From Candidatus Marivariicella framensis (GTDB lineage Bacteria > Bacteroidota > Bacteroidia > Flavobacteriales > Flavobacteriaceae): 64,000 nucleotides of DNA. The stretch is taken from contig CAJJCT010000002.1 in the NCBI GenBank assembly GCA_905182735.1, positions 9,267 through 73,266 on the forward strand, given 5' to 3'. The position numbers were made by a program, and so were the translations under genes. A model generated the notes under the pieces. The model did not search any database and had not been told where the DNA came from. It was given only the letters and a program-made list of their open reading frames with translations. This document shows positions 1 through 64,000 of this stretch, one piece after another. Position 1 is the stretch's first letter, and every line of letters starts with the position of its first letter.

Positions 1-299
1 TGATTATTCCAGAATGGAAAAGAGGAGTTTCAACTCCTAAAGAAAGAAATCTTTCATTAGAAAAAATAGTAGATCATATTGATCATATTTGCCAATTATC
101 AGGAAATTGTGACTATGTAGGTATTGGATCAGATCTAGATGGGGCTTTTGGAAAGGAGCAATGTCCATTTGATCTAAATACAATTGCTGATCTCCAAAAA
201 ATAAAACCTATTCTAAAAAATAGAGGTTATTCAGAGTTAGATATTGATAAAATATTTCATAAAAATTTTATTAATTTCTTGCTAAATACCTGGAGTTAA
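1..299 (+). CDS. membrane dipeptidase (peptidase M19 family), C-terminal fragment cut by window edge
   Basis: Frame 3 is open from the window edge to TAA at 297-299. The translation ...DHIDHICQLSGNCDYVGIGSDLDGAFG...NRGYSELDIDKIFHKNFINFL resembles the conserved C-terminal end of renal-type dipeptidases (GxGSDFDG, GYSEEDIxKIxGxNF). Confidence 0.7.
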   Translation, partial: IIPEWKRGVSTPKERNLSLEKIVDHIDHICQLSGNCDYVGIGSDLDGAFGKEQCPFDLNTIADLQKIKPILKNRGYSELDIDKIFHKNFINFLLNTWS

Positions 300-358
300 T
301 CTGATAAGTAAAATTTAATGATTAAAAATATTTATATTATGGTAAAATTGATTTAGTT

Positions 359-1945
359 ATGAAAAAAAATTTTCAAAAAATAACCTTAATTTTATTTTCC
401 TTAATAATTATAATTTTATTCTTAACTGAATTAAAGAAAGATTCTGTTCCAACTATCCCAAAAATTGCTATTGCTGGTCTTGGTATTGAATCTAGCACTT
501 TTTCTCCTGCTGTAACCCTTGAAGATGCTTTTCATCCAAAAATTGGTAATGAAATTTTTGAGCGCTATCCATTTTTATCTTCAGATTCTAATAATAGAAA
601 AAGAGCAGATTGGTTCCCTACTTTGGTTGGTAAGTCCTTGCCTGGAGGTATAGTAACTAAAGAAGCATACGAATCATTAGTAAATCAAACCTTAAACCTT
701 CTTAAACAGAACCTTCCCTATGATGGATTATTTTTAGATTTACATGGTGCTATGAGTGTTCAAGGGCTAAATGATGCTGAAGGAGATTACATAAAAAGAA
801 TACGAGAAGTTGTTGGTTATGATACTGTTATTTCAACTTCAATGGACTTACATGGAAATGTATCTGAGAGACTTGCTGAAGAGTCAGATTTAATTACCTG
901 CTACAGAATGGCTCCACATGAAGACGCCATAGAGTCCAAACAAAGAGCATTAGAGAATTTATTGACAAGAATTGAAAATGGAAAAGGAAAGCCTTTGTTT
1001 AAAGCATGGATACCAGTTCCAATCCTACTCCCAGGAGAACAAACTAGTACTAGAATCAACCCCGGGAAAAAGCTTTATTCACAAGTTGAGCCAACTTCAA
1101 AAATTAAAGGAGTCTTAGATGCAGCGATTTGGATTGGATATGCTTGGGCTGATGAACCAAGGAATCACGCTGTTGTTGTTGTAACTGGAGATAATGAAAA
1201 AAACGTGAAATCCTCTGCTGAGAAATTAGCAAATAGTTTTTGGGAATACAGAAATGAATTTGATTTTGTTGCACCTACCACTACTCTAAAAGAAAGCCTT
1301 AAACTGGCACTTAATAGTGATAAAACTCCTTTTTTCATAAGTGATATGGGAGATAACCCAACTGCTGGAGGGGCTGGAGATGTTACTTGGACTCTAAAAA
1401 AACTTTTAGAAAAAGAAGAATTTAAATCTATCGATGGACCTTCATTAATATATGCTTCCATACCAGGACCTGAACTTATAGAAAAAGCATTAAAAATTGG
1501 AGAAGGAAAGGAAATCGAAGCTTATGTTGGAGCTCAAGTTGATAATAGATATTCCCCTCCAATTTTATTAAAAGGAATTATAAATAAAATAAAAATAGGA
1601 GATCTTTATGCTGAAACAGAAGTTGTTGTTCAAGTTGGAAGTATAAATGTTATAGTAACAAACAAAAGAAAACCCTATCATAAAGAAAAGGATTTTAGTG
1701 ACTTAAATTTAATTTTAAAAAAAGCTGATATAGTAGTCGTAAAAATTGGGTATTTAGTTCCAGAACTCTATGAAATTCAAAAAGACTGGGTTATGGCTTT
1801 AACTCCTGGTGGAGTTGATCAAGATTTGATTCGTTTGGGTTATAAAAACATTAAACGACCTATGTTTCCTCTAGACAAGGATATGAAAGATCCAAATCTA
1901 AAAGCCCGGTTAATCCCTTTATCTGGCAGCTCAAAAAAATTATAA
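359..1945 (+). CDS. M81 family metallopeptidase (MlrC-like), N-terminal membrane anchor
   Basis: 528-aa ORF. IAIAGLGIESSTFSP near the N-terminus and DGLFLDLHGAMSVQGLNDAEGDYIKRIRE match MlrC/DUF1485 hallmarks. A hydrophobic N-terminal segment is present. Confidence 0.65.
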   Translation: MKKNFQKITLILFSLIIIILFLTELKKDSVPTIPKIAIAGLGIESSTFSPAVTLEDAFHPKIGNEIFERYPFLSSDSNNRKRADWFPTLVGKSLPGGIVTKEAYESLVNQTLNLLKQNLPYDGLFLDLHGAMSVQGLNDAEGDYIKRIREVVGYDTVISTSMDLHGNVSERLAEESDLITCYRMAPHEDAIESKQRALENLLTRIENGKGKPLFKAWIPVPILLPGEQTSTRINPGKKLYSQVEPTSKIKGVLDAAIWIGYAWADEPRNHAVVVVTGDNEKNVKSSAEKLANSFWEYRNEFDFVAPTTTLKESLKLALNSDKTPFFISDMGDNPTAGGAGDVTWTLKKLLEKEEFKSIDGPSLIYASIPGPELIEKALKIGEGKEIEAYVGAQVDNRYSPPILLKGIINKIKIGDLYAETEVVVQVGSINVIVTNKRKPYHKEKDFSDLNLILKKADIVVVKIGYLVPELYEIQKDWVMALTPGGVDQDLIRLGYKNIKRPMFPLDKDMKDPNLKARLIPLSGSSKKL

Positions 1946-1950
1946 ATATA

Positions 1951-2787
1951 ATGTCATTTGGAGCTCAAGAGCCAAAACTTCTAATTATTCATGCTGATGA
2001 TGCAGGATTATCTCACTCTCAAAATAGGGCTATTATTGAAAGTCTAAGAAATGGATTAGTTAATTCATATAGTATTATGACTCCATGTCCTTGTTTTGAA
2101 GAAATAGGTGATTTTGCAAAATCAAATCCTCAATATGATTATGGCATTCATCTTACTCTTACTTGTGAGTGGGAGAATTATAAGTTTGGGCCAGTTTCGC
2201 CTGTTGAAAGTGTAAAAAGCTTAGTCAATGAAGATGGAGATTTCTATAAAACTAGAAATGAACTTAAAACATTCGCTGATATAAAAGAAATAAAAAAAGA
2301 ATTAAATGCACAAGTTCAAAAAGCTTTTGATTACGGTTTAAATCCTACGCATATTGATTCTCATATGTACAGTGTTGGAATAAATAAAGAGTGTTTTAAC
2401 CTTTATAAAGAATTAGAAAAAGTTTATAATATCCCTATCCTTATTAATAATGAATTATTAGAAATGGTTGGATTAAATGCAAAAGAAAATATTAATAAAA
2501 ATGATTTTGTGTTTGATAATATCTGCATCGCTAATTACAAACACTTCTCAAATAATAGATTAAAAGATTATTATTTAGACTTTATTGAAAATATAAAAAG
2601 CGGATTAAATATTATTTTAATTCACCCTGCTTTTAATGATCCTGAAATGAAAGCTATAACCATTAACCATCCTAATTTTGGCTCTGAATGGAGGCAAATA
2701 GATTTTGAAATATTCACGAGTCAAGAAATTAAATCCAAAATTGAGAAAAACAATATCCAATTAATCTCATGGAAAGAACTCCAATAA
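1951..2787 (+). CDS. YdjC/ChbG family carbohydrate deacetylase
   Basis: 278-aa ORF starting 6 nt after the previous stop. The N-terminal LLIIHADDAGLSHSQNRAIIESLRNGLVNSYSIM is the YdjC signature (ADDFGLS...G.V.S.S.M). Confidence 0.7.
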   Translation: MSFGAQEPKLLIIHADDAGLSHSQNRAIIESLRNGLVNSYSIMTPCPCFEEIGDFAKSNPQYDYGIHLTLTCEWENYKFGPVSPVESVKSLVNEDGDFYKTRNELKTFADIKEIKKELNAQVQKAFDYGLNPTHIDSHMYSVGINKECFNLYKELEKVYNIPILINNELLEMVGLNAKENINKNDFVFDNICIANYKHFSNNRLKDYYLDFIENIKSGLNIILIHPAFNDPEMKAITINHPNFGSEWRQIDFEIFTSQEIKSKIEKNNIQLISWKELQ

Positions 2788-2810
2788 GAACTGAAAAAAG
2801 AAAGGAATAA

Positions 2811-4691
2811 TCAATCATATTGTTGCCATTGAGTGTGAAAATATTGATCTAAAGGCTTGTCAACTCTTTGGTAGCTATGAGCGCCAAAGAAATCACGTTG
2901 TGCCTGGATGAGATTTGCTGGCAGTGTTTCTGTACATAGCGCAATCCAATAATTATAAGCACTTGAATAACAATCTAAAGCAATTTTTTGATCTACAGCA
3001 TGATGAATTAAAACGGCAGCATCAGACTCGGCATTACTGATTAAACCAATGAAGTTCGTGTTTTGAAGCAACTTTTTTTCTTTTGAAAAAACCTTTATAA
3101 GACGCTCCATTAAATTAGACCGGATGATACACCCTTGCGTCCAAACACGTGCAATTTCTGCAGGCTTATACTCCCATCCGTAGGTTTTAGCCGCGTGTTC
3201 AATTAGGTTAAATCCTTGTATATGATTGATTTTTCGGGCAAATCCATATGCTTTTTTAAGCACAGATAGATCAAGGGTGTTGGACTTAAAGATTCGGGGG
3301 TTGCTCTGAGACAACAAAGTTCGTTGTGCTTTCATCAATGAAAGGTAGCGGGAAAAAACAGCGGAAGACATCATCGTATTAACTTCTCCCAGCTCTAAGG
3401 CAGCAGAACTTGACCACATACCTGTTCCTTTGCTACTCGACTGATCTAGAATTAAATCAATTAAGAAGTAATTGCCTTCTTTTTTCTGAAGAATTTTAGC
3501 GGTAATTTCTAATAGATAACTCGCCTCCGAACCCGTGTTCCATTCGTTAAAAACAGAAGCTATTTCTGTGTGATTCATTTGACGAGACAATACCGCAAAG
3601 GTTTCTGCTAGGAGTTGCATTTCGGCATATTCAATACCGTTATGTACCATCTTTACAAAATGTCCAGCTCCTTCGGAACCCAAATAAGCATGACAGGGAT
3701 TCCCCAAGGCATCTTTAGCGGCGATAAGGTTTAAAATAGGCCTTAACAGGCCATAGGCTCTGGGACTTCCTCCAAACATAAGCGAAGCGCCATAACGAGC
3801 TCCAAGGGCTCCTCCAGAAACCCCACAACCAGCAAAAACAATCTTTCTTTTTTCTAGTACTTGGACTCTTCTTTGAGTATCTAAATAATGCGAATTACCA
3901 CCATCAACAATAACATCACCTTCGTTAAGTAACGGTAATAGTTCATCAATCAGTTTGTCAACAGCAGAACCGCTTTTGATCATTAACCAGATTTTACGTG
4001 GCCGTTCAAGGGCATCAATGAAATGGCTTAATTCGGTGAAACCCAATACGTTTTTAAATTGAGAATTGTTTGAAATAAAAACATCTATAACCCTTTCTTC
4101 TCCAGGAGCTAATCGGTTATAGACGGCCGTATAAAAATTATTTTCAGCGCAATTTAATGCAATTCCTTGCCCCATTACCCCCATTCCAACAACTCCAATA
4201 GTTGGAGGATTTGAAGGGTTTATCTTTTCTAAAAGAGACGCACTCAACTCTGGTAAAGGCTTGTCAACGTTAAGGAAAATTCCATAAGAGGGAAGTTCTA
4301 GGGTACTAAACTGTGAGCGAAGTAATTGGGGATCAAAAAAATGATTTTCACGATTTTTTAGACGTGCTTGAATCAATTCAAATGAACCATTCAGCACCAC
4401 CCAGGTAATCCCGCTATTTTGATCTGAGAGAATACTTCGATAATTTTCTTTTAGCGCTGAGCAAGCTAAAATAGCTTGGCCTTTTTTGGACCATTCTTTA
4501 ATTTTTTCAGCCAAAAGGAAGAGCCATGGTTTTCGATCGGAATCCTCTAAACCAAGTCCCAACTTCATTTTGTCTTTGTTTGATTTCGAATGAAAATCAT
4601 CTGCATCATAAAAAGGCCATGTTGTTTGTTGCGAAAGCTGTTTTCCAAGGCTTGTTTTTCCAGCTCCACTAACACCCATTATTACTATCAT
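2811..4691 (-). CDS. gnd: bifunctional gluconokinase / NADP-dependent 6-phosphogluconate dehydrogenase (decarboxylating) fusion
   Basis: Single 626-aa ORF. The N-terminal ~165 aa carry the P-loop GVSGAGKT and DADDFH typical of GntK-type gluconokinase. From about aa 175, IGVVGMGVMGQGIALN, GAGHFVKMVHNGIEYAEMQ and RDFFGAHSYQR are 6PGDH hallmarks. Confidence 0.8.
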   Translation of the reverse strand: MIVIMGVSGAGKTSLGKQLSQQTTWPFYDADDFHSKSNKDKMKLGLGLEDSDRKPWLFLLAEKIKEWSKKGQAILACSALKENYRSILSDQNSGITWVVLNGSFELIQARLKNRENHFFDPQLLRSQFSTLELPSYGIFLNVDKPLPELSASLLEKINPSNPPTIGVVGMGVMGQGIALNCAENNFYTAVYNRLAPGEERVIDVFISNNSQFKNVLGFTELSHFIDALERPRKIWLMIKSGSAVDKLIDELLPLLNEGDVIVDGGNSHYLDTQRRVQVLEKRKIVFAGCGVSGGALGARYGASLMFGGSPRAYGLLRPILNLIAAKDALGNPCHAYLGSEGAGHFVKMVHNGIEYAEMQLLAETFAVLSRQMNHTEIASVFNEWNTGSEASYLLEITAKILQKKEGNYFLIDLILDQSSSKGTGMWSSSAALELGEVNTMMSSAVFSRYLSLMKAQRTLLSQSNPRIFKSNTLDLSVLKKAYGFARKINHIQGFNLIEHAAKTYGWEYKPAEIARVWTQGCIIRSNLMERLIKVFSKEKKLLQNTNFIGLISNAESDAAVLIHHAVDQKIALDCYSSAYNYWIALCTETLPANLIQAQRDFFGAHSYQRVDKPLDQYFHTQWQQYD

Positions 4692-4825
4692 ATCATTTTT
4701 AGTTATTTTTTCAAAGATAAAAAATCAATCTACTTTCTAATAACATCTAATAAAAGGTAAGATTAGATAATTTAAATTCCTTGGTTATACGTTAATTAAA
4801 CAATACATTGTATATAAAAATTCTT

Positions 4826-5689
4826 ATGAAGAAATTAATTAGAAAAATAATTATCATATTTATTTTTATTGCTTGTAAATTAAGCTTTTCACAACCTTAT
4901 ATACCAATAAATAAATGGCAAGAAAAAACCATACTTCTTATTGGAGCTCATCCCGATGATGATTATATGTCTCATGCAACATTAGCTCTCTTAAATGATC
5001 ATCAAAACAATATTTATATACTAACACTTACAACTGGAAATGTTGGAACAAAAGATTTAAGTATCAGTAAAAATGATTTATCAAAAATAAGAAGACAAGA
5101 ACAGATAAACGCGATGAAGGTTCTTGGTCTTTCGGAAAATAAATATATTAATTTAGGTTATGATGATGGTCGACTAGAGTTTGCAGATAGGGAGGAGATT
5201 ATTGGAAAAATAGTTCACCATATTAGAAAGATAAAACCTGATGTTTTAATGTCGTTTGATCCCGGCTATAATTATCAGGTTTGGCACAAAAGTGATCATA
5301 GAGCTGCCGCATATTTAACTGCTGATGCTGTTAGGGCAGCAGAATGGCACCTGATGTATGAAGGTGACATAATTCACAATAAATTGGAAGCATATGCTGT
5401 CCCAGAATTTCTTTTTTACGGAGGTAATATTAGTGACACAAACACCAGTGTAAATATTCAAAAATATGTTGAAAAAAAAATACTATCAGGATCAAAATAT
5501 TTGAGTCAATGGTCGAGTGGATGGAATAAGTATTTAGGGTCAGATATTAATAACTATCCGGAAGGAGAAAAAGATAGAGTAAATAAAAGACTGAGGGAAA
5601 GAATAAGATTTATAAATGATATACCAGTAGAGCAATTTAGGTATTATAAAGGTATTCCTGATGGAATGGGTCGAAGCCCAAAAGACTAG
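4826..5689 (+). CDS. PIG-L (LmbE-like) family deacetylase, secreted
   Basis: LLIGAHPDDDYMSHA motif (AHPDDE-type) plus a signal peptide ending SFSQ. The ATG at 4826 is preferred over the TTG at 4808 used by the ORF track. Confidence 0.6.
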   Translation: MKKLIRKIIIIFIFIACKLSFSQPYIPINKWQEKTILLIGAHPDDDYMSHATLALLNDHQNNIYILTLTTGNVGTKDLSISKNDLSKIRRQEQINAMKVLGLSENKYINLGYDDGRLEFADREEIIGKIVHHIRKIKPDVLMSFDPGYNYQVWHKSDHRAAAYLTADAVRAAEWHLMYEGDIIHNKLEAYAVPEFLFYGGNISDTNTSVNIQKYVEKKILSGSKYLSQWSSGWNKYLGSDINNYPEGEKDRVNKRLRERIRFINDIPVEQFRYYKGIPDGMGRSPKD

Positions 5690-5777
5690 CTTGGAAATAC
5701 AATTGACAAAATTTTAATATATAATTATCAGTCGGTTTGTACTTATATAAAGATATTGCTTTTCATTGGATTATGTC

Positions 5778-8033
5778 TTAGTTAAGATTTAGCCAATAGT
5801 TTAACTTAAGATTAATACTCCAGGATTTTATTTCTTCTGGAATCATAACTTCATTACTATTGAAAACTAAAAACAAGTCTGATGCAGGTTTGTATCTCCA
5901 TTGAAATCTTGAATTAAAATTCCATAAATCAAACTGTTTATTGTATTGGTATAGGCTTGAAAAAAACAATTTATTGGTTAATGTTATATCTAATTTAGAT
6001 CCAATAAGCCAAAAATCAGATTTATTCCAAGGACTTTCAAGATTTATAGAATTGTAGTTTATAATTGAATTTATACTAAAGTATGGCTGAAATCGATACC
6101 CTAATTCAGCTGATAAACTTCTTCGTTTCCCTTCTTGATAATATCCTCCAATCAAGCCATTAATTTTATATGTAAAATTATTTTGAGGTTTAGATGTAAA
6201 TTCAAAGCCAAAAGATGTCCATTCATGTTCAGAGCCTTTAATCAGAGAACCAACATTAGATCTTAATGGATCAAAATCTTGTAATAAATTAATATAGTTT
6301 TTGATAAAAACAACATTTAGCTTACTCCTGTTAGCAAAATTAATCACATATGAAAATTGATCTAAAAGATCAGTTCTATTATATGATTGGTCAAAAAAAT
6401 ATGTTCTTGAAAAATTAGGACCATAGGAAACAATATTAGAATCATTTTTATAAAATAAATAACCTAAAGAAGAGTTGAATTTATAATATCCCTTTCGAGG
6501 AACATAGCCCACTTCTGCATTAAAATTCTCACCTACGTATTCTTGTTGAATTCTTGCTTTCCAATTGGTTGAATTATATTCTAAATGAGAAGCAAAAGAA
6601 TGATCATTTTTAATTTGGTTACTACTATAGGTGTTTAAAAAAAATGCTTTTCCATTCCATAAATTATTTGCTGACCCATAGTTGTATTCTACTCCAATAT
6701 TTCTATTATATTTTGTATAATTTGAATCAGAAATAATTTTATTTTTTTCATCAAAAAAAGATTCTTTATTTATTAAAATTAGACCGATACTAGACCTTTC
6801 AAAAACTCTTTTTTGAATTGTAAAAACTCCAAAGTTTTGTTTCGGCAAACCAATCCTGTCAATGTTTTGAGTTTGAATATCCATTAAACCTATTCTCCAT
6901 TTTTCATTAATATTTCCACTTAATCTAAGACCTGCATTTATGGGAACACCTAATCCAATTCTTCTAGAGAAAAAAGGTCTCAAAGTTTTGTAACCAAAAT
7001 TGGCGAATAAGTCAGCATTTTCTAAAAAAAACTGTCTTCTCTCAGGATAAAAAAGTTCAAACCTATCCAGGTTTGTTACTTGTTGATCTACCTCTGCTTG
7101 TGAAAAATTTGGGTTAATAGTAAAATCTAAATTTAAAGCACTTGAAACACTAACCTTTATATCTCCCCCTATCTTGTTACTTTTTGTTTTATAGTCGTTA
7201 GTTTTTGAAATATTTGAAAGTGAGTAGGGTATTATTGAGATATTTCGCCCCTGTTTTGGAGGAGAAGAATCCCAAACTAACACTCCAGTATGCGCTAGGG
7301 AAACTGATGGAAATTGTCTTGGAACTGGAGCCCAGCTTGACTTTTCACCTGCCTTAAGGTCTAGTCTTCCAAAATTTATTCCCCACTCTTTAACTCCTTC
7401 TTTATATCGAATTGATTTTAATGGTATTGAAATTTCACAGGTCCATTTATCTTTATCAAAAGATATCTCTGACACCCATTTAGAATCCCAATTTAAGTCT
7501 ACTTTACCACCATTATACATTGTTCCGTCCCATTGTGCTCCGTATGCATTTAAGCCAAATGAAAAACCCGTTGTTAAATTATTAAAAGGATCTATTGAAA
7601 TTAGTAGGTTGTCATTTTTTCCAAAAGAAAAATCTCTTTTTAAAGATTCTACCGTATAATCTCCTTGCACACTGTTATTAAAAAAAACAACTCCAAAATA
7701 AATATTATTTTCATCATAAAGTATTTTAACTTCAGACTCTTGACTTGCTTGTTTTCCGTCTGTTGGAAGGATCATGAAAAAATTATTTGCTACCTCAGCA
7801 TTATTCCATATTTTCTCTTCTAAAACACCATCAATATTGATTATTTGATCTGTTTTTGTTGGATGAATTCTATAGCTTTCATTTATTTTTTGAGAATGAA
7901 CTTTCAGTGTTATTAAAACAAATAGGCTGAAAATTCGAATTGTATAATTTAACCTTGGATTATACATTAAACTAAACGAATTATCGCTATTAGACAATAT
8001 CGTTTCGAGCTGTTTTTTCATATTTGTTTTCAC
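5778..8033 (-). CDS. large outer-membrane protein, CBM9-like N-terminal domain plus DUF5916-like beta-barrel
   Basis: 751-aa ORF with signal peptide (..KVHSQ). The N-terminal EEKIWNNAEVANNFF region resembles CBM family 9, and the C-terminal part has alternating aromatic beta-strand patterning. The family call is from memory only. Confidence 0.45.
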   Translation of the reverse strand: MKTNMKKQLETILSNSDNSFSLMYNPRLNYTIRIFSLFVLITLKVHSQKINESYRIHPTKTDQIINIDGVLEEKIWNNAEVANNFFMILPTDGKQASQESEVKILYDENNIYFGVVFFNNSVQGDYTVESLKRDFSFGKNDNLLISIDPFNNLTTGFSFGLNAYGAQWDGTMYNGGKVDLNWDSKWVSEISFDKDKWTCEISIPLKSIRYKEGVKEWGINFGRLDLKAGEKSSWAPVPRQFPSVSLAHTGVLVWDSSPPKQGRNISIIPYSLSNISKTNDYKTKSNKIGGDIKVSVSSALNLDFTINPNFSQAEVDQQVTNLDRFELFYPERRQFFLENADLFANFGYKTLRPFFSRRIGLGVPINAGLRLSGNINEKWRIGLMDIQTQNIDRIGLPKQNFGVFTIQKRVFERSSIGLILINKESFFDEKNKIISDSNYTKYNRNIGVEYNYGSANNLWNGKAFFLNTYSSNQIKNDHSFASHLEYNSTNWKARIQQEYVGENFNAEVGYVPRKGYYKFNSSLGYLFYKNDSNIVSYGPNFSRTYFFDQSYNRTDLLDQFSYVINFANRSKLNVVFIKNYINLLQDFDPLRSNVGSLIKGSEHEWTSFGFEFTSKPQNNFTYKINGLIGGYYQEGKRRSLSAELGYRFQPYFSINSIINYNSINLESPWNKSDFWLIGSKLDITLTNKLFFSSLYQYNKQFDLWNFNSRFQWRYKPASDLFLVFNSNEVMIPEEIKSWSINLKLNYWLNLN

Positions 8034-8118
8034 AATAATAGATCTAAAATATGATTATTTTTACATGTTTATCAATGTTGTGCAATTATTGATTAAATTA
8101 GGTAAAAGCTAATAACTT

Positions 8119-8208
8119 ATGGACTTAAAATTCAGTGGAAAAACAGCCTTTATATCTGGATCTAAATCTGAGATTGGATTTGCAATGGCAAAAGAACTTG
8201 CAAAATAA
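8119..8208 (+). pseudogene. relic of a short-chain dehydrogenase/reductase N-terminus (29 codons then stop)
   Basis: MDLKFSGKTAFISGSKSEIGFAMAKELAK* reproduces the SDR Rossmann start (GKxAxxTGxxxGIGxAxAxxLAxxGA). It terminates where EGA would follow, and no SDR-like continuation is visible in any frame. Confidence 0.4.
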
Positions 8209-8438
8209 GGGGCTCTTTATTTTCATCTAACATTGGCTCTGCTAAACCTATTTTTAGTAGAAATTCTTATACTTCTTCAAGCCTATCATTCATAAGGTAA
8301 AAATCTATGGAGTTTGTTAGCCTTTAAATATTTAGATATTTTATAAATTAATTATAAAAAAATGTTGTTCAAAAAGTTTTACGTGTATTAAAACAATAAA
8401 TTTTATATTTGAAAAATAAAGGAAATCATTAAGTGTAA

Positions 8439-9257
8439 ATGAAAAAATTAATTTTAGTATTAGTAGTATTAATTTTCTCATGCTCTAACAATGAGAGTTT
8501 AAATAGTCAACAACCTATTATACCCTCTGATAATAGTGTAATTGGAGATGGTGAAATAAAATTAATTTGGTCTGATGAATTTGAAGTTGATGGTCCGCCT
8601 TCTCCTCAAAACTGGTTTTTAGAAACTATCCCGCCAAACAATGGGAGCTGGTGGAATGAAGAGGATCAGTATTATACCAATAGAAGAAAGAATTCAATTA
8701 TTGAAGATGGTGTATTAAAAATTATTGCTCTTAGAGAAGATTATGAAAACAAAAAATACACTTCTGCTAGAATGACTACACAAAACTTGTTTGATTTTAC
8801 CTATGGTGAAGTCCATGTTAGAGCAAAACTACCTCAAGGACAAGGAACTTGGCCTGCAATATGGATGCTAGGAAATGATATTGACACATTAGGCTGGCCT
8901 CAATGTGGTGAAATTGATATTATGGAACACGGGAATAAGGAGCCTGGATTTGTTTCTTCTGCAGTTCATTTAGCTAACGAAAATGGTGATCACTATTATT
9001 TGAGTGGAGAACAAAAAATTGAAAACGAATCTAGCAGCTTTCATGTTTACAAAGTAAAATGGTCATCTACACAGATAGATTTTTTTGTTGATGATGTTAA
9101 GCATCATACATTTATTACTAACTACGATATGCCATTTTGGAAACCTTTCTTTTTGCTGCTTAATGTTGCAATGGGAGGTCAATTTACAAACAACGACATA
9201 GATTCTGATTTTGTTTCAGCTACGATGGAAGTTGATTATGTAAGAGTTTATCAATAA
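8439..9257 (+). CDS. glycoside hydrolase family 16 beta-1,3-glucanase (laminarinase-type) lipoprotein
   Basis: 272-aa ORF with lipoprotein signal (LVVLIFSC), the GH16 catalytic motif GEIDIMEH (ExDxxE), and the WPAIWMLG and TSARM motifs. Confidence 0.8.
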   Translation: MKKLILVLVVLIFSCSNNESLNSQQPIIPSDNSVIGDGEIKLIWSDEFEVDGPPSPQNWFLETIPPNNGSWWNEEDQYYTNRRKNSIIEDGVLKIIALREDYENKKYTSARMTTQNLFDFTYGEVHVRAKLPQGQGTWPAIWMLGNDIDTLGWPQCGEIDIMEHGNKEPGFVSSAVHLANENGDHYYLSGEQKIENESSSFHVYKVKWSSTQIDFFVDDVKHHTFITNYDMPFWKPFFLLLNVAMGGQFTNNDIDSDFVSATMEVDYVRVYQ

Positions 9258-9330
9258 ACAAATCATTGTCACATATAAGGAGTTAGCAACAATTAGATTA
9301 GCTCACTTTGAAAATCAGTATATCAACAAT

Positions 9331-10689
9331 ATGAAATCATTTATTTTAATGCTAATTCTATTCTTTACTGTTAACTCCGTATCGAGCCAAAACCAACCCT
9401 ATATATCAACGGAAAAGGCAATAGCAGATATTGAGTATATGATTCATACGATAGAAGAAGTTCATTACAACCCATACTTTTCAATCAAAAATGCACAATT
9501 CAAAAAGAATAAGGAGGCTTTATTAAGTGAGTTTGAGCCAGACTCTATTTTGCTGAAAAAGTTTGTAGCTACTGGAATGAAACTAGCCGCACAATTGAGT
9601 GGAGGTCACACCGCTATGGATTGGAAAAATCCCTCTATCATCCCGGAGATAAAAGCAAGTCAATATATTCCGTTCACTGGGCAATTAACAGACAACAATC
9701 AACAGTTTATAGTAATAAGATCGGCTAGCTCAGAAATACTAAAAGGCGCTGTTATAGAATCTATAAATGGAGTTAGTATGGTTGAAATTTATAAAGAATG
9801 TATGTCGTACATAGGCGGGATAGAATCCTTTAAAAATTCCACTTGCGAAAGGTTATTACCGATCTATTTGTTTTATACTGAAAAAATTTCAACTCCTTTC
9901 TCCATAAAAATAAGTGGAGTGGACGGCACGTTTAATACCCCAGGGATTGATTTTGAGGGGTTGCAGGAATTTCTGAATGGAAAACAACGGAAAGAAAACT
10001 ATACGTTCCAAATCATAAAAAAAGATGTTGGTCTTATTTCCTATAATAGTTGTCAAGATTATTCGGGTTTTAAAAAGTTCTTAAAACAAACATTTAAGGA
10101 AATTGAAGATAAAAACATTACTAAACTGATTATCGATATTAGAGAAAATGGAGGAGGTGATTCCGGATTAAATGACTTATTACTGGCTTACATTACCGAA
10201 ACCTCTTATCGGCAATCAAGTGGCAGGTTTTGGAAAGTGAGTGAAGAAGCCAAAGCAGCTTATCAAGCGAACCCTTTATATGAAAAAAATCTGGGCCAAG
10301 ACTTCATGAAAGAGTACGTGGAATCAGAGAACCAATCAATCATTGAAAATGTACAAGAGGAGCTAATAAAACCTCAAAAACCAAAAAACTATTTTAACCA
10401 AAAAACGTGTTTTTTGATTGGACCCAATACATTCTCAAGTGCTAATTTTTTAGCCGATGCGGTAAAAACATATAACCTAAGTACTTTGATTGGATTAGCA
10501 ACAGGGGAGTACACCAATGACTTTGGCGAACTATTAGAGTTTACACTTCCAAATTCTGGTAATTCCATTTTCGTAAGTTCAGCCTATGACATTGGTGCGA
10601 ATGGAAACCCTAATCTTTTTGAACCTGTTTATCCAGATATTCAGACTACAGAAGATGCGCTGCTATATGCCTTGGATTGGATAAAATAA
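9331..10689 (+). CDS. S41 family peptidase (C-terminal processing peptidase-like), secreted
   Basis: 452-aa ORF with signal peptide (..SVSSQ). LIIDIRENGGGDSGL and FLIGPNTFSSANFLA resemble the S41 catalytic core. Confidence 0.55.
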   Translation: MKSFILMLILFFTVNSVSSQNQPYISTEKAIADIEYMIHTIEEVHYNPYFSIKNAQFKKNKEALLSEFEPDSILLKKFVATGMKLAAQLSGGHTAMDWKNPSIIPEIKASQYIPFTGQLTDNNQQFIVIRSASSEILKGAVIESINGVSMVEIYKECMSYIGGIESFKNSTCERLLPIYLFYTEKISTPFSIKISGVDGTFNTPGIDFEGLQEFLNGKQRKENYTFQIIKKDVGLISYNSCQDYSGFKKFLKQTFKEIEDKNITKLIIDIRENGGGDSGLNDLLLAYITETSYRQSSGRFWKVSEEAKAAYQANPLYEKNLGQDFMKEYVESENQSIIENVQEELIKPQKPKNYFNQKTCFLIGPNTFSSANFLADAVKTYNLSTLIGLATGEYTNDFGELLEFTLPNSGNSIFVSSAYDIGANGNPNLFEPVYPDIQTTEDALLYALDWIK

Positions 10690-10703
10690 AAGATGCTAAC
10701 AAG

Positions 10704-10741
10704 GTGTATAGTGTATACCCTGAGGGATACACACCATACAC
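10704..10741. terminator. nested imperfect palindrome between convergent genes (candidate bidirectional terminator or REP-like element)
   Basis: GTGTAT-a-GTGTAT-a-CCC-tga-GGG-ATACAC-acc-ATACAC. A tandem heptamer on the left arm is mirrored on the right arm, giving about 15 bp of potential stem. It lies between the stops of the S41 gene (10689) and the TonB receptor (10807). Confidence 0.4.
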
Positions 10742-10806
10742 AAAACGTTACCCAACATTATAAAAATGACGAAAAACACAATATTATTAATCCTTTTGAG
10801 TTGGTT

Positions 10807-13215
10807 TTAATTAAAAACAAAATTATAAGTCAATGATATAATAGCGCTGTTTATTATTGATAAATCATAAGCCCCGAAAGGACTGCTTCCAAAAAGTAAT
10901 CCATTGTCTGAAGTTCCATCTCTTGGAGCATAATAGATGTTGAATGGGTTTTTTCTTCCATATAAATTATAGAGTGTGAAGATCCAATCTCCTTTTAAGC
11001 GTGTATTTCTAACTTTACTATATGATATTTTCCACGAAAAATCTAATCGATGATAAGTAGGAAAAACGGCATTATTTCTCTCTAAATATATTGGAACCTT
11101 CAAATCCCCTAATTCAAAAACACCATTTGCAATAGTGTATGGTCTTCCAGACTGTGCCGTGAAGTTGAAACTATACTCATTATAAAGATCACTTTCATAA
11201 GAAAGTGTGGCATTAAAAGTATGAGGTCTATCAAATTCTGAAGGATACCACTTGTTACTATTAATTTTATTTTTTGTTTGTTGTTCATCTGTTTTTAACA
11301 AACTTCTAGCCCATGTATAATTTATAAATCCACTGAGTTTTCCAGATGGTTTTTTTAGAGTTATTTCAAGTCCATAATTACGTCCCTTTCCTTGAATTAA
11401 TTCTCTTTCTATAAACTCTGCAAGAAAAAAATCTGCACCTGGTTTGTATGTGAGCGTATTATTTGTACTTCTATAATAACTTTCTGCAGAAAACTCAAGG
11501 CCTAATGAATTGAAATTTTGAAAAAAACCAAAGCCAAAAGTATCACTTAATTGAGGTTTTATGTAAAAATCTGAAGTTTTCCATCTTGAGGTTGGTAAGG
11601 GTGTTGATGTGTTATATATGTTTTGAATATATTGATTTATTCTTGCATAACTTGCCTTTAGAGAACTGTTTTCTCCAATTTTAATACTAGCTCCTAGTCT
11701 AGGTTCAAGATTTTTGTATGTGATTACAGACTTATTCTTATCAAAAGAAGTAATACTTGTTTGATAACCACTATCATTATATTGAGCTAAATCATAAGGG
11801 CCTAAAAAATTAAAAATTGTATGCCTTAAACCTGCAGAAATAGATAAATTTGGCTGAGGATTCCAATTTAAATTAAAATAAGTTGAAAAATCTATACTAA
11901 CCTCTTCGTTTAAGGTAATTGGTGTAATAGAATTTCCTTTACCAGGAAATAATGAGCCTGGTTCAATGATGTAATTTTTTGTTTGAAGCCCTATAGAGTA
12001 ATCTAGCTTTTCATTTCTAATGTCCACAAACTCAGTCTGGGCACTTATATATTTTACATTAGACTTAAAGGTAATTACATTATCCGAATCATTTTCAGGA
12101 AATAGATTCATAGGTGAGTAAATACTATGAATAATTGATGACTTCAAGCTAGTATTGTTTTTAAAATTATATATCCAACTTAGTGTGTGATTTGAAGTTC
12201 CAAAATCGTATTGATTTGATTTCGCATTAATATTTTCTATGGTGGAAATTAAATCCAACTGATAAAAGTCATTAGATTTGAAATAAGTATAAGATAACTG
12301 ATTGTCTTCATTTAAAAGATAAAGTAGTTTTACTGTTCCGTCTGAAAAATTTGCTTTTGTATTCTCTAATCTTTTAACAAAGATTGGGAAAAGAATATCT
12401 GTAAAGCCAGCTCTAGCTCCTGCTAATAGAAATAATTTGTCCTTTATTAATGGGGTGGTTAAATTTATTCTGCTTGACAATAAGCCTATGCCACCACTAA
12501 TTTTTAGTTTATTCACATAAGGGTTTTTAACTTTAATATCCATTACAGAAGAAATTCTTCCTCCATATTTTGAAGGAATATTTGCTTGATACATACTTAC
12601 ATTTGAGATTACATCTGGAGTAAATACAGAGAGTAAACCAAAAAGATGAGTTGGGTTAAAAACAGGTGCAGAATCATATAACATAAGGTTTTGATCTAGA
12701 GAACCGCCTCTTACAGAAATTCCATTACTTACATCTCCTGCATTATTTACACCTGCCATCAATGTAATACTTTTAAGCACATCAAATTCTCCAAATGCTG
12801 ATGGGATTTTCACCAGTTCTTTAGCTGTGATATTAAAAACTCCCATTTGCGGTGTTTCAACATTTTCATTCATTTTTTTTGCTAGGACTACAACTTCAGA
12901 TAATTGTTCTTCAAAAACATTCATTTTAACTGAAATTAATGTGTCTTTATTTAAATCAATTATTAGTTGCTTATTCTTGTATCCTGTATACTCTAGTGAA
13001 AGTGTATACTCTTTTTCTGGAAGAGAAGTTGAGAAAACTCCTTCTGAACTTGTAATACCGCTCCCGCTCGAAGAATTGATTAAAACTGTTAAACTACTTA
13101 GAGGCTTTCCCGTTTCAAAATCTGTTACGTAAAGTGTAAGGTCATATTCTTGAGCCTTTAAAGGCAAGGTTAATATTAGTATACACACAAAGAAATAATT
13201 AAAAATTTCTTTCAT
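10807..13215 (-). CDS. TonB-dependent receptor with N-terminal carboxypeptidase-regulatory-like domain
   Basis: 802-aa ORF with signal peptide (..PLKAQ), an N-terminal CarboxypepD_reg-like beta-sandwich, a plug region (GISVRGGSLDQNLMLYD) and a C-terminal aromatic residue (..NFVFN). Confidence 0.8.
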   Translation of the reverse strand: MKEIFNYFFVCILILTLPLKAQEYDLTLYVTDFETGKPLSSLTVLINSSSGSGITSSEGVFSTSLPEKEYTLSLEYTGYKNKQLIIDLNKDTLISVKMNVFEEQLSEVVVLAKKMNENVETPQMGVFNITAKELVKIPSAFGEFDVLKSITLMAGVNNAGDVSNGISVRGGSLDQNLMLYDSAPVFNPTHLFGLLSVFTPDVISNVSMYQANIPSKYGGRISSVMDIKVKNPYVNKLKISGGIGLLSSRINLTTPLIKDKLFLLAGARAGFTDILFPIFVKRLENTKANFSDGTVKLLYLLNEDNQLSYTYFKSNDFYQLDLISTIENINAKSNQYDFGTSNHTLSWIYNFKNNTSLKSSIIHSIYSPMNLFPENDSDNVITFKSNVKYISAQTEFVDIRNEKLDYSIGLQTKNYIIEPGSLFPGKGNSITPITLNEEVSIDFSTYFNLNWNPQPNLSISAGLRHTIFNFLGPYDLAQYNDSGYQTSITSFDKNKSVITYKNLEPRLGASIKIGENSSLKASYARINQYIQNIYNTSTPLPTSRWKTSDFYIKPQLSDTFGFGFFQNFNSLGLEFSAESYYRSTNNTLTYKPGADFFLAEFIERELIQGKGRNYGLEITLKKPSGKLSGFINYTWARSLLKTDEQQTKNKINSNKWYPSEFDRPHTFNATLSYESDLYNEYSFNFTAQSGRPYTIANGVFELGDLKVPIYLERNNAVFPTYHRLDFSWKISYSKVRNTRLKGDWIFTLYNLYGRKNPFNIYYAPRDGTSDNGLLFGSSPFGAYDLSIINSAIISLTYNFVFN

Positions 13216-13221
13216 TAATTA

Positions 13222-14382
13222 TTAATTAATAAACCCTCTATCCATATTTGAATTCCAGCCTTCTGGTTTTATTGATGTTCTGTATAGACCTTCTTCACAG
13301 GGTGCATAAATTGGATAACAAGTCGCACATAAAGGCTGAGGAAGATTATTTCCAAAAGTTTCATAACGATTTTGTTCGTATTCTGAAACTGCATTACCTG
13401 CTAAATTATTTCTACGGATGTATATTGATTTACTTGATCCCGACGCCACTGTAAATCTTCCCATAATAATTTCATCTTCATCATTTGGATTATATAAATT
13501 ACCAATCAATACCGAAGGAAGTGGAGCGTTTAATCCGCTATTGTTTCCAATAGCATCTTTTAAAGATTTTAAATATCTATGAGCTTCATAAGACACGTTA
13601 AACTTTTGAACTTTTACTAAAATATTCCTTTTTGAATATAATGGTATCTCAACAGCCACTAAATTATTTACAGGTTTTCCATTTGTAAATTCATCACTAA
13701 AAATTGAAATACTTTCATTGTTAAATCTAATATTCCAACAATCTGAAAAACATGCATAAGTAAAATATTGAGGACCATAAGTACTGATGTAACCACTTGT
13801 ACTTATACATTCTCCATCTCTTAAAACACCTTTATAACAATAATCACAATATGGAGCATCTTCATAAGTTTTATAATCATAGTAATAAAAATTTTCTTTT
13901 TCAATAGGATCATCAAATGAAATCAAAATCTTATGACCTGGGATATACCTATTGGTCCTATTATCATATGATAGTTGTAAATCATACTCAGATTTAATGT
14001 CTTTAATTAAAACTTCATCAGGCATAGTTTCTGGGTAAGATCTATACTCAGTCCCATCAGGAAAAATAATTTTTAATTCCCATGATTCTCCTTGTAAAAC
14101 TTTAAAACCTAAAGGTGCATAATACCTGTCAAGACCCTCTATTAGCTTCACAACCCTATTATCACTAATTAACTCAACTAAGCAGTTAGAGAAAAAGCCT
14201 GTTTTGTAATAACCAGATTCATTTGAACCTATTCTGACTTTAACATATGACGCTCCTTCAATTGAAGACGCCATACCTTCAATAAATAATAAATCTTCTA
14301 AAAAATCAAATTCAGGAGCTATCGGTTCAATACAAGTAGTAAAAAGAAAAGAAAAGATTACAATTAATATACGCTTAATCAA
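13222..14382 (-). CDS. DUF4249-like lipoprotein (partner of the TonB-dependent receptor)
   Basis: Lipobox IVIFSFLFTTC. LFIEGMAS...V.L.SDN.V..L.E...YYAP.GFKVLQGESWELKIIFPDGTEYRS resembles DUF4249. The start is placed at the in-frame TTG at 14382 (LIKRILIV...). The 62 upstream codons in the ORF track precede the signal peptide and are probably not translated. Confidence 0.5.
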   Translation of the reverse strand: MIKRILIVIFSFLFTTCIEPIAPEFDFLEDLLFIEGMASSIEGASYVKVRIGSNESGYYKTGFFSNCLVELISDNRVVKLIEGLDRYYAPLGFKVLQGESWELKIIFPDGTEYRSYPETMPDEVLIKDIKSEYDLQLSYDNRTNRYIPGHKILISFDDPIEKENFYYYDYKTYEDAPYCDYCYKGVLRDGECISTSGYISTYGPQYFTYACFSDCWNIRFNNESISIFSDEFTNGKPVNNLVAVEIPLYSKRNILVKVQKFNVSYEAHRYLKSLKDAIGNNSGLNAPLPSVLIGNLYNPNDEDEIIMGRFTVASGSSKSIYIRRNNLAGNAVSEYEQNRYETFGNNLPQPLCATCYPIYAPCEEGLYRTSIKPEGWNSNMDRGFIN

Positions 14383-14486
14383 ATTAGATGTTTTTAAATA
14401 TAATCTATTAAATGTATGAGTTTTAAAGACATTAACAAGCAAATGTCTGGTCTTATGCAGGAGACTATATTTCACGGGTTTGGATC

Positions 14487-14539
14487 CTGGTGGAACCACC
14501 AGTAAAATCATGCTCTCACTTAAAGTGAGGGCTTTTTTT
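14487..14539 (+). promoter_or_regulatory. two stem-loops ending in an intrinsic-terminator-like hairpin plus T7, 40 nt upstream of the Rieske gene start
   Basis: CTGGTG-gaac-CACCAG (14487-14502) is followed by GCTCTCACT-taa-AGTGAGGGC (14512-14532) and then TTTTTTT (14533-14539). No + strand gene lies upstream. Confidence 0.35.
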
Positions 14540-14579
14540 ATTATAGTTAAATTTATTATTTTTGACACAAACTAAGATT

Positions 14580-15038
14580 ATGAAAAAAATTAAAAGAAGA
14601 GAGTTTTTAAACAATACCTGTCCAAGGGTTGCCATGGCAATTTTAGGTGTGAGTTTTTTGAATGCATGTTCAAAAGAATCGGAAGAAGTTATTATGCCTG
14701 AGGGAGATAGTGGATATGCTGTTAATGGAAAAATAATTGAAATTGATCTTTCTCATCCTACTTTTGATTTATTAGCAAATCAAGGATGGATGAACTTTAC
14801 TGCTCAAAAAATACTTTTACTAAAAACAGAATCTTCTTATTTGGCATTTAATAATCTTTGTCCTCATCAAGGAGCAAGGGATGCCTGGTCCTATAGCCCA
14901 TCTGAAAGTATTTTCGTTTGTGGTCGCCACAACAACTCCTATCCAACCGATTGTGTTAGCGAAGGAACTAATAGTGGACCATTACAATGTTATTCTGTCA
15001 ACAAAATTGGCAATACTCTAACCGTTACAAAGTCATAA
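14580..15038 (+). CDS. Rieske [2Fe-2S] domain protein, Tat-signal lipoprotein
   Basis: RREFLNN twin-arginine motif, lipobox FLNAC, and Rieske ligand boxes CPHQG and CGRHNNSY. The ATG at 14580 is preferred over the TTG at 14562. Confidence 0.75.
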   Translation: MKKIKRREFLNNTCPRVAMAILGVSFLNACSKESEEVIMPEGDSGYAVNGKIIEIDLSHPTFDLLANQGWMNFTAQKILLLKTESSYLAFNNLCPHQGARDAWSYSPSESIFVCGRHNNSYPTDCVSEGTNSGPLQCYSVNKIGNTLTVTKS

Positions 15039-15044
15039 ATTAAA

Positions 15045-15674
15045 TTGAAAAAAGTAAAATTTTACATAAAACCTGATTTTTTTATTATTCTTATTGCTCT
15101 TTTGTTTTCCTTTCAAATAAAAGCTCAATCTGAAGATGACTTATTCAGTATGATTGTAAAAAAAGATAAAAGTGAGCTGCCTTTACTTCCTGAAAGAATG
15201 ATTTTCACCCAAAGATTTTTATGGGGAAATAAAGGTGTTTTCAGAAAAACTCGAATAGTTCCTTTAACATTAGAAATGAGAGCAAAAGAACTTAAGGTTA
15301 GAAGAGTAATGTTGAAAACACATCAAGTTATTGGGTATACAACACTTTTAGCAATGATAGCTCAAGGAGTTATTGGAGGAAAATTATATAATGGCGATTA
15401 TAGCCTATACGATACACACAAAACTATGGGAAAAATTGTAAACATTGGATATTTTACTGGCGCTGGACTTTCTTTATTTTCACCCCCTCCGCTTATTAGC
15501 AAAAAAGTAAGAGGATTAAATTCCATCAAAGCTCATAAAATTTTAGCAACAATACATTTTTCAGCAATGCTTTCAACGAATTACTTTTCCGATAGAGATA
15601 GGGGTGCCCATAAGGCATCTGCCTATACATTATTTGGAAGCTTTGCAACAGCAGTTTTAGTTTTTAAATTTTAA
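15045..15674 (+). CDS. hypothetical membrane protein with four predicted TM helices, each preceded by a histidine
   Basis: 209-aa ORF (TTG start) with signal peptide (..IKAQ). Four hydrophobic helices are introduced by THQ, THK, AHK and AHK. No family was recognised. Confidence 0.4.
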   Translation: MKKVKFYIKPDFFIILIALLFSFQIKAQSEDDLFSMIVKKDKSELPLLPERMIFTQRFLWGNKGVFRKTRIVPLTLEMRAKELKVRRVMLKTHQVIGYTTLLAMIAQGVIGGKLYNGDYSLYDTHKTMGKIVNIGYFTGAGLSLFSPPPLISKKVRGLNSIKAHKILATIHFSAMLSTNYFSDRDRGAHKASAYTLFGSFATAVLVFKF

Positions 15675-15677
15675 TGC

Positions 15678-16220
15678 ATGAATAGATTTATTACAGTTTT
15701 TTTATTGACTTCATTATATGTTAATTGTCAACAAGCACCTCAAGAAAAGTGGATACTTAGTAAAGATCAATCTTACATTTCTTATGAAGGAAAACACATT
15801 TTACACGAGTGGTCTGGAACCAGTAAAAATGTTAAAGGCGTTTTGATTATGGAAAAAAATCAACCTATAAAAACAGCAATAATTTCTGCAATTAAAGATT
15901 TTGATAGTGGAAACTCATCAAGGGATTCCCACGCAATGGAAATTTTAGAAACTTTATTATTTCCCGATGTAAGTTTTTTTGGAGAATCGTTTACTTTAAA
16001 TAATGACAAATTTATGATACTTGGAAAAATAAAATTCCACAGTATAGATAAAGAAATTAACGTGTCAGGAGATTGGAATCAAACAAATGAAAAGATAATG
16101 CTAAAAGGAAACTTTAAAATAAAACCTTCAGACTTTGAAATAAAACTTCCGGACTTTATGCTTGTTAAAATGGAAAACAATCTAGATATAGAGTATGAAC
16201 TTATTTTTATTCAAGAATAA
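15678..16220 (+). CDS. YceI family (polyisoprenoid-binding) protein
   Basis: 180-aa ORF with signal peptide. Size and motifs (ISYEGKH..H...G, DFDSGNSSRDSHA) fit the YceI-like lipocalin fold family. Confidence 0.65.
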   Translation: MNRFITVFLLTSLYVNCQQAPQEKWILSKDQSYISYEGKHILHEWSGTSKNVKGVLIMEKNQPIKTAIISAIKDFDSGNSSRDSHAMEILETLLFPDVSFFGESFTLNNDKFMILGKIKFHSIDKEINVSGDWNQTNEKIMLKGNFKIKPSDFEIKLPDFMLVKMENNLDIEYELIFIQE

Positions 16221-16265
16221 ATTTATGTAAAAAAAAACCCTCACAATTGCGAGGGTTTTTTTATG
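16116..16265 (+). repeat. direct repeat copy A: last ~38 codons of yceI plus its terminator
   Basis: Hand alignment to 17943-18092. The core 16156-16263 versus 17983-18090 is about 87% identical. Confidence 0.85.
16231..16262. terminator. bidirectional intrinsic terminator between yceI and proteorhodopsin
   Basis: A-run, then CCCTCAC-aatt-GCGAGGG, then a T-run. It lies between convergent stops at 16220 and 16280. Confidence 0.7.
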
Positions 16266-16279
16266 ATTTATAAAATTTA

Positions 16280-16996
16280 TTATTTAGAATCTACAGCTAA
16301 TTGATAAACAACTAAACCAAATCCAATTTTATTGATAGCATCACCAACGTTATAAATAACGTCCATGTCTAGTCCACCAAAAATTCCACTGTACCATCCT
16401 TCAGTACCAGCCATATAGCCAATTGGGTAAATTGCCCAACCAACTAACACAAACCAGCATAAAGTTTTGTGTGCAGCTTGTACAGCACCTCCTGCAGAAG
16501 CAGCAAGTTTAGCAGCACCACCCAACCAGATTTCATATACAATAGCAAAGTATGCGATTCCTGAAATAAGACCCCACAACCAAGCTTGGCCATCATCATT
16601 GTGCAATCCTTCACCAATGTAACCAGTTATGAGCATAATTGTAGAAAGAAGTATCAATTTCCACATTAAAGATTTTTGAGCTCCAGCAGCTTTAAGTATT
16701 AAATAAAATTCAACACACATTAAAGGTACCGTAAGTATCCAGTCTACATATCTAAAAAAAGTTGGAGAAGAACCCGTATCCATGTAATACTCTCTCATGT
16801 ACCAGTAGTGAACTGCAGCGATGAAAGTAATTAACCCAGAAACTAGAATAGAAGTTCTCCATTTTTCACCAAAAGAGTTCATTGACAGGAAGAAAAATAC
16901 AGATGCAGCCATCATAGCCATGCAACCAATAAAGAAAGTAAAAGTTATTAAATTCTCTATTGGAGCACCCTCAATCATTAAATTTAAAATGTTCAT
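16280..16996 (-). CDS. proteorhodopsin, DTE-motif light-driven proton pump, Met at the spectral tuning position
   Basis: 238 aa and seven hydrophobic helices. AAVHYWYMR (His75 equivalent), RYVDWILTVPLMCVEFYLIL (D85/T89/E96 locally = D97/T101/E108 in GPR numbering; M93 = position 105), and Schiff-base lysine in GDAINKIGFG (K223). Confidence 0.9.
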   Translation of the reverse strand: MNILNLMIEGAPIENLITFTFFIGCMAMMAASVFFFLSMNSFGEKWRTSILVSGLITFIAAVHYWYMREYYMDTGSSPTFFRYVDWILTVPLMCVEFYLILKAAGAQKSLMWKLILLSTIMLITGYIGEGLHNDDGQAWLWGLISGIAYFAIVYEIWLGGAAKLAASAGGAVQAAHKTLCWFVLVGWAIYPIGYMAGTEGWYSGIFGGLDMDVIYNVGDAINKIGFGLVVYQLAVDSK

Positions 16997-17070
16997 ATAA
17001 TTATTTTTTAATAGTTTTGAACCCTAAAATTAATTGAATATTTAACAAATCCTACTATAAATTGCTATTT

Positions 17071-17943
17071 ATGCTTTCTAAAATTAAAATTATATCATCA
17101 ATATTTATCATATGGATATCACTTTATTCCTTTTCAAATATTGATATAATTGTTGCAAGTATATTTATACTATCAATAGGATTAGGCCACGGCGCTTGCG
17201 ATATTACCTTAATAACAACCAAATTAAATACTTCATCCTTTAAAATCAAGGCAGTTATTATCTTTTTATATATTCTTACTGCTTTTACTGCTTTTTTGGT
17301 AGTGTATAACCTACCGTTAATAGGGTTTATAACCTTTTTACTGATCAGTAGTTACCATTTCGGAGAACAACATTTTCACAATAAATTGTCAAATTCTAAA
17401 ATGAAGTTTTGGCATTTTTCATTATATGGGATGGTAATATTCTTGCTTATGATAGAAACCAATAAAGAATCAGTAATCGACATACTGAATCCTTTGATAG
17501 AGAGTGAAATAAACCAATTTCCAATTCAGACTATTTTATTTGTTTTTATGGGATTGACAGCTTTATTATGGATTGTAGATTATAAGAATTTAAGGTTTTC
17601 TATTCCAAAAGAATTATTTTATTTACTTGTAATATATGTCTTGTTTTACAATACCAACTTAATCGTTTCTTTTGCCTCCTACTTTGTAATATGGCATTCT
17701 ATTCCGTCAATACATGATCAGATTCATTATCTATATAAAGATGTTTCTAAAAAAACTATTTTATTGTATTTGAAAAAAAGTGGATATTATTGGGCGGTCT
17801 CAATTGCAGGTTTAATTTTTTTGGTTTCGTATGGAGAAATAATGGGAGAGAATTTTTATAGAATACTTTATTCTTTTGTAGTTTCAGTAACAATTCCTCA
17901 TATTTTTCTGATCAATAATATTCTATCAGAATCTAACCAATAA
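17071..17943 (+). CDS. blh: Brp/Blh family beta-carotene 15,15'-dioxygenase (retinal synthesis)
   Basis: About 290-aa polytopic membrane protein divergent from the opsin gene. Conserved His clusters GHGACD, HFGEQH, WHSIPS and IPHIF are typical of Blh. The ATG at 17071 is preferred over the TTG at 17062. Confidence 0.8.
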   Translation: MLSKIKIISSIFIIWISLYSFSNIDIIVASIFILSIGLGHGACDITLITTKLNTSSFKIKAVIIFLYILTAFTAFLVVYNLPLIGFITFLLISSYHFGEQHFHNKLSNSKMKFWHFSLYGMVIFLLMIETNKESVIDILNPLIESEINQFPIQTILFVFMGLTALLWIVDYKNLRFSIPKELFYLLVIYVLFYNTNLIVSFASYFVIWHSIPSIHDQIHYLYKDVSKKTILLYLKKSGYYWAVSIAGLIFLVSYGEIMGENFYRILYSFVVSVTIPHIFLINNILSESNQ

Positions 17944-18092
17944 AATATTTCACATCATATTTTGAAATAAAAATCCCTAGCCTTATGCTTGTTAAAATGG
18001 AAAATAAGCTAGATATAGATTACGAACTTATTTTTACTCAAGAATTAAAGTTTATGTAAAAAAAACCTTCACGTTTGTGAAGGTTTTTTATA
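17943..18092 (+). repeat. direct repeat copy B: relic of the yceI 3' end plus a second functional-looking terminator
   Basis: It translates in frame as ..KYFTSYFEIKIPSLMLVKMENKLDIDYELIFTQELKFM*, compared with the intact ..KIKPSDFEIKLPDFMLVKMENNLDIEYELIFIQE*. It begins at the blh stop codon. Confidence 0.85.
18058..18089. terminator. bidirectional intrinsic terminator (blh versus the 18168-18947 gene)
   Basis: A8, then the perfect hairpin CCTTCAC-gttt-GTGAAGG, then T6. Confidence 0.7.
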
Positions 18093-18167
18093 GTTTTAAA
18101 CTAATTAATGAAAAATTATTCTCTCATAACTTTTACTTTAATCACAAGCTTTTAATAGTTTTTGTAA

Positions 18168-18947
18168 TCAACTTGTTTTGATTGGAAGAGATGGATTTTT
18201 TATCCACCTAGACAAAGAACTCAAAAGTCCATAAAGGAAATTATAAATAGCTAGAGAAACATATAATTTTGCTAATACAATTGCAACTTGAACATATTCC
18301 CATCCAACAGCTACAAGTCCTCCTATGTTATAACCAGAAGCGTCTGAACCAGTAACATCCCAAGCACTAAAGTCCTTCAATACTCCTCCTACAAAATCCA
18401 AGCGAATCATTGATAAAAATTCAGCAGCAGCATTAATAGGTAGGCTAACAGAATATGCTACTCCAGCAAAAAATTCAGGAGCAATAGAAATATTTGGGTC
18501 TGTACCCATTAACAACCATCCCAATGTAGCGCAAAATGCTCCAAATAAAGCAACTAAAGCTCCAGCATGGCCAAAAAGTTTGATATTGGCTACAATAAGA
18601 TCTCTAAAAAAGAAATCTACGATTCCACTTTTGGAACCAGCTAAACTATCTCCGGCTGATCTTACAGTTTGAGCAATTGGAAACGCTGCGTATATTAAAA
18701 TAAGCATACAAACAACAGCGGTGCCTTTTCCAATACCATCTGCAGAGTTAATAGCGTCTATTCCACCAGTAATTGCAGTGAGTAACATCCCAAGAAGAAG
18801 AACTAAAGCGCCAATCTTATAAAAAGTTCCTGCCCAGCCTCCAAAGGAGCCTTCTGAACCTTCCACCATAGCATTAAAATTATTTTTTGGAAGTTTTTGA
18901 TTCACCATGTGAGGTAAATCCAAAATTTGATTTAGTATTTTTTCCAT
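18168..18947 (-). CDS. hypothetical polytopic membrane protein, Gly/Ala-rich
   Basis: 259-aa ORF with about 5 predicted TM helices after a 45-aa soluble N-terminus. No recognisable family. Confidence 0.45.
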   Translation of the reverse strand: MEKILNQILDLPHMVNQKLPKNNFNAMVEGSEGSFGGWAGTFYKIGALVLLLGMLLTAITGGIDAINSADGIGKGTAVVCMLILIYAAFPIAQTVRSAGDSLAGSKSGIVDFFFRDLIVANIKLFGHAGALVALFGAFCATLGWLLMGTDPNISIAPEFFAGVAYSVSLPINAAAEFLSMIRLDFVGGVLKDFSAWDVTGSDASGYNIGGLVAVGWEYVQVAIVLAKLYVSLAIYNFLYGLLSSLSRWIKNPSLPIKTS

Positions 18948-19059
18948 AATATATTTATTGGTTACGTTAATAAACTTACAAAATTTTTTTTATATGGAAA
19001 GGTTAACACTTTTAATACCAGTTTATTAGAAAAAAAATCTAAAATAAATTCATCAGAGT

Positions 19060-20067
19060 CTAATTAATCAAACCGTTTATATCATATTTTGATAAAAATT
19101 CCCAAATCAGTGATGGAGCGTCTATGTCATATGAGCCATAATCACTAGGAGCATTAACCCTCGGCCATTCATGACCCATTTCGTCTAATAAATAAAATTC
19201 AACAGAAACGTTATTTTCTCCATTTTCATATACTTTATGAATACCACCATATTCATCTCCATTAAGATCAGTTATAATTTGACTTGCGGGGGAGCTATTA
19301 CAGCGGTTGTAATTAACCCAGAAGTTAATTACATCATCCATCGGCTCACAGAGGGCTTCATATCCTAGATAGGGCACAACATAATCATCAAGTCCATGAA
19401 TTTGCATCACGGGAGTAGGGTGATCAGGAGTACACTCTGAAAAAGTTTTAGGCGACATGGATCCAGTAACTGATGCAATTGCTGCAATTTTTGAGCCTAA
19501 ATTACAAGCTAAATGATAGCTCATAAACCCACCATTTGACATCCCAGTAGAATACACCCGATTAGTATTAACATTATAATTATCTGAAGACCACTCTATC
19601 AAATCATCAATAAATCCAATATCATCAGATGTACTTCTTTCATCTAATTCAGTTGTCCAACCAACATTCCAATGAGTATTTCCTTCAGAGGAGAATCCAG
19701 TTTTCTCACTTGGAAGAGTTTTCCATAGCGATCCTTGAGGATAAATTACAATGAACCCATTTTCATCTGCTAAAGATCGAAATCCAGTATACTGAATATT
19801 CCATTTAGCGTAGCTTGTAAAACCATGTAGGCTAAATAAAAGAGGAACAGCTAGATTTTGAGAGAAGTAAGATTCGGGAACATATACAATGAACTCTCTA
19901 GCCAGCCCATTCTTGATCATTGAACAATTATAAGTGTTATTTCCTCCTAATGAACAGGTTGTCCCGTCTAAAAGCATCTCATTAGACTCCGAGTTGTCTT
20001 TATTACAAGAAAACAGAATTAATAAATTAAAAATTAAAAAGAATAGGTTCTTCAAATTATAAAACAA
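19060..20067 (-). CDS. secreted alpha/beta-hydrolase esterase (PHB depolymerase / LpqC-type family) lipoprotein
   Basis: Lipobox LILFSC, nucleophile elbow GMSNGGFMS, the HG oxyanion motif (FSLHGF) and a late HGLDD motif. The start is TTG. Confidence 0.6.
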   Translation of the reverse strand: MFYNLKNLFFLIFNLLILFSCNKDNSESNEMLLDGTTCSLGGNNTYNCSMIKNGLAREFIVYVPESYFSQNLAVPLLFSLHGFTSYAKWNIQYTGFRSLADENGFIVIYPQGSLWKTLPSEKTGFSSEGNTHWNVGWTTELDERSTSDDIGFIDDLIEWSSDNYNVNTNRVYSTGMSNGGFMSYHLACNLGSKIAAIASVTGSMSPKTFSECTPDHPTPVMQIHGLDDYVVPYLGYEALCEPMDDVINFWVNYNRCNSSPASQIITDLNGDEYGGIHKVYENGENNVSVEFYLLDEMGHEWPRVNAPSDYGSYDIDAPSLIWEFLSKYDINGLIN

Positions 20068-20215
20068 ATGTTAAATGCAATTATAATAAAAACATAAATA
20101 TAAAATGCTATAACATTTTTTTAATATAATCGAGTAAGTTTTTAATGACATTAAAACCTCTATTAAATAGATTTTTTTTACCACTTGTTATAGGTAAAAT
20201 TGATATATTGACAAT

Positions 20216-21268
20216 ATGATTAAAATTGCAACTCCGGGAAGAATTTGTTTTTTTGGAGATCATCAGGACTATCTTGGACTTCCTGTTATTGCAGGTACAA
20301 TTAACAGATATATACATATAAAGGCCAAACCAATTCAATCCTCTTTTTTTGAAGTCAATCTTCTCGATTTCAAAAAATCAATTAAAGTTGAATTTACGAA
20401 TGATCCAAAAACAATAAAACCTGGAGATTATTTCAGATCAGGACTTTATGTCTTAGGCAAAGAAGGAATTATTCCCAATCAAGGATATAGTATTGATGTT
20501 TCTGGAGATCTACCTATAAATGCAGGATTATCTAGCTCATCTTCTTTAGTAATTGGCTGGATAAGATTCTTGGTTCAAGCATTTGCCAAGAAAAAACCCA
20601 TAACAGATTTACAAATTGCAAAATGGGCTGTTTCAACAGAAGTAGATTTTTTCAATCAACCTGGCGGAATTATGGATCAATACACTATATCTATTGGAGG
20701 ATTATTGGCAATTGATACTTCCAAAAAAACATATATCAACCTCAAAGGTAATTTGGGATCACTTTTAGTCATAGATTCGGGTATTCCCAAAAACACATTA
20801 GGAGTTTTAAAAGACGCGAGATTAAATGCTCAAAAAGCTCTTGAAGTTATTCAAAAACTAGACAAAAGCTTCATTCTTTTGGATGCTAAAGAATCAGATT
20901 ATATAAAGTACAAAGACAATCTCTCCAGAGATCTTCGTCCTTATTGGAAGGCGACAATTCTAAATTATATGATTACAAAAAAAGCAATAAAAATATTAGA
21001 ACAAAACAATAGCTCACAAAATGAATTATCAGAATTAATGAATTCTCATCAAGCACTATTATCTAATGAAATTCAAAATACTCCTGAAGCAATAACAAAT
21101 CAAATTAAGCAAGGAATTAAAGCAGGAGCTTACGGGTCAAAAATTGTTGGTTCGGGAGGAGGAGGATGTATGGTTGCAATGGTTAATCCTATTAATATTC
21201 TTAATATTAAGAATGCGTTTTTAAAAGCAGGAGCTAAAGATGTCTTTGAAGTCAACCTAACAAACTAA
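20216..21268 (+). CDS. GHMP-family sugar-1-kinase (galactokinase-like)
   Basis: PGRICFFGDHQDYLGLPVIAGTIN (galactokinase signature GRxNLIGEHxDY), the GHMP motif II PINAGLSSSSSL and motif III GSKIVGSGGGGCMVAM. Confidence 0.7.
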   Translation: MIKIATPGRICFFGDHQDYLGLPVIAGTINRYIHIKAKPIQSSFFEVNLLDFKKSIKVEFTNDPKTIKPGDYFRSGLYVLGKEGIIPNQGYSIDVSGDLPINAGLSSSSSLVIGWIRFLVQAFAKKKPITDLQIAKWAVSTEVDFFNQPGGIMDQYTISIGGLLAIDTSKKTYINLKGNLGSLLVIDSGIPKNTLGVLKDARLNAQKALEVIQKLDKSFILLDAKESDYIKYKDNLSRDLRPYWKATILNYMITKKAIKILEQNNSSQNELSELMNSHQALLSNEIQNTPEAITNQIKQGIKAGAYGSKIVGSGGGGCMVAMVNPINILNIKNAFLKAGAKDVFEVNLTN

Positions 21269-21278
21269 TAATTAAAAC

Positions 21279-22109
21279 ATGAAAAATATAATTATAATGG
21301 CTGCTGGGGCATCCTCTAGAATGAAAAAAACTTTAGATGAAGTGGATTTATCAACCAAGGTTAAGGAGGTCGCTTCATTAGAACACAAAACACTAATTCC
21401 ATTAGATGGCAAAGGTAAAAGCTTGCTTTTTTATCTTTGCTCTAATGTAAAACAAGCAGGTTATGAAAATGTATATATATTAACATCTCTTGAAAACAAA
21501 GCTTTTCACCAATGGATAGATTTTAATAAGTCTGATCCTGAAATAAAAGGACTCAAATTCTTTTTGTCAATCCAAAATATTCCTCAAGGAAGGCAAAAAC
21601 CGATGGGTACAGCTGATGGGATTCAACAAGCGTTAGATCAATTTCCTGAACTTTTAAAACAGAGGTTTACAGTTTGTAACGCGGATAATCTTTATTCTAT
21701 AAATGTATTAAAATCACTTTTGCATCATGATACTTCACCCCACTCTATCATAGCTTACGATCGTTCATATTTGAAATTTCCTGAAGAAAGAATTACAAAG
21801 TTTGCTCTTATTAAATTAGATAATAAAAATTTTTTAAAGGAAATAGTTGAAAAACCTCCTATTGAAACACATAATTCATATAGAAATAGCTCGAATCAAC
21901 TTCTGGTTAGCATGAATATATTTAGCTTTAGTGGACTTGAAATTTATCCATATTTAAAAGATTGTATCATGAATCATGAAAGAAATGAAAAGGAGCTCCC
22001 AGAGGCATTAAGGACATTAATAAAACATGAAGAAAAATCTGTATTGGCATATATAGCAAAAGAACATTTAAAAGATCTAACTTCAGCACATGATATAGAG
22101 AAGTTTTAA
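21279..22109 (+). CDS. sugar-1-phosphate nucleotidyltransferase family protein
   Basis: N-terminal IIIMAAGASSRMKK (NTP_transferase G-rich loop) and GTADGI. It starts 10 nt after the kinase stop. Confidence 0.6.
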   Translation: MKNIIIMAAGASSRMKKTLDEVDLSTKVKEVASLEHKTLIPLDGKGKSLLFYLCSNVKQAGYENVYILTSLENKAFHQWIDFNKSDPEIKGLKFFLSIQNIPQGRQKPMGTADGIQQALDQFPELLKQRFTVCNADNLYSINVLKSLLHHDTSPHSIIAYDRSYLKFPEERITKFALIKLDNKNFLKEIVEKPPIETHNSYRNSSNQLLVSMNIFSFSGLEIYPYLKDCIMNHERNEKELPEALRTLIKHEEKSVLAYIAKEHLKDLTSAHDIEKF

Positions 22110-23581
22110 AACTGATTTATTTTATTATCCATCCATAAAAGCCTGTCATTCAGATAAGTTTTAATATCGTTAATAGCTCCAGGATAGTCAACAGGTATTC
22201 CACTCCATTTATTATAATTTCTTTCAACAGCTCCATTTACAATTAGATACTGGCTAGTTTCTTCCACAAGGTCTAAAACTGTATTAACTGAAAGAGTATT
22301 AGCTCTTAGTTCTTGCCACCTTGTCTTAAGGGATGTTTTAAAAACAGGGTCCTGTAAAAATTTTTGCCACCAAAAAGGTACAAGCCATGCATCATTAGGA
22401 ACATAAGTATTGTAGTTTGCAATCCAATCATCAAAAGGCAATCTGTCTGAGTTGCCGTAACCTATATTTAAATCCCATATAGGTCCCATTTTTAATTTTT
22501 CACCTCTATCTTTATGAAGGTAGGTACTCAATCGATAACCATCAATATTACCAGTTAGTTCGTTGATAATAAAAAAATCAACAAAACTATCGATATCAAT
22601 ATAATTTAAATACTCTCTGTGGTCGGAACTAAAATTCTCATTTGCAAGAGCAGTCTCAAAATCATTAATATAATTTTGGATATATGCTTTTTGATCTAAA
22701 CTAATTTCATCTGCTTTGGGATACTCATATAAAAAGTAAGTTTCTAAGTATTGAAATGGATGATAAGGAGGTCCAAATGGGTCCAAAGATTGAAGACTGT
22801 CTCCGTTAATATCATAATTAGACCTAAAACTAATATCCTCATTATAACTAGCATCATCCTGCCAATTACTCTCATAATATTCTAAAGATTGATTTTCAAG
22901 CGCAACATCAGATCCTGAAGTTTTATCAATCTTAAGGATGTACCCTCCAGTAATTGATTCGGTATCATTATCGTCAATCTTCAGCTTTGCTATATTTATT
23001 CTATTTGAATCTCTTTTAAGCTTTTCCATAAACACATAAACACCTTGATAATTAGCTGCTCCTGTATTATTTCCAATTTCAAGTTCAACAAACTTTGATC
23101 TGCTTGAATAATTCCCCATGTTTCTGTATAGTTCATATCCTATATAATGACGCATTAATGATGGATCAAAAATAGTTTCAGGACTTCGAAAAACATGCCC
23201 CATTAATATCCAGTCTTCTTCTTTTGGAAAATCAAATATCTCTAAATTAATATCATTTCCTGACTCATCCCAGGTTTCAACACCATATGATTTTTTATTG
23301 GACATTCTAAAAGAACTTGCACCTCTATATTCAATTCCAATTGGACTTGAAAAAGTTTTTTCACCTTTTTCAAAAATTTCCATATTTGCCATCACCTTTG
23401 GTTCATTCAAAATCAAGTTTTGAGTTGTAATTTTTATATAAGGCAAATCGGACCCTGTCTGGTTTACTGAAAATGAATCAATAGAAGAAGAGCTATTAAA
23501 GTCTTTTTTAGAACATGATATAAACACAACCGTAAGTACAAAAAAATTAATTATAAAAATTTTAAACATCGACTTATTCAT
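22106..23581 (-). CDS. CotH family (atypical kinase fold) secreted lipoprotein
   Basis: 491-aa ORF with lipobox VFISC. IGIEYRGASSFRMSNKKSYGVETWDE and the later FFIINELTGNIDGYRLSTYLHKD are typical CotH blocks. Confidence 0.65.
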   Translation of the reverse strand: MNKSMFKIFIINFFVLTVVFISCSKKDFNSSSSIDSFSVNQTGSDLPYIKITTQNLILNEPKVMANMEIFEKGEKTFSSPIGIEYRGASSFRMSNKKSYGVETWDESGNDINLEIFDFPKEEDWILMGHVFRSPETIFDPSLMRHYIGYELYRNMGNYSSRSKFVELEIGNNTGAANYQGVYVFMEKLKRDSNRINIAKLKIDDNDTESITGGYILKIDKTSGSDVALENQSLEYYESNWQDDASYNEDISFRSNYDINGDSLQSLDPFGPPYHPFQYLETYFLYEYPKADEISLDQKAYIQNYINDFETALANENFSSDHREYLNYIDIDSFVDFFIINELTGNIDGYRLSTYLHKDRGEKLKMGPIWDLNIGYGNSDRLPFDDWIANYNTYVPNDAWLVPFWWQKFLQDPVFKTSLKTRWQELRANTLSVNTVLDLVEETSQYLIVNGAVERNYNKWSGIPVDYPGAINDIKTYLNDRLLWMDNKINQF

Positions 23582-23671
23582 TCTAAAGAATCTTTAATCT
23601 AGCTAATATTAGTAAATTGTTTGACAAACTATAGTTTTAAAGTTATAATTTTAACTTGAAAAATTAATATT

Positions 23672-24283
23672 ATGAATGAATTAGCTTTAATGAATAATGA
23701 GTGGGCTCAAATGCTTTTTAGATTTCTATTTAATCTTTTTTTTATTGGAATACTCATAAAAATAATAAATCATCACAGTAAAGAAATCAGCAGACACATT
23801 TCTACCTTTTTTATCATAAGCGTAATTGTCTTCTTTTTATGTTTTACACTAAAGCAAGTTGATCTTAATTTTGGAATGGCCCTTGGACTTTTCGCTATTT
23901 TTGGAATTATAAGGTACAGAACTGAAGCTGTTCTTCCTGAAGAAATAACGTACTTGTTTGTTACCATAGGGCTATCCGTAATTAACGCATTGACCATTGG
24001 TGGCTTTGGATGGCTTACGCTAATAATAATAAATGTTGCTGTATGTTTATCTGTTTTATTTGCAGAAAAATATTTATTACATGCAGATGATATATATACA
24101 AGAAATAAAATAATTGTTAACCTTCCTTTAGATGAAAAAAATATGTGTGATAATGTTAATAATGCAATAAATAATATTACTAAAGAACATAATATTTCTG
24201 TTCAAAATCATAATATATTTAAGATAGATTATGAATCTAAAATTATTCAAGTTCACTTGTTTTATAATAAAAATACTGAATAA
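23672..24283 (+). CDS. DUF4956-like membrane protein
   Basis: N-terminal TM helices. GMALGLFAIFGIIRYRTEAV...YLFVTIGLSVINAL resembles the DUF4956 core (LvGAlSIvRFRTai...FlF.ai.iG). Confidence 0.55.
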   Translation: MNELALMNNEWAQMLFRFLFNLFFIGILIKIINHHSKEISRHISTFFIISVIVFFLCFTLKQVDLNFGMALGLFAIFGIIRYRTEAVLPEEITYLFVTIGLSVINALTIGGFGWLTLIIINVAVCLSVLFAEKYLLHADDIYTRNKIIVNLPLDEKNMCDNVNNAINNITKEHNISVQNHNIFKIDYESKIIQVHLFYNKNTE

Positions 24284-24968
24284 GTCAGCCTACCTAATAC
24301 TGTTTTTTTATTCAAGTTTTGCTTTGAGTCAGGATCTTAATGAGTCAAGATTTTGGTCTTCAGTGTCATACATTTATCAACCAAAAGAGGAGGTTTCATT
24401 TAGTATTTCTCAGCTTTATCGATTAAAAGAAGATCTTAATGTTGTAGACAGCTATATCACAGAAATTAGCACAGATTATAATATTTCCAAAAACTTAAAC
24501 TTTGAAATAGAGTTAAGGTATTATTCAAAAAATGATAACAAGGGTAAAGCTCAAGGGTTTGAAAATTTATGGAGATATAGGGTTGCAGTTGAAAAAGAAC
24601 TAAATCTTAAACCAATAAAAGTTTTTATAAGATTAGCGTTTCAAAAAAGAACTTCATTAGATAAACAAAATGACTTTAAAGAGTATCTAAGAATTAGATC
24701 AGCATTTGAATATTCAATTAAGAAGTGGGACTGGGATCCATATTTTTCTGTTGAGTTTATAGAAAAAACCTCAGGAGATAATTTACAGAAGATAAGATAT
24801 GGTTTTGGAAGCAGCAATAAAGTTAAAGGAAGTAAGTGGACGGTTAGATACTTTTATCAGATTGACCGGTTTAAGCCAAAACAAAAGTATCATATTTTCA
24901 TGTTGAAATATCGCTATAAGCAAAAAGCAGAAAGCTTAAAAAAGGAAAAAATTAAATTAAAAACATAA
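24231..24968 (+). CDS. predicted outer-membrane beta-barrel protein (DUF2490-like)
   Basis: Signal peptide ..SSFALSQD, alternating aromatic/hydrophilic strands and a C-terminal lysine-rich tail. The ATG at 24231 overlaps the preceding gene by 53 nt, so the true start is uncertain. The family call is from memory. Confidence 0.35.
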   Translation: MNLKLFKFTCFIIKILNKSAYLILFFYSSFALSQDLNESRFWSSVSYIYQPKEEVSFSISQLYRLKEDLNVVDSYITEISTDYNISKNLNFEIELRYYSKNDNKGKAQGFENLWRYRVAVEKELNLKPIKVFIRLAFQKRTSLDKQNDFKEYLRIRSAFEYSIKKWDWDPYFSVEFIEKTSGDNLQKIRYGFGSSNKVKGSKWTVRYFYQIDRFKPKQKYHIFMLKYRYKQKAESLKKEKIKLKT

Positions 24969-24986
24969 ATAATTTTTGTTTAGAAA

Positions 24987-25652
24987 TTATTCAAAAGAAT
25001 CAAAAATAATCTGATTTACTAGATCAGCGTGTTTTTCAATATGCTCGTGATCAAATGTGCTTATGTCGTATTGATGCTCTATTAGCCTGGTTAGCATGAA
25101 AAAACTACAACATGCACCAAAAATTATACTAACAAAATTTGGTTGAGGAATTGCTATAAAATTTGGACTGGTAGACGCTTTATTAAGGGCGCTTTGACCG
25201 ATTAGAGTTAACGGCTCAACGATTGAACTTATTAGATAATCTGACCTCCAACTGTTTTTACCCATCTCCATGAATGTTAATTTATAAAAAGGAGGGTTTT
25301 TTGCTGAAAAGTAAATCAGTTGTCTTGTATATGACCTTAGCATAGGAACTCCCTCTGTATCTTTAAGTTCAGATCGCATTGCCTCAAATTTTTCAACAAT
25401 TGATTTGGCTAAATGGTCTACAGATTTTTTCCACAATTCTTCTTTGTTTTTAAAGTGATAACTAATTAATGAATTAGTTATTCCTACTTTTTCTGCAATT
25501 ATTTTTAATTGAGCTCCTTCAAATCCATAGTTAGAAAAATGTTCAAGTGCAATAGTTAGTAGTCGATCAATATCAAGCTCTTGAGCTAAGCTAGGTCGAC
25601 CTCTTTTTCTTTTAGGTTTTGATGATTCCAAATAAATTATTTTTGAGTACAA
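24987..25652 (-). CDS. TetR/AcrR family transcriptional regulator
   Basis: N-terminal HTH: ALEHFSNYGFEGAQLKIIAEKVGITNSLISYHFKNKEELW. Confidence 0.8.
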   Translation of the reverse strand: MYSKIIYLESSKPKRKRGRPSLAQELDIDRLLTIALEHFSNYGFEGAQLKIIAEKVGITNSLISYHFKNKEELWKKSVDHLAKSIVEKFEAMRSELKDTEGVPMLRSYTRQLIYFSAKNPPFYKLTFMEMGKNSWRSDYLISSIVEPLTLIGQSALNKASTSPNFIAIPQPNFVSIIFGACCSFFMLTRLIEHQYDISTFDHEHIEKHADLVNQIIFDSFE

Positions 25653-25792
25653 TAAATTTTACGTGTATAAATATAGGAAAATCATATTTAAAGGTAGACA
25701 AAATCACTCTAGGAAGTGTATTCTTAATATAATATTAAATTTAAATTTAATATTATTTGTTGTAAATTTGATAATAATTAAATTAGCATAAA

Positions 25793-26539
25793 ATGAATAT
25801 TTTAGTTTGCATAAGTAATGTTCCTGATACCACTTCAAAGATTAATTTTGTCGAAAACGATAAGATTTTTGACACTAACGGCGTTCAGTTTATTATAAAT
25901 CCAAATGATGAATTTGGCTTAACAAGAGCTATTTGGTTTCAACAAAAAAATCAAGCAACAGTAACTGTTGTAACCGTTGGAGAAATTAGCTGTGAGCCTA
26001 TTCTTAGAAAGTGTCTAGCTATTGGGGCCAACAAAGCTGTTAGAATTGATTCAAAAGCCTTAGACGGCTTTAGTGTTGCAGAACAATTGAAGTCATTATG
26101 TGAAAAAGAAAGTTTTGATATAATTATTTGTGGACGAGAATCAATAGATTATAATGGTGGAATGGTTCCGGGAATGTTAGCTCAAATGCTGGAAATGCCT
26201 TTTGTAACAAACTGTATTTCAATGGATGTTAATGGAAACGAAGTAATCGCAAAAAGAGAGATTGACGGAGGCGTAGAAACACTTAGCTGCTCATTACCAA
26301 TAGTTATAGGAGCTCAAAAAGGATTAGTTGAAGAATCAGATCTTATTATACCAAACATGAGGGGAATAATGCAGGCAAGACAGAAACCATTAGATGTTGT
26401 TGCTCCTGCAAATAGTTTTTCTAAATCTAGTGTTGATAAATTTGAAAAACCACCCGCTAAAGGAAGTGTTAAATTAGTAGATCCAGATAACATAGATGAA
26501 TTAATAAGCCTTTTACATAACGAGGCAAAAGTTATTTAA
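25793..26539 (+). CDS. etfB: electron transfer flavoprotein beta subunit
   Basis: MNILVCISNVPDTTSKINF..., INPNDEFGL and IIICGRESIDYNGG are typical EtfB blocks. The gene is followed by etfA. Confidence 0.85.
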   Translation: MNILVCISNVPDTTSKINFVENDKIFDTNGVQFIINPNDEFGLTRAIWFQQKNQATVTVVTVGEISCEPILRKCLAIGANKAVRIDSKALDGFSVAEQLKSLCEKESFDIIICGRESIDYNGGMVPGMLAQMLEMPFVTNCISMDVNGNEVIAKREIDGGVETLSCSLPIVIGAQKGLVEESDLIIPNMRGIMQARQKPLDVVAPANSFSKSSVDKFEKPPAKGSVKLVDPDNIDELISLLHNEAKVI

Positions 26540-26549
26540 ATTATAAAAT

Positions 26550-27509
26550 ATGGCAATTATAGTATATGCAGAAAGTCAAAACGGAAAATTTAAAAAAAGT
26601 GCATTTGAAGCAGTATCATATGGCCGTGCTTTAGCAAATGAATCGAATAAGAACCTAGTGGTAATCTCAATTAACGCAGACGACCCAAATGAATTAGCAA
26701 ATTATGGACCAGATAAGGTTTTATCAGTAAAAGATTCTTCAATGAATGATTATACGGCTCAAGTATATGCAGACACTATTTCAGAGCTCTCAAAAAAAGA
26801 GGGAGTGTCTATTTTAGTCCTCAGCTCTTCAGCGGACTCAAAATATATGTCGCCTTTATTGGCAGTTCAACTTGGAGCTGGCCTAGCGTCAAATGTTGTC
26901 TCTACTCCAATAAGCATTTCTCCTTTGGTCGTTAAACGATCTTGTTTTACAAACAAAGCTTTTAATCATACTACGTTAAAAGGATCTATAAATATTATTT
27001 GCGTATCTAATAATTCATATGGTATTCACGAAAAAGAGTCACGTCCTGAAGTAGTTGATGTAAAGATTTCTAAAAACAATCCTAAAATTAAAGTTGAATC
27101 TTTGGATAAAGCAACTGGGTCTGTGAGTATTGCTGATGCAGATATTGTCATTTCTGGAGGAAGAGGATTGAAAGGGCCAGAAAACTGGCACCTTATAGAA
27201 GACCTAGCATCAACATTAGGCGCTGCAACAGCTTGCTCTAAGCCAGTCTCTGACATGGGATGGAGACCTCATAGTGAACATGTTGGTCAAACTGGAAAAC
27301 CGGTAGCTTCTAATTTATATATTGCAATTGGAGTTTCAGGAGCAATTCAACATTTAGCTGGGATCAACGCCTCTAAAGTTAAAGTAGTGATTAACAATGA
27401 CCCTGAAGCCCCCTTCTTTAAAGCAGCTGATTATGGAATAGTAGCTGATGCATTTGATGTAGTTCCAAAACTAATAGAAAAGCTCAAAGCTTTTAAAAGT
27501 CATCAATAA
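26550..27509 (+). CDS. etfA: electron transfer flavoprotein alpha subunit
   Basis: The C-terminal FAD-binding blocks ADIVISGGRGL, QTGKPVASNLYIAIGVSGAIQHLAG and VVINNDPEAPFF. Confidence 0.85.
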   Translation: MAIIVYAESQNGKFKKSAFEAVSYGRALANESNKNLVVISINADDPNELANYGPDKVLSVKDSSMNDYTAQVYADTISELSKKEGVSILVLSSSADSKYMSPLLAVQLGAGLASNVVSTPISISPLVVKRSCFTNKAFNHTTLKGSINIICVSNNSYGIHEKESRPEVVDVKISKNNPKIKVESLDKATGSVSIADADIVISGGRGLKGPENWHLIEDLASTLGAATACSKPVSDMGWRPHSEHVGQTGKPVASNLYIAIGVSGAIQHLAGINASKVKVVINNDPEAPFFKAADYGIVADAFDVVPKLIEKLKAFKSHQ

Positions 27510-27714
27510 AAAAAATTAAATAAAGTAGGCTCATTGACCTGCTAAATTAGAGTTACTTAAAGTCGAGTTGAGCTAATGGTTGCCTGCTGTGCTTTTGTCC
27601 TTAAATAATTATAATAAAACATAAGACACTTCCTTTCAATTTTAAGTTACACAAAAGTGTTGTGACAGTATCATTTCTCTTATCAATATTATAAATTTCT
27701 AGTTAAAACTAAAA

Positions 27715-28983
27715 CTACTTAACTATCTTTTTAAGAGTCAATCCTTGAACTAAAATAGTAAACAAAACTACCATATAAGTTAGAAATAATATAAGATTTT
27801 TCCCTTCACCTATTTCATTAGGGAGGTTTAGAGCTAAAGCAATGCTTAGGCCACCTCTGAGTCCTCCCCAAGTAATGATCATTGCAGTATTTTTCTCAAA
27901 ACTTTTAAAATATGAAAGAAATTTAATTGGTGTCCAAACACCAATACCACGAGAAACAACTACGATAGCTATAGTTAATATAGAAATCATAAAATAGCTT
28001 GAATCAAAATTTTGAAATATTGGAATTATTTCAAGTCCAATTAAAATAAATAAAATTGCATTAAGGGTTTCATCCAACAAGTGCCAAAATTTATAGACGT
28101 ATCCACCCATTGCTTTCTGAACTCCAGCTTCTTTTTTATCAGTATCAACATTTCTGTTTAAGAATAGCCCCATAACAACAACCCCTAGGACACCTGAAAC
28201 ATGAAATTGTTGAGATACAATTGAAACCAACAACACAAGGGAAAGGGTAATTAACACTTCAAGTTCAACATGTTCGTTCTCAATATATTTAACAAGCTTA
28301 AGACCTAAGTAACCAATTAAAGCTCCTAAAGCAACCCCACCAATAACCTCAGTTGCAAATAATTCACTTACAGATCCTATTGATATATTATCAATCCCTT
28401 GTTTCCTTATTTTAAAGAGCGTAAGAAAAATAACGACACCAATGCCATCATTAAAAAGGGACTCACCAGCAATACGTGTTTCTGTAGTTAACGATAAGTT
28501 CATTTTCTTTACCATTGCTAGAACAGCAATTGGATCTGTAGGGGCTATTAATGCTCCAAACAATAAACAGTCAATATAGCTTAAGCCCAATTCGTTTAGT
28601 CCAAAAAAAGGCTGTTCTACAAGCCAGAAAACACCTGAACCCACAGCAAATGTTGAAAAAATAACACCAAAAGTTGCAAGTAAAAGTATAGTTACTTTAT
28701 CTTTTAATAATTCATGAACATCAACACTAATAGCTCCAGCAAAAAGTAAAAAAGGAAGCATTACATCAATTAAGAGTATTTCAAAATCATAACTTTTAAT
28801 CAAAGTTGTTACAGTTTCTAAAAAACTAGGAGAAATAAGGCCAATTGCTAACACGCTAATTGATAGTCCGATCGCAAGAATCATTAAGCCTATTGTTTGC
28901 GGAAGCTTTAGAAGTCTTAGATTAATAATTGAAAAAATTGATGCTAGTAAAAGAAGAATTGTGGTGAGCTCAAGAATATTCAT
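27715..28983 (-). CDS. Na+/H+ antiporter (CPA1, NhaP-type)
   Basis: 422 aa and polytopic. GALIAPTDPIAV and GESLFNDGIGVVIF are CPA1 hallmarks. Confidence 0.8.
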   Translation of the reverse strand: MNILELTTILLLLASIFSIINLRLLKLPQTIGLMILAIGLSISVLAIGLISPSFLETVTTLIKSYDFEILLIDVMLPFLLFAGAISVDVHELLKDKVTILLLATFGVIFSTFAVGSGVFWLVEQPFFGLNELGLSYIDCLLFGALIAPTDPIAVLAMVKKMNLSLTTETRIAGESLFNDGIGVVIFLTLFKIRKQGIDNISIGSVSELFATEVIGGVALGALIGYLGLKLVKYIENEHVELEVLITLSLVLLVSIVSQQFHVSGVLGVVVMGLFLNRNVDTDKKEAGVQKAMGGYVYKFWHLLDETLNAILFILIGLEIIPIFQNFDSSYFMISILTIAIVVVSRGIGVWTPIKFLSYFKSFEKNTAMIITWGGLRGGLSIALALNLPNEIGEGKNLILFLTYMVVLFTILVQGLTLKKIVK

Positions 28984-29011
28984 AATATATTAGATTAGTT
29001 AACGGATATTT

Positions 29012-29602
29012 TTATTTATTCAAATCAAGTATTTTCGCAATATACTTGCCTAAAACATCAAACTCTAAGTTAACAATTTCTCCTTTAACTAGCTTATGAA
29101 AGTTTGTGTTTTGATAAGTATATGGAATAATTGCAACTGAAAAACTGTTTTTATTAGAATTTATAACCGTTAAACTAACACCATTGACCGTTATAGATCC
29201 TTTTTCAATTGTAATATTTTTTTGATCAGAATCAAATTCAAAACTAAAGACCCAACTTCCATCATGATTTTCTATTGAAGTGCAGGTACCAGTCTGATCA
29301 ACATGCCCTTGAACAATGTGTCCATCAAGCCTACCGTTCATTTTCATTGAACGTTCAAGATTTACAAAGTCTCCTGCTTTTAAGTTTTTCAAATTAGTTT
29401 TAAGTATCGTTTCATTTATAGCAGTAACGGAATAACTATTTTCAGAAACGTTAACTATCGTTAAACACACTCCATTATGGGAAAGACTTTGATCAATTTT
29501 TAATTCATTTGCTAATGAGCTTTTAACATTAAAATTAATATTTGTTTCACTTTTGTTAACTGATTTTATCTCACCAAGACTCTCTATAATCCCTGTAAAC
29601 AT
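29012..29602 (-). CDS. ribE: riboflavin synthase alpha chain
   Basis: MFTGIIESLGEI start, a duplicated lumazine-binding repeat (GVCLTIV / GVSLTVI) and 196 aa. Confidence 0.85.
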   Translation of the reverse strand: MFTGIIESLGEIKSVNKSETNINFNVKSSLANELKIDQSLSHNGVCLTIVNVSENSYSVTAINETILKTNLKNLKAGDFVNLERSMKMNGRLDGHIVQGHVDQTGTCTSIENHDGSWVFSFEFDSDQKNITIEKGSITVNGVSLTVINSNKNSFSVAIIPYTYQNTNFHKLVKGEIVNLEFDVLGKYIAKILDLNK

Positions 29603-29667
29603 GACGATTAAATTTATTTACCTTTGAGGGTAAAAATAGTTAATTCAAAGAGAACTAATAACAGTCA

Positions 29668-30663
29668 ATGGATAAAATAAAAACAGGTTTATCAATTGGA
29701 GATCCAAACGGAGTTGGGCTGGAGATAATTCTTTCAGTATTTGAAGACAAAAGTTTGTATGAATTTATAATCCCGATTCTTTATGCACCTAGAAGCATAG
29801 TTGACTTTCAAATTGAACATTTTAATAAAGAAATCAAATTAAATTATATTAATAATACTCAAGACATAAAAGAAGAAGTTCTAAACGTAGTTGAAACTTC
29901 TCAATATGATTATAAGGTTAATTTTGGATTTCAATGTAAAAAAGCTGGCGCTGTTTCAGTTGAGTCTTTAACTAGATGTATAAAAGCAATTAAAGTGGGA
30001 GTTATAGACACCCTAGTTACTGCCCCCATAAATAAAAAATCTATCCAGTCAGAAAATTTTAAATTTCCTGGTCATACTGATTATTTAAATGAAAATTTTA
30101 AAGGAAATTCATTAATGTTCATGGTTGCTAATGATCTAAGAGTTGCACTTGTCACCGATCATATTCCAATAAATAAAGTTTCTGCAATGATTTCGAGAGA
30201 ACATCTAATTTCTAAAACTAATCAAGTTTTATTAAGTTTAAAAGATGATTTTGGAATTCTAAAACCTAAAATCGCATTTTTAGGCTTGAACCCTCATAGT
30301 GGAGATGGGGGAGTTATTGGCAATGAAGATGATTGCATCATCAAACCCACTATTTCTGAAATTAATAAAAATCAAACCAAAGCATATGGGCCATTTGCCT
30401 CAGACAGCTTCTTTGCCTCTGAAAAACATAAAGAATATGACGCTATTATTGCAATGTATCATGACCAAGGCCTTATCCCTTTCAAAATGTTATCCTTTGG
30501 AAATGGAGTGAATTTTACAGCAGGTCTAAATTTAATTCGAACATCTCCAGACCATGGAACAGCGTTTGATATTGCCGGAAAAGGAATTGCAAACCCAAAC
30601 TCTTTTAAAGCAGCAATATTAGAATCCATTAGAATTTTTAAATATAGACACCAATTAAAGTGA
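29668..30663 (+). CDS. pdxA: 4-hydroxythreonine-4-phosphate dehydrogenase
   Basis: GDPNGVGLEI, FPGHTDYL, MYHDQGLIPFK and RTSPDHGTAFDIAGKG. Confidence 0.85.
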   Translation: MDKIKTGLSIGDPNGVGLEIILSVFEDKSLYEFIIPILYAPRSIVDFQIEHFNKEIKLNYINNTQDIKEEVLNVVETSQYDYKVNFGFQCKKAGAVSVESLTRCIKAIKVGVIDTLVTAPINKKSIQSENFKFPGHTDYLNENFKGNSLMFMVANDLRVALVTDHIPINKVSAMISREHLISKTNQVLLSLKDDFGILKPKIAFLGLNPHSGDGGVIGNEDDCIIKPTISEINKNQTKAYGPFASDSFFASEKHKEYDAIIAMYHDQGLIPFKMLSFGNGVNFTAGLNLIRTSPDHGTAFDIAGKGIANPNSFKAAILESIRIFKYRHQLK

Positions 30664-30739
30664 TTTAATCTAATAAATAAAACAAAAGTCAAGTTTGTAA
30701 AAAAAAAATTCTAAATTTGCGAGCTTAAATGTTAATATA

Positions 30740-31261
30740 ATGGGTGGTTTAAATCCTTTTGTAATTAAATTTGCGGGTTTAAAAGAAGGAAGTCACAAAT
30801 TTAATTTTAAGATTGACACTAAGTTCTTTGAAGGTTTTGATTATTTTGATTTTAAAAGCGCTGAGTTAGAAACTAAACTTGAACTTGAAAAACAAGAAAC
30901 AATTCTAAACTTGATGTTTAAAACAAAAGGTGACATTTTAGTTCCATGTGATTTATCCATGGAAAATTTTAAAATGCCTGTTTTAACTAATTTTAGTTTA
31001 ACTATTAAATTTGGAGAAATATATTGTGATGAAAGTGATGAAATTTTAATTTTACCTCATGGCAGTCATCAAATAGACATCTCTCAATACATATATGAAA
31101 TGGTTGTTCTTTCAGTTCCACTTAAAAAAATCCATCCTGGAATAAAAGATGGATCGTTAAATTCAGATATCTTAGAAAGATTAAAGTTATTACAGCCCAA
31201 AGAAAAAGAGACACCATCGGAATATGATTCTCGATGGGACAAATTGAAAGATTTATTATAA
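30740..31261 (+). CDS. YceD/DUF177 family protein
   Basis: 173 aa, immediately upstream of rpmF (the conserved yceD-rpmF pairing), with an acidic C-terminal region. Confidence 0.65.
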   Translation: MGGLNPFVIKFAGLKEGSHKFNFKIDTKFFEGFDYFDFKSAELETKLELEKQETILNLMFKTKGDILVPCDLSMENFKMPVLTNFSLTIKFGEIYCDESDEILILPHGSHQIDISQYIYEMVVLSVPLKKIHPGIKDGSLNSDILERLKLLQPKEKETPSEYDSRWDKLKDLL

Positions 31262-31274
31262 AAACTAGCATAAA

Positions 31275-31472
31275 ATGGCGCATCCTAAAAGAAAAATATC
31301 AAAAACAAGAAGAGACAAACGACGCACACACTACAAAGCTTCAGACAAGCAAATAGCCACCTGTAAAACCACAGGAGAAAATCATCTGTACCATCGTGCT
31401 CACTGGCATGAAGGAAAACTATATTATAGAGGAAAGGTATTAGTAGACAATACTGAATCTGCAGAAGCTTAG
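31275..31472 (+). CDS. rpmF: 50S ribosomal protein L32
   Basis: [20 protein letters not shown]-terminus, 65 aa. Confidence 0.9.
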
Positions 31473-31577
31473 AAGTTTTTTCCATAATTATTATCTTTAT
31501 CACTAGAGTTTTTTCGATATTTTTTTAATAAAAAAAATCATACCTTCACTCAATACTCAAGCTAGAATAGCCGCCGA

Positions 31578-32588
31578 ATGACGAAATCAAACACAACCAT
31601 AAGTGCTTCTATAACAGCTATAGGAGGATATGTTCCAGAGGATCGACTTACAAATAAAGATCTGGAGTTAATTGTTGAAACAAACGATGACTGGATTCAA
31701 AGCAGAACAGGAATAAAAGAAAGAAGAATTCTTAAAGACCCTAAAAAAGCAACCTCCTTTCTAGCGATTCAGGCCTCTAAAAACCTTATTTTAAAAAATA
31801 ATATTGACCCTTTAACCATTGACATGGTTATAGTTGCTACCACAACTCCTGATATGCAAATTGCTGCTACCGCAGCATATGTTGCAACTCAAATAGGGAG
31901 TAATAATGCGTTTGGGTACGATCTTCAAGCTGCTTGTTCCGGATTTTTATACGCAATGTCAATGGCTGCAGGTAAAGTAGAATCAGGACGATACAAAAAG
32001 GTTCTTGTGATTGGTGCAGACAAGATGTCTTCTGTGATTGACTATAAGGATAGAAGTACTTGCATCTTATTTGGGGACGGAGCTGGAGCTGTTTTATTTG
32101 AGCCAAACAATGAAGGATTAGGTTGGCAAGATGAGTATTTCAAAAGTGATGGTGCTGGAAGAGATGCGCTATGTGTTAAAGCTGGCGGGTCCTTATTTCC
32201 AGCAAGTTCAACAACAATTTTGAATGGAGATCATTATCTTCGTCAAGATGGAGGTAAAGTATTTAAATCAGCAGTGTCTGCTATGTCAGAGGCAAGTAAC
32301 ACAATATTAGAAAGAAATAATATGACAGGAGATGAAGTTGATTACCTGTTAGCACACCAAGCAAATGAGAGAATTATAGAGGCAATCTCAAAAATAATGA
32401 AATTAAACTCAAACAAAGTACTTAAAAATATTGCCAAATATGGCAACACAACTGCTGCAACTATTCCTCTTTTACTATATGATTTTCAAAACCAATTTAA
32501 AAAAGGAGACAAAATTATTTTTGCCGCCTTTGGTGGCGGATATACTTGGGGAGCAGCATACTATAAATGGAATAAATTAGTAAAATAA
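31578..32588 (+). CDS. fabH: 3-oxoacyl-ACP synthase III
   Basis: The active-site context AACSGF, HQANERII and GNTTAATIP (Cys-His-Asn triad). Confidence 0.9.
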   Translation: MTKSNTTISASITAIGGYVPEDRLTNKDLELIVETNDDWIQSRTGIKERRILKDPKKATSFLAIQASKNLILKNNIDPLTIDMVIVATTTPDMQIAATAAYVATQIGSNNAFGYDLQAACSGFLYAMSMAAGKVESGRYKKVLVIGADKMSSVIDYKDRSTCILFGDGAGAVLFEPNNEGLGWQDEYFKSDGAGRDALCVKAGGSLFPASSTTILNGDHYLRQDGGKVFKSAVSAMSEASNTILERNNMTGDEVDYLLAHQANERIIEAISKIMKLNSNKVLKNIAKYGNTTAATIPLLLYDFQNQFKKGDKIIFAAFGGGYTWGAAYYKWNKLVK

Positions 32589-32599
32589 TAAATTTAAAT

Positions 32600-33070
32600 A
32601 TGGATATTAAAGAAATTCAGAATCTAATCAAATTTGTAGCGAAGTCAGGAGCTTATGAAGTTGAAATTGAGAAGAAAGATTTTAAGATCACAATAAAAAC
32701 TTCTAGTAATTCATCAACTACAATTAAATCATTACCTGTTGCACAAACTCTTTCAAATGAGCAAAATAGTCATGTTATTTCTAATCAAGAGGACAATAAC
32801 GATTACCAAACAGAAAATGAAGATGATAAATACACTGTTATAAAATCTCCAATTATTGGAACTTTTTTCAGAAAATCAGGACCAGACAAGCCAGTTTTTC
32901 TTGACGTTGGAAGCGAGGTTAAAAAGGGAGAAACGATGTGTGTGATTGAGGCAATGAAGCTTTTCAATGAAATTGAATCAGAGATGAATTGTAAAATCAT
33001 TAAAATTTTAGTAGAAGATGAAACTCCTGTAGAATTTGACCAACCACTTTTTTTAGTTGACCCTTCTTAA
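32600..33070 (+). CDS. accB: acetyl-CoA carboxylase biotin carboxyl carrier protein
   Basis: Biotinylation motif [13 protein letters not shown] near the C-terminus, 156 aa. Confidence 0.9.
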
Positions 33071-33081
33071 CATTTAATAGA

Positions 33082-34416
33082 ATGTTTAAAAAAATACTCA
33101 TAGCGAATAGAGGAGAAATTGCAATGCGAATTATCCGAACCTGTAAAGAGATGGGGATAAAAACTGTAGCCGTTTACTCAACAGCAGATAAAGAAAGTTT
33201 ACACGTTCGTTTTGCTGACGAAGCCGTATGTATTGGTCCGGCACAAAGCGCAGAATCTTATTTAAAACCCGCTAATATTATTGCAGCTGCAGAAATAACT
33301 AATGCAGATGCAATTCACCCTGGTTATGGTTTTTTGTCTGAAAATGCAAAATTTTCAAAAATTTGTGAAGAGCATAATATTAAATTTATTGGAGCATCAG
33401 CTGAGATGATTGATCAAATGGGAGACAAGGCCTCTGCTAAGGAAACAATGAAAAAGGCTAAAGTTCCAACAATACCAGGCTCTGAGGGTTTATTAGATTC
33501 ATTAGAAGAAGCAAAAGCTCTTGCGAAAAAAATGGGCTATCCAGTTATGTTGAAAGCAACTGCAGGAGGAGGGGGTAAAGGAATGAGAGCAGTTTGGTCT
33601 TCTGATGAAATAGAAAAATCATGGGAAAGTGCAAGAACAGAGTCTCTAGCTGCTTTTGGAAATGATTTTATGTATCTGGAAAAACTTATTGAGGATCCTC
33701 GGCATATAGAAATACAAATTATAGGAGATTCATTCGGAAAGGCGTGTCATTTATCTGAGAGAGACTGTTCAATTCAAAGGAGGCATCAAAAATTAACAGA
33801 AGAGACTCCATCTCCATTTATGACTGAAAAACTCAGAAATTTAATGGGAAAAGCTGCAATTAAAGCAGCAGAGTTTATTAAATATGAAGGAGCAGGAACA
33901 GTTGAGTTTCTTGTAGATAAGAACAGAAATTTTTATTTTATGGAAATGAACACTCGGATTCAAGTTGAGCATCCAATAACGGAACAAGTAATTGATTTTG
34001 ACTTAATCCGAGAACAAATAAAGGTTGCTTATGGAATTCCTATTTCTGGAAAAAACTATATTCCTAAAATGCATTCAATTGAATGTAGGATAAATGCTGA
34101 AGATCCAGAAAATGATTTTAGACCATGTCCTGGTAAAATAGAAACACTTCACTTTCCTGGTGGTCACGGAGTTAGAATTGACACTCATGTATATAGCGGT
34201 TACACAATACCTTCCTATTATGACTCAATGATTGCTAAATTAATTACAACAGCTCAGACTCGAGAAGAAGCGATTAATAAAATGAAAAGAGCGTTGGATG
34301 AATTTTTAATCGAAGGAATTAAAACTACCATTCCTTTCCACAGAAAATTAATGGATCATCCTGATTTTGTTTCAGGAAATTATACAACAAAGTTTATGGA
34401 AAATTATTTAGACTAG
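33082..34416 (+). CDS. accC: acetyl-CoA carboxylase biotin carboxylase subunit
   Basis: [45 protein letters not shown]; 444 aa. Confidence 0.95.
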
Positions 34417-35397
34417 TTCTTTTTCAATTAAAAATTCTGCTATTTGTATAGAGTTTGTTGCAGCTCCCTTTCTTAAATTATCTGATACTATCCATAAATT
34501 AAATGAATTTGGTTTAGAAAAATCTTTTCGGATTCTTCCAACATAAACATTATCACTTCCTTCTGAGTTAATAGGCATTGGATAAGAATTATTTTCAGGA
34601 CTATCTTTAATTACAAGCCCCTCACTATTATTCAGAACATTTTTAATTTCATCAACAGAAGCATTTTTTTTTAATGTAATATTAACTGACTCACTATGTC
34701 CACCAATAACAGGAATTCTAACGGCAGTTGCGGTAATACCTATTTTGTAATCATTTAATATTTTATGAGTTTCATTAACTAATTTCATTTCTTCTTTAGT
34801 GTATCCGTTCTCTTGAAAACTATCACAATGTGGAATAGCATTTTTATGAATGGGATGTGGATAAGCCATTTCTCCTTTTTTTCCATTGAGCTCATTTTCT
34901 AATTGCCGAACTGCCTTAACTCCAGTTCCTGTAATAGATTGGTATGTAGAAATAACCAACCTTTTAATGCCATAGTTGACATGAAGAGGAGCGATAGTTA
35001 TAAGTAACTGAATTGTTGAACAGTTTGGATTTGATATTATTTTATCTTTAGAAGCAAGAATATTAGCATTTATTTCTGGAATAATTAGTTTTTTTGAAGG
35101 GTCCATTCTCCATGTTGAAGAATTATCAATAACAGTACATCCTTTTTCTGCAAACATAGGTGCCCATTTAAGAGAAGTTTCTCTACCAGCAGAAAATAAC
35201 GCTATATTTGGAGCCAGATCAAGTGCTGATTTTAAAGAAATAACACTATGAGATTTATTATTATATATAATTTTTTTGCCTAAAGATTTTTCAGAGGCTA
35301 CTAAAATTAAATCACTGTGGGGAAATTTTCTTTCTGATAAAACCTGGAGCATGACTTTTCCAACTAATCCTGTTGCTCCAACTATAGCTAGCTTCAT
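34408..35397 (-). CDS. asd: aspartate-semialdehyde dehydrogenase
   Basis: [13 protein letters not shown], the active site NPNCSTIQL and 329 aa. Its 3' end overlaps the accC 3' end by 9 nt. Confidence 0.9.
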
Positions 35398-35501
35398 ATA
35401 AAAAATTATAACTTCGAAATTACGTCAAAATAGTCTACATTAAAAATTACTTTATAGACGTAACAATTTAGTTGCCTGCAAGCATGAAAATAACAAACTG
35501 A

Positions 35502-35741
35502 ATAATTGGATTTACAAATGAGATTAAAACTATTAATAGGTTTCTATGGTGGAAGAATTACTTTGATGTTAAAGGAAGACATATTGAAGGTTATCAAGCC
35601 CAAGGAAATGGAGGTCAAATGGTATTCGTATTACCAGATTTTGATATGATAGTCTTTTTTACAGCAGAAAATTATAGCAATCCTAGAATGATAAATGCAT
35701 TTAAAATATTGAAACAAGATATTTTGCCCTCTTTATTCTAA
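35502..35741 (+). pseudogene. C-terminal relic of a beta-lactamase-related serine hydrolase (no start, about 79 codons)
   Basis: Open frame ..WWKNYFDVKGRHIEGYQAQGNGGQMVFVLPDFDMIVFFTAENYSNPRMINAFKILKQDILPSLF*. It resembles the G(H/W)GGQ...V.P..D.VVV.T..N C-terminal end of class-C-like serine hydrolases. A TGA lies immediately upstream at 35499 and there is no N-terminal catalytic domain. Confidence 0.45.
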
Positions 35742-35906
35742 AAAACATAAAGCCAATTTTGTTGTTAAAAAGCCAGCAGGCAAAACCGTGTATAATTAAT
35801 TGCTGGAAGATATTTAATGATCACCACGGAAAATCTGCCGAATTTCCTTTATGCTATTTCTTTTTGCTGTCTTAGTACCTACAGCAAATAACCATAAACG
35901 AATACG

Positions 35907-36989
35907 TTATAAATAATTACGAATTATTCTGTTGCCAATACTGGATAACAATTCATACGAAATTGAACCTCCTGATTCAGCAAATTCATTGGCAGGATGA
36001 AACGCATTAAAAATTACAACTTCATCCCCCTCTGAACAATCTATATCTGATATATTTACCATGAACATATCCATACATATATTACCAATAATTGGAGCTC
36101 TTTTATTTTTAATCCAAACACAAGTATTAGTATTTCCAAAATACCTACCTATTCCATCTGCATGACCAATAGGTATTGTTGCAATTGTAGTTTTTTCTTT
36201 TGCAACCCACCCATTATTATAACCTACTATTTGATTTTTTTTTAATTGATGAATTTGAATAATTTTTGTTTTAAGTTCAGCTGCAGGCAAAAGATTTTTG
36301 TCCCATTCTAAATTATTTGTATATCCATATAAAGAAATACCCGCTCTTACCCAATCATATTTACACTCAGGATAGTTCTGAATACCAGAACTGTTTAGAA
36401 GATGATATTTTATATCAGGATTAATTTTCCCAAATTCATTTTTAACCTTCTCAAAAGCTGCGATTTGATTATTTGTAAAATCATTATCCCTACTCTCTTC
36501 ACTTGAAGATAAGTGGGAGTATACCGATTCTATTTTAAAACAAGATTTTATCATCTCATTTTTAACCCAGCTTATTTCTTCAAAATCAAAACCTAACCTG
36601 TTTAACCCGGTATTAAACTTAAGATGAATAGAGAAATTATTAAGTTTTTGTTTTTTTAAACTGAAAGATAAATTTTGCCAAATTTTTTTTGAATAAACGG
36701 CTGGTTCTAAGTTATATTTTATAATATCAGTAAGGTCAAATGGATCAGGATAGAAAACAATAATATTAGATTTAACACCACTTTCACGAAGTATTTTTCC
36801 TTCATTTGATGAGGCAACAGCAAGTTTTTTAACGCCCAAACTATTTAAATGTTTAGATACTTTAATAGCTCCATGACCATAAGCATTTGCTTTTACAACA
36901 GCAATTAATTCAACTTTAGGAGAGATCTTGGATCTTAAAAATTTTAAATTATGAGATATTCTTTCAAGATATATATTTAGAGTTGTCAA
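35907..36989 (-). CDS. alr: alanine racemase
   Basis: The PLP-lysine motif VVKANAYGHG and 360 aa. It overlaps the tdk stop by 4 nt. Confidence 0.85.
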   Translation of the reverse strand: MTTLNIYLERISHNLKFLRSKISPKVELIAVVKANAYGHGAIKVSKHLNSLGVKKLAVASSNEGKILRESGVKSNIIVFYPDPFDLTDIIKYNLEPAVYSKKIWQNLSFSLKKQKLNNFSIHLKFNTGLNRLGFDFEEISWVKNEMIKSCFKIESVYSHLSSSEESRDNDFTNNQIAAFEKVKNEFGKINPDIKYHLLNSSGIQNYPECKYDWVRAGISLYGYTNNLEWDKNLLPAAELKTKIIQIHQLKKNQIVGYNNGWVAKEKTTIATIPIGHADGIGRYFGNTNTCVWIKNKRAPIIGNICMDMFMVNISDIDCSEGDEVVIFNAFHPANEFAESGGSISYELLSSIGNRIIRNYL

Positions 36990-37597
36990 TCTTTAGTTTT
37001 TTTATTAGTTCTTTCTTTCATTGTATTAAAAAAAACCCTCCTACTTAATGCTTCATATTTTTCTTTCTCACCAATAACAATTAAGTCATCATCTTCTTTT
37101 TCTTCTTCTTTTCTGAAGGTATATTGAGCAATATTTCCTGATTTACAGCAAATCGCATGTAATTTTGTTACATATTCAGCAATTGCCATTAAATTAGGCA
37201 TTGATCCAAAAGGATTACCCTTGAAATCCATATCTAAACCAGCAATAATAATTCTAAAACCTTTGTTTGCAAGTTTATTACAAACTTCAACTATTCCTTT
37301 GTCAAAAAATTGAGCTTCATCAATTGCTATAACATTAAAACCTTTAGTATAGTTTTTAATTTGATGAGATGATTTAACCACAACCGCTTTTAATTGATTT
37401 TTATTATGAGAAACAATCATATTATTATCATATCGATTATCAGTAAAAGGCTTAAAAACTATTACTTTTAATTTTGCAGCATGAGCTCTTTTTATTCTTC
37501 GAATTAATTCCTCAGTTTTCCCTGAAAACATAGATCCACAGATAACCTCAATACTTCCAAATTGTTCAGATGAGTTTGCAGTGTTTTCTAAAAACAT
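36986..37597 (-). CDS. tdk: thymidine kinase
   Basis: VICGSMFSGKTEELIRR P-loop, DEAQFF and the C-terminal zinc-ribbon region. Confidence 0.9.
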   Translation of the reverse strand: MFLENTANSSEQFGSIEVICGSMFSGKTEELIRRIKRAHAAKLKVIVFKPFTDNRYDNNMIVSHNKNQLKAVVVKSSHQIKNYTKGFNVIAIDEAQFFDKGIVEVCNKLANKGFRIIIAGLDMDFKGNPFGSMPNLMAIAEYVTKLHAICCKSGNIAQYTFRKEEEKEDDDLIVIGEKEKYEALSRRVFFNTMKERTNKKTKD

Positions 37598-37666
37598 TTT
37601 GTAATTTTCAAATTAGGAGAATTTAACTTCTTATTAAAAAAACAAAGGTATTAAAAAACAAGACTG

Positions 37667-38293
37667 ATGAAAGAATCATTACATGCAGAAATCACTTCCC
37701 TGGCAAATCAAATCTCCAAAATGGAGATTAATTCTTCATCAGATGAATATTTTAATTTAGTAATTCAACTTTTTGAAAAAATCATTTTATTTAAGAATAT
37801 AAATCAAAAATCAAAGCTTGAGGATCAATTAGAAAAAAACAATCTTCATTTAATATCAGAGGAGGCCAATGAAAATAATGATTACAAGGACCATACGGTT
37901 GAGCCACTAATTGAAACAATTAAAGAAATGATTCCAGAAATGCCTGAGAATAATTTAACCTCAAACATTCTAAATGATCAATCAAATGATTTTTTATTTG
38001 AAAAAAAAACTTCTATCAATAGAATTGATAATCAAATATCACCTAAATTAAATGATAGGTTTGCTAAAATATTTAAAGTTGATGTAAATGATCGCTCAGC
38101 ATTTATTCAAAAATTATTTGATGAAAAATCAGATGAGTATGAAAAAGTAATGAAAAAAATATCTAGTATCCAAGATTGGAAATCAATTCATGAATTTATA
38201 CAAAATGGGGTTAAGCCTAATTATAATTCTTGGAAAGACAATTTACTTGTTGAAAAAAGATTTTTTACGATTTTAAAAAAACAATTCAACTAA
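37667..38293 (+). CDS. hypothetical acidic protein
   Basis: 208-aa ORF filling the tdk-rsmI gap. No recognisable motif. Confidence 0.35.
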   Translation: MKESLHAEITSLANQISKMEINSSSDEYFNLVIQLFEKIILFKNINQKSKLEDQLEKNNLHLISEEANENNDYKDHTVEPLIETIKEMIPEMPENNLTSNILNDQSNDFLFEKKTSINRIDNQISPKLNDRFAKIFKVDVNDRSAFIQKLFDEKSDEYEKVMKKISSIQDWKSIHEFIQNGVKPNYNSWKDNLLVEKRFFTILKKQFN

Positions 38294-38307
38294 AACAAAT
38301 TTTATAA

Positions 38308-38982
38308 ATGCCATTATATATTGTGCCTACACCGATTGGAAACTTAAAAGATATTACATATCGAGCAGTTGAAGTATTAAATAATGCAGATATAATTTTA
38401 GCCGAAGACACCAGAACGAGTTCAAAGCTTTTAAATCACTATTTGATTGATGGAAAACTTCAAAGTTTCCACATGCACAATGAACATAAAAAGCTAGTGA
38501 GCATTTTAAAACATTTAGAATCAGGAAGTTTAATTGCTATGATTTCAGATGCTGGAACTCCTGGAATTTCAGATCCAGGATTTCTGTTAGTAAGGGAATC
38601 AATAGCAAAAGGGATAGATGTTTTTTGCTTGCCAGGAGCTACTGCTTTAATCCCAGCACTTATTCAAAGCGGTTTTCCTTCGGATAGGTTTGTCTTTGAG
38701 GGATTCCTTCCAAATAAAAAAGGAAGACTTGCTAGACTAGAAATTTTAGCCAATGAAAAAAGAACAATAGTTTTATATGAATCTCCTCATAGAATTTTAA
38801 AAACTCTTAATCAGTTTCTTCTATATTTTAAAGAAGAAAGAAAAATCAGTGTAGTAAGAGAACTTTCCAAAAAGTTTGAAACACAATTTAGAGGTACAAT
38901 TAGAGAGGCAATAGATTATTTTAGCGAAAACAAACCAAAAGGAGAGTTTGTGATTTCAATTTCCTCAGAATCAGATAAATAA
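38308..38982 (+). CDS. rsmI: 16S rRNA (cytidine1402-2'-O)-methyltransferase
   Basis: LYIVPTPIGNLKDITYRAVEVL, AEDTR and SDAGTPGISDPG. Confidence 0.85.
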   Translation: MPLYIVPTPIGNLKDITYRAVEVLNNADIILAEDTRTSSKLLNHYLIDGKLQSFHMHNEHKKLVSILKHLESGSLIAMISDAGTPGISDPGFLLVRESIAKGIDVFCLPGATALIPALIQSGFPSDRFVFEGFLPNKKGRLARLEILANEKRTIVLYESPHRILKTLNQFLLYFKEERKISVVRELSKKFETQFRGTIREAIDYFSENKPKGEFVISISSESDK

Positions 38983-38985
38983 TTA

Positions 38986-40683
38986 ATGGAAAAATTATGG
39001 AAATTATCAAATAACTCAGATCCCAAAATCATAAACACTTTAGGGCGTGAGCTAAATGTTTCTAATATTATAGCTGAACTTCTAGTTAAAAGAAATATTC
39101 ACACATTCTTAGAAGCTAAAAAATTTTTTCGCCCAAAGCTAGAAGACTTAATAGATCCATTTTTAATGAAAGGCATGTATGAGGCGACTAATAAGATAAA
39201 TGAAAGTTTAAAAAACGGTGAAAAAATTATGATTTATGGAGATTATGATGTTGACGGGACTACTTCTGTAGCATTACTTTACTCCTACTTAACAAAACAA
39301 AATTCTAACGCAATATACTACATACCAGACAGGTACAAAGAAGGTTATGGGCTATCTATTGCAGGGATTGAAAAGGCTAAAGAAGAAAAAGTTTCTTTAA
39401 TTATAATTATTGATTGTGGAATCAAAGCTATTGATCAAATTGAATTAGCCAATTCATATCAAATAGATACAATTATTTGTGATCACCATAAGCCAGGAAA
39501 AATTTTACCAAAGGCAAAAGCAATATTAAATCCTAAACAGATTGATTGCAACTATCCCTATAAGGAATTATGTGGTTGCGGAATAGGGTTTAAATTAATT
39601 CAGGCAATTGAGCTACAAAAAAATCAAAAACTAGACTCTATATTAGAATATTTGGATTTAGTTGCAATAGCAATTTGTGCAGATATAGTTCCTATAACAG
39701 GAGAAAATAGGCTACTTACTTTTTTAGGGTTACAATTAATAAATAAAAATTTAAGACCTGGATTTTCCCGGTTCTTAAAAAACAAAAAAAAGAATATTAA
39801 TGTATCAGATTTAATTTTCACTATCGCACCCAGAATCAATGCTGCAGGTAGAATGAATCACGGAAAACATGCAGTTGAATTACTAATATGTAAAGAGGAG
39901 AATGATATATCTTCAAAAGCACGAGCAATTGAACTATTAAATACGGAAAGAAAACTACTTGATGAAAAAATAACTAAAGAAGCAATAGAGCAAGTTGAGA
40001 CCTTGTCAGAATTAAATAATTCAACAACTGTAGTTTTTAGACCAGACTGGCATAAGGGAGTAATTGGAATTGTAGCTTCAAGACTAATAGATCATTATTA
40101 TAGACCCACTGTTGTCTTAACAAAATCAGGTGACGTCTATGCTGGTTCAGTAAGATCAGTGAGAGGTTTTGATGTTTATGAAGCGTTATTAGCGTGTTCT
40201 GACTCTATGATTCAATTTGGTGGACATAAATATGCAGCTGGTCTCACTCTTAGTCCATCTAAATACTCTGATTTCAAAATAGCTTTTGAAAGAGAAGTTT
40301 CAGACAGAATAGGGCCTGATCAAACTACTCCAAGTGTAATTTATGACATTGAAACCACTCTAGATAATTTTGATTTCTCTCTATATAGAATCATTAATCA
40401 AATGGGACCATTTGGCCCTTTAAACAGACAACCTCTTTTTTATATAAAGAACTGTATTGATAATGGCTTTACAAAATTAGTTGGAGCTGAAAAAAATCAC
40501 CTAAGTATAGGTATCAAAGATGAAACAGAAACTAATTTTTATGGAATTGGTTTTGAAATGGAAAAATATATTTCTAAAATTAAAATGAAGAATAAATTTT
40601 CAATCCTTGCACATCTTCAAAACAATGAATTTAGAGGAAATTCAAAGCTTCAATTATTAGTTAAAGATATTTATTTTGAATAA
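38986..40683 (+). CDS. recJ: single-stranded-DNA-specific exonuclease RecJ
   Basis: DHH motifs: GDYDVDGTTS, IIIDCG, ICDHH and GGHKYAAG. Confidence 0.9.
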   Translation: MEKLWKLSNNSDPKIINTLGRELNVSNIIAELLVKRNIHTFLEAKKFFRPKLEDLIDPFLMKGMYEATNKINESLKNGEKIMIYGDYDVDGTTSVALLYSYLTKQNSNAIYYIPDRYKEGYGLSIAGIEKAKEEKVSLIIIIDCGIKAIDQIELANSYQIDTIICDHHKPGKILPKAKAILNPKQIDCNYPYKELCGCGIGFKLIQAIELQKNQKLDSILEYLDLVAIAICADIVPITGENRLLTFLGLQLINKNLRPGFSRFLKNKKKNINVSDLIFTIAPRINAAGRMNHGKHAVELLICKEENDISSKARAIELLNTERKLLDEKITKEAIEQVETLSELNNSTTVVFRPDWHKGVIGIVASRLIDHYYRPTVVLTKSGDVYAGSVRSVRGFDVYEALLACSDSMIQFGGHKYAAGLTLSPSKYSDFKIAFEREVSDRIGPDQTTPSVIYDIETTLDNFDFSLYRIINQMGPFGPLNRQPLFYIKNCIDNGFTKLVGAEKNHLSIGIKDETETNFYGIGFEMEKYISKIKMKNKFSILAHLQNNEFRGNSKLQLLVKDIYFE

Positions 40684-40693
40684 TTCTCCACTA

Positions 40694-42310
40694 TTATAAA
40701 TCCTTATAAAGCTTAATTAATTGATTTGTAGATTTATCGTGGGTGTTATTTGTATTAGACTCAAAGTCTTCTAAAACTTTGTCAGCAAGTTTTTTACCTA
40801 GTTCAACACCCCATTGATCATAACTGTATATGTTCCATAAAACTCCTAGTGTAAATATTTTATGCTCATATATTGCTATTAGAGCTCCAAGATTATATGG
40901 ATTTAGCTTTTCAATTAATATAGTATTACTAGGCTTATTTCCCTCAAAAGTTTTAAATGGAATTAGTTCATCAATCACATTTTCTTTATTTAAATCATTT
41001 TTACTTTTTCCAACCATTAAAGCTTCAGTTTGCGCAAAAAAGTTTGAAATTAATTTATCTTGATGATCAGTCTCACCATATAATGAGGTTTTAAAACCTA
41101 TGAAATCAGCAGGAATAAGCTTAGTGCCTTGATGAATTAATTGGAAAAATGCATGTTGAGCATTAGTTCCAGTTGCTCCCCATATTAATGTACCGGTCTG
41201 ATAAGTTATTAGATCTCCATTTCTATCAATGGACTTACCGTTACTTTCCATAGATGCTTGTTGAAGATAGGAAGGAAAGCTTTTCAAATATTCAGAATAA
41301 GGAATTATGGCCTCGCTTTCAGATTTATAAAAATTATTATACCAAATACTTATAAAGCTTAAAATAATAGGAATATTGTCCTCAATTGGTGCGTTTTTAA
41401 AATGCAAATCCATACTACCCGCTCCCTTAAGTAGTGCTTCAAAATTCTCATAACCAATAGACAGGCTAATTGAAAGTCCGACTGCGCTCCACAAAGAAAA
41501 TCTTCCACCTACCCAATCTTTTATGGGAAAAACATTTTGTTGATCAATACCAAATTCTGATACTTCATCGAGATTAGTCGAAATAGCTATAAAATGTTTA
41601 GAAATTGAGCCTTGAGAAGTAGATTCTAAAAACCATTTTTTTACTGTATTAGCATTTGAAATAGTTTCCTGAGTTTTGAAAGTTTTTGAAACTATAACAA
41701 ATAGCGTACTTTCAATAGGACATTTTTTTAAAACCTCTCTAACATGATCTCCCTCTATGTTTGAAATAAAGTAGGTATTAATATGATTTTTATAAAAACT
41801 AAGCGCTTCGACAACCATTGAAGGTCCAAGATCTGATCCTCCAATTCCAATGTTAACTACATGAGTTATAGGTTTTCCTGAAAAGCCCTTCCATTCACCA
41901 CTAATAATTTTGTCTGAAAACTCTTTCATTTTATCCCTAACAACGCGAATGTCATGCATTATGTCCTTTCCGTCAAGTATAAAGGGTTCATTAGAAAAAC
42001 TTCTTAATGCTGTATGTAAAACGGCTCTTTTCTCAGTTTTATTAATTTTTTCACCGCTAAAGTATGCTTTGATTTCTTCAGATAGATTAGCTTCAATAGC
42101 TAAATCTTTTAAAAGCATTAGACTTTTTTGATCAATTTTATTTTTCGAATAATCTATAAAAAAGTCTTCCCAAGAGCAACTCATTTCTTTGGCTCGAAGA
42201 ATGTTTTTTTTAAAGTATTCATCAATACGAATATTTTTAGTGACTTTAAAATGTTCCTCCAGTTTTTTCCAGGCCTTTAACTTCAATGGATTTTTATTCG
42301 CTAACTTCAT
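40694..42310 (-). CDS. pgi: glucose-6-phosphate isomerase
   Basis: VNIGIGGSDLGP, ISKTFKTQET, ESNGKS and QHAFFQLIHQG. Confidence 0.9.
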   Translation of the reverse strand: MKLANKNPLKLKAWKKLEEHFKVTKNIRIDEYFKKNILRAKEMSCSWEDFFIDYSKNKIDQKSLMLLKDLAIEANLSEEIKAYFSGEKINKTEKRAVLHTALRSFSNEPFILDGKDIMHDIRVVRDKMKEFSDKIISGEWKGFSGKPITHVVNIGIGGSDLGPSMVVEALSFYKNHINTYFISNIEGDHVREVLKKCPIESTLFVIVSKTFKTQETISNANTVKKWFLESTSQGSISKHFIAISTNLDEVSEFGIDQQNVFPIKDWVGGRFSLWSAVGLSISLSIGYENFEALLKGAGSMDLHFKNAPIEDNIPIILSFISIWYNNFYKSESEAIIPYSEYLKSFPSYLQQASMESNGKSIDRNGDLITYQTGTLIWGATGTNAQHAFFQLIHQGTKLIPADFIGFKTSLYGETDHQDKLISNFFAQTEALMVGKSKNDLNKENVIDELIPFKTFEGNKPSNTILIEKLNPYNLGALIAIYEHKIFTLGVLWNIYSYDQWGVELGKKLADKVLEDFESNTNNTHDKSTNQLIKLYKDL

Positions 42311-43589
42311 TGTTTTGAATTTCTTCGTTTTGATTGACTAAGTTTTTTAAAAATTCTGGCTCAAAAGGAACACAATCTAGATCAGTTTTAATAGGCCCCA
42401 TGAGTGAGAAGTATTCTACTTTTAATTTTTTAGAAATAGGTTTAGCTTGAGGCAGTTTTTGTCTAAAAGGATCAACCTGCTTTCCTTTTTTCCAAAATCT
42501 ATAACAAACGTGTGGCCCTGATGTATTTCCAGTCATTCCAACCCATCCTATTATATCACCTTGTTTTACGCTTTGCCCTTTTCGAACCTTTTTTTTCTTC
42601 ATGTGTAAATATTGAGTAGTATATGTGTTATTGTGTTTTAAAGTAATATAATTACCATTACCTCTTGTATAGGATGCTTTAATTACTCTCCCAGATGCTG
42701 TTGCCATTATCGGAGTACCGACACCTGCTGCAAAATCAGTTCCTTTATGAGGGCGAATTCTATTTCCATAATATGCAATTCTTCTTTTAAGATTGTACCT
42801 AGAGGAAATTCTACTGAACTTAACTGGCGATTTTAAAAAGGCTCGTCTTAAGTTTTTGGCATTCTCATCAAAATAATCTATTATTCCTTTTTCACTATCT
42901 GATTCAAATTCAAAAGCATATAAACCTTTCCCTTTATGTACAAAATAAGCTGCTTTTATCTGACTTACTCCTAATGAAATTGAATCATCAACAAATCGTT
43001 CTGTATAAATCACTTTGAACTTATCCCCCTTTTGTAATCGAAAAAAATCAATAGTCCACGCATAAATATCGGACAAAAAATAGGTTAACTGATCATTAAG
43101 TCCGCTTTCTAACATTGTCTCATAAAGAGAGCTATTAATTACTCCGGAGCCTTGAAGAGTTACTATTTTTATGGGCTTTTTTATTGTTTCTCCGAAAATA
43201 CTATCTCGTAATTGAATCTTCCAATATGATGCTACATCAGGCTCATATATAATAGCAATTGGAGACAATATGCTGTCCTTTGTGAAAAGTAACTTATATG
43301 GCTTTCCAATAACAAGTTTACGAGTATTTACTTGTTTTTTCGTTTTTTCTAATATTTTATAAACATCAGGATAATCAATGGAATTATTTTCTAAAATACT
43401 CCCAAATGTATCCCCTCTCTTTATTTTTTTCCCCACAACCTTAAATTTATTAAGATCATATCCAAAGCGAATATTTGAAGAGTATTTAATTTGAGTCAAA
43501 TTTTGAACAAGAACTTTGTTTTTATTTGATTCACATCCTTGAGATAAAAGACTAATCGCTAAAGCAATAACTAATTTATTGAATTTCAA
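42294..43589 (-). CDS. M23 family metallopeptidase
   Basis: HKGTDFAAGVGTPIMATASGRV and GNTSGPH (HxxxD / HxH-type LytM motifs). Its 3' end overlaps the pgi start by 17 nt. Confidence 0.75.
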   Translation of the reverse strand: MKFNKLVIALAISLLSQGCESNKNKVLVQNLTQIKYSSNIRFGYDLNKFKVVGKKIKRGDTFGSILENNSIDYPDVYKILEKTKKQVNTRKLVIGKPYKLLFTKDSILSPIAIIYEPDVASYWKIQLRDSIFGETIKKPIKIVTLQGSGVINSSLYETMLESGLNDQLTYFLSDIYAWTIDFFRLQKGDKFKVIYTERFVDDSISLGVSQIKAAYFVHKGKGLYAFEFESDSEKGIIDYFDENAKNLRRAFLKSPVKFSRISSRYNLKRRIAYYGNRIRPHKGTDFAAGVGTPIMATASGRVIKASYTRGNGNYITLKHNNTYTTQYLHMKKKKVRKGQSVKQGDIIGWVGMTGNTSGPHVCYRFWKKGKQVDPFRQKLPQAKPISKKLKVEYFSLMGPIKTDLDCVPFEPEFLKNLVNQNEEIQNNEVSE

Positions 43590-43664
43590 AAAGGTATTTT
43601 TATTAAAGGTCTTAAAAATGGAATAAAAAAGAAGAGTGTTAAACTTAAAGTTATCAAATTTTTG

Positions 43665-44483
43665 TCAATCAACTCTAATTTTAAATGGATGTTTAATATT
43701 TTTAAAGTTTTCCAAATCACATTTGATAGAACCAATCGCTATATCAGCCTGAACACGAATAGGTATTTTATTCAAGTCATTAGAAACCCATAATATTATG
43801 CTTTCCTTTTCTTTAAAGACCCTTCCTATTTGGACAACAGGAATAAACTTAAGACATTCAATTTCACCAAACTTAGTTTTAATATTTTCAATTCCTAAAT
43901 ATTTTAGCTTGAATTCAAAAGGCTCGTCATCAAAAAAAATATTGACTTTGAAGCTTTCGTTGGGGATAAGTTTTTCTGAAGGGATATGGTTTCTCAGATA
44001 ATAGAAAGTTGAGACTACATCCTGAGTATTTAACTTTATATCATGTTTTGATTGCTTTTTGTTTTTTATATCATCAACATAAGCAAAACCATTTTTTTGA
44101 TCAAAATCAATTACCTTATTCTTTGTGTAACCGCCTTCATCTATATTTCTAATAAAACGCAAGGGCTGAGTTTTTTCTTCATTGAAATAACTTTCATAAT
44201 GATCTTCAACGCGGAAAAATAAACGAGCTAAACCTGAAGTTCTTCCATATCCCTTAGCATGAATTACAGGCTCTCCATTTATAGTATCACTACTAAGTGT
44301 TAATGAGGCATGACTCGCGCTAAACAAACCATAATGCAGCCTAAACTGAAGCCATTCACCATTTTTAAAAGCAGAACTATTCGATACTTTTTCTTCTTTT
44401 TGATTGATTTGACCCTTAATTTTAAGAGGGGCTATTATCAAACCAAAAAACATGATAAGTAAATATGTTTTTCTTAAAATCAA
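43665..44483 (-). CDS. DUF3108-like secreted protein
   Basis: 272 aa with signal peptide (..IKGQ). The GEWLQFRLHYGLFSASHASL start is reminiscent of DUF3108. The call is from memory. Confidence 0.4.
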   Translation of the reverse strand: MILRKTYLLIMFFGLIIAPLKIKGQINQKEEKVSNSSAFKNGEWLQFRLHYGLFSASHASLTLSSDTINGEPVIHAKGYGRTSGLARLFFRVEDHYESYFNEEKTQPLRFIRNIDEGGYTKNKVIDFDQKNGFAYVDDIKNKKQSKHDIKLNTQDVVSTFYYLRNHIPSEKLIPNESFKVNIFFDDEPFEFKLKYLGIENIKTKFGEIECLKFIPVVQIGRVFKEKESIILWVSNDLNKIPIRVQADIAIGSIKCDLENFKNIKHPFKIRVD

Positions 44484-44535
44484 ATAAATACTTTTTTAAA
44501 CAAGTGTAAAAATAAACACATAATATTAAATTATA

Positions 44536-46278
44536 TTATTTATTATTAACAGAATGTAAATTTTCATAAATATCTTTTGCTCTTGAAAGTCCTATTACCT
44601 TATTAAGTTCATCTTTTGAAGCCTTTTTTATATTCTTGAAGGACTTAAAAGTTTTAATAAGCTTTATTTGAGTTTTAGGTCCAACACCTTTAATATTGTC
44701 TAAAGATGTGCTTAGAGCTTTTTTACTTCTTTTATTCCTATGAAGCTTTATTCCAAATCTATGGGCTTCATTTCTTAACTGTTGAATAATCCTTAAAGTC
44801 TCTGATTTTTTATCCATATAAAGAGGCACTGGATCATCAGGGTAGAAAATTTCTTCTAATCTTTTAGCAATACCAATAACAGCTACTTTTCCTCTTAAGT
44901 TTAATTTATCAAGACTTTTTATTGCTGATGATAGTTGGCCTTTTCCTCCGTCTACAATTATTAATTGTGGTAAAGATGTTTTTTCTTTTTTTAGACGATC
45001 ATACCTCCTAAATACTACTTCTTCCATGGAAGCAAAATCATCAGGTCCAGATACAGTTTTAATATTATAATGTCTATAATCTTTTTTTGAAGGTTTGCAA
45101 TTTTTAAACACCACACAAGAAGCAACTGGATTAGTCCCTTGTAAGTTAGAATTATCAAAACATTCTATATGAACTGGACTTTCTTTTAATCTTAAATCTG
45201 ATTTCATTTGTGAAAGTATTCTATTAGCATGTCTTTCAGGATCTAAGATTTTAATTTGTTTAAACCTTTCCATTCGGAATGATTTGGCATTTTTAAGAGA
45301 CAGCTCTAGAAGCTTTTTTTTATCTCCTACTTTTGGTATAATACATTTTATTTTAGAACCCAAATTAAGATCAAACGGCAAAATTACTTCAATAGAATTT
45401 GACTTAAATCTTTGGCGTAATTCTATTAATGAAATTCTTAATATTTCATTATCAGACTCATTTAAGCTTTTTTTAATTTCAATTGTATAAGAGCTAATTA
45501 TGGCCCCAAATGATATTTGCATAAAGTTAACATAAGCAAAACTATCATCAGAGTATATAGAGAAAACATCAACTTCTGATATGTTCGGATTTACAATTGT
45601 TGATTTAACTTGATAGTTATATAAAATTTCAAGTTTTTCTTTAATTTTTTGAGCCTTTTCAAATTTAGTTAAAACTGAAAGGCTATCCATTTCATTTTTA
45701 AAACGATCAATAGATGCTTTAAAGTTTCCTTTAATCATTAATTTTATATCGAATAATTTTTTTTCAATTTCACTGGAACTAATTTCTTCATTTTCCTTTT
45801 TTAATAAATGAATCAGTTCATGGTTTAAAAAAGGGTACACATCCTTAATTAGTTTTATTAAAAACTTCACACTTCTAACATTTGTAAATGGACCAAAATA
45901 CTGTCCTTTATTTTTTTCAACTCTTCTAGTATAAAATATTTTTGGACTTGGATTTCTTTGAACACATATCCAGGGGTATGTTTTATCATCTTTTAAAAGA
46001 ACATTGTATTTAGGCTTAAACTTTTTAATTAAATTATTCTCCAACAATAATGCATCCATCTCTGTCTCAACAACAATATTTTCAACTTTTATAATTTGCT
46101 TTACAAGGAGTTTTGTCCTGAAATGTGTATGGTTTTTCTTAAAATAAGACCCTACTCTTTTTTTTAAGTTTATCGCTTTTCCAATATAAATCACCTGACT
46201 TTCGTTGTTAAAGAACTTATAAATCCCTGGACTTTCCGGTAAAGTTTTTACTTGCAACTCTAGATTAGTAATCTTCAT
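44536..46278 (-). CDS. uvrC: excinuclease ABC subunit C
   Basis: The GIY-YIG N-terminus (PGIYKFFN...VIYIGKAINLKKRV), an Endo V-like domain and a C-terminal HhH. Confidence 0.9.
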   Translation of the reverse strand: MKITNLELQVKTLPESPGIYKFFNNESQVIYIGKAINLKKRVGSYFKKNHTHFRTKLLVKQIIKVENIVVETEMDALLLENNLIKKFKPKYNVLLKDDKTYPWICVQRNPSPKIFYTRRVEKNKGQYFGPFTNVRSVKFLIKLIKDVYPFLNHELIHLLKKENEEISSSEIEKKLFDIKLMIKGNFKASIDRFKNEMDSLSVLTKFEKAQKIKEKLEILYNYQVKSTIVNPNISEVDVFSIYSDDSFAYVNFMQISFGAIISSYTIEIKKSLNESDNEILRISLIELRQRFKSNSIEVILPFDLNLGSKIKCIIPKVGDKKKLLELSLKNAKSFRMERFKQIKILDPERHANRILSQMKSDLRLKESPVHIECFDNSNLQGTNPVASCVVFKNCKPSKKDYRHYNIKTVSGPDDFASMEEVVFRRYDRLKKEKTSLPQLIIVDGGKGQLSSAIKSLDKLNLRGKVAVIGIAKRLEEIFYPDDPVPLYMDKKSETLRIIQQLRNEAHRFGIKLHRNKRSKKALSTSLDNIKGVGPKTQIKLIKTFKSFKNIKKASKDELNKVIGLSRAKDIYENLHSVNNK

Positions 46279-46358
46279 TACACTAAATTAATTCTTTTCT
46301 TTTTTAAAGTTATTATTTGTAACTCAATAAACCCTTAAATTTATACTGTTTACTTATT

Positions 46359-46922
46359 ATGAAAAAAAAAAAACAATTAAGATCTCTATACCAAAATAAA
46401 AGAGAAAATTTTTCTAACAATGAAATACAAGACCTAAGTGTTTTAATATCTAATAAATGTCTGGAAATCCCAATTTGGCATTTGGAAAATTTTCATATTT
46501 TCTTGAGTATATTAATTAAAAAAGAAATAGACACATCCCCGCTACTTTCAGTTATAATGGCAAAAGATAAGCAAGTAGTTGTTCCAAAAATCATGGTATC
46601 AAAAAAGCTAGAACACGTATTATTGACTGATCAAACAATTTTAAAAAACAACTCATTAGGGATTCCAGAACCCCAAAATGGAATTATTATTTCTCCAAGA
46701 ATAATTGATGTAGTTTTTATTCCACTTTATGTTTTTGACCTGAAAGGAAACAGGGTGGGATATGGAGGAGGCTATTATGATAGATTTTTAAAAAAATGCA
46801 AAAAAGACACAGTCAAAGTTGGGTTATCTCTATTTGAGCCAGTAAAAAAAATAAAAGATATTTCAGATTTTGATGTGAAATTAGATTATGCAGTTACGCC
46901 AGAATCTATTTTTTCATTTTGA
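46359..46922 (+). CDS. 5-formyltetrahydrofolate cyclo-ligase
   Basis: GYGGGYYDRFL motif, 187 aa. Confidence 0.8.
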   Translation: MKKKKQLRSLYQNKRENFSNNEIQDLSVLISNKCLEIPIWHLENFHIFLSILIKKEIDTSPLLSVIMAKDKQVVVPKIMVSKKLEHVLLTDQTILKNNSLGIPEPQNGIIISPRIIDVVFIPLYVFDLKGNRVGYGGGYYDRFLKKCKKDTVKVGLSLFEPVKKIKDISDFDVKLDYAVTPESIFSF

Positions 46923-47587
46923 TTAAAAACAGTTTTATTAAAAAAGATTAAAATCGTAACTCCGATTGAAATAGAAGTATCAGCAATGTTAAAAATATAT
47001 TGAAAAAATAAGTAATCTTCTCCACCAATAAAAGGAATCCATCTTGGCCACGTCCATTCTACTAATGGAAATTGAATCATATCTACAACATTACCAAAAA
47101 ATATTGGGGCATAACCTTGATCTGGAAGAAAAGACGCAATTTGCCCATAACTATTGCTAAAGATTAAACCATAAAAAACAGAATCAATAATATTTCCTAG
47201 AGCTCCTGCAAAAATTAAACATAACGACCATTTTAAGTATATAGAGCTTTTATTTTTATAAAGACTTTGAAGCCAATATCCAATCCCACCAATTGCTATT
47301 AATCTAAAAAATGTAAGTAGTAGTTTGGATATGTTTTCTGGTAAAAAAGGAATAATGTCATTAAGTTTTGTTCCCATTGCCATTCCTTTATTTTCAACAA
47401 AAAGTATTTTAAAAAATCCCCAATCAACAATAGATTCATTACTATAAACTGTAATCGGATAATTAAGCTTGATATAGAATTTTGAAAATTGATCTAAAGC
47501 TAGAATTATTATAATTATTATAATTCCATGATAAATCGTATTATTTTTTATGAATTTTTTTTTCATTTCAATTTCAAAAGTATACAT
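46886..47587 (-). CDS. lspA: lipoprotein signal peptidase (signal peptidase II)
   Basis: ENKGMAMG and FNIADTSISIG catalytic-Asp motifs. Its 3' end overlaps the convergent cyclo-ligase gene by 37 nt. The start may instead be the Met at 47566. Confidence 0.85.
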   Translation of the reverse strand: MYTFEIEMKKKFIKNNTIYHGIIIIIIILALDQFSKFYIKLNYPITVYSNESIVDWGFFKILFVENKGMAMGTKLNDIIPFLPENISKLLLTFFRLIAIGGIGYWLQSLYKNKSSIYLKWSLCLIFAGALGNIIDSVFYGLIFSNSYGQIASFLPDQGYAPIFFGNVVDMIQFPLVEWTWPRWIPFIGGEDYLFFQYIFNIADTSISIGVTILIFFNKTVFNQNEKIDSGVTA

Positions 47588-48196
47588 TTAAAATGTAATA
47601 CAGTCAATTATTCCGGACACCGTAGCTACCTCTAAAAGATTATTCGATTCAAAATTATCACAATTTAATTGTTTTTTTAAATTTGTTAAAATTTTAACGT
47701 TGGGATTGCTAAAAAATATATTAGCAGAAATTGTTTTTAATATTCCCGGACTATTCCAATCATTAAGATATATTTCACCACTATTTTGAGAAATATTTAT
47801 TCTTGACACATTTCCATTAATTTTTGTAATAGCATCTTTAATATTTAATTTAAGATTTATATGTTCTGGGACCGATATATTTAAACTTGTGGAATGATTT
47901 TTATGAATACTTAATTTATCATTAAAGTTTATTGAATTTAAAATTAACTTTTCTTCAATATAAACTCTGTCTTTATTTACTTTTGATGATATAAATGTTG
48001 AATTTTTATACTCTCCTCTAGCTGTGTAATTAAGTTCAATAAATTCAGTATCACTATTAGATATGCTTATAGAACTTGTTAATGAAAGGCTTAATTCAAC
48101 AAGATATATGTTTTTTGAATCAAACTTTTTATGTAATATATTTTGACCATTTATAATAAATGGAAAAAAAAATAGCAGAAAAAATAAAGATTTTAT
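47588..48196 (-). CDS. hypothetical secreted Asn/Ser/Ile-rich protein; about 200-codon open frame lacking an ATG/GTG/TTG start
   Basis: Hand translation gives an uninterrupted frame from 48196 to TAA at 47588-47590: (I)KSLFFLLFFFPFIINGQNILHKKFDSKNIYLVELSLSL...CITF*. A typical Bacteroidota signal peptide sits at its very beginning. The ORF track only reports the last 73 codons, from an internal GTG. Confidence 0.4.
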   Translation of the reverse strand: MKSLFFLLFFFPFIINGQNILHKKFDSKNIYLVELSLSLTSSISISNSDTEFIELNYTARGEYKNSTFISSKVNKDRVYIEEKLILNSINFNDKLSIHKNHSTSLNISVPEHINLKLNIKDAITKINGNVSRINISQNSGEIYLNDWNSPGILKTISANIFFSNPNVKILTNLKKQLNCDNFESNNLLEVATVSGIIDCITF

Positions 48197-48570
48197 TTTT
48201 GCATGTTTTTAGCCTCAATACTCAAAGTTGCATGTGGAACAAGAGATAAGCGTTTTTTATTAATTAGCTTTCCGGTGATACGACAAATTCCATATGTCTT
48301 ATTATTTATTCTCATTAATGCATTTTTTAAATCTCGAACAAATTTTTCTTGCCTTAAAGCAAGTTGAGCATTTGCCTCTTTAGACATTGTTTCAGAACCT
48401 TCTTCAAAAGCCTTAAAAGTTGGAGAGGTATCCTCGGTTCCATTATTTCCATTATTCATATAGGCCCTTTTAAGCAAATCTAAATCTACATTGGCCTTAA
48501 TTATTTTTTCTTCAATTATTTTTTTAAATTTTCCTAAATCTTTATCGCTATATCGGTTTGTGGTTTGCAT
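48193..48570 (-). CDS. TraR/DksA family protein, flavobacterial type with a degenerate zinc finger
   Basis: 125 aa with a coiled-coil region plus NKTYGICRITGKLINKKRLSLVPHATLSIEAK. Only one Cys is present. It lies directly downstream of ileS, as is usual in Flavobacteriia. Confidence 0.75.
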   Translation of the reverse strand: MQTTNRYSDKDLGKFKKIIEEKIIKANVDLDLLKRAYMNNGNNGTEDTSPTFKAFEEGSETMSKEANAQLALRQEKFVRDLKNALMRINNKTYGICRITGKLINKKRLSLVPHATLSIEAKNMQK

Positions 48571-51500
48571 TTAATGTATTTTTTTAATCAAAAGAGAAAT
48601 ATTTATTTTATCAAATTCTAACTTTATACCATCTTGAATTGTGTCAACTATATTTATCGATTTTGCAAGAGTTTCATCTTCAATGTACTTTTTGAAAGAA
48701 TCAATTGCTTTATTTAAAACGGAATCTTTGGTAATAAATATCTCAATCATATCGGTTACTTCTAAACTCTGATCTTTACGATAATTTTGAATTCTATTTA
48801 TAAATTCTCTTGCAATTCCTTCATTAATTAATTCATCGTTAAGAGATATATCAAGAGCAACTGTGATACCATTACCATTTGCTACCAAACAACCCTCAAT
48901 ATCTTTAGAGCTAATTTCTACGTCACTTTCTACTAATTTAACCTTTTTTTCATTAACCATTAAATGAATTTCTCCGTTTTGCTCTAATTCTATAATTTCT
49001 TCTGAATTCATTTGGCTAATTAATGAAGCAATAACCTTTATATCTTTACCAAAACGAGGCCCTAATAATTTAAAATTTGGTTTTATTTGCTTTACCAATA
49101 TTCCACTGCTATCATCAATAAGCTCGATTTTTTTTACATTAATTTCTGACTTTAATTGATTTTCAATTAAAAAAACATCTTGACGTTCCTTTTCAGAATT
49201 AACAGGAATCATTATTCTTTGAAGTGGCTGACGTACTTTTATCTGTTCTTTTTTTCTTAAAGACAAAGCAAGAGATGTGATAACCCTAGCTTTATTGATT
49301 CTATCCTGTAGATCTAGATTAATTTTAGACTTATCTGCAGACGGAAAATTAGATAGATGAACAGATGTAGCGTTAAATCCAATTGTCATTTTAGTCAAAT
49401 CCTGATAAAGATGATCCATATAGAATGGAGCAATGGGGGCTGAAAGCTTTGATATTGTTATTAAACATTCGTAAAGTGTTTGGTAAGCTATGATTTTATC
49501 TTCCCCGTATGTTCCTTTCCAAAACCTTCTTCTACTTAGGCGGACATACCAGTTACTTAATTTTTCTTGAACAAAATCTGAAATAGACCTACAAACTCTT
49601 GTTGGCTCATATTGTTCGTAATAACTTTCTACTTCTAAAATCAAACTGTTCAATTCAGATAAAATCCAATTGTCAAGTTCATCTCTTTTGTGATCACTAA
49701 TCATCTCTTTACTTGGAACAAAACCATCAATATTGGCATATAAGCTAAAGAAAGAATAAGTATTATAAAGTGTTCCAAAAAATTTACGTTGAACTTCTAA
49801 TATGCCCTCCAGATTAAATTTTAGATTATCCCACGGATTTGCATTTGCTATCATGTACCACCTAGTCGCATCTGGGCCATAATCATCCAGAGTTTTAAAT
49901 GGATCTATACTGTTTCCTAGTCTTTTTGACATTTTTTGACCTTCTTTATCTAAAACTAAACCATTTGAAATAACATTTTTATAAGAAATTTTATTAAAAA
50001 CAAGAGCTCCAATAGCATGTAATGTATAAAACCAACCTCTTGTTTGATCTACGCCTTCAGCAATAAAATCAGCAGGAAAAGCTATTGCATTATCAATTTT
50101 ATCTTTATTTTCAAAAGGATAGTGCCACTGAGCATATGGCATTGATCCTGAATCAAACCAAACATCAATTAAATCATTTTCACGAAATAATGGTAGGGTT
50201 CCATCTTTGTTTGTCAATACAATTGAATCTACTATATTTTTGTGGAGGTCAATTTTTCTATAATTTTCATTTGACATATCACCTTTAACGAAACTTTTAA
50301 AAGGGTTGTCCTTTAGAAACCCGAATGATATAGACTTATCTATTTCATTTATTAGCTCCTCAACAGATCCAATTACTTTTATAACAGATTTATCCTCAGA
50401 GCACCATACAGGCAGTGGAATTCCCCAAAAACGAGATCGTGAAAGATTCCAGTCATTAGCACTTGCAAGCCAATTTCCAAAACGCCCTTCACCGGTCGAT
50501 TTAGGCTTCCAATTTATAGTTTTATTTAGAGCCACCATTTGATCTCTAGCTCCATCTACCTTAATAAACCATGAATCAAGGGGGTAATATAATATAGGCT
50601 TATCTGTTCTCCAGCAATTTGGATAGGAGTGTTTATACTTTTCAACCTTGAAAGCAAGATTTTCTTTTTTTAGATGAATTGCTATTTCTACATCCACAGA
50701 ATATTCAGGAATGTTTTTTTCAGAATAATATTCGTTTTTAACATATTTTCCAGCAAGCGAACCAAGCTCTTTTCTAAATTTTCCTTGTAAATCTACTAAA
50801 GGGACAGGATTGTTGTTTTCGTCAAGAACAAGTAGGGCAGGGACCTCAGGAATAGACTCTTTTGCGACCTTTGCATCGTCTGCTCCAAATGTTGGGGCAG
50901 TGTGAACAATACCAGTGCCCTCATCTGTGGTAACAAAATCTCCTTCAATTACTCGAAAAGCATTTTCCGGATTATTTAAAGGGAGGGGAGAAGAATCCCA
51001 AAGCTTCTCATACTTAACACCTACTAGATCTTTTCCCAGACAACTATTTTCAATCCAATAAGGAATTTTTTTATCTTTTGCGTTGTAATTACTAAGCAAA
51101 GAAACCTCATCGACGGCTAAATAGGTATTACCAAATTGTTTTTTTATGAGGAGTCTTGCAATTAAAACCTTGATTGGTAAAAAAGTGTATTGATTAAATG
51201 TTTTAATAACAACATATTCGATTTTAGACCCAACTGTTAAAGCTGTATTGGAAGGAAGTGTCCAAGGCGTTGTTGTCCATGCTAGTATATAAAGGCCTTC
51301 AGTATCTTTTAAAGTCTTGGGAAGACTTGATTTTATAGTCTTAAACATTGCAGTCACAGAAGTGTCAGTTACATCACGATACGTTCCTGGTTGATTTAAT
51401 TCATGGGAACTAATACCTGTTCCAGCTTTTGGTGAATATGGCTGAATACTGTAACCTTTATACAACAACCCCTTATCATTAATTTGTTTTATTAACCACC

Positions 51501-51981
51501 AAACACTTTCCATATATTTTGAGTCAAAAGTCACATATGGATCATCCATATCAACCCAATAACCCATTTTTTCAGTAAGTTTATTCCATAAACTTGTATA
51601 GCGCATAACAGCTTTTTTACAGGCATTGTTATAGTCTTCTATACTTATTGTTTTTCCAATTGCATCTTTAGTAATTCCTAATTCTTTTTCTACTCCTAAT
51701 TCTACAGGAAGACCATGCGTATCCCACCCAGCTTTTCTTTCAACTAAAAAACCTTTTTGAGTTTTGAATCGACAAAAAATATCTTTGATTGTTCTTGCCA
51801 TTACATGATGAATGCCGGGAACTCCATTGGCCGAAGGAGGTCCTTCATAAAAAACAAACGGTTTATTCCCCTTTCTGTTTATTACACTTTTATTAAATAC
51901 AGATTCTTTTTCCCAGAAATCTAAAACTTCTTGAGAAATTGAAGGAAGGTCTAATTTTTTGTATTCTTTGAATGCCATCAA
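48571..51981 (-). CDS. ileS: isoleucine--tRNA ligase (long, type 2)
   Basis: 1136 aa. PPSANGVPGIHH (HIGH region), KMSKRLGN (KMSKS) and WCSEDKS-type editing/insertion blocks. Confidence 0.95.
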   Translation of the reverse strand: MMAFKEYKKLDLPSISQEVLDFWEKESVFNKSVINRKGNKPFVFYEGPPSANGVPGIHHVMARTIKDIFCRFKTQKGFLVERKAGWDTHGLPVELGVEKELGITKDAIGKTISIEDYNNACKKAVMRYTSLWNKLTEKMGYWVDMDDPYVTFDSKYMESVWWLIKQINDKGLLYKGYSIQPYSPKAGTGISSHELNQPGTYRDVTDTSVTAMFKTIKSSLPKTLKDTEGLYILAWTTTPWTLPSNTALTVGSKIEYVVIKTFNQYTFLPIKVLIARLLIKKQFGNTYLAVDEVSLLSNYNAKDKKIPYWIENSCLGKDLVGVKYEKLWDSSPLPLNNPENAFRVIEGDFVTTDEGTGIVHTAPTFGADDAKVAKESIPEVPALLVLDENNNPVPLVDLQGKFRKELGSLAGKYVKNEYYSEKNIPEYSVDVEIAIHLKKENLAFKVEKYKHSYPNCWRTDKPILYYPLDSWFIKVDGARDQMVALNKTINWKPKSTGEGRFGNWLASANDWNLSRSRFWGIPLPVWCSEDKSVIKVIGSVEELINEIDKSISFGFLKDNPFKSFVKGDMSNENYRKIDLHKNIVDSIVLTNKDGTLPLFRENDLIDVWFDSGSMPYAQWHYPFENKDKIDNAIAFPADFIAEGVDQTRGWFYTLHAIGALVFNKISYKNVISNGLVLDKEGQKMSKRLGNSIDPFKTLDDYGPDATRWYMIANANPWDNLKFNLEGILEVQRKFFGTLYNTYSFFSLYANIDGFVPSKEMISDHKRDELDNWILSELNSLILEVESYYEQYEPTRVCRSISDFVQEKLSNWYVRLSRRRFWKGTYGEDKIIAYQTLYECLITISKLSAPIAPFYMDHLYQDLTKMTIGFNATSVHLSNFPSADKSKINLDLQDRINKARVITSLALSLRKKEQIKVRQPLQRIMIPVNSEKERQDVFLIENQLKSEINVKKIELIDDSSGILVKQIKPNFKLLGPRFGKDIKVIASLISQMNSEEIIELEQNGEIHLMVNEKKVKLVESDVEISSKDIEGCLVANGNGITVALDISLNDELINEGIAREFINRIQNYRKDQSLEVTDMIEIFITKDSVLNKAIDSFKKYIEDETLAKSINIVDTIQDGIKLEFDKINISLLIKKIH

Positions 51982-52056
51982 AACTTTATTTTGCTGAAGT
52001 AGCGAAAGTAGTCAATTTATAAAATATAAATACTTAAACAAAACATAAAAAGTAAC

Positions 52057-54531
52057 TTAAAAATCCAGACTAACTCCTATCTGTAAGCTTCTTCCTGGCT
52101 GAGAAATACCAGATGCAAAGGTTCTGTAGTGAGTATCAAAAATATTATTTATTCCACATTTAAATACAACTTTTTCATTGTATTCGTAATTTGTAGATAT
52201 TGAAAATGTTTTCCATGCTGGAGCTCCCGCATATTGATCCTCATTTATCAAAGGAGTTTCATCTAAACCATCTTCACCTCCATAACTGTAGTTATTGGGG
52301 TTTTTGGCATTGCTAAAATTCCACTCTAGCTGAGCGTCAATTTTAGACCCAGAATAATAAACTCCATATTGTCCAAATAAGGGAGGGATTGAAGGTATGG
52401 GACCATTTTTAAAACTTTTATCACCATGAGTATATGTGATATTTGCCCTTGTATAGAATTTATCACTAAATCGAATAAGGCCTTCAAATGAACCACCATA
52501 AATATATCTATTTCCGAGATTTTTATTTGCTAAAGTAGGAAGCTCTTCTCCGTCATAAATTATAGTGTTTGGGTCATTTGTACTTTCATCAGAGTAGATT
52601 GTATAGTCAGAACGAACAATATGTCTTGAGATTAATGAACCAAAACCTCTTACTGAAAATCGATTAAAACCATTTTCAGATTCAAAAGATAGTCCTACAT
52701 CTAAATTATATGCATATTCAGGTTTAAGAAATGGATTAGGAACTATGAGTGAACCTCCACTTTCTCTTATTTTTCCAATATCATCAATATTAGGATTTCT
52801 AAAGCCGCTTGAGAGCAAAACGTTTAATTGTATCTTCTCTATAGGTGTATATATCATTGCAACGGTACTTGTAAGAGCCCAGTTATTAACTGAAACTTTT
52901 GATAATAATGTATTAACTAGAGCCTCTTCATTCCAGGAGCCCCCCAAATCTGTGTAGGTAAGCCTAGACCCTGCATTTAAAGATAAAAAATCATTAAACT
53001 CCCAAACAAAATTAAGATATAAGGCAGCGCTATCATAATAACTTCCGTTACTTGGATACCTTGTTGGAATTACAATAGGGCTACTTAGTGATATTATTTC
53101 GTTATTTGAAACACTTAAAGATTTTGAAAATGCATCTGAGGATATTATATTATTCAAAATTTCTAAACCATATGAGGAGGTTAAATTCTCAGCAGGTCTT
53201 GCACTAAAATCTGCATTAAAACTCATAACTGAAACTTCTTCAAATTGATAACTCCTATTAAAGCTATTAAATTTTCTATCTACTCGAGATTCTTTAATAT
53301 TTTGATATGCAAGTGTAAGAGAACCTTTTCTTAATAAAGGGCTTCCGTTAAAAAATTCAAACTTGGGTGAAAATAAAAATCTTTTTTGAGGACCATAATA
53401 CCACTCCGCATATCTCAAATTTTCATTTCTTATTTCATTTAGTTTATCATATCGATTAATATTAGAGGAGTTAGAGAGTTGAACGTTTAGAGATAAATAA
53501 CTTTGATTATTTAATTTAAAACGAAATTTTTGAAACAAGTCAAACTGCTTGTATCCGGTTTTTTTTTGGATTAACGGATTAGGGTTTAGTGATGGTGTTG
53601 CTTTGAAGAATGAATTAGTGTTTTCAGAGAAAAAATTGGTCAATCCCCAATTATTAAATCCGTGTGAGTTTTTTTTACCCATTCTAATATCTCCAAAATT
53701 AGAAAAGCTAATACTGGTTATTGCTCCCCATTTTTCAAAACTCCAATTAGAAGTAATATTATTTACGCTTGATAAATTAGCAGAATTAAAATCTGAGTGA
53801 AATTCATTTTTGTTTTTTATATCACTATTAATATCTGGAGTTTTTGTGTAATAGTGAATAACTCCACCGAGAGCATCAGAGCCATAACCCACTGAGGAGG
53901 GGCCAAAAATTATCTCAACTCTTTCAAGGTTATGTGGGGCTATTGTAATAGCATTTTGTATGTGTCCAGAACGATAAATTGCATTATTCATTCTTACGCC
54001 ATCAATAACTAATAAAACTCTATTTGCTTCAAAACCTCTTAAAACTGGACTTCCTCCTCCACCTTGAGATTTTTGAACTCGAACACCTGGACTTAGTTCT
54101 AAAATATCAGCACTAGTTTGAATTATGCTTTTCTGAATTTTTTCTGAATTAATAATATTTACTTTTTCAGCAATTTTATTTTTTTTAGACATGGACCTTG
54201 CGACTGACAAAATAACGCCATCAAGGTTTTGAACTTTTGGGTCTAGTTGAATAATGTAAGACTTTTTAGTGACAGATAATTTTGTAGTTAAATTAAAATA
54301 CCCATTAATTTGAAAAATTAAAGAATTGGTTAAATTAAATTCATCAACACTTGCTTTTCCATTATAGTCCGTAATGACACTTTTAGTTTTATCAATTGAA
54401 AAAATGGCAACATTTTCAATTGATTCTCCTGAATTTGAATCTACAACATGAATAATTTGTGCACTAAGAAATGATCCAAAAGAAAAAAAGAATACTAAGA
54501 CATTTAATTTTTTTTCACTTAAAAATTTCAT
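52057..54531 (-). CDS. TonB-dependent receptor with carboxypeptidase-regulatory-like N-domain
   Basis: Signal peptide ..FLSAQ after the Met at 54531 (the upstream 23 codons in the track overlap recO). The plug motifs GVRVQKSQGGGGSPVLRGFEANRVLLVIDGVRMNN and a terminal ..VSLDF are present. Confidence 0.8.
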   Translation of the reverse strand: MKFLSEKKLNVLVFFFSFGSFLSAQIIHVVDSNSGESIENVAIFSIDKTKSVITDYNGKASVDEFNLTNSLIFQINGYFNLTTKLSVTKKSYIIQLDPKVQNLDGVILSVARSMSKKNKIAEKVNIINSEKIQKSIIQTSADILELSPGVRVQKSQGGGGSPVLRGFEANRVLLVIDGVRMNNAIYRSGHIQNAITIAPHNLERVEIIFGPSSVGYGSDALGGVIHYYTKTPDINSDIKNKNEFHSDFNSANLSSVNNITSNWSFEKWGAITSISFSNFGDIRMGKKNSHGFNNWGLTNFFSENTNSFFKATPSLNPNPLIQKKTGYKQFDLFQKFRFKLNNQSYLSLNVQLSNSSNINRYDKLNEIRNENLRYAEWYYGPQKRFLFSPKFEFFNGSPLLRKGSLTLAYQNIKESRVDRKFNSFNRSYQFEEVSVMSFNADFSARPAENLTSSYGLEILNNIISSDAFSKSLSVSNNEIISLSSPIVIPTRYPSNGSYYDSAALYLNFVWEFNDFLSLNAGSRLTYTDLGGSWNEEALVNTLLSKVSVNNWALTSTVAMIYTPIEKIQLNVLLSSGFRNPNIDDIGKIRESGGSLIVPNPFLKPEYAYNLDVGLSFESENGFNRFSVRGFGSLISRHIVRSDYTIYSDESTNDPNTIIYDGEELPTLANKNLGNRYIYGGSFEGLIRFSDKFYTRANITYTHGDKSFKNGPIPSIPPLFGQYGVYYSGSKIDAQLEWNFSNAKNPNNYSYGGEDGLDETPLINEDQYAGAPAWKTFSISTNYEYNEKVVFKCGINNIFDTHYRTFASGISQPGRSLQIGVSLDF

Positions 54532-55234
54532 GTAGAACAGATAAAGATTTAGGTGTTTTAAAACGTTGTAAATGTAAACTATAATAGCGTATGATTTCAT
54601 TTAACAAACTATTTCGAATACTATTATTCCACTTTAATAACTTAATTTCATCAAAATTCATGCCTAAAATTTCTTTAAAGCTATTTAAGTTTTTGCCGGA
54701 GAGTATATTTTTTGAGTTGTTATTGTTCGTGAAGCAACCAGTTAGCATATCGAAATACTCATAATTATTATTAGATATATTTGGATAAAATCCCATATAA
54801 CGAGTAAGCTCGATTAGAAATTTAATATGAAAATTGGCATTAGAATTATTACTATCTAACCAGAGAGTCATTGTTTCAAGAAAATCATACAGACTTTCGT
54901 TTTCACCACCCTCTTCTTGAAGAACACTTTTTAATACATCAGAAAGAAAAAGAGTAATAGTTGTTTTTGATATTGAATTATGAATAGAGCCTAGATGCTT
55001 GTTTATGCTAACTTCTTTTATGTAATTCAATCCTTCTTTTCTTCTATGGTCTGATATAATATTAATTAAATTAAAAGGTTGGAAAAGAGCTTTTTTAATT
55101 CCTGTTTTTTTTGATTTTAAAACTCCATTTAGCATATAACTTTTGAGCCCATCTTTCTTAGTGTAACAATTAGCAATTAGACTAGAATCACCATATTTTA
55201 AAGTCCATATAACTATAGCGGGAGTTTTGATCAA
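54515..55234 (-). CDS. recO: DNA repair protein RecO
   Basis: 239 aa. The N-terminal OB-fold pattern (TPAIVIWTLKYGDSSLI...) and size fit the RecO family. Confidence 0.75.
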   Translation of the reverse strand: MIKTPAIVIWTLKYGDSSLIANCYTKKDGLKSYMLNGVLKSKKTGIKKALFQPFNLINIISDHRRKEGLNYIKEVSINKHLGSIHNSISKTTITLFLSDVLKSVLQEEGGENESLYDFLETMTLWLDSNNSNANFHIKFLIELTRYMGFYPNISNNNYEYFDMLTGCFTNNNNSKNILSGKNLNSFKEILGMNFDEIKLLKWNNSIRNSLLNEIIRYYSLHLQRFKTPKSLSVLHEIFK

Positions 55235-55244
55235 AATAAAAAAA

Positions 55245-56588
<1,344 letters not shown>

Positions 56589-56645
56589 TCAAATTTGACT
56601 ATTAAATTTATATTTTTCTATTAATTCGAAACATGTTTTTCATCT

Positions 56646-58001
56646 TTATTTAAAAAGTGTTGATATTATTTCTTCAATTTTTTCCATATAAATGATCTTA
56701 ATCTTAATTTCGTTTAGATCAATTTTATTGAATTTAGATATTAAAATAGACTTGAAACCTAATTTTGCAGCTTCTTTTATTCTCAAATTTATTTTAGATA
56801 CTGGCCTAAGTTCACCTGAAAGGCCTATTTCTGCAGCAAAACACATATTTTTATTAATAGTTATGTCATAGTAGCTAGATAGAATAGAAATTACAACGGC
56901 TAAATCTAGCGCCGGATCATCCACGGAAATCCCCCCTGTAAAATTTATAAATACATCTTTTGTTCCTAAGGTAAATCCCGCTCTTTTTTCTAAAACTGCT
57001 AAAAGCATATTTAAGCGTTTTGCATTAAACCCAGTGCTACTTCTTTGTGGAGTACCATATACAGCCGAGCTAACTAGAGCTTGAATTTCAAGTAAAAGCG
57101 GTCTTATTCCTTCAACTGTGACGCCAATAGCTTGGCCGCTCAAGGCGGTTTCGTTTAGATTAATTAAAAGTTGACTTGGATTAGAAATAGGAATTATTCC
57201 TTTTGAAACCATTTCATAAATACCTATTTCATCAGTCGCTCCAAATCTATTTTTTTGAGACCTTAATATTCTGTAAACATGGTTTCTGTCTCCTTCAAAA
57301 TTCAAGACGGTATCCACCATGTGTTCTAATATTTTAGGTCCAGCAATTTGACCATCTTTAGTTATGTGACCAACTAATATAACAGGGATTCCACTATCTT
57401 TTGCAAACTCTATAAGTTCAGCAGTTGTTTGCTTTATCTGAGAAACACTACCTGCAGCGCTATCAATAAGGTCACTTTGAAGCGTTTGAATGGAATCAAT
57501 AATTACTAATTCAGGATTTAAATCATCTATTTCATGGAAAACATTTTTAATTTTAGTTTCACTTAAAATATAGCTTTTATCATTGCTGAGATTCATTCTG
57601 GTTGCTCTTAGCTTTATTTGCTTTTGACTCTCTTCTCCAGAGATATAAAGTGTTTTGAAATTTAAGGTTATAGCTATTTGAAGAAGAAGTGTTGATTTCC
57701 CTACACCTGGCTCTCCCCCTAGTAATATTAAAGAGCCAGGAACTATACCTCCTCCTAAAACTCGATTAAGCTCCCTGTCAGATGTTAAGATTCTTGATTC
57801 ATTATCTACATTAATTTTCTCTAATTGAATAGATTTATTTGTTTTTGAATTACTTGAATTTCGATTCCAATTCTTTTCTTTTTTCTTTTCAATTACTTCT
57901 TCAAACAAGGTATTCCACTCTTTACAAGAATTACACTGGCCTTGCCATTTTGAATGCTGAGCTCCACATGTTTTACAAATAAAAGAAGTTTTATTAGCCA
58001 T
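56646..58001 (-). CDS. radA: DNA repair protein RadA
   Basis: The zinc finger CKTCGAQHSKWQGQCNSC, Walker A GGEPGVGKST, KNRFG and a Lon-like C-domain. Confidence 0.9.
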   Translation of the reverse strand: MANKTSFICKTCGAQHSKWQGQCNSCKEWNTLFEEVIEKKKEKNWNRNSSNSKTNKSIQLEKINVDNESRILTSDRELNRVLGGGIVPGSLILLGGEPGVGKSTLLLQIAITLNFKTLYISGEESQKQIKLRATRMNLSNDKSYILSETKIKNVFHEIDDLNPELVIIDSIQTLQSDLIDSAAGSVSQIKQTTAELIEFAKDSGIPVILVGHITKDGQIAGPKILEHMVDTVLNFEGDRNHVYRILRSQKNRFGATDEIGIYEMVSKGIIPISNPSQLLINLNETALSGQAIGVTVEGIRPLLLEIQALVSSAVYGTPQRSSTGFNAKRLNMLLAVLEKRAGFTLGTKDVFINFTGGISVDDPALDLAVVISILSSYYDITINKNMCFAAEIGLSGELRPVSKINLRIKEAAKLGFKSILISKFNKIDLNEIKIKIIYMEKIEEIISTLFK

Positions 58002-58006
58002 ATTAT

Positions 58007-58972
58007 TTAAAGATAATGTTTTCGATTAATCAAAGGAAGAGTAATAAATGCAAATGCACCACTTATCAAAATCAAAACAGTTTGAGAACTCCACATTATC
58101 CAACCAAATGCTAAACCAACCTCTTTGTTAATCCCAAATGAAGCTAAAACTAAAGCTACGCTTAGAGGATATATTCCGATTCCACTGTTTGTAGTTGCAA
58201 TTGATAAACCACCAGCTACAAAAGCAGGAATTATCATTTTAAAAGTAAGAAGATGAGTGCCAGGTATAGTCCATTTAACAACATAAAACATCAATAAATA
58301 CATTGCCCAAATAAAAACTGTATGAAAAATAAAAGGTAATTTTTTGTCCATTTTTCTTATTGAATTTAATCCTTCCCAAAAACCATTAATAAAAAAATTT
58401 ATTTTAATAAAAAATTTATTTTTTGATCTTTTTAATGTTAAAATTAACAGTAAAACTGAGCCAACAAACAAGGCGATAAACAAGGCTAATTGTAAAAAAT
58501 CGATATCTTTTTTTATAATAAACCTCCATATTGCTTCATACTGAAGAATTAAGGCAATTAAAATTAATAAAAGTAGTATTACCATATCGACAACTCTTTC
58601 AATTACAACTGACCCAAAAGCCTTTTCGAAAGGAATTTTTTCATAATTTGATAAAAAACTAGCTCTAATGACCTCTCCAGACCTTGGGACACCTAAATTT
58701 GCTAAATAAGCAATAAAAACACATAAAACGGTATTTATTAATCTGGGATTATAGCCCATAGGTGAGAGTAAGAATCTCCAACGATAAGCCCTTGACAAAT
58801 GGCTTAAAATAGCAAAAAACAAACCAAGCACAACAAACCTTAGATCAGCATTTTTAATTGATTGAATTATCATCTCTCTATCTCTATCAGTTGTTATACT
58901 GATTGACAGATAGATAAAAAATGCACCTAAAAGAAGAGGTAATACAACTTTTAAGAATGATTTAAAATTCAT
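58007..58972 (-). CDS. flippase-like / lysylphosphatidylglycerol-synthase TM-region family membrane protein (UPF0104)
   Basis: 321 aa with about 8 TM helices. RAYRWRFLL and GVPRSGEVIRA motifs. Confidence 0.5.
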   Translation of the reverse strand: MNFKSFLKVVLPLLLGAFFIYLSISITTDRDREMIIQSIKNADLRFVVLGLFFAILSHLSRAYRWRFLLSPMGYNPRLINTVLCVFIAYLANLGVPRSGEVIRASFLSNYEKIPFEKAFGSVVIERVVDMVILLLLILIALILQYEAIWRFIIKKDIDFLQLALFIALFVGSVLLLILTLKRSKNKFFIKINFFINGFWEGLNSIRKMDKKLPFIFHTVFIWAMYLLMFYVVKWTIPGTHLLTFKMIIPAFVAGGLSIATTNSGIGIYPLSVALVLASFGINKEVGLAFGWIMWSSQTVLILISGAFAFITLPLINRKHYL

Positions 58973-59801
58973 AAAGCGGTAAGTTATCTATAAGTCTTAT
59001 TTTTCCAAGTTTAACTGCAATAAATGCTCTGACTTTATTTTCAGATTTATTTTCAGCATTTAATAGGTTTTTTTCATATCGAATATCAAAATAGTCTAAT
59101 TTAAAATCATGATTGTTTGAAAATGAATTTTTTATTTTTTTTATTATGAATTTTGAACTTTCAACACCCCAAAGAGATTTAGCTATTTTTAATTGTTCGA
59201 ATATAAATGAAGCTTTTTTTGTTTCATTTTTGGTTAAAAAGCTATTCCTAGAACTTAAAGCAAGTCCATTATTGTTTCTACAAGTTGAACAACCTACAAT
59301 AGTTGAAGAGAGATTTTTTTGACCTACTAGTGATCTTATAATTTGTAACTGTTGAAAGTCTTTTTCTCCAAAATAGGCGTTTGTGGGTAAAAAAATAGTT
59401 AATAATTTTTCTACCACAGTCGCTACTCCTTGAAAATGTCCAACTCTAATTTTTCCTTCCATAACATTTTCAATACTCCCAAAACTATATGACGATGATT
59501 TAATAGACTTAGAATATAAGTCACTAGATTCTGGCGCATAAACTATAATTTTTTGAGATATATTTCTAATCATTTTAATATCACTGTCTAGAGTTTTAGG
59601 GTATTTTTTTAAATCATCAGAATGCTCAAATTGAGTTGGGTTTATAAAAATGGTAACAATTACTTGATCGTTTTCAGCTAACGCCCTTTCTATTAAAGAA
59701 GTATGACCCTGGTGTAAAGCTCCCATCGTGGGGACTAGTCCAAGGGTTGAATTTTGATCGATAAAAGCATTCAATGTTGAATACTGACGAAAAACATTCA
59801 T
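58962..59801 (-). CDS. panC: pantoate--beta-alanine ligase
   Basis: LGLVPTMGALHQGH and FGEKDFQQ. The start is placed at Met 59801 (MNVFRQ...) rather than 59846. Confidence 0.85.
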   Translation of the reverse strand: MNVFRQYSTLNAFIDQNSTLGLVPTMGALHQGHTSLIERALAENDQVIVTIFINPTQFEHSDDLKKYPKTLDSDIKMIRNISQKIIVYAPESSDLYSKSIKSSSYSFGSIENVMEGKIRVGHFQGVATVVEKLLTIFLPTNAYFGEKDFQQLQIIRSLVGQKNLSSTIVGCSTCRNNNGLALSSRNSFLTKNETKKASFIFEQLKIAKSLWGVESSKFIIKKIKNSFSNNHDFKLDYFDIRYEKNLLNAENKSENKVRAFIAVKLGKIRLIDNLPLYEF

Positions 59802-59903
59802 TTTAGGAAAATAATAACGTCGCAAAATAGTAATATTTTCATTCATTCATTAGATTTTTTGTAATTTCGCAAGACTTATAAATCATCGGCCTATACTTTT
59901 TTT

Positions 59904-60707
59904 ATGAAAGACAAGCGCGTACTTATTATTTCACCTGAAGTTGTTCCTTATTTACCTCAATCAGAGCAAGCAATAAATTCATTCAAAATCCCAAAGAGTA
60001 TAAATGACAGTGGAGGACAGGTTAGAATTTTTATGCCTCGATACGGGCTTATAAATGAGAGACGTCATCAACTTCACGAAGTCATAAGATTGTCAGGAAT
60101 GAATTTAGTTATAAACGACATGGACACTCCTTTAATAATAAAAGTTGCCTCTATTCCTAAAGAACGTATGCAGGTATACTTTATAGATAATGAAGATTAT
60201 TTTAAAAGAAGAGCTGCTTTAAGAGACGCCAAAGGAAAATTATTCTCAGATAATGATGAAAGAATGATATTTTTCACCAAAGGTGTTCTTGAGACAGTCA
60301 AAAAGTTAAATTGGTCTCCAGATATTATTCATTTACAAGGATGGTTCACGTCACTATTTCCCTTGTATCTAAAAACTTATTTTAAGGATGATGCAATTTT
60401 TTCAGAAAGTAAGATAGTAAGTTCTATTTACCCAAAAGACTTCGATGGAGCTATATCAAAAAAGTTTAAACAAAAAGTAGAATTTGATGGTATTCCAGAA
60501 AATGAAATTTCTGAATTGTCAAAATCTACTTACACAAACTTAACAAAGCTATCTATAACTCACTCAGATGGTTTTGTGTTGCATGGTGATTCAATTGAAA
60601 CAGAAATAATCGATGAGATTAAAAACAGTAAAAAACCATATTTAACTCAAATAGACGGTGAAGAAGAAAAATCATATGTAGATTTTTACACAAAAAACCT
60701 TAGTTAA
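59904..60707 (+). CDS. short glycogen/starch-synthase-like protein (GT5 N-terminal domain only)
   Basis: 267 aa. KRVLIISPEVVPY... and IIHLQGWFTSLFPLYLK resemble the N-terminal Glyco_transf_5 domain of GlgA. No C-terminal GT-B half is present. Confidence 0.55.
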   Translation: MKDKRVLIISPEVVPYLPQSEQAINSFKIPKSINDSGGQVRIFMPRYGLINERRHQLHEVIRLSGMNLVINDMDTPLIIKVASIPKERMQVYFIDNEDYFKRRAALRDAKGKLFSDNDERMIFFTKGVLETVKKLNWSPDIIHLQGWFTSLFPLYLKTYFKDDAIFSESKIVSSIYPKDFDGAISKKFKQKVEFDGIPENEISELSKSTYTNLTKLSITHSDGFVLHGDSIETEIIDEIKNSKKPYLTQIDGEEEKSYVDFYTKNLS

Positions 60708-60714
60708 TTTAAAA

Positions 60715-62538
60715 ATGCCTATAAAACCTTTTAGTTTAATTTTATTGTTAGTTTCATGTCTTTTTATGTCATGTGATCCAGAGTACCATAGTATAGGAAC
60801 GAACCTTCTGATTGATCAAGTTTTCGAAACAGATATTTATAAGGCTCCCGTATTTACGTACCAGCAAAAGCTAAAAAAAATTCAAACAGATGGTTTGCCC
60901 CTTGGACAAATAGGAAAGATAAACCATACTTTTTATGGAGAATCAAAAGGAAGTATAACATCGCAACTGGTTATAAGCAATGATCCTTTTTTTGGAATTT
61001 ACAGTCAGGATGTTGAAACCTCAGAGACCAGTGATTTGACTATAATACCTGAAAATGAAACCGTTACTTCGGTTTATTTAGAAATCCCATTTTACAGTAA
61101 TCAGAATGATAAAGATAATGATGGTGTGATTGATAAATTAGATTTAGACCCACTAGACTCATCAAGTGATACTGATGGTGATGGATTGACTGATTTGTCA
61201 GAGAGCGCTGTTGGAACAAATCCTTTAAGTAGTGATAGTGATAATGACGGTATTTTAGATAATGAAGACACTGACAGTTCTAGTTATGATGCAGAAAATA
61301 GAATATATGATATTGACTCTGTTTATGGTAATTCAAATGCAAGGTTTACAATGAAAGTAAATGAGTTAACTTATTATCTTTCATCATTAGATCCTAATAA
61401 TAACTTTGAGTCAATTCAACAGTTTTATTCAGACACAAACTATTATGATCAGGGGTTTTATTCTACAGAATTATTTAATGAAGAAATCGGGCTAAACTTT
61501 GAAGAGTTAAGGTTTAATTATATCGAAGATGATCCTTTAACAGAAGAGGTTGAGGACTCAACGACTGTTCAATATCGATTTTCTCCAAGAATTAGAGTAG
61601 AATTAGAACCTTCTTTTTTTCAAAAAAACATTATTAATGCTGAAGGAAGTTCCAAATTAAAAAACTTGGATAATTTTCAAAACCATATTAAAGGAATTAT
61701 AATTAGTGCTGAAAACTTCACAGACGACTTGTATTTACTTTTAAATTTTAACGCTGCTGGTATTAAAATAAATTATGATTATGATTATTATGAAGGTTAT
61801 GAAACATCAGATGCAGCAGATGATGAAATATTAAAAAAATCAACTAGTTATGACATAGCTCTAGGAGGAATTATTATAAACTCATTGGAGAAATCTGGAT
61901 ACGATCCAATAATATCAGATGCTATATTTCAAAGTAATTCAGGAACTCCTCAAGATAATTTAATTATTCAAGGAGGACAGTTTTATTCTAAAATAGATTT
62001 ATTTGACTCATCAAACCTGAATGATAATGACGAACTACTCCAATTAAGAAATAAAAACTGGTTAATCAATGAAGCTAGTCTTGTTTTTTATGTTGACCCA
62101 AATCAACCCTTGCAAGTCAATGAAAATATATATCCTGAGAGATTATATCTATACAATTTAGATTCAGGACTACCCATTAACGATTTTCTTATTGACAATA
62201 CCATAAACACATTATCAACCAATGCAGGGAAAAAAGTTTTTGGAGGCATGTTAGAGTATGACTCTGAAAATAAACCTTGGCGTTATAAATTTAGAATCAC
62301 TGATCATATTAATAAAATCATTAGGAAGGACTCTGTAAACTCTTCATTAGCGCTTATATCTGGAGCTAATATTTCAGCCCTAGCTATTAAAAAGGCGGTT
62401 AATTCTAAAGATCAGCAAATTAAACTTCCAGCAACAGGAATTTTAAATCCTTTTGGAATTAAATTAATTGGGTCTCACCCAGAAGAAGCCTTAAAAGAAA
62501 AAAAGGTTGAATTAGAAATTTACTATACTAAGTATTAG
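60715..62538 (+). CDS. DUF4270-like lipoprotein with embedded thrombospondin type-3 Ca-binding repeats
   Basis: Lipobox CLFMSC. It sits downstream of the glycogen-synthase-like gene, as DUF4270 usually does. aa 131-187 read DKDNDGVIDKLDLDPLDSSSDTDGDGLTDLSESAVGTNPLSSDSDNDGILDNEDTD. Confidence 0.5.
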   Translation: MPIKPFSLILLLVSCLFMSCDPEYHSIGTNLLIDQVFETDIYKAPVFTYQQKLKKIQTDGLPLGQIGKINHTFYGESKGSITSQLVISNDPFFGIYSQDVETSETSDLTIIPENETVTSVYLEIPFYSNQNDKDNDGVIDKLDLDPLDSSSDTDGDGLTDLSESAVGTNPLSSDSDNDGILDNEDTDSSSYDAENRIYDIDSVYGNSNARFTMKVNELTYYLSSLDPNNNFESIQQFYSDTNYYDQGFYSTELFNEEIGLNFEELRFNYIEDDPLTEEVEDSTTVQYRFSPRIRVELEPSFFQKNIINAEGSSKLKNLDNFQNHIKGIIISAENFTDDLYLLLNFNAAGIKINYDYDYYEGYETSDAADDEILKKSTSYDIALGGIIINSLEKSGYDPIISDAIFQSNSGTPQDNLIIQGGQFYSKIDLFDSSNLNDNDELLQLRNKNWLINEASLVFYVDPNQPLQVNENIYPERLYLYNLDSGLPINDFLIDNTINTLSTNAGKKVFGGMLEYDSENKPWRYKFRITDHINKIIRKDSVNSSLALISGANISALAIKKAVNSKDQQIKLPATGILNPFGIKLIGSHPEEALKEKKVELEIYYTKY

Positions 62539-62539
62539 C

Positions 62540-63838
62540 TTAAAGTATCACAAGTAAATTGTAGATAATCAATAACAAAACAATACCAATTAATCCTTGA
62601 ATTAAAGTTGCAATCGTATGAGTTTTATATGCGGTTTTAACGTCTAAACCGCCCATTTGAGAGACTATCCAGAAGTACGAGTCATTAGCGTGTGATATTG
62701 TCATTGAACCAACACCAATTGCTAGAATTGCACCAACTTTACCGATTTCGTTTTCCAAACCAAAAACAGCAAGCATAGGTGCTATAATTGAAGCGGTAGT
62801 TATGATTGCTACAGTAGAAGATCCTTGAGCTGTTTTTAGAGTAGCTGCAATTAAAAAAGGAATTATAATTCCTAAAGAGGAAATGGAATTCATTTCTTTA
62901 AACCAGGAGACAACGTCTATGTTTTGAATTACACTACCTAATGCCCCTCCCATCCCAGTTATAGCAATGATAGGAATGGCTTGTTTAATTGAAGTAGTTA
63001 ATAAATATTTAAGATTTGTTTTTTTTGAAATATATAATGAAATAACGACTCCAATAAAGAGAGCGAATATTGGAGAGCTCAAAAAACTAAACTTTGTGTT
63101 AATCAATGGTCTTAATGACATTAATAAAATTGGAACCCAAATAGGAGAACTTGCCAATTTAAAACTCAAAAAACTTTCTGATTGTGATTGACTTAATAGT
63201 GATTGTATATTTTCTTTAGAAAGAACATTACTTTTTTCAATAAAATTTTCAGAATAAAAAGCACCAACAAGCGCAAGAATTAAAGCTAAAATTCCTCCGC
63301 AAATAAAAAGTAAAAAAATATTTTCTAAATCTAAAGTAGCAGCAGCAGCTAAGGGGCCAGGGGTGGGGGGGACAAGAACATGTGGTGCAAATAGCCCAGT
63401 TGAAAGAGCAACAGTTAATGTAGTTTTAGAACTTTTACTTAATTCAGATAGTTTTTTGTTTAATGTTGAAAGAATAACAAAAGCAGCATCACAAAAGACT
63501 GGAATAGAAACAATAAAACCAGTTAAACTGACTACATATGTCAATGGAAGTTTTGAAAATTTTTTCAATATTCCTAATGAAATTACTGATGTGGCTCCAC
63601 TTTTTTCAAGCGAAGTTCCTATTAGTGTTCCAAACAATATGAGTAGCCCTATTTTTTTTGAAGTTAAAGCAAATCCCTCAAAAATTTCAAACGTGATATT
63701 AATAAGTTTAATTTCCAGACAAACTCCTAAAAATAAAGATCCAATTAAAAGTACCAGTACAGGGTGCAATTTTAGAAAAGAAGTTCCAAGGATTATCCAC
63801 GCAACAGTAAGCGTAATAAATAAAATTTCTATGTGCAT
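62540..63838 (-). CDS. GntP family permease (gluconate/organic-acid:H+ symporter)
   Basis: 432 aa and polytopic. The conserved HVLVPPTPGP motif and overall GntP-like architecture. Confidence 0.75.
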   Translation of the reverse strand: MHIEILFITLTVAWIILGTSFLKLHPVLVLLIGSLFLGVCLEIKLINITFEIFEGFALTSKKIGLLILFGTLIGTSLEKSGATSVISLGILKKFSKLPLTYVVSLTGFIVSIPVFCDAAFVILSTLNKKLSELSKSSKTTLTVALSTGLFAPHVLVPPTPGPLAAAATLDLENIFLLFICGGILALILALVGAFYSENFIEKSNVLSKENIQSLLSQSQSESFLSFKLASSPIWVPILLMSLRPLINTKFSFLSSPIFALFIGVVISLYISKKTNLKYLLTTSIKQAIPIIAITGMGGALGSVIQNIDVVSWFKEMNSISSLGIIIPFLIAATLKTAQGSSTVAIITTASIIAPMLAVFGLENEIGKVGAILAIGVGSMTISHANDSYFWIVSQMGGLDVKTAYKTHTIATLIQGLIGIVLLLIIYNLLVIL

Positions 63839-64000
63839 TTTTGTTGACTTATATAATGTTTAATGGCTTTTTCAGTACTTTTTTTAATTAAATCATAAGC
63901 ATTATCCATGGATTTTTTTAAAGTATAACTATCAGGTCTACAGGTCCATGCATTACTTATTCCAATAGCCTTACATTCTTCGGTTTTTAAACTAACCTTA
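63829..64000 (-). CDS. 3' end of an upstream gene, possibly glycerate kinase (partial, cut by window edge)
   Basis: Frame open from 63999 to TAG at 63829-63831, overlapping the gntP start by 10 nt. ..GISNAWTCRPDSYTLKKSMDNAYDLIKKSTEKAIK loosely resembles the GlxK C-terminus (GIDAVFSI.P.P.SLEEA..NA..NL). Glycerate kinase/GntP adjacency is common. Confidence 0.3.
   Translation of the reverse strand, partial: KVSLKTEECKAIGISNAWTCRPDSYTLKKSMDNAYDLIKKSTEKAIKHYISQQKCT

Follow-up and report, generated by a model that had tools for sequence, protein, structure and literature searches.

A duplicated yceI gene end beside proteorhodopsin and blh probably marks the joining of a mobile membrane-protein gene to a resident locus in Candidatus Marivariicella framensis

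The window analysed here, a stretch of 64,000 nucleotides of Candidatus Marivariicella framensis contig CAJJCT010000002.1, contains a yceI-like gene, a proteorhodopsin (PR) gene, the beta-carotene dioxygenase gene blh, a gene for a conserved hypothetical membrane protein (p259) and an esterase gene, in the layout yceI> <PR blh> <p259 <esterase, where arrowheads give the coding strand (Table 1). The 3′ end of yceI, together with its terminator, recurs downstream of blh as a direct repeat (DR1), and between the two copies lie PR and blh and no other gene, as the initial annotation had stated. Both predicted terminator hairpins are strong on both strands (−15.5 to −18.5 kcal/mol, z −4.6 to −7.3). 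With a GC-containing stem, an A-run and a T-run on the sides and convergent genes around them, they look like Rho-independent bidirectional terminators. Hairpins A and B differ by a compensatory change of one stem pair, C-G versus T-A.

Table 1. Features of the yceI–esterase region, with window coordinates
Feature	Position	Strand	Basis
yceI-like gene, intact, 180 aa	15678-16220	+	ORF; Pfam YceI PF04264, E 1.3e-11; homologues 93-40% identity
Patch differing from L001-3 (elsewhere 93-100% identical)	16065-16325		sliding identity, 73-88% per 60-nt bin
DR1 copy A: last ~31 yceI codons, stop, terminator A	16128-16261	+	alignment to copy B; aligned with relatives
Predicted terminator A, bidirectional hairpin, common to convergent yceI and PR	16231-16262		−15.5 (+ strand), −18.5 (− strand) kcal/mol
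Proteorhodopsin gene, 238 aa	16280-16996	−	Pfam Bac_rhodopsin, E 1e-41
blh, beta-carotene 15,15′-dioxygenase gene	17062-17943	+	Pfam BCD, E 1e-32
DR2 left copy: last blh codons and esterase 3′ relic	17925-17971	+	repeat search; 36/47 nt identical to 19052-19098
est′, non-coding esterase 3′-end relic abutting blh	17933-17966	−	register as in blh/esterase overlap of relatives
DR1 copy B: yceI 3′ stub (pseudogene fragment, 1-nt insertion before stop) and terminator B	17955-18089	+	blastn, translation
Junction, predicted illegitimate: esterase 3′ end to yceI 3′ end homology	17960-17975		three-way sequence comparison
p259 module, recurrent	18018-19013	−	66 nt upstream, gene, spacer, hairpin B, 42-nt yceI stub; 92.4%/1000 nt to L069/L070
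Predicted terminator B, bidirectional hairpin, for blh and p259	18060-18089		−16.1 and −15.6 kcal/mol
Spacer, terminator B to p259	18090-18167	−	frame spacer ATGAAAAATTATT and about 47 nt p259 3′ flank
p259, conserved hypothetical membrane protein, 259 aa, all-helical	18168-18947	−	ORF; 156 homologues in marine Flavobacteriia
DR2 right copy: functional esterase 3′ end and 8-11 nt upstream resembling last blh codons	19052-19098	+	repeat search, junction sequences
Esterase / alpha-beta hydrolase gene	19060-20067	−	Pfam Abhydrolase_2 and others

A blastn comparison of 17941-18095 with the whole window aligned the two DR1 copies over 136 columns at 83.8% identity (E 5.7e-36), with a local alignment score of 164 as against 22.5 ± 3.2 (maximum 41) for shuffled sequences. 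This confirms that the repeat lies where the initial annotation had placed it, and that its similarity is far above chance. The figures given there for the core (16156-16263 versus 17983-18090) proved exact (110 columns, 96 matches, 10 mismatches, 4 gap columns, 87.3%), the quoted translations of copy B and of intact yceI were correct, and formal alignment found significant similarity outside the hairpin as well, with the frame kept over about 31 codons. The extent ascribed to copy B needed correction: the repeat itself is there, but the homology does not run from the blh stop codon over 38 codons; it starts at ~17955-17966 and covers ~31 codons. Copy B is present at the identical junction in the L005 and L006 assemblies (92-93% identity), where the stop codon is still found in the place it has in yceI; the window reading is longer, ending in ELKFM, because of a 1-nt insertion. 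Convergence of terminators or AT-rich gene ends, or an assembly artefact, would account for the repeat by no historical event at all. The sequence is indeed AT-rich (GC 31%), and metagenome assemblies are the sole data: the host is an uncultured marine Flavobacteriaceae represented by contigs alone, and the relatives are metagenome contigs or MAGs throughout, in which repeats might have led to chimeric assembly. However, the E value (6e-36, rounded), the reading frame preserved over some 31 codons and the recurrence of the junction, with neutral-like divergence, in the window, L005 and L006, which are independent assemblies, make this account hardly credible, and the reading of the repeat as a recombination scar, neither a chance match nor a terminator family, holds. 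Copy A overlaps the patch listed in Table 1, the yceI part of which (16065-16184) is 95-97% identical to the copy-B-bearing contigs L004 and L006; yceI has a dS of 0.30, compared to 0.04-0.10 in neighbouring genes.

Copy B is separated from the blh coding sequence by a remnant of another gene. In most relatives the 3′ end of the esterase gene overlaps that of blh, by 8-11 nt in L001, L007 and L010. The 34 nt after the CTAA of blh in the window (17933-17966) are an esterase 3′ relic, not yceI: they match the esterase 3′ end in register at 25-27 of 34 nt, against a window background of 10.4 ± 2.7 in which at least 24 matches occur at only 2 of 127,934 positions. This relic, est′, carries the allele of L007 and L019 (...CTT ATT GAT TAG), and the functional esterase end carries another. 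Since the esterase relic lies between blh and copy B, the abutment of blh and esterase would predate the joining of copy B. The predicted junction falls at a microhomology, TTTGA(A/T)A(T/A)AAA. The relic also forms part of a second direct repeat, DR2 (47 nt), which brackets the p259 segment as DR1 (134 nt) brackets PR-blh and which is found in L005 too (38/47 nt). Next to the esterase stop, 10 of 11 nt resemble the end of blh.

Relatives display three natural layouts at the yceI slot. The PR-only layout, with the 8-11-nt overlap of blh and esterase, is found in L001-3 (96-98% nucleotide identity to the window), L007-8, L010-12, L019 and L021. The layout with both PR-blh and p259, and with copy B at the identical junction, occurs only in the window, L005 and L006. 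The third, p259-only, is the empty site that the initial annotation had predicted: in the PR-less L013-L018, L071, L072 and L076, yceI is convergent with the homologue of 18168-18947 over one terminator. The arrangement yceI> <PR blh> <esterase extends from conspecific contigs to lineages in which yceI is 75, 68, 82 and 57% identical, and two further relatives (L022 and L023), with yceI identities of 45 and 42%, have yceI> <PR blh> but no esterase gene. Relatives with the conserved arrangement range from 93% down to 42% in yceI identity.

We compared trees of the genes on either side of the junction. In the PR+blh tree the window species groups with L007 and L019 (98.5% bootstrap), and the p209+yceI tree recovers the same grouping (96%); in the right flank (esterase, GHMP kinase and NTP transferase) it has 0% support, in trees of weak resolution. 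The support of 96-98.5% on the left versus 0% on the right suggests that ancestry changes across the junction, and the agreement of PR+blh with the p209/yceI flank argues that PR-blh was not acquired here. The PR-less lineage sits nested inside PR+ lineages. Synonymous divergence from the other yceI-PR-blh lineages is 0.6-1.9, while copies A and B are only about 16% diverged (JC distance 0.18), which would make the duplication much younger than the adjacency of yceI and PR-blh. The initial annotation had taken the repeat as a trace of lateral PR-blh acquisition. That proposal is not supported, given the congruent trees, the layout conserved down to 42% yceI identity and the nested position of the PR-less lineage; a yceI-PR-blh arrangement that is widespread in relatives and congruent with the left flank is the very finding it had named as counting against itself. 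By these comparisons the PR-blh pair is most likely old at the site and the repeat records no arrival of PR-blh, and the earlier interpretation of the repeat was partly right.

The evidence for mobility instead attaches to p259. The protein has no match in Pfam or NCBIfam, a PDB profile search returned noise only (E 0.19), and its AlphaFold model (pLDDT 72) has no Foldseek match in the PDB (best E 0.12, TM below 0.3), the rhodopsins among the matches being not significant. The gene is found at three loci, yceI/esterase, ffh/argS (L062-65, L068, L074, L075 and L085) and sulfatase/DUF1456 (L069/70), with proteins 85-93% identical. At the last of these, an unrelated locus, the module of Table 1 is flanked by a sulfatase gene and a DUF1456 gene, and in L070 it carries hairpin B and the 42-nt copy-B-type yceI stub; a search for a target duplication around the L070 module gave only an unconvincing 18-nt match (83%) near its ends. 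The spacer at 18090-18167 is common to L005, L070 and L073 and partly to L068 and L074. We rejected the notion that the p259 3′ spacer (18090-18170) is a decayed PR 3′ end (local score 17, below the shuffle mean of 19.3).

Between the window and the PR-less lineage, p259 has a dS of 0.42-0.54 versus 0.86-1.2 for its flanks, and at ffh/argS it has 0.05 versus 0.8-1.1 in one comparison and 0.38 versus 1.4-1.6 in another. Low p259 dS is seen against many lineages, and some of the reduction could reflect constraint specific to this gene; the case of 0.05 versus ~1 argues against constraint as the sole cause. Judged from its three loci, the stubs of former neighbours that it carries and a dS far lower than that of its flanks, p259 is horizontally mobile. 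Patiriisocius-like (L088), BACL29-like (L066/67) and L077-84 contigs have no PR near p259, and the linkage of p259 to PR is thus recurrent, not universal. A parallel case with a readable direction is L075, in which a p259 module and an argS 3′ stub lie upstream of PR2. The stub-bearing segment and PR-less L062 share 94% identity over 1316 nt, and the argS 3′ end of L075 itself is 80% identical to the stub and 75% to the L062 argS end; the best sampled match of the stub is therefore the argS end of L062, not that of L075.

We consider it probable that a ~1.13-kb p259 segment became attached to a yceI> <PR blh> <esterase locus that was already in place and had been inherited vertically. The added segment, between blh and the esterase gene, would consist in order of the est′ relic, the yceI stub, hairpin B, the spacer, the p259 gene and the p259 promoter. 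The locus would thereby be a fusion of two alternative haplotypes for one slot: a PR-type haplotype (yceI-terminator-PR-blh-esterase) through about 34 nt of the esterase 3′ end, and a p259-type haplotype (yceI-terminator-p259-esterase) onward from the last ~31 yceI codons, linked by a single illegitimate join at the microhomology. The most likely route would be uptake of DNA from a PR-less relative with p259 as the mobile cargo, the esterase side being anchored through homology and the other side closed illegitimately. A homologous crossover would be marked by a stretch within the esterase gene that looks like the PR-less lineage; a search in 60-nt bins found none. The resemblance to the blh end at the right DR2 copy (8-11 nt) is a feature that a simple one-anchor model does not predict. 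The single step and the PR-type recipient are what we infer; the fused product is formally symmetric, so that sequence alone leaves either haplotype as recipient, and a re-entry of PR-blh, within the clade, into a PR-less recipient keeps a small probability.

Such a join would correspond to homology-facilitated illegitimate recombination, which is known from naturally transformable bacteria and has been described for Acinetobacter and Streptococcus pneumoniae. As in that process, one end would be anchored by homology and the other would lie at a microhomology of a few bases between unrelated sequences, stubs of donor neighbours would be carried in and no recombinase gene is involved. Unlike in that process, a 47-nt target duplication flanks the insert here, and the mechanism is deduced from natural sequence.

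The converse event would be of the Campbell type: a PR-less recipient (yceI> <p259 <esterase) would have gained PR-blh from a PR-type relative, as a circularised or a linear fragment, with a crossover in the yceI 3′ end duplicating that end and with est′ as the far end of the donor fragment. Several observations are in keeping with such an event, namely the direct repeats around the pair, the one-copy unoccupied site in relatives, an expected product identical to the locus (with est′ to yceI′ as the circle junction), an esterase allele in est′ that differs from the resident one, and the differing tree positions of the two flanks. However, the genes between the repeats show neither a distinct history nor a derived occupied state: p209 and the 5′ part of yceI, recipient DNA under this scenario, take the same place in the trees as PR+blh (96% and 98.5%), and all sampled relatives closer than the PR-less lineage have PR-blh here. 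Low dS, multiple loci and carried stubs mark p259 and not PR-blh, and in L075 the imported stub is the one adjoining p259. We regard a Campbell-type gain of PR-blh as improbable.

The affinities of copy B bear on a further possibility. Of 8 diagnostic sites in its coding part, 7 have the state of the PR+ clade and not the one found in the sampled PR-less lineage. We used these sites in place of overall identity (76-78% to PR+ copies and 67-72% to copies of the PR-less lineage), which over about 150 nt is too short for firm placement. The initial annotation had proposed that comparison with yceI of other lineages would single out the donor-derived copy; the comparison yielded a closest sampled match for copy B, copy A of the window itself (84%), and identified no donor. 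Since copy B is mostly of the PR+-clade type, either the donor lies outside the sample or copy B is a local duplicate. On the latter reading, the unit from the yceI 3′ end through terminator, PR and blh to est′ would have been duplicated in tandem at TTTGA.A.AAA and the second PR-blh then replaced by p259, with PR-less relatives derived later through DR1 deletion or p259-side import. A local origin would suit the resident-like coding part of copy B, the T-A stem pair that hairpin B shares with the hairpins of PR-less relatives, the blh-like nucleotides adjoining the esterase stop and the occurrence of the same p259 3′ flank in the PR-less contig L073. It would, however, require two events, of which the second replaces PR-blh almost exactly at gene boundaries, it leaves unexplained both the left/right phylogenetic discordance and the differing esterase alleles of est′ and the gene, and the intermediate with two PR-blh copies was not found among the sampled relatives. 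We therefore think a local origin unlikely.

Under the preferred history, a p259 segment joined to a resident PR-blh locus, the fusion would have created both direct-repeat pairs. A clean excision of PR-blh, leaving yceI> <p259, would follow from recombination between the DR1 copies, and recombination across DR2 would remove p259 and leave blh overlapping the esterase gene; layouts equal to both predicted deletion products occur in nature. No PR or blh relics were found at the PR-less yceI loci, as would be expected for DR1 excision, and the PR-less and p259-less forms may have arisen by such repeat-mediated deletion. At ffh/argS, PR loss has left relics in some lineages (L068 and L074/85, with blh2 fragments in L062/63). 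The locus resembles known cases of repeat-mediated deletion, and of segmental duplication through unequal crossing-over, in having direct repeats of 47-134 nt around dispensable genes, and relatives with the predicted deletion products. It differs from them in that the cargo is not the same in its two tandem units (PR-blh in one, p259 in the other) and in that the pairing recurs at three unrelated slots.

Duplicated gene 3′ ends are also known at integration sites, as for phage 21 and e14 in icd and for islands in tRNA or tmRNA genes, and such duplications need a site-specific integrase and an identical att core. As at those sites, a diverged second gene 3′ end brackets the insert, leaving an intact gene and a stub. 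Unlike there, the repeat is 84% identical throughout, with similarity spread over about 135 nt, and the junction lies inside the relic of another gene. The earlier remark that no recombinase gene is nearby was borne out: integrase and transposase Pfam domains are absent from the syntenic neighbourhoods, where the neighbours are Rieske, YceI, esterase, GHMP kinase and NTP transferase genes, and the 64-kb window has zero tRNA genes. Nor does the locus resemble a transposon or IS element, since the only inverted repeats are the two hairpins and the duplications, of 47 and 134 nt, are gene ends.

In Polaribacter, a conserved slot adjoining L-serine dehydratase holds PR-blh, and relatives that lack PR have been interpreted as cases of loss (Kumagai et al. 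2018, PMC5932025, Fig. 6). Here too PR-blh sits in a fixed slot, and in the tree PR+ lineages surround the PR-less one. The words ‘flanking’ and ‘neighbor’ are absent from the main text of that paper, in which we noticed no mention of repeats or p259. The Gulf of Maine Flavobacteriaceae paper (PMC4164334) contains nothing on the yceI-PR-blh locus, and our literature search found no paper combining ‘proteorhodopsin’ and ‘YceI’.

The combination of PR-blh and p259 is found at two other loci as well, ffh/argS and serine dehydratase/YaaD, the latter being the Polaribacter L-serine dehydratase slot, in which p259 is accompanied by stubs of flanking genes. Tentatively, and with the odds against it, one could see in PR(-blh) and p259 a recurrent two-cassette exchange system of marine Flavobacteriia that operates at three PR slots, with the arrival of p259 as the first step of PR loss. 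In such a system p259 would spread horizontally without a recombinase and land in the PR slots yceI/esterase, ffh/argS and serine dehydratase/YaaD. With every such insertion the frame of the slot would be duplicated and 3′-end stubs of the flanking genes left behind, and the repeats would later allow clean excision of the photosystem; the function of p259 may then be linked to whether a cell lives with PR or lacks it.

In marine Flavobacteriia the distribution of proteorhodopsin is patchy, and a case has been made for gain as well as for loss (PMC5932025). How either comes about physically can rarely be seen, and the junction relics described here make an order of events readable: PR-blh would be old at the site, the mobile neighbour gene would have come later, and the resulting repeats would make loss of either cargo a one-step recombination. 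Repeats now flank PR-blh in such a way that clean loss of the pair would be possible. All three states are found in natural populations, two of them at 96-98% mutual identity, which makes the rate of excision directly testable. The analysis also singles out p259, an uncharacterised and widely conserved membrane protein, for study, and the matching design at two further loci suggests that this may be a general route for the loss of phototrophy.

A repeat search, MAFFT and blastn all recovered a direct repeat (DR1) of the yceI 3′ end and its terminator, with copy A at 16128-16261 and copy B at 17955-18089, flanking the proteorhodopsin (PR) and blh genes as the initial annotation had described. 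Identity was 83.8% over 136 columns (E 5.7e-36, blastn within the window), with a local score of 164 versus 22.5 ± 3.2 for shuffles. The hand-aligned core proved exact (110 columns: 96 matches, 10 mismatches and 4 gap columns, 87.3%), translation bore out the peptides given for copy B and intact yceI, and the earlier gene calls agree with our ORF and domain calls. Hairpins A and B, which are predicted terminators, both fold strongly on both strands, and a tRNA search of the whole 64-kb window found none, as had been said of the vicinity. Between the close relatives L005 and L006, hairpin B differs by an inversion of its loop, which reads CAC-TTTT-GTG in L005 (~2390-2420) and CAC-AAAA-GTG in L006 (~3655-3685); L001-L092 denote related contigs and genomes.

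Features of the yceI/esterase locus, locations of p259 and slots combining PR with p259
Feature	Sequence	Position	Strand	Basis or content
yceI-like gene	window	15678-16220	+	gene calls
proteorhodopsin	window	16280-16996	-	gene calls
blh	window	17062-17943	+	gene calls
p259, unannotated 259-aa membrane protein	window	18168-18947	-	gene calls
esterase	window	19060-20067	-	gene calls
p259 locus 1				yceI/esterase
p259 locus 2	L062-65, L068, L074, L075, L085			ffh/argS
p259 locus 3	L069/70			sulfatase/DUF1456
slot 1	window			yceI stub + esterase stub
slot 2	L075			argS stub + duplicated p259 promoter with first codons ahead of PR2
slot 3	L092, Polaribacter-like contig	439-6839		several duplicated pieces

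The layouts of relatives were read from contigs with graded yceI homologues and from a scan of species-representative genomes. Type I is yceI> <p259 <esterase without PR or blh (L013-18, L071, L072, L076), which is the empty site that had been predicted. Type II is the layout of the window, shared by L005 and L006; in both, copy B occupies the window's junction and is 92-93% identical. Type III is yceI> <PR blh> <esterase, with neither p259 nor a second yceI end, and with the 3′ ends of blh and esterase overlapping by 8-11 nt. It occurs in L001-3, L007-8 and L010-12, to which the species-representative scan added L019 (yceI 82% aa) and L021 (57%); the scan also found yceI-PR-blh without an esterase gene in L022 (yceI 45%) and L023 (42%). 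L001-3 are 96-98% identical to the window at the nucleotide level in p209 (the left-flank gene), PR, blh, esterase, GHMP kinase and NTP transferase.

Other variation was seen among these loci. A PR-less variant, L073:4700-6800, lacks the esterase gene and has a decayed yceI (fragmentary tblastn matches, internal deletion), while p259 and its long 3′ flank are retained. Window 16065-16325, spanning terminator A and the 3′ ends of yceI and PR, is only 73-88% identical to L001-3, versus 93-100% on either side; since the outlier yceI end among all relatives is that of L001, a short imported patch in L001-3 is the likely explanation. A few kilobases from the PR slot, a further presence/absence polymorphism concerns a SusC-like CarbopepD_reg_2 gene (802 aa) and a DUF4249 gene (10807-14568, between GH16 and a Rieske-like gene), which L004 shares with the window and L001-3, otherwise 96-98% identical, lack.

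The repeat had been taken as the scar of a lateral acquisition of PR-blh through yceI homology. In NJ protein trees (200 bootstraps, rooted on the PR-bearing genomes L022/L023) the PR-less lineage falls inside the set of PR-bearing lineages, and the window species groups with L007 and L019 both for PR+blh (98.5% bootstrap) and, identically, for the left flank p209+yceI (96%). Copies A and B differ by a JC distance of ~0.18, versus a synonymous divergence of 0.6-1.9 between the window and other lineages already holding yceI-PR-blh, so the neutral stub is too well preserved to date from the origin of that adjacency. Taken together, the congruent trees and the young stub indicate an ancestral, vertically congruent arrangement in which PR-blh is old at the yceI/esterase slot. 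The earlier interpretation is partly supported: the recombination scar and the empty site stand, while the scar does not mark PR-blh acquisition.

Directly 3′ of blh, from the CTAA of its last codons, lie 34 nt (17933-17966; est′) that match the esterase 3′ end at 25-27 of 34 positions, in the same register as in type III genomes. Across the window the background match is 10.4 ± 2.7, and a count of 24 is reached at just 2 of 127,934 positions. After est′, homology passes to yceI at TTTGA(A/T)A(T/A)AAA, a patch that the junction has in common with yceI and the esterase 3′ end. This relic and the switch in homology show that the window locus is a fusion of two haplotypes: a PR-type haplotype, cut ~34 nt into the esterase gene, is joined to a p259-type haplotype cut ~31 codons ahead of the yceI stop. 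The blh-esterase abutment must be older than the join.

Since the fused product is symmetric, its direction must come from other evidence. Ancestry changes across the junction: on the left side the window groups with L007 and L019 at 96-98.5%, and support for this grouping is 0% in the combined esterase + GHMP kinase + NTP transferase, whose trees are otherwise poorly resolved. Furthermore, the esterase allele in est′ is the one of L007 and L019 (...CTT ATT GAT TAG), unlike the functional esterase end in the window (TTG ATT AAT TAG).

The gene p259 behaves as a mobile gene, with homologues 85-93% identical at three different loci. The module at L070:4934-5932 (= L069:1054-2052) is 92.4% identical in nucleotides to window 18018-19013; besides the gene it includes 66 nt of upstream sequence, the spacer, hairpin B and a copy-B-type yceI stub of 42 nt. 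The dS of p259 is 0.42-0.54 versus 0.86-1.2 for neighbours (window versus type I), 0.05 versus 0.8-1.1 for the adjacent ffh and argS (L062 versus L075), 0.38 versus 1.4-1.6 for neighbours (L062 versus L074), and 0.38-0.43 where ffh/argS reach 1.3-1.8 (L062 versus L074 and L068). Such low values beside high ffh/argS dS point to repeated horizontal replacement of p259 among lineages. At short range the values are ordinary (0.057 versus 0.03-0.06, window versus L005; 0.35 versus 0.25-0.8, L013 versus L016). Some other p259-bearing contigs examined have no PR near the gene, so the p259-PR link is recurrent, not universal. In a BACL29-like 'Cryomorphaceae' contig (L067:2-3423), yceI lies ~2 kb from a divergently oriented p259 homologue (64% aa), with HxlR and two small ORFs in between. 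The p259 protein, conserved among marine Flavobacteriia, is an all-helical membrane protein with invariant motifs such as YAAFPIAQ.(I/V)RSAGDSL; Pfam and NCBIfam searches found no family assignment, and a PDB profile search and Foldseek with an AlphaFold model found no structural match.

At the ffh/argS locus, L075:4393-6285 has the order blh2< p259> PR2> <argS, where PR2 and blh2 are the PR and blh of this locus. Upstream of PR2 lies a p259 module with a hairpin and a 57-nt argS 3′ stub. Over 1316 nt, the stub-containing segment and PR-less L062 are 94% identical, which makes the L062 argS end the best sampled match of the stub; the stub is 80% identical to L075's own argS 3′ end, and that real end is only 75% identical to L062's. 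In this case the direction is seen directly. PR2 is bracketed by direct repeats (5242-5349 versus 6177-6285, 80-88%) that consist of a 3′ flank, a hairpin and 57 nt from the 3′ end of argS; the p259 promoter and first codons (MEKIL) are duplicated ahead of PR2 (4393-4486 versus 5393-5486), and a PR 3′ relic lies at 5368-5398.

Given the ancestry change, the est′ allele, the mobility of p259 and the L075 stub match, we conclude, with moderate confidence, that a PR-bearing chromosome received the p259 side. Copy B may come from an unsampled donor or from a local tandem duplication, because none of the sampled relatives has a donor yceI close to it, and its coding part has the PR-bearing clade's state at 7 of the 8 sites separating that clade from the sampled PR-less lineage. 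With that lineage, copy B has in common just one codon and the hairpin stem pair.

The fused locus has two direct repeats. The second, DR2, consists of est′ and the last blh codons (17925-17971 versus 19052-19098; 36/47 nt in the window, 38/47 in L005; spacing 1127 nt) and brackets copy B, hairpin B, and p259 with its promoter. Recombination at DR2 would yield blh...ATCAGA followed by GTCTAATTAATCAAACCG...esterase. This is the sequence of L001-3, whose right flank is 96-98% identical to the window's, and their type III state is thus probably secondary. Recombination at DR1 would yield yceI(hybrid end)-hairpin B-spacer-p259; PR-less L073 shows this arrangement, with the p259 3′ flank as in the window, and departs from it only by an 18-nt stretch missing beside the hairpin. 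No PR or blh relics were found at PR-less yceI-slot loci. At ffh/argS, loss of PR2/blh2 mostly left debris, in a decay series with p259 intact in all members: L062/63 have a fragmented blh2 pseudogene (L062:5415-5909) with PR2 cleanly gone, L068 has blh2 fragments and a PR 3′ relic (3153-3228; 84% over 76 nt to window PR 16287-16362, E 7e-19), and L074/85 have a PR 3′ relic only (L074:5858-5917).

In three unrelated slots, a PR unit and p259 sit in tandem copies of a single frame, recognisable by 3′-end stubs of flanking genes. L092 has the order serine dehydratase> <PR blh> (108-nt YaaD 3′ stub) <88aa <YaaD_1 (115-nt serine-dehydratase 3′ stub) p259> <YaaD_2, in which YaaD is duplicated (82% nt identity); it repeats the frame-duplication design of the window at a third slot. 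Each of the three slots is occupied in PR-less relatives by p259 alone (type I, L062 and L086). Kumagai et al. (PMC5932025) reported that Polaribacter PR-blh adjoins serine dehydratase and inferred losses; no mention of the repeats or p259 was found in that paper. Events of this kind are known, namely illegitimate or homologous recombination by which genes become bracketed by repeats. What is new, as far as could be found, is a PR/p259 slot with three states that recurs at three loci.
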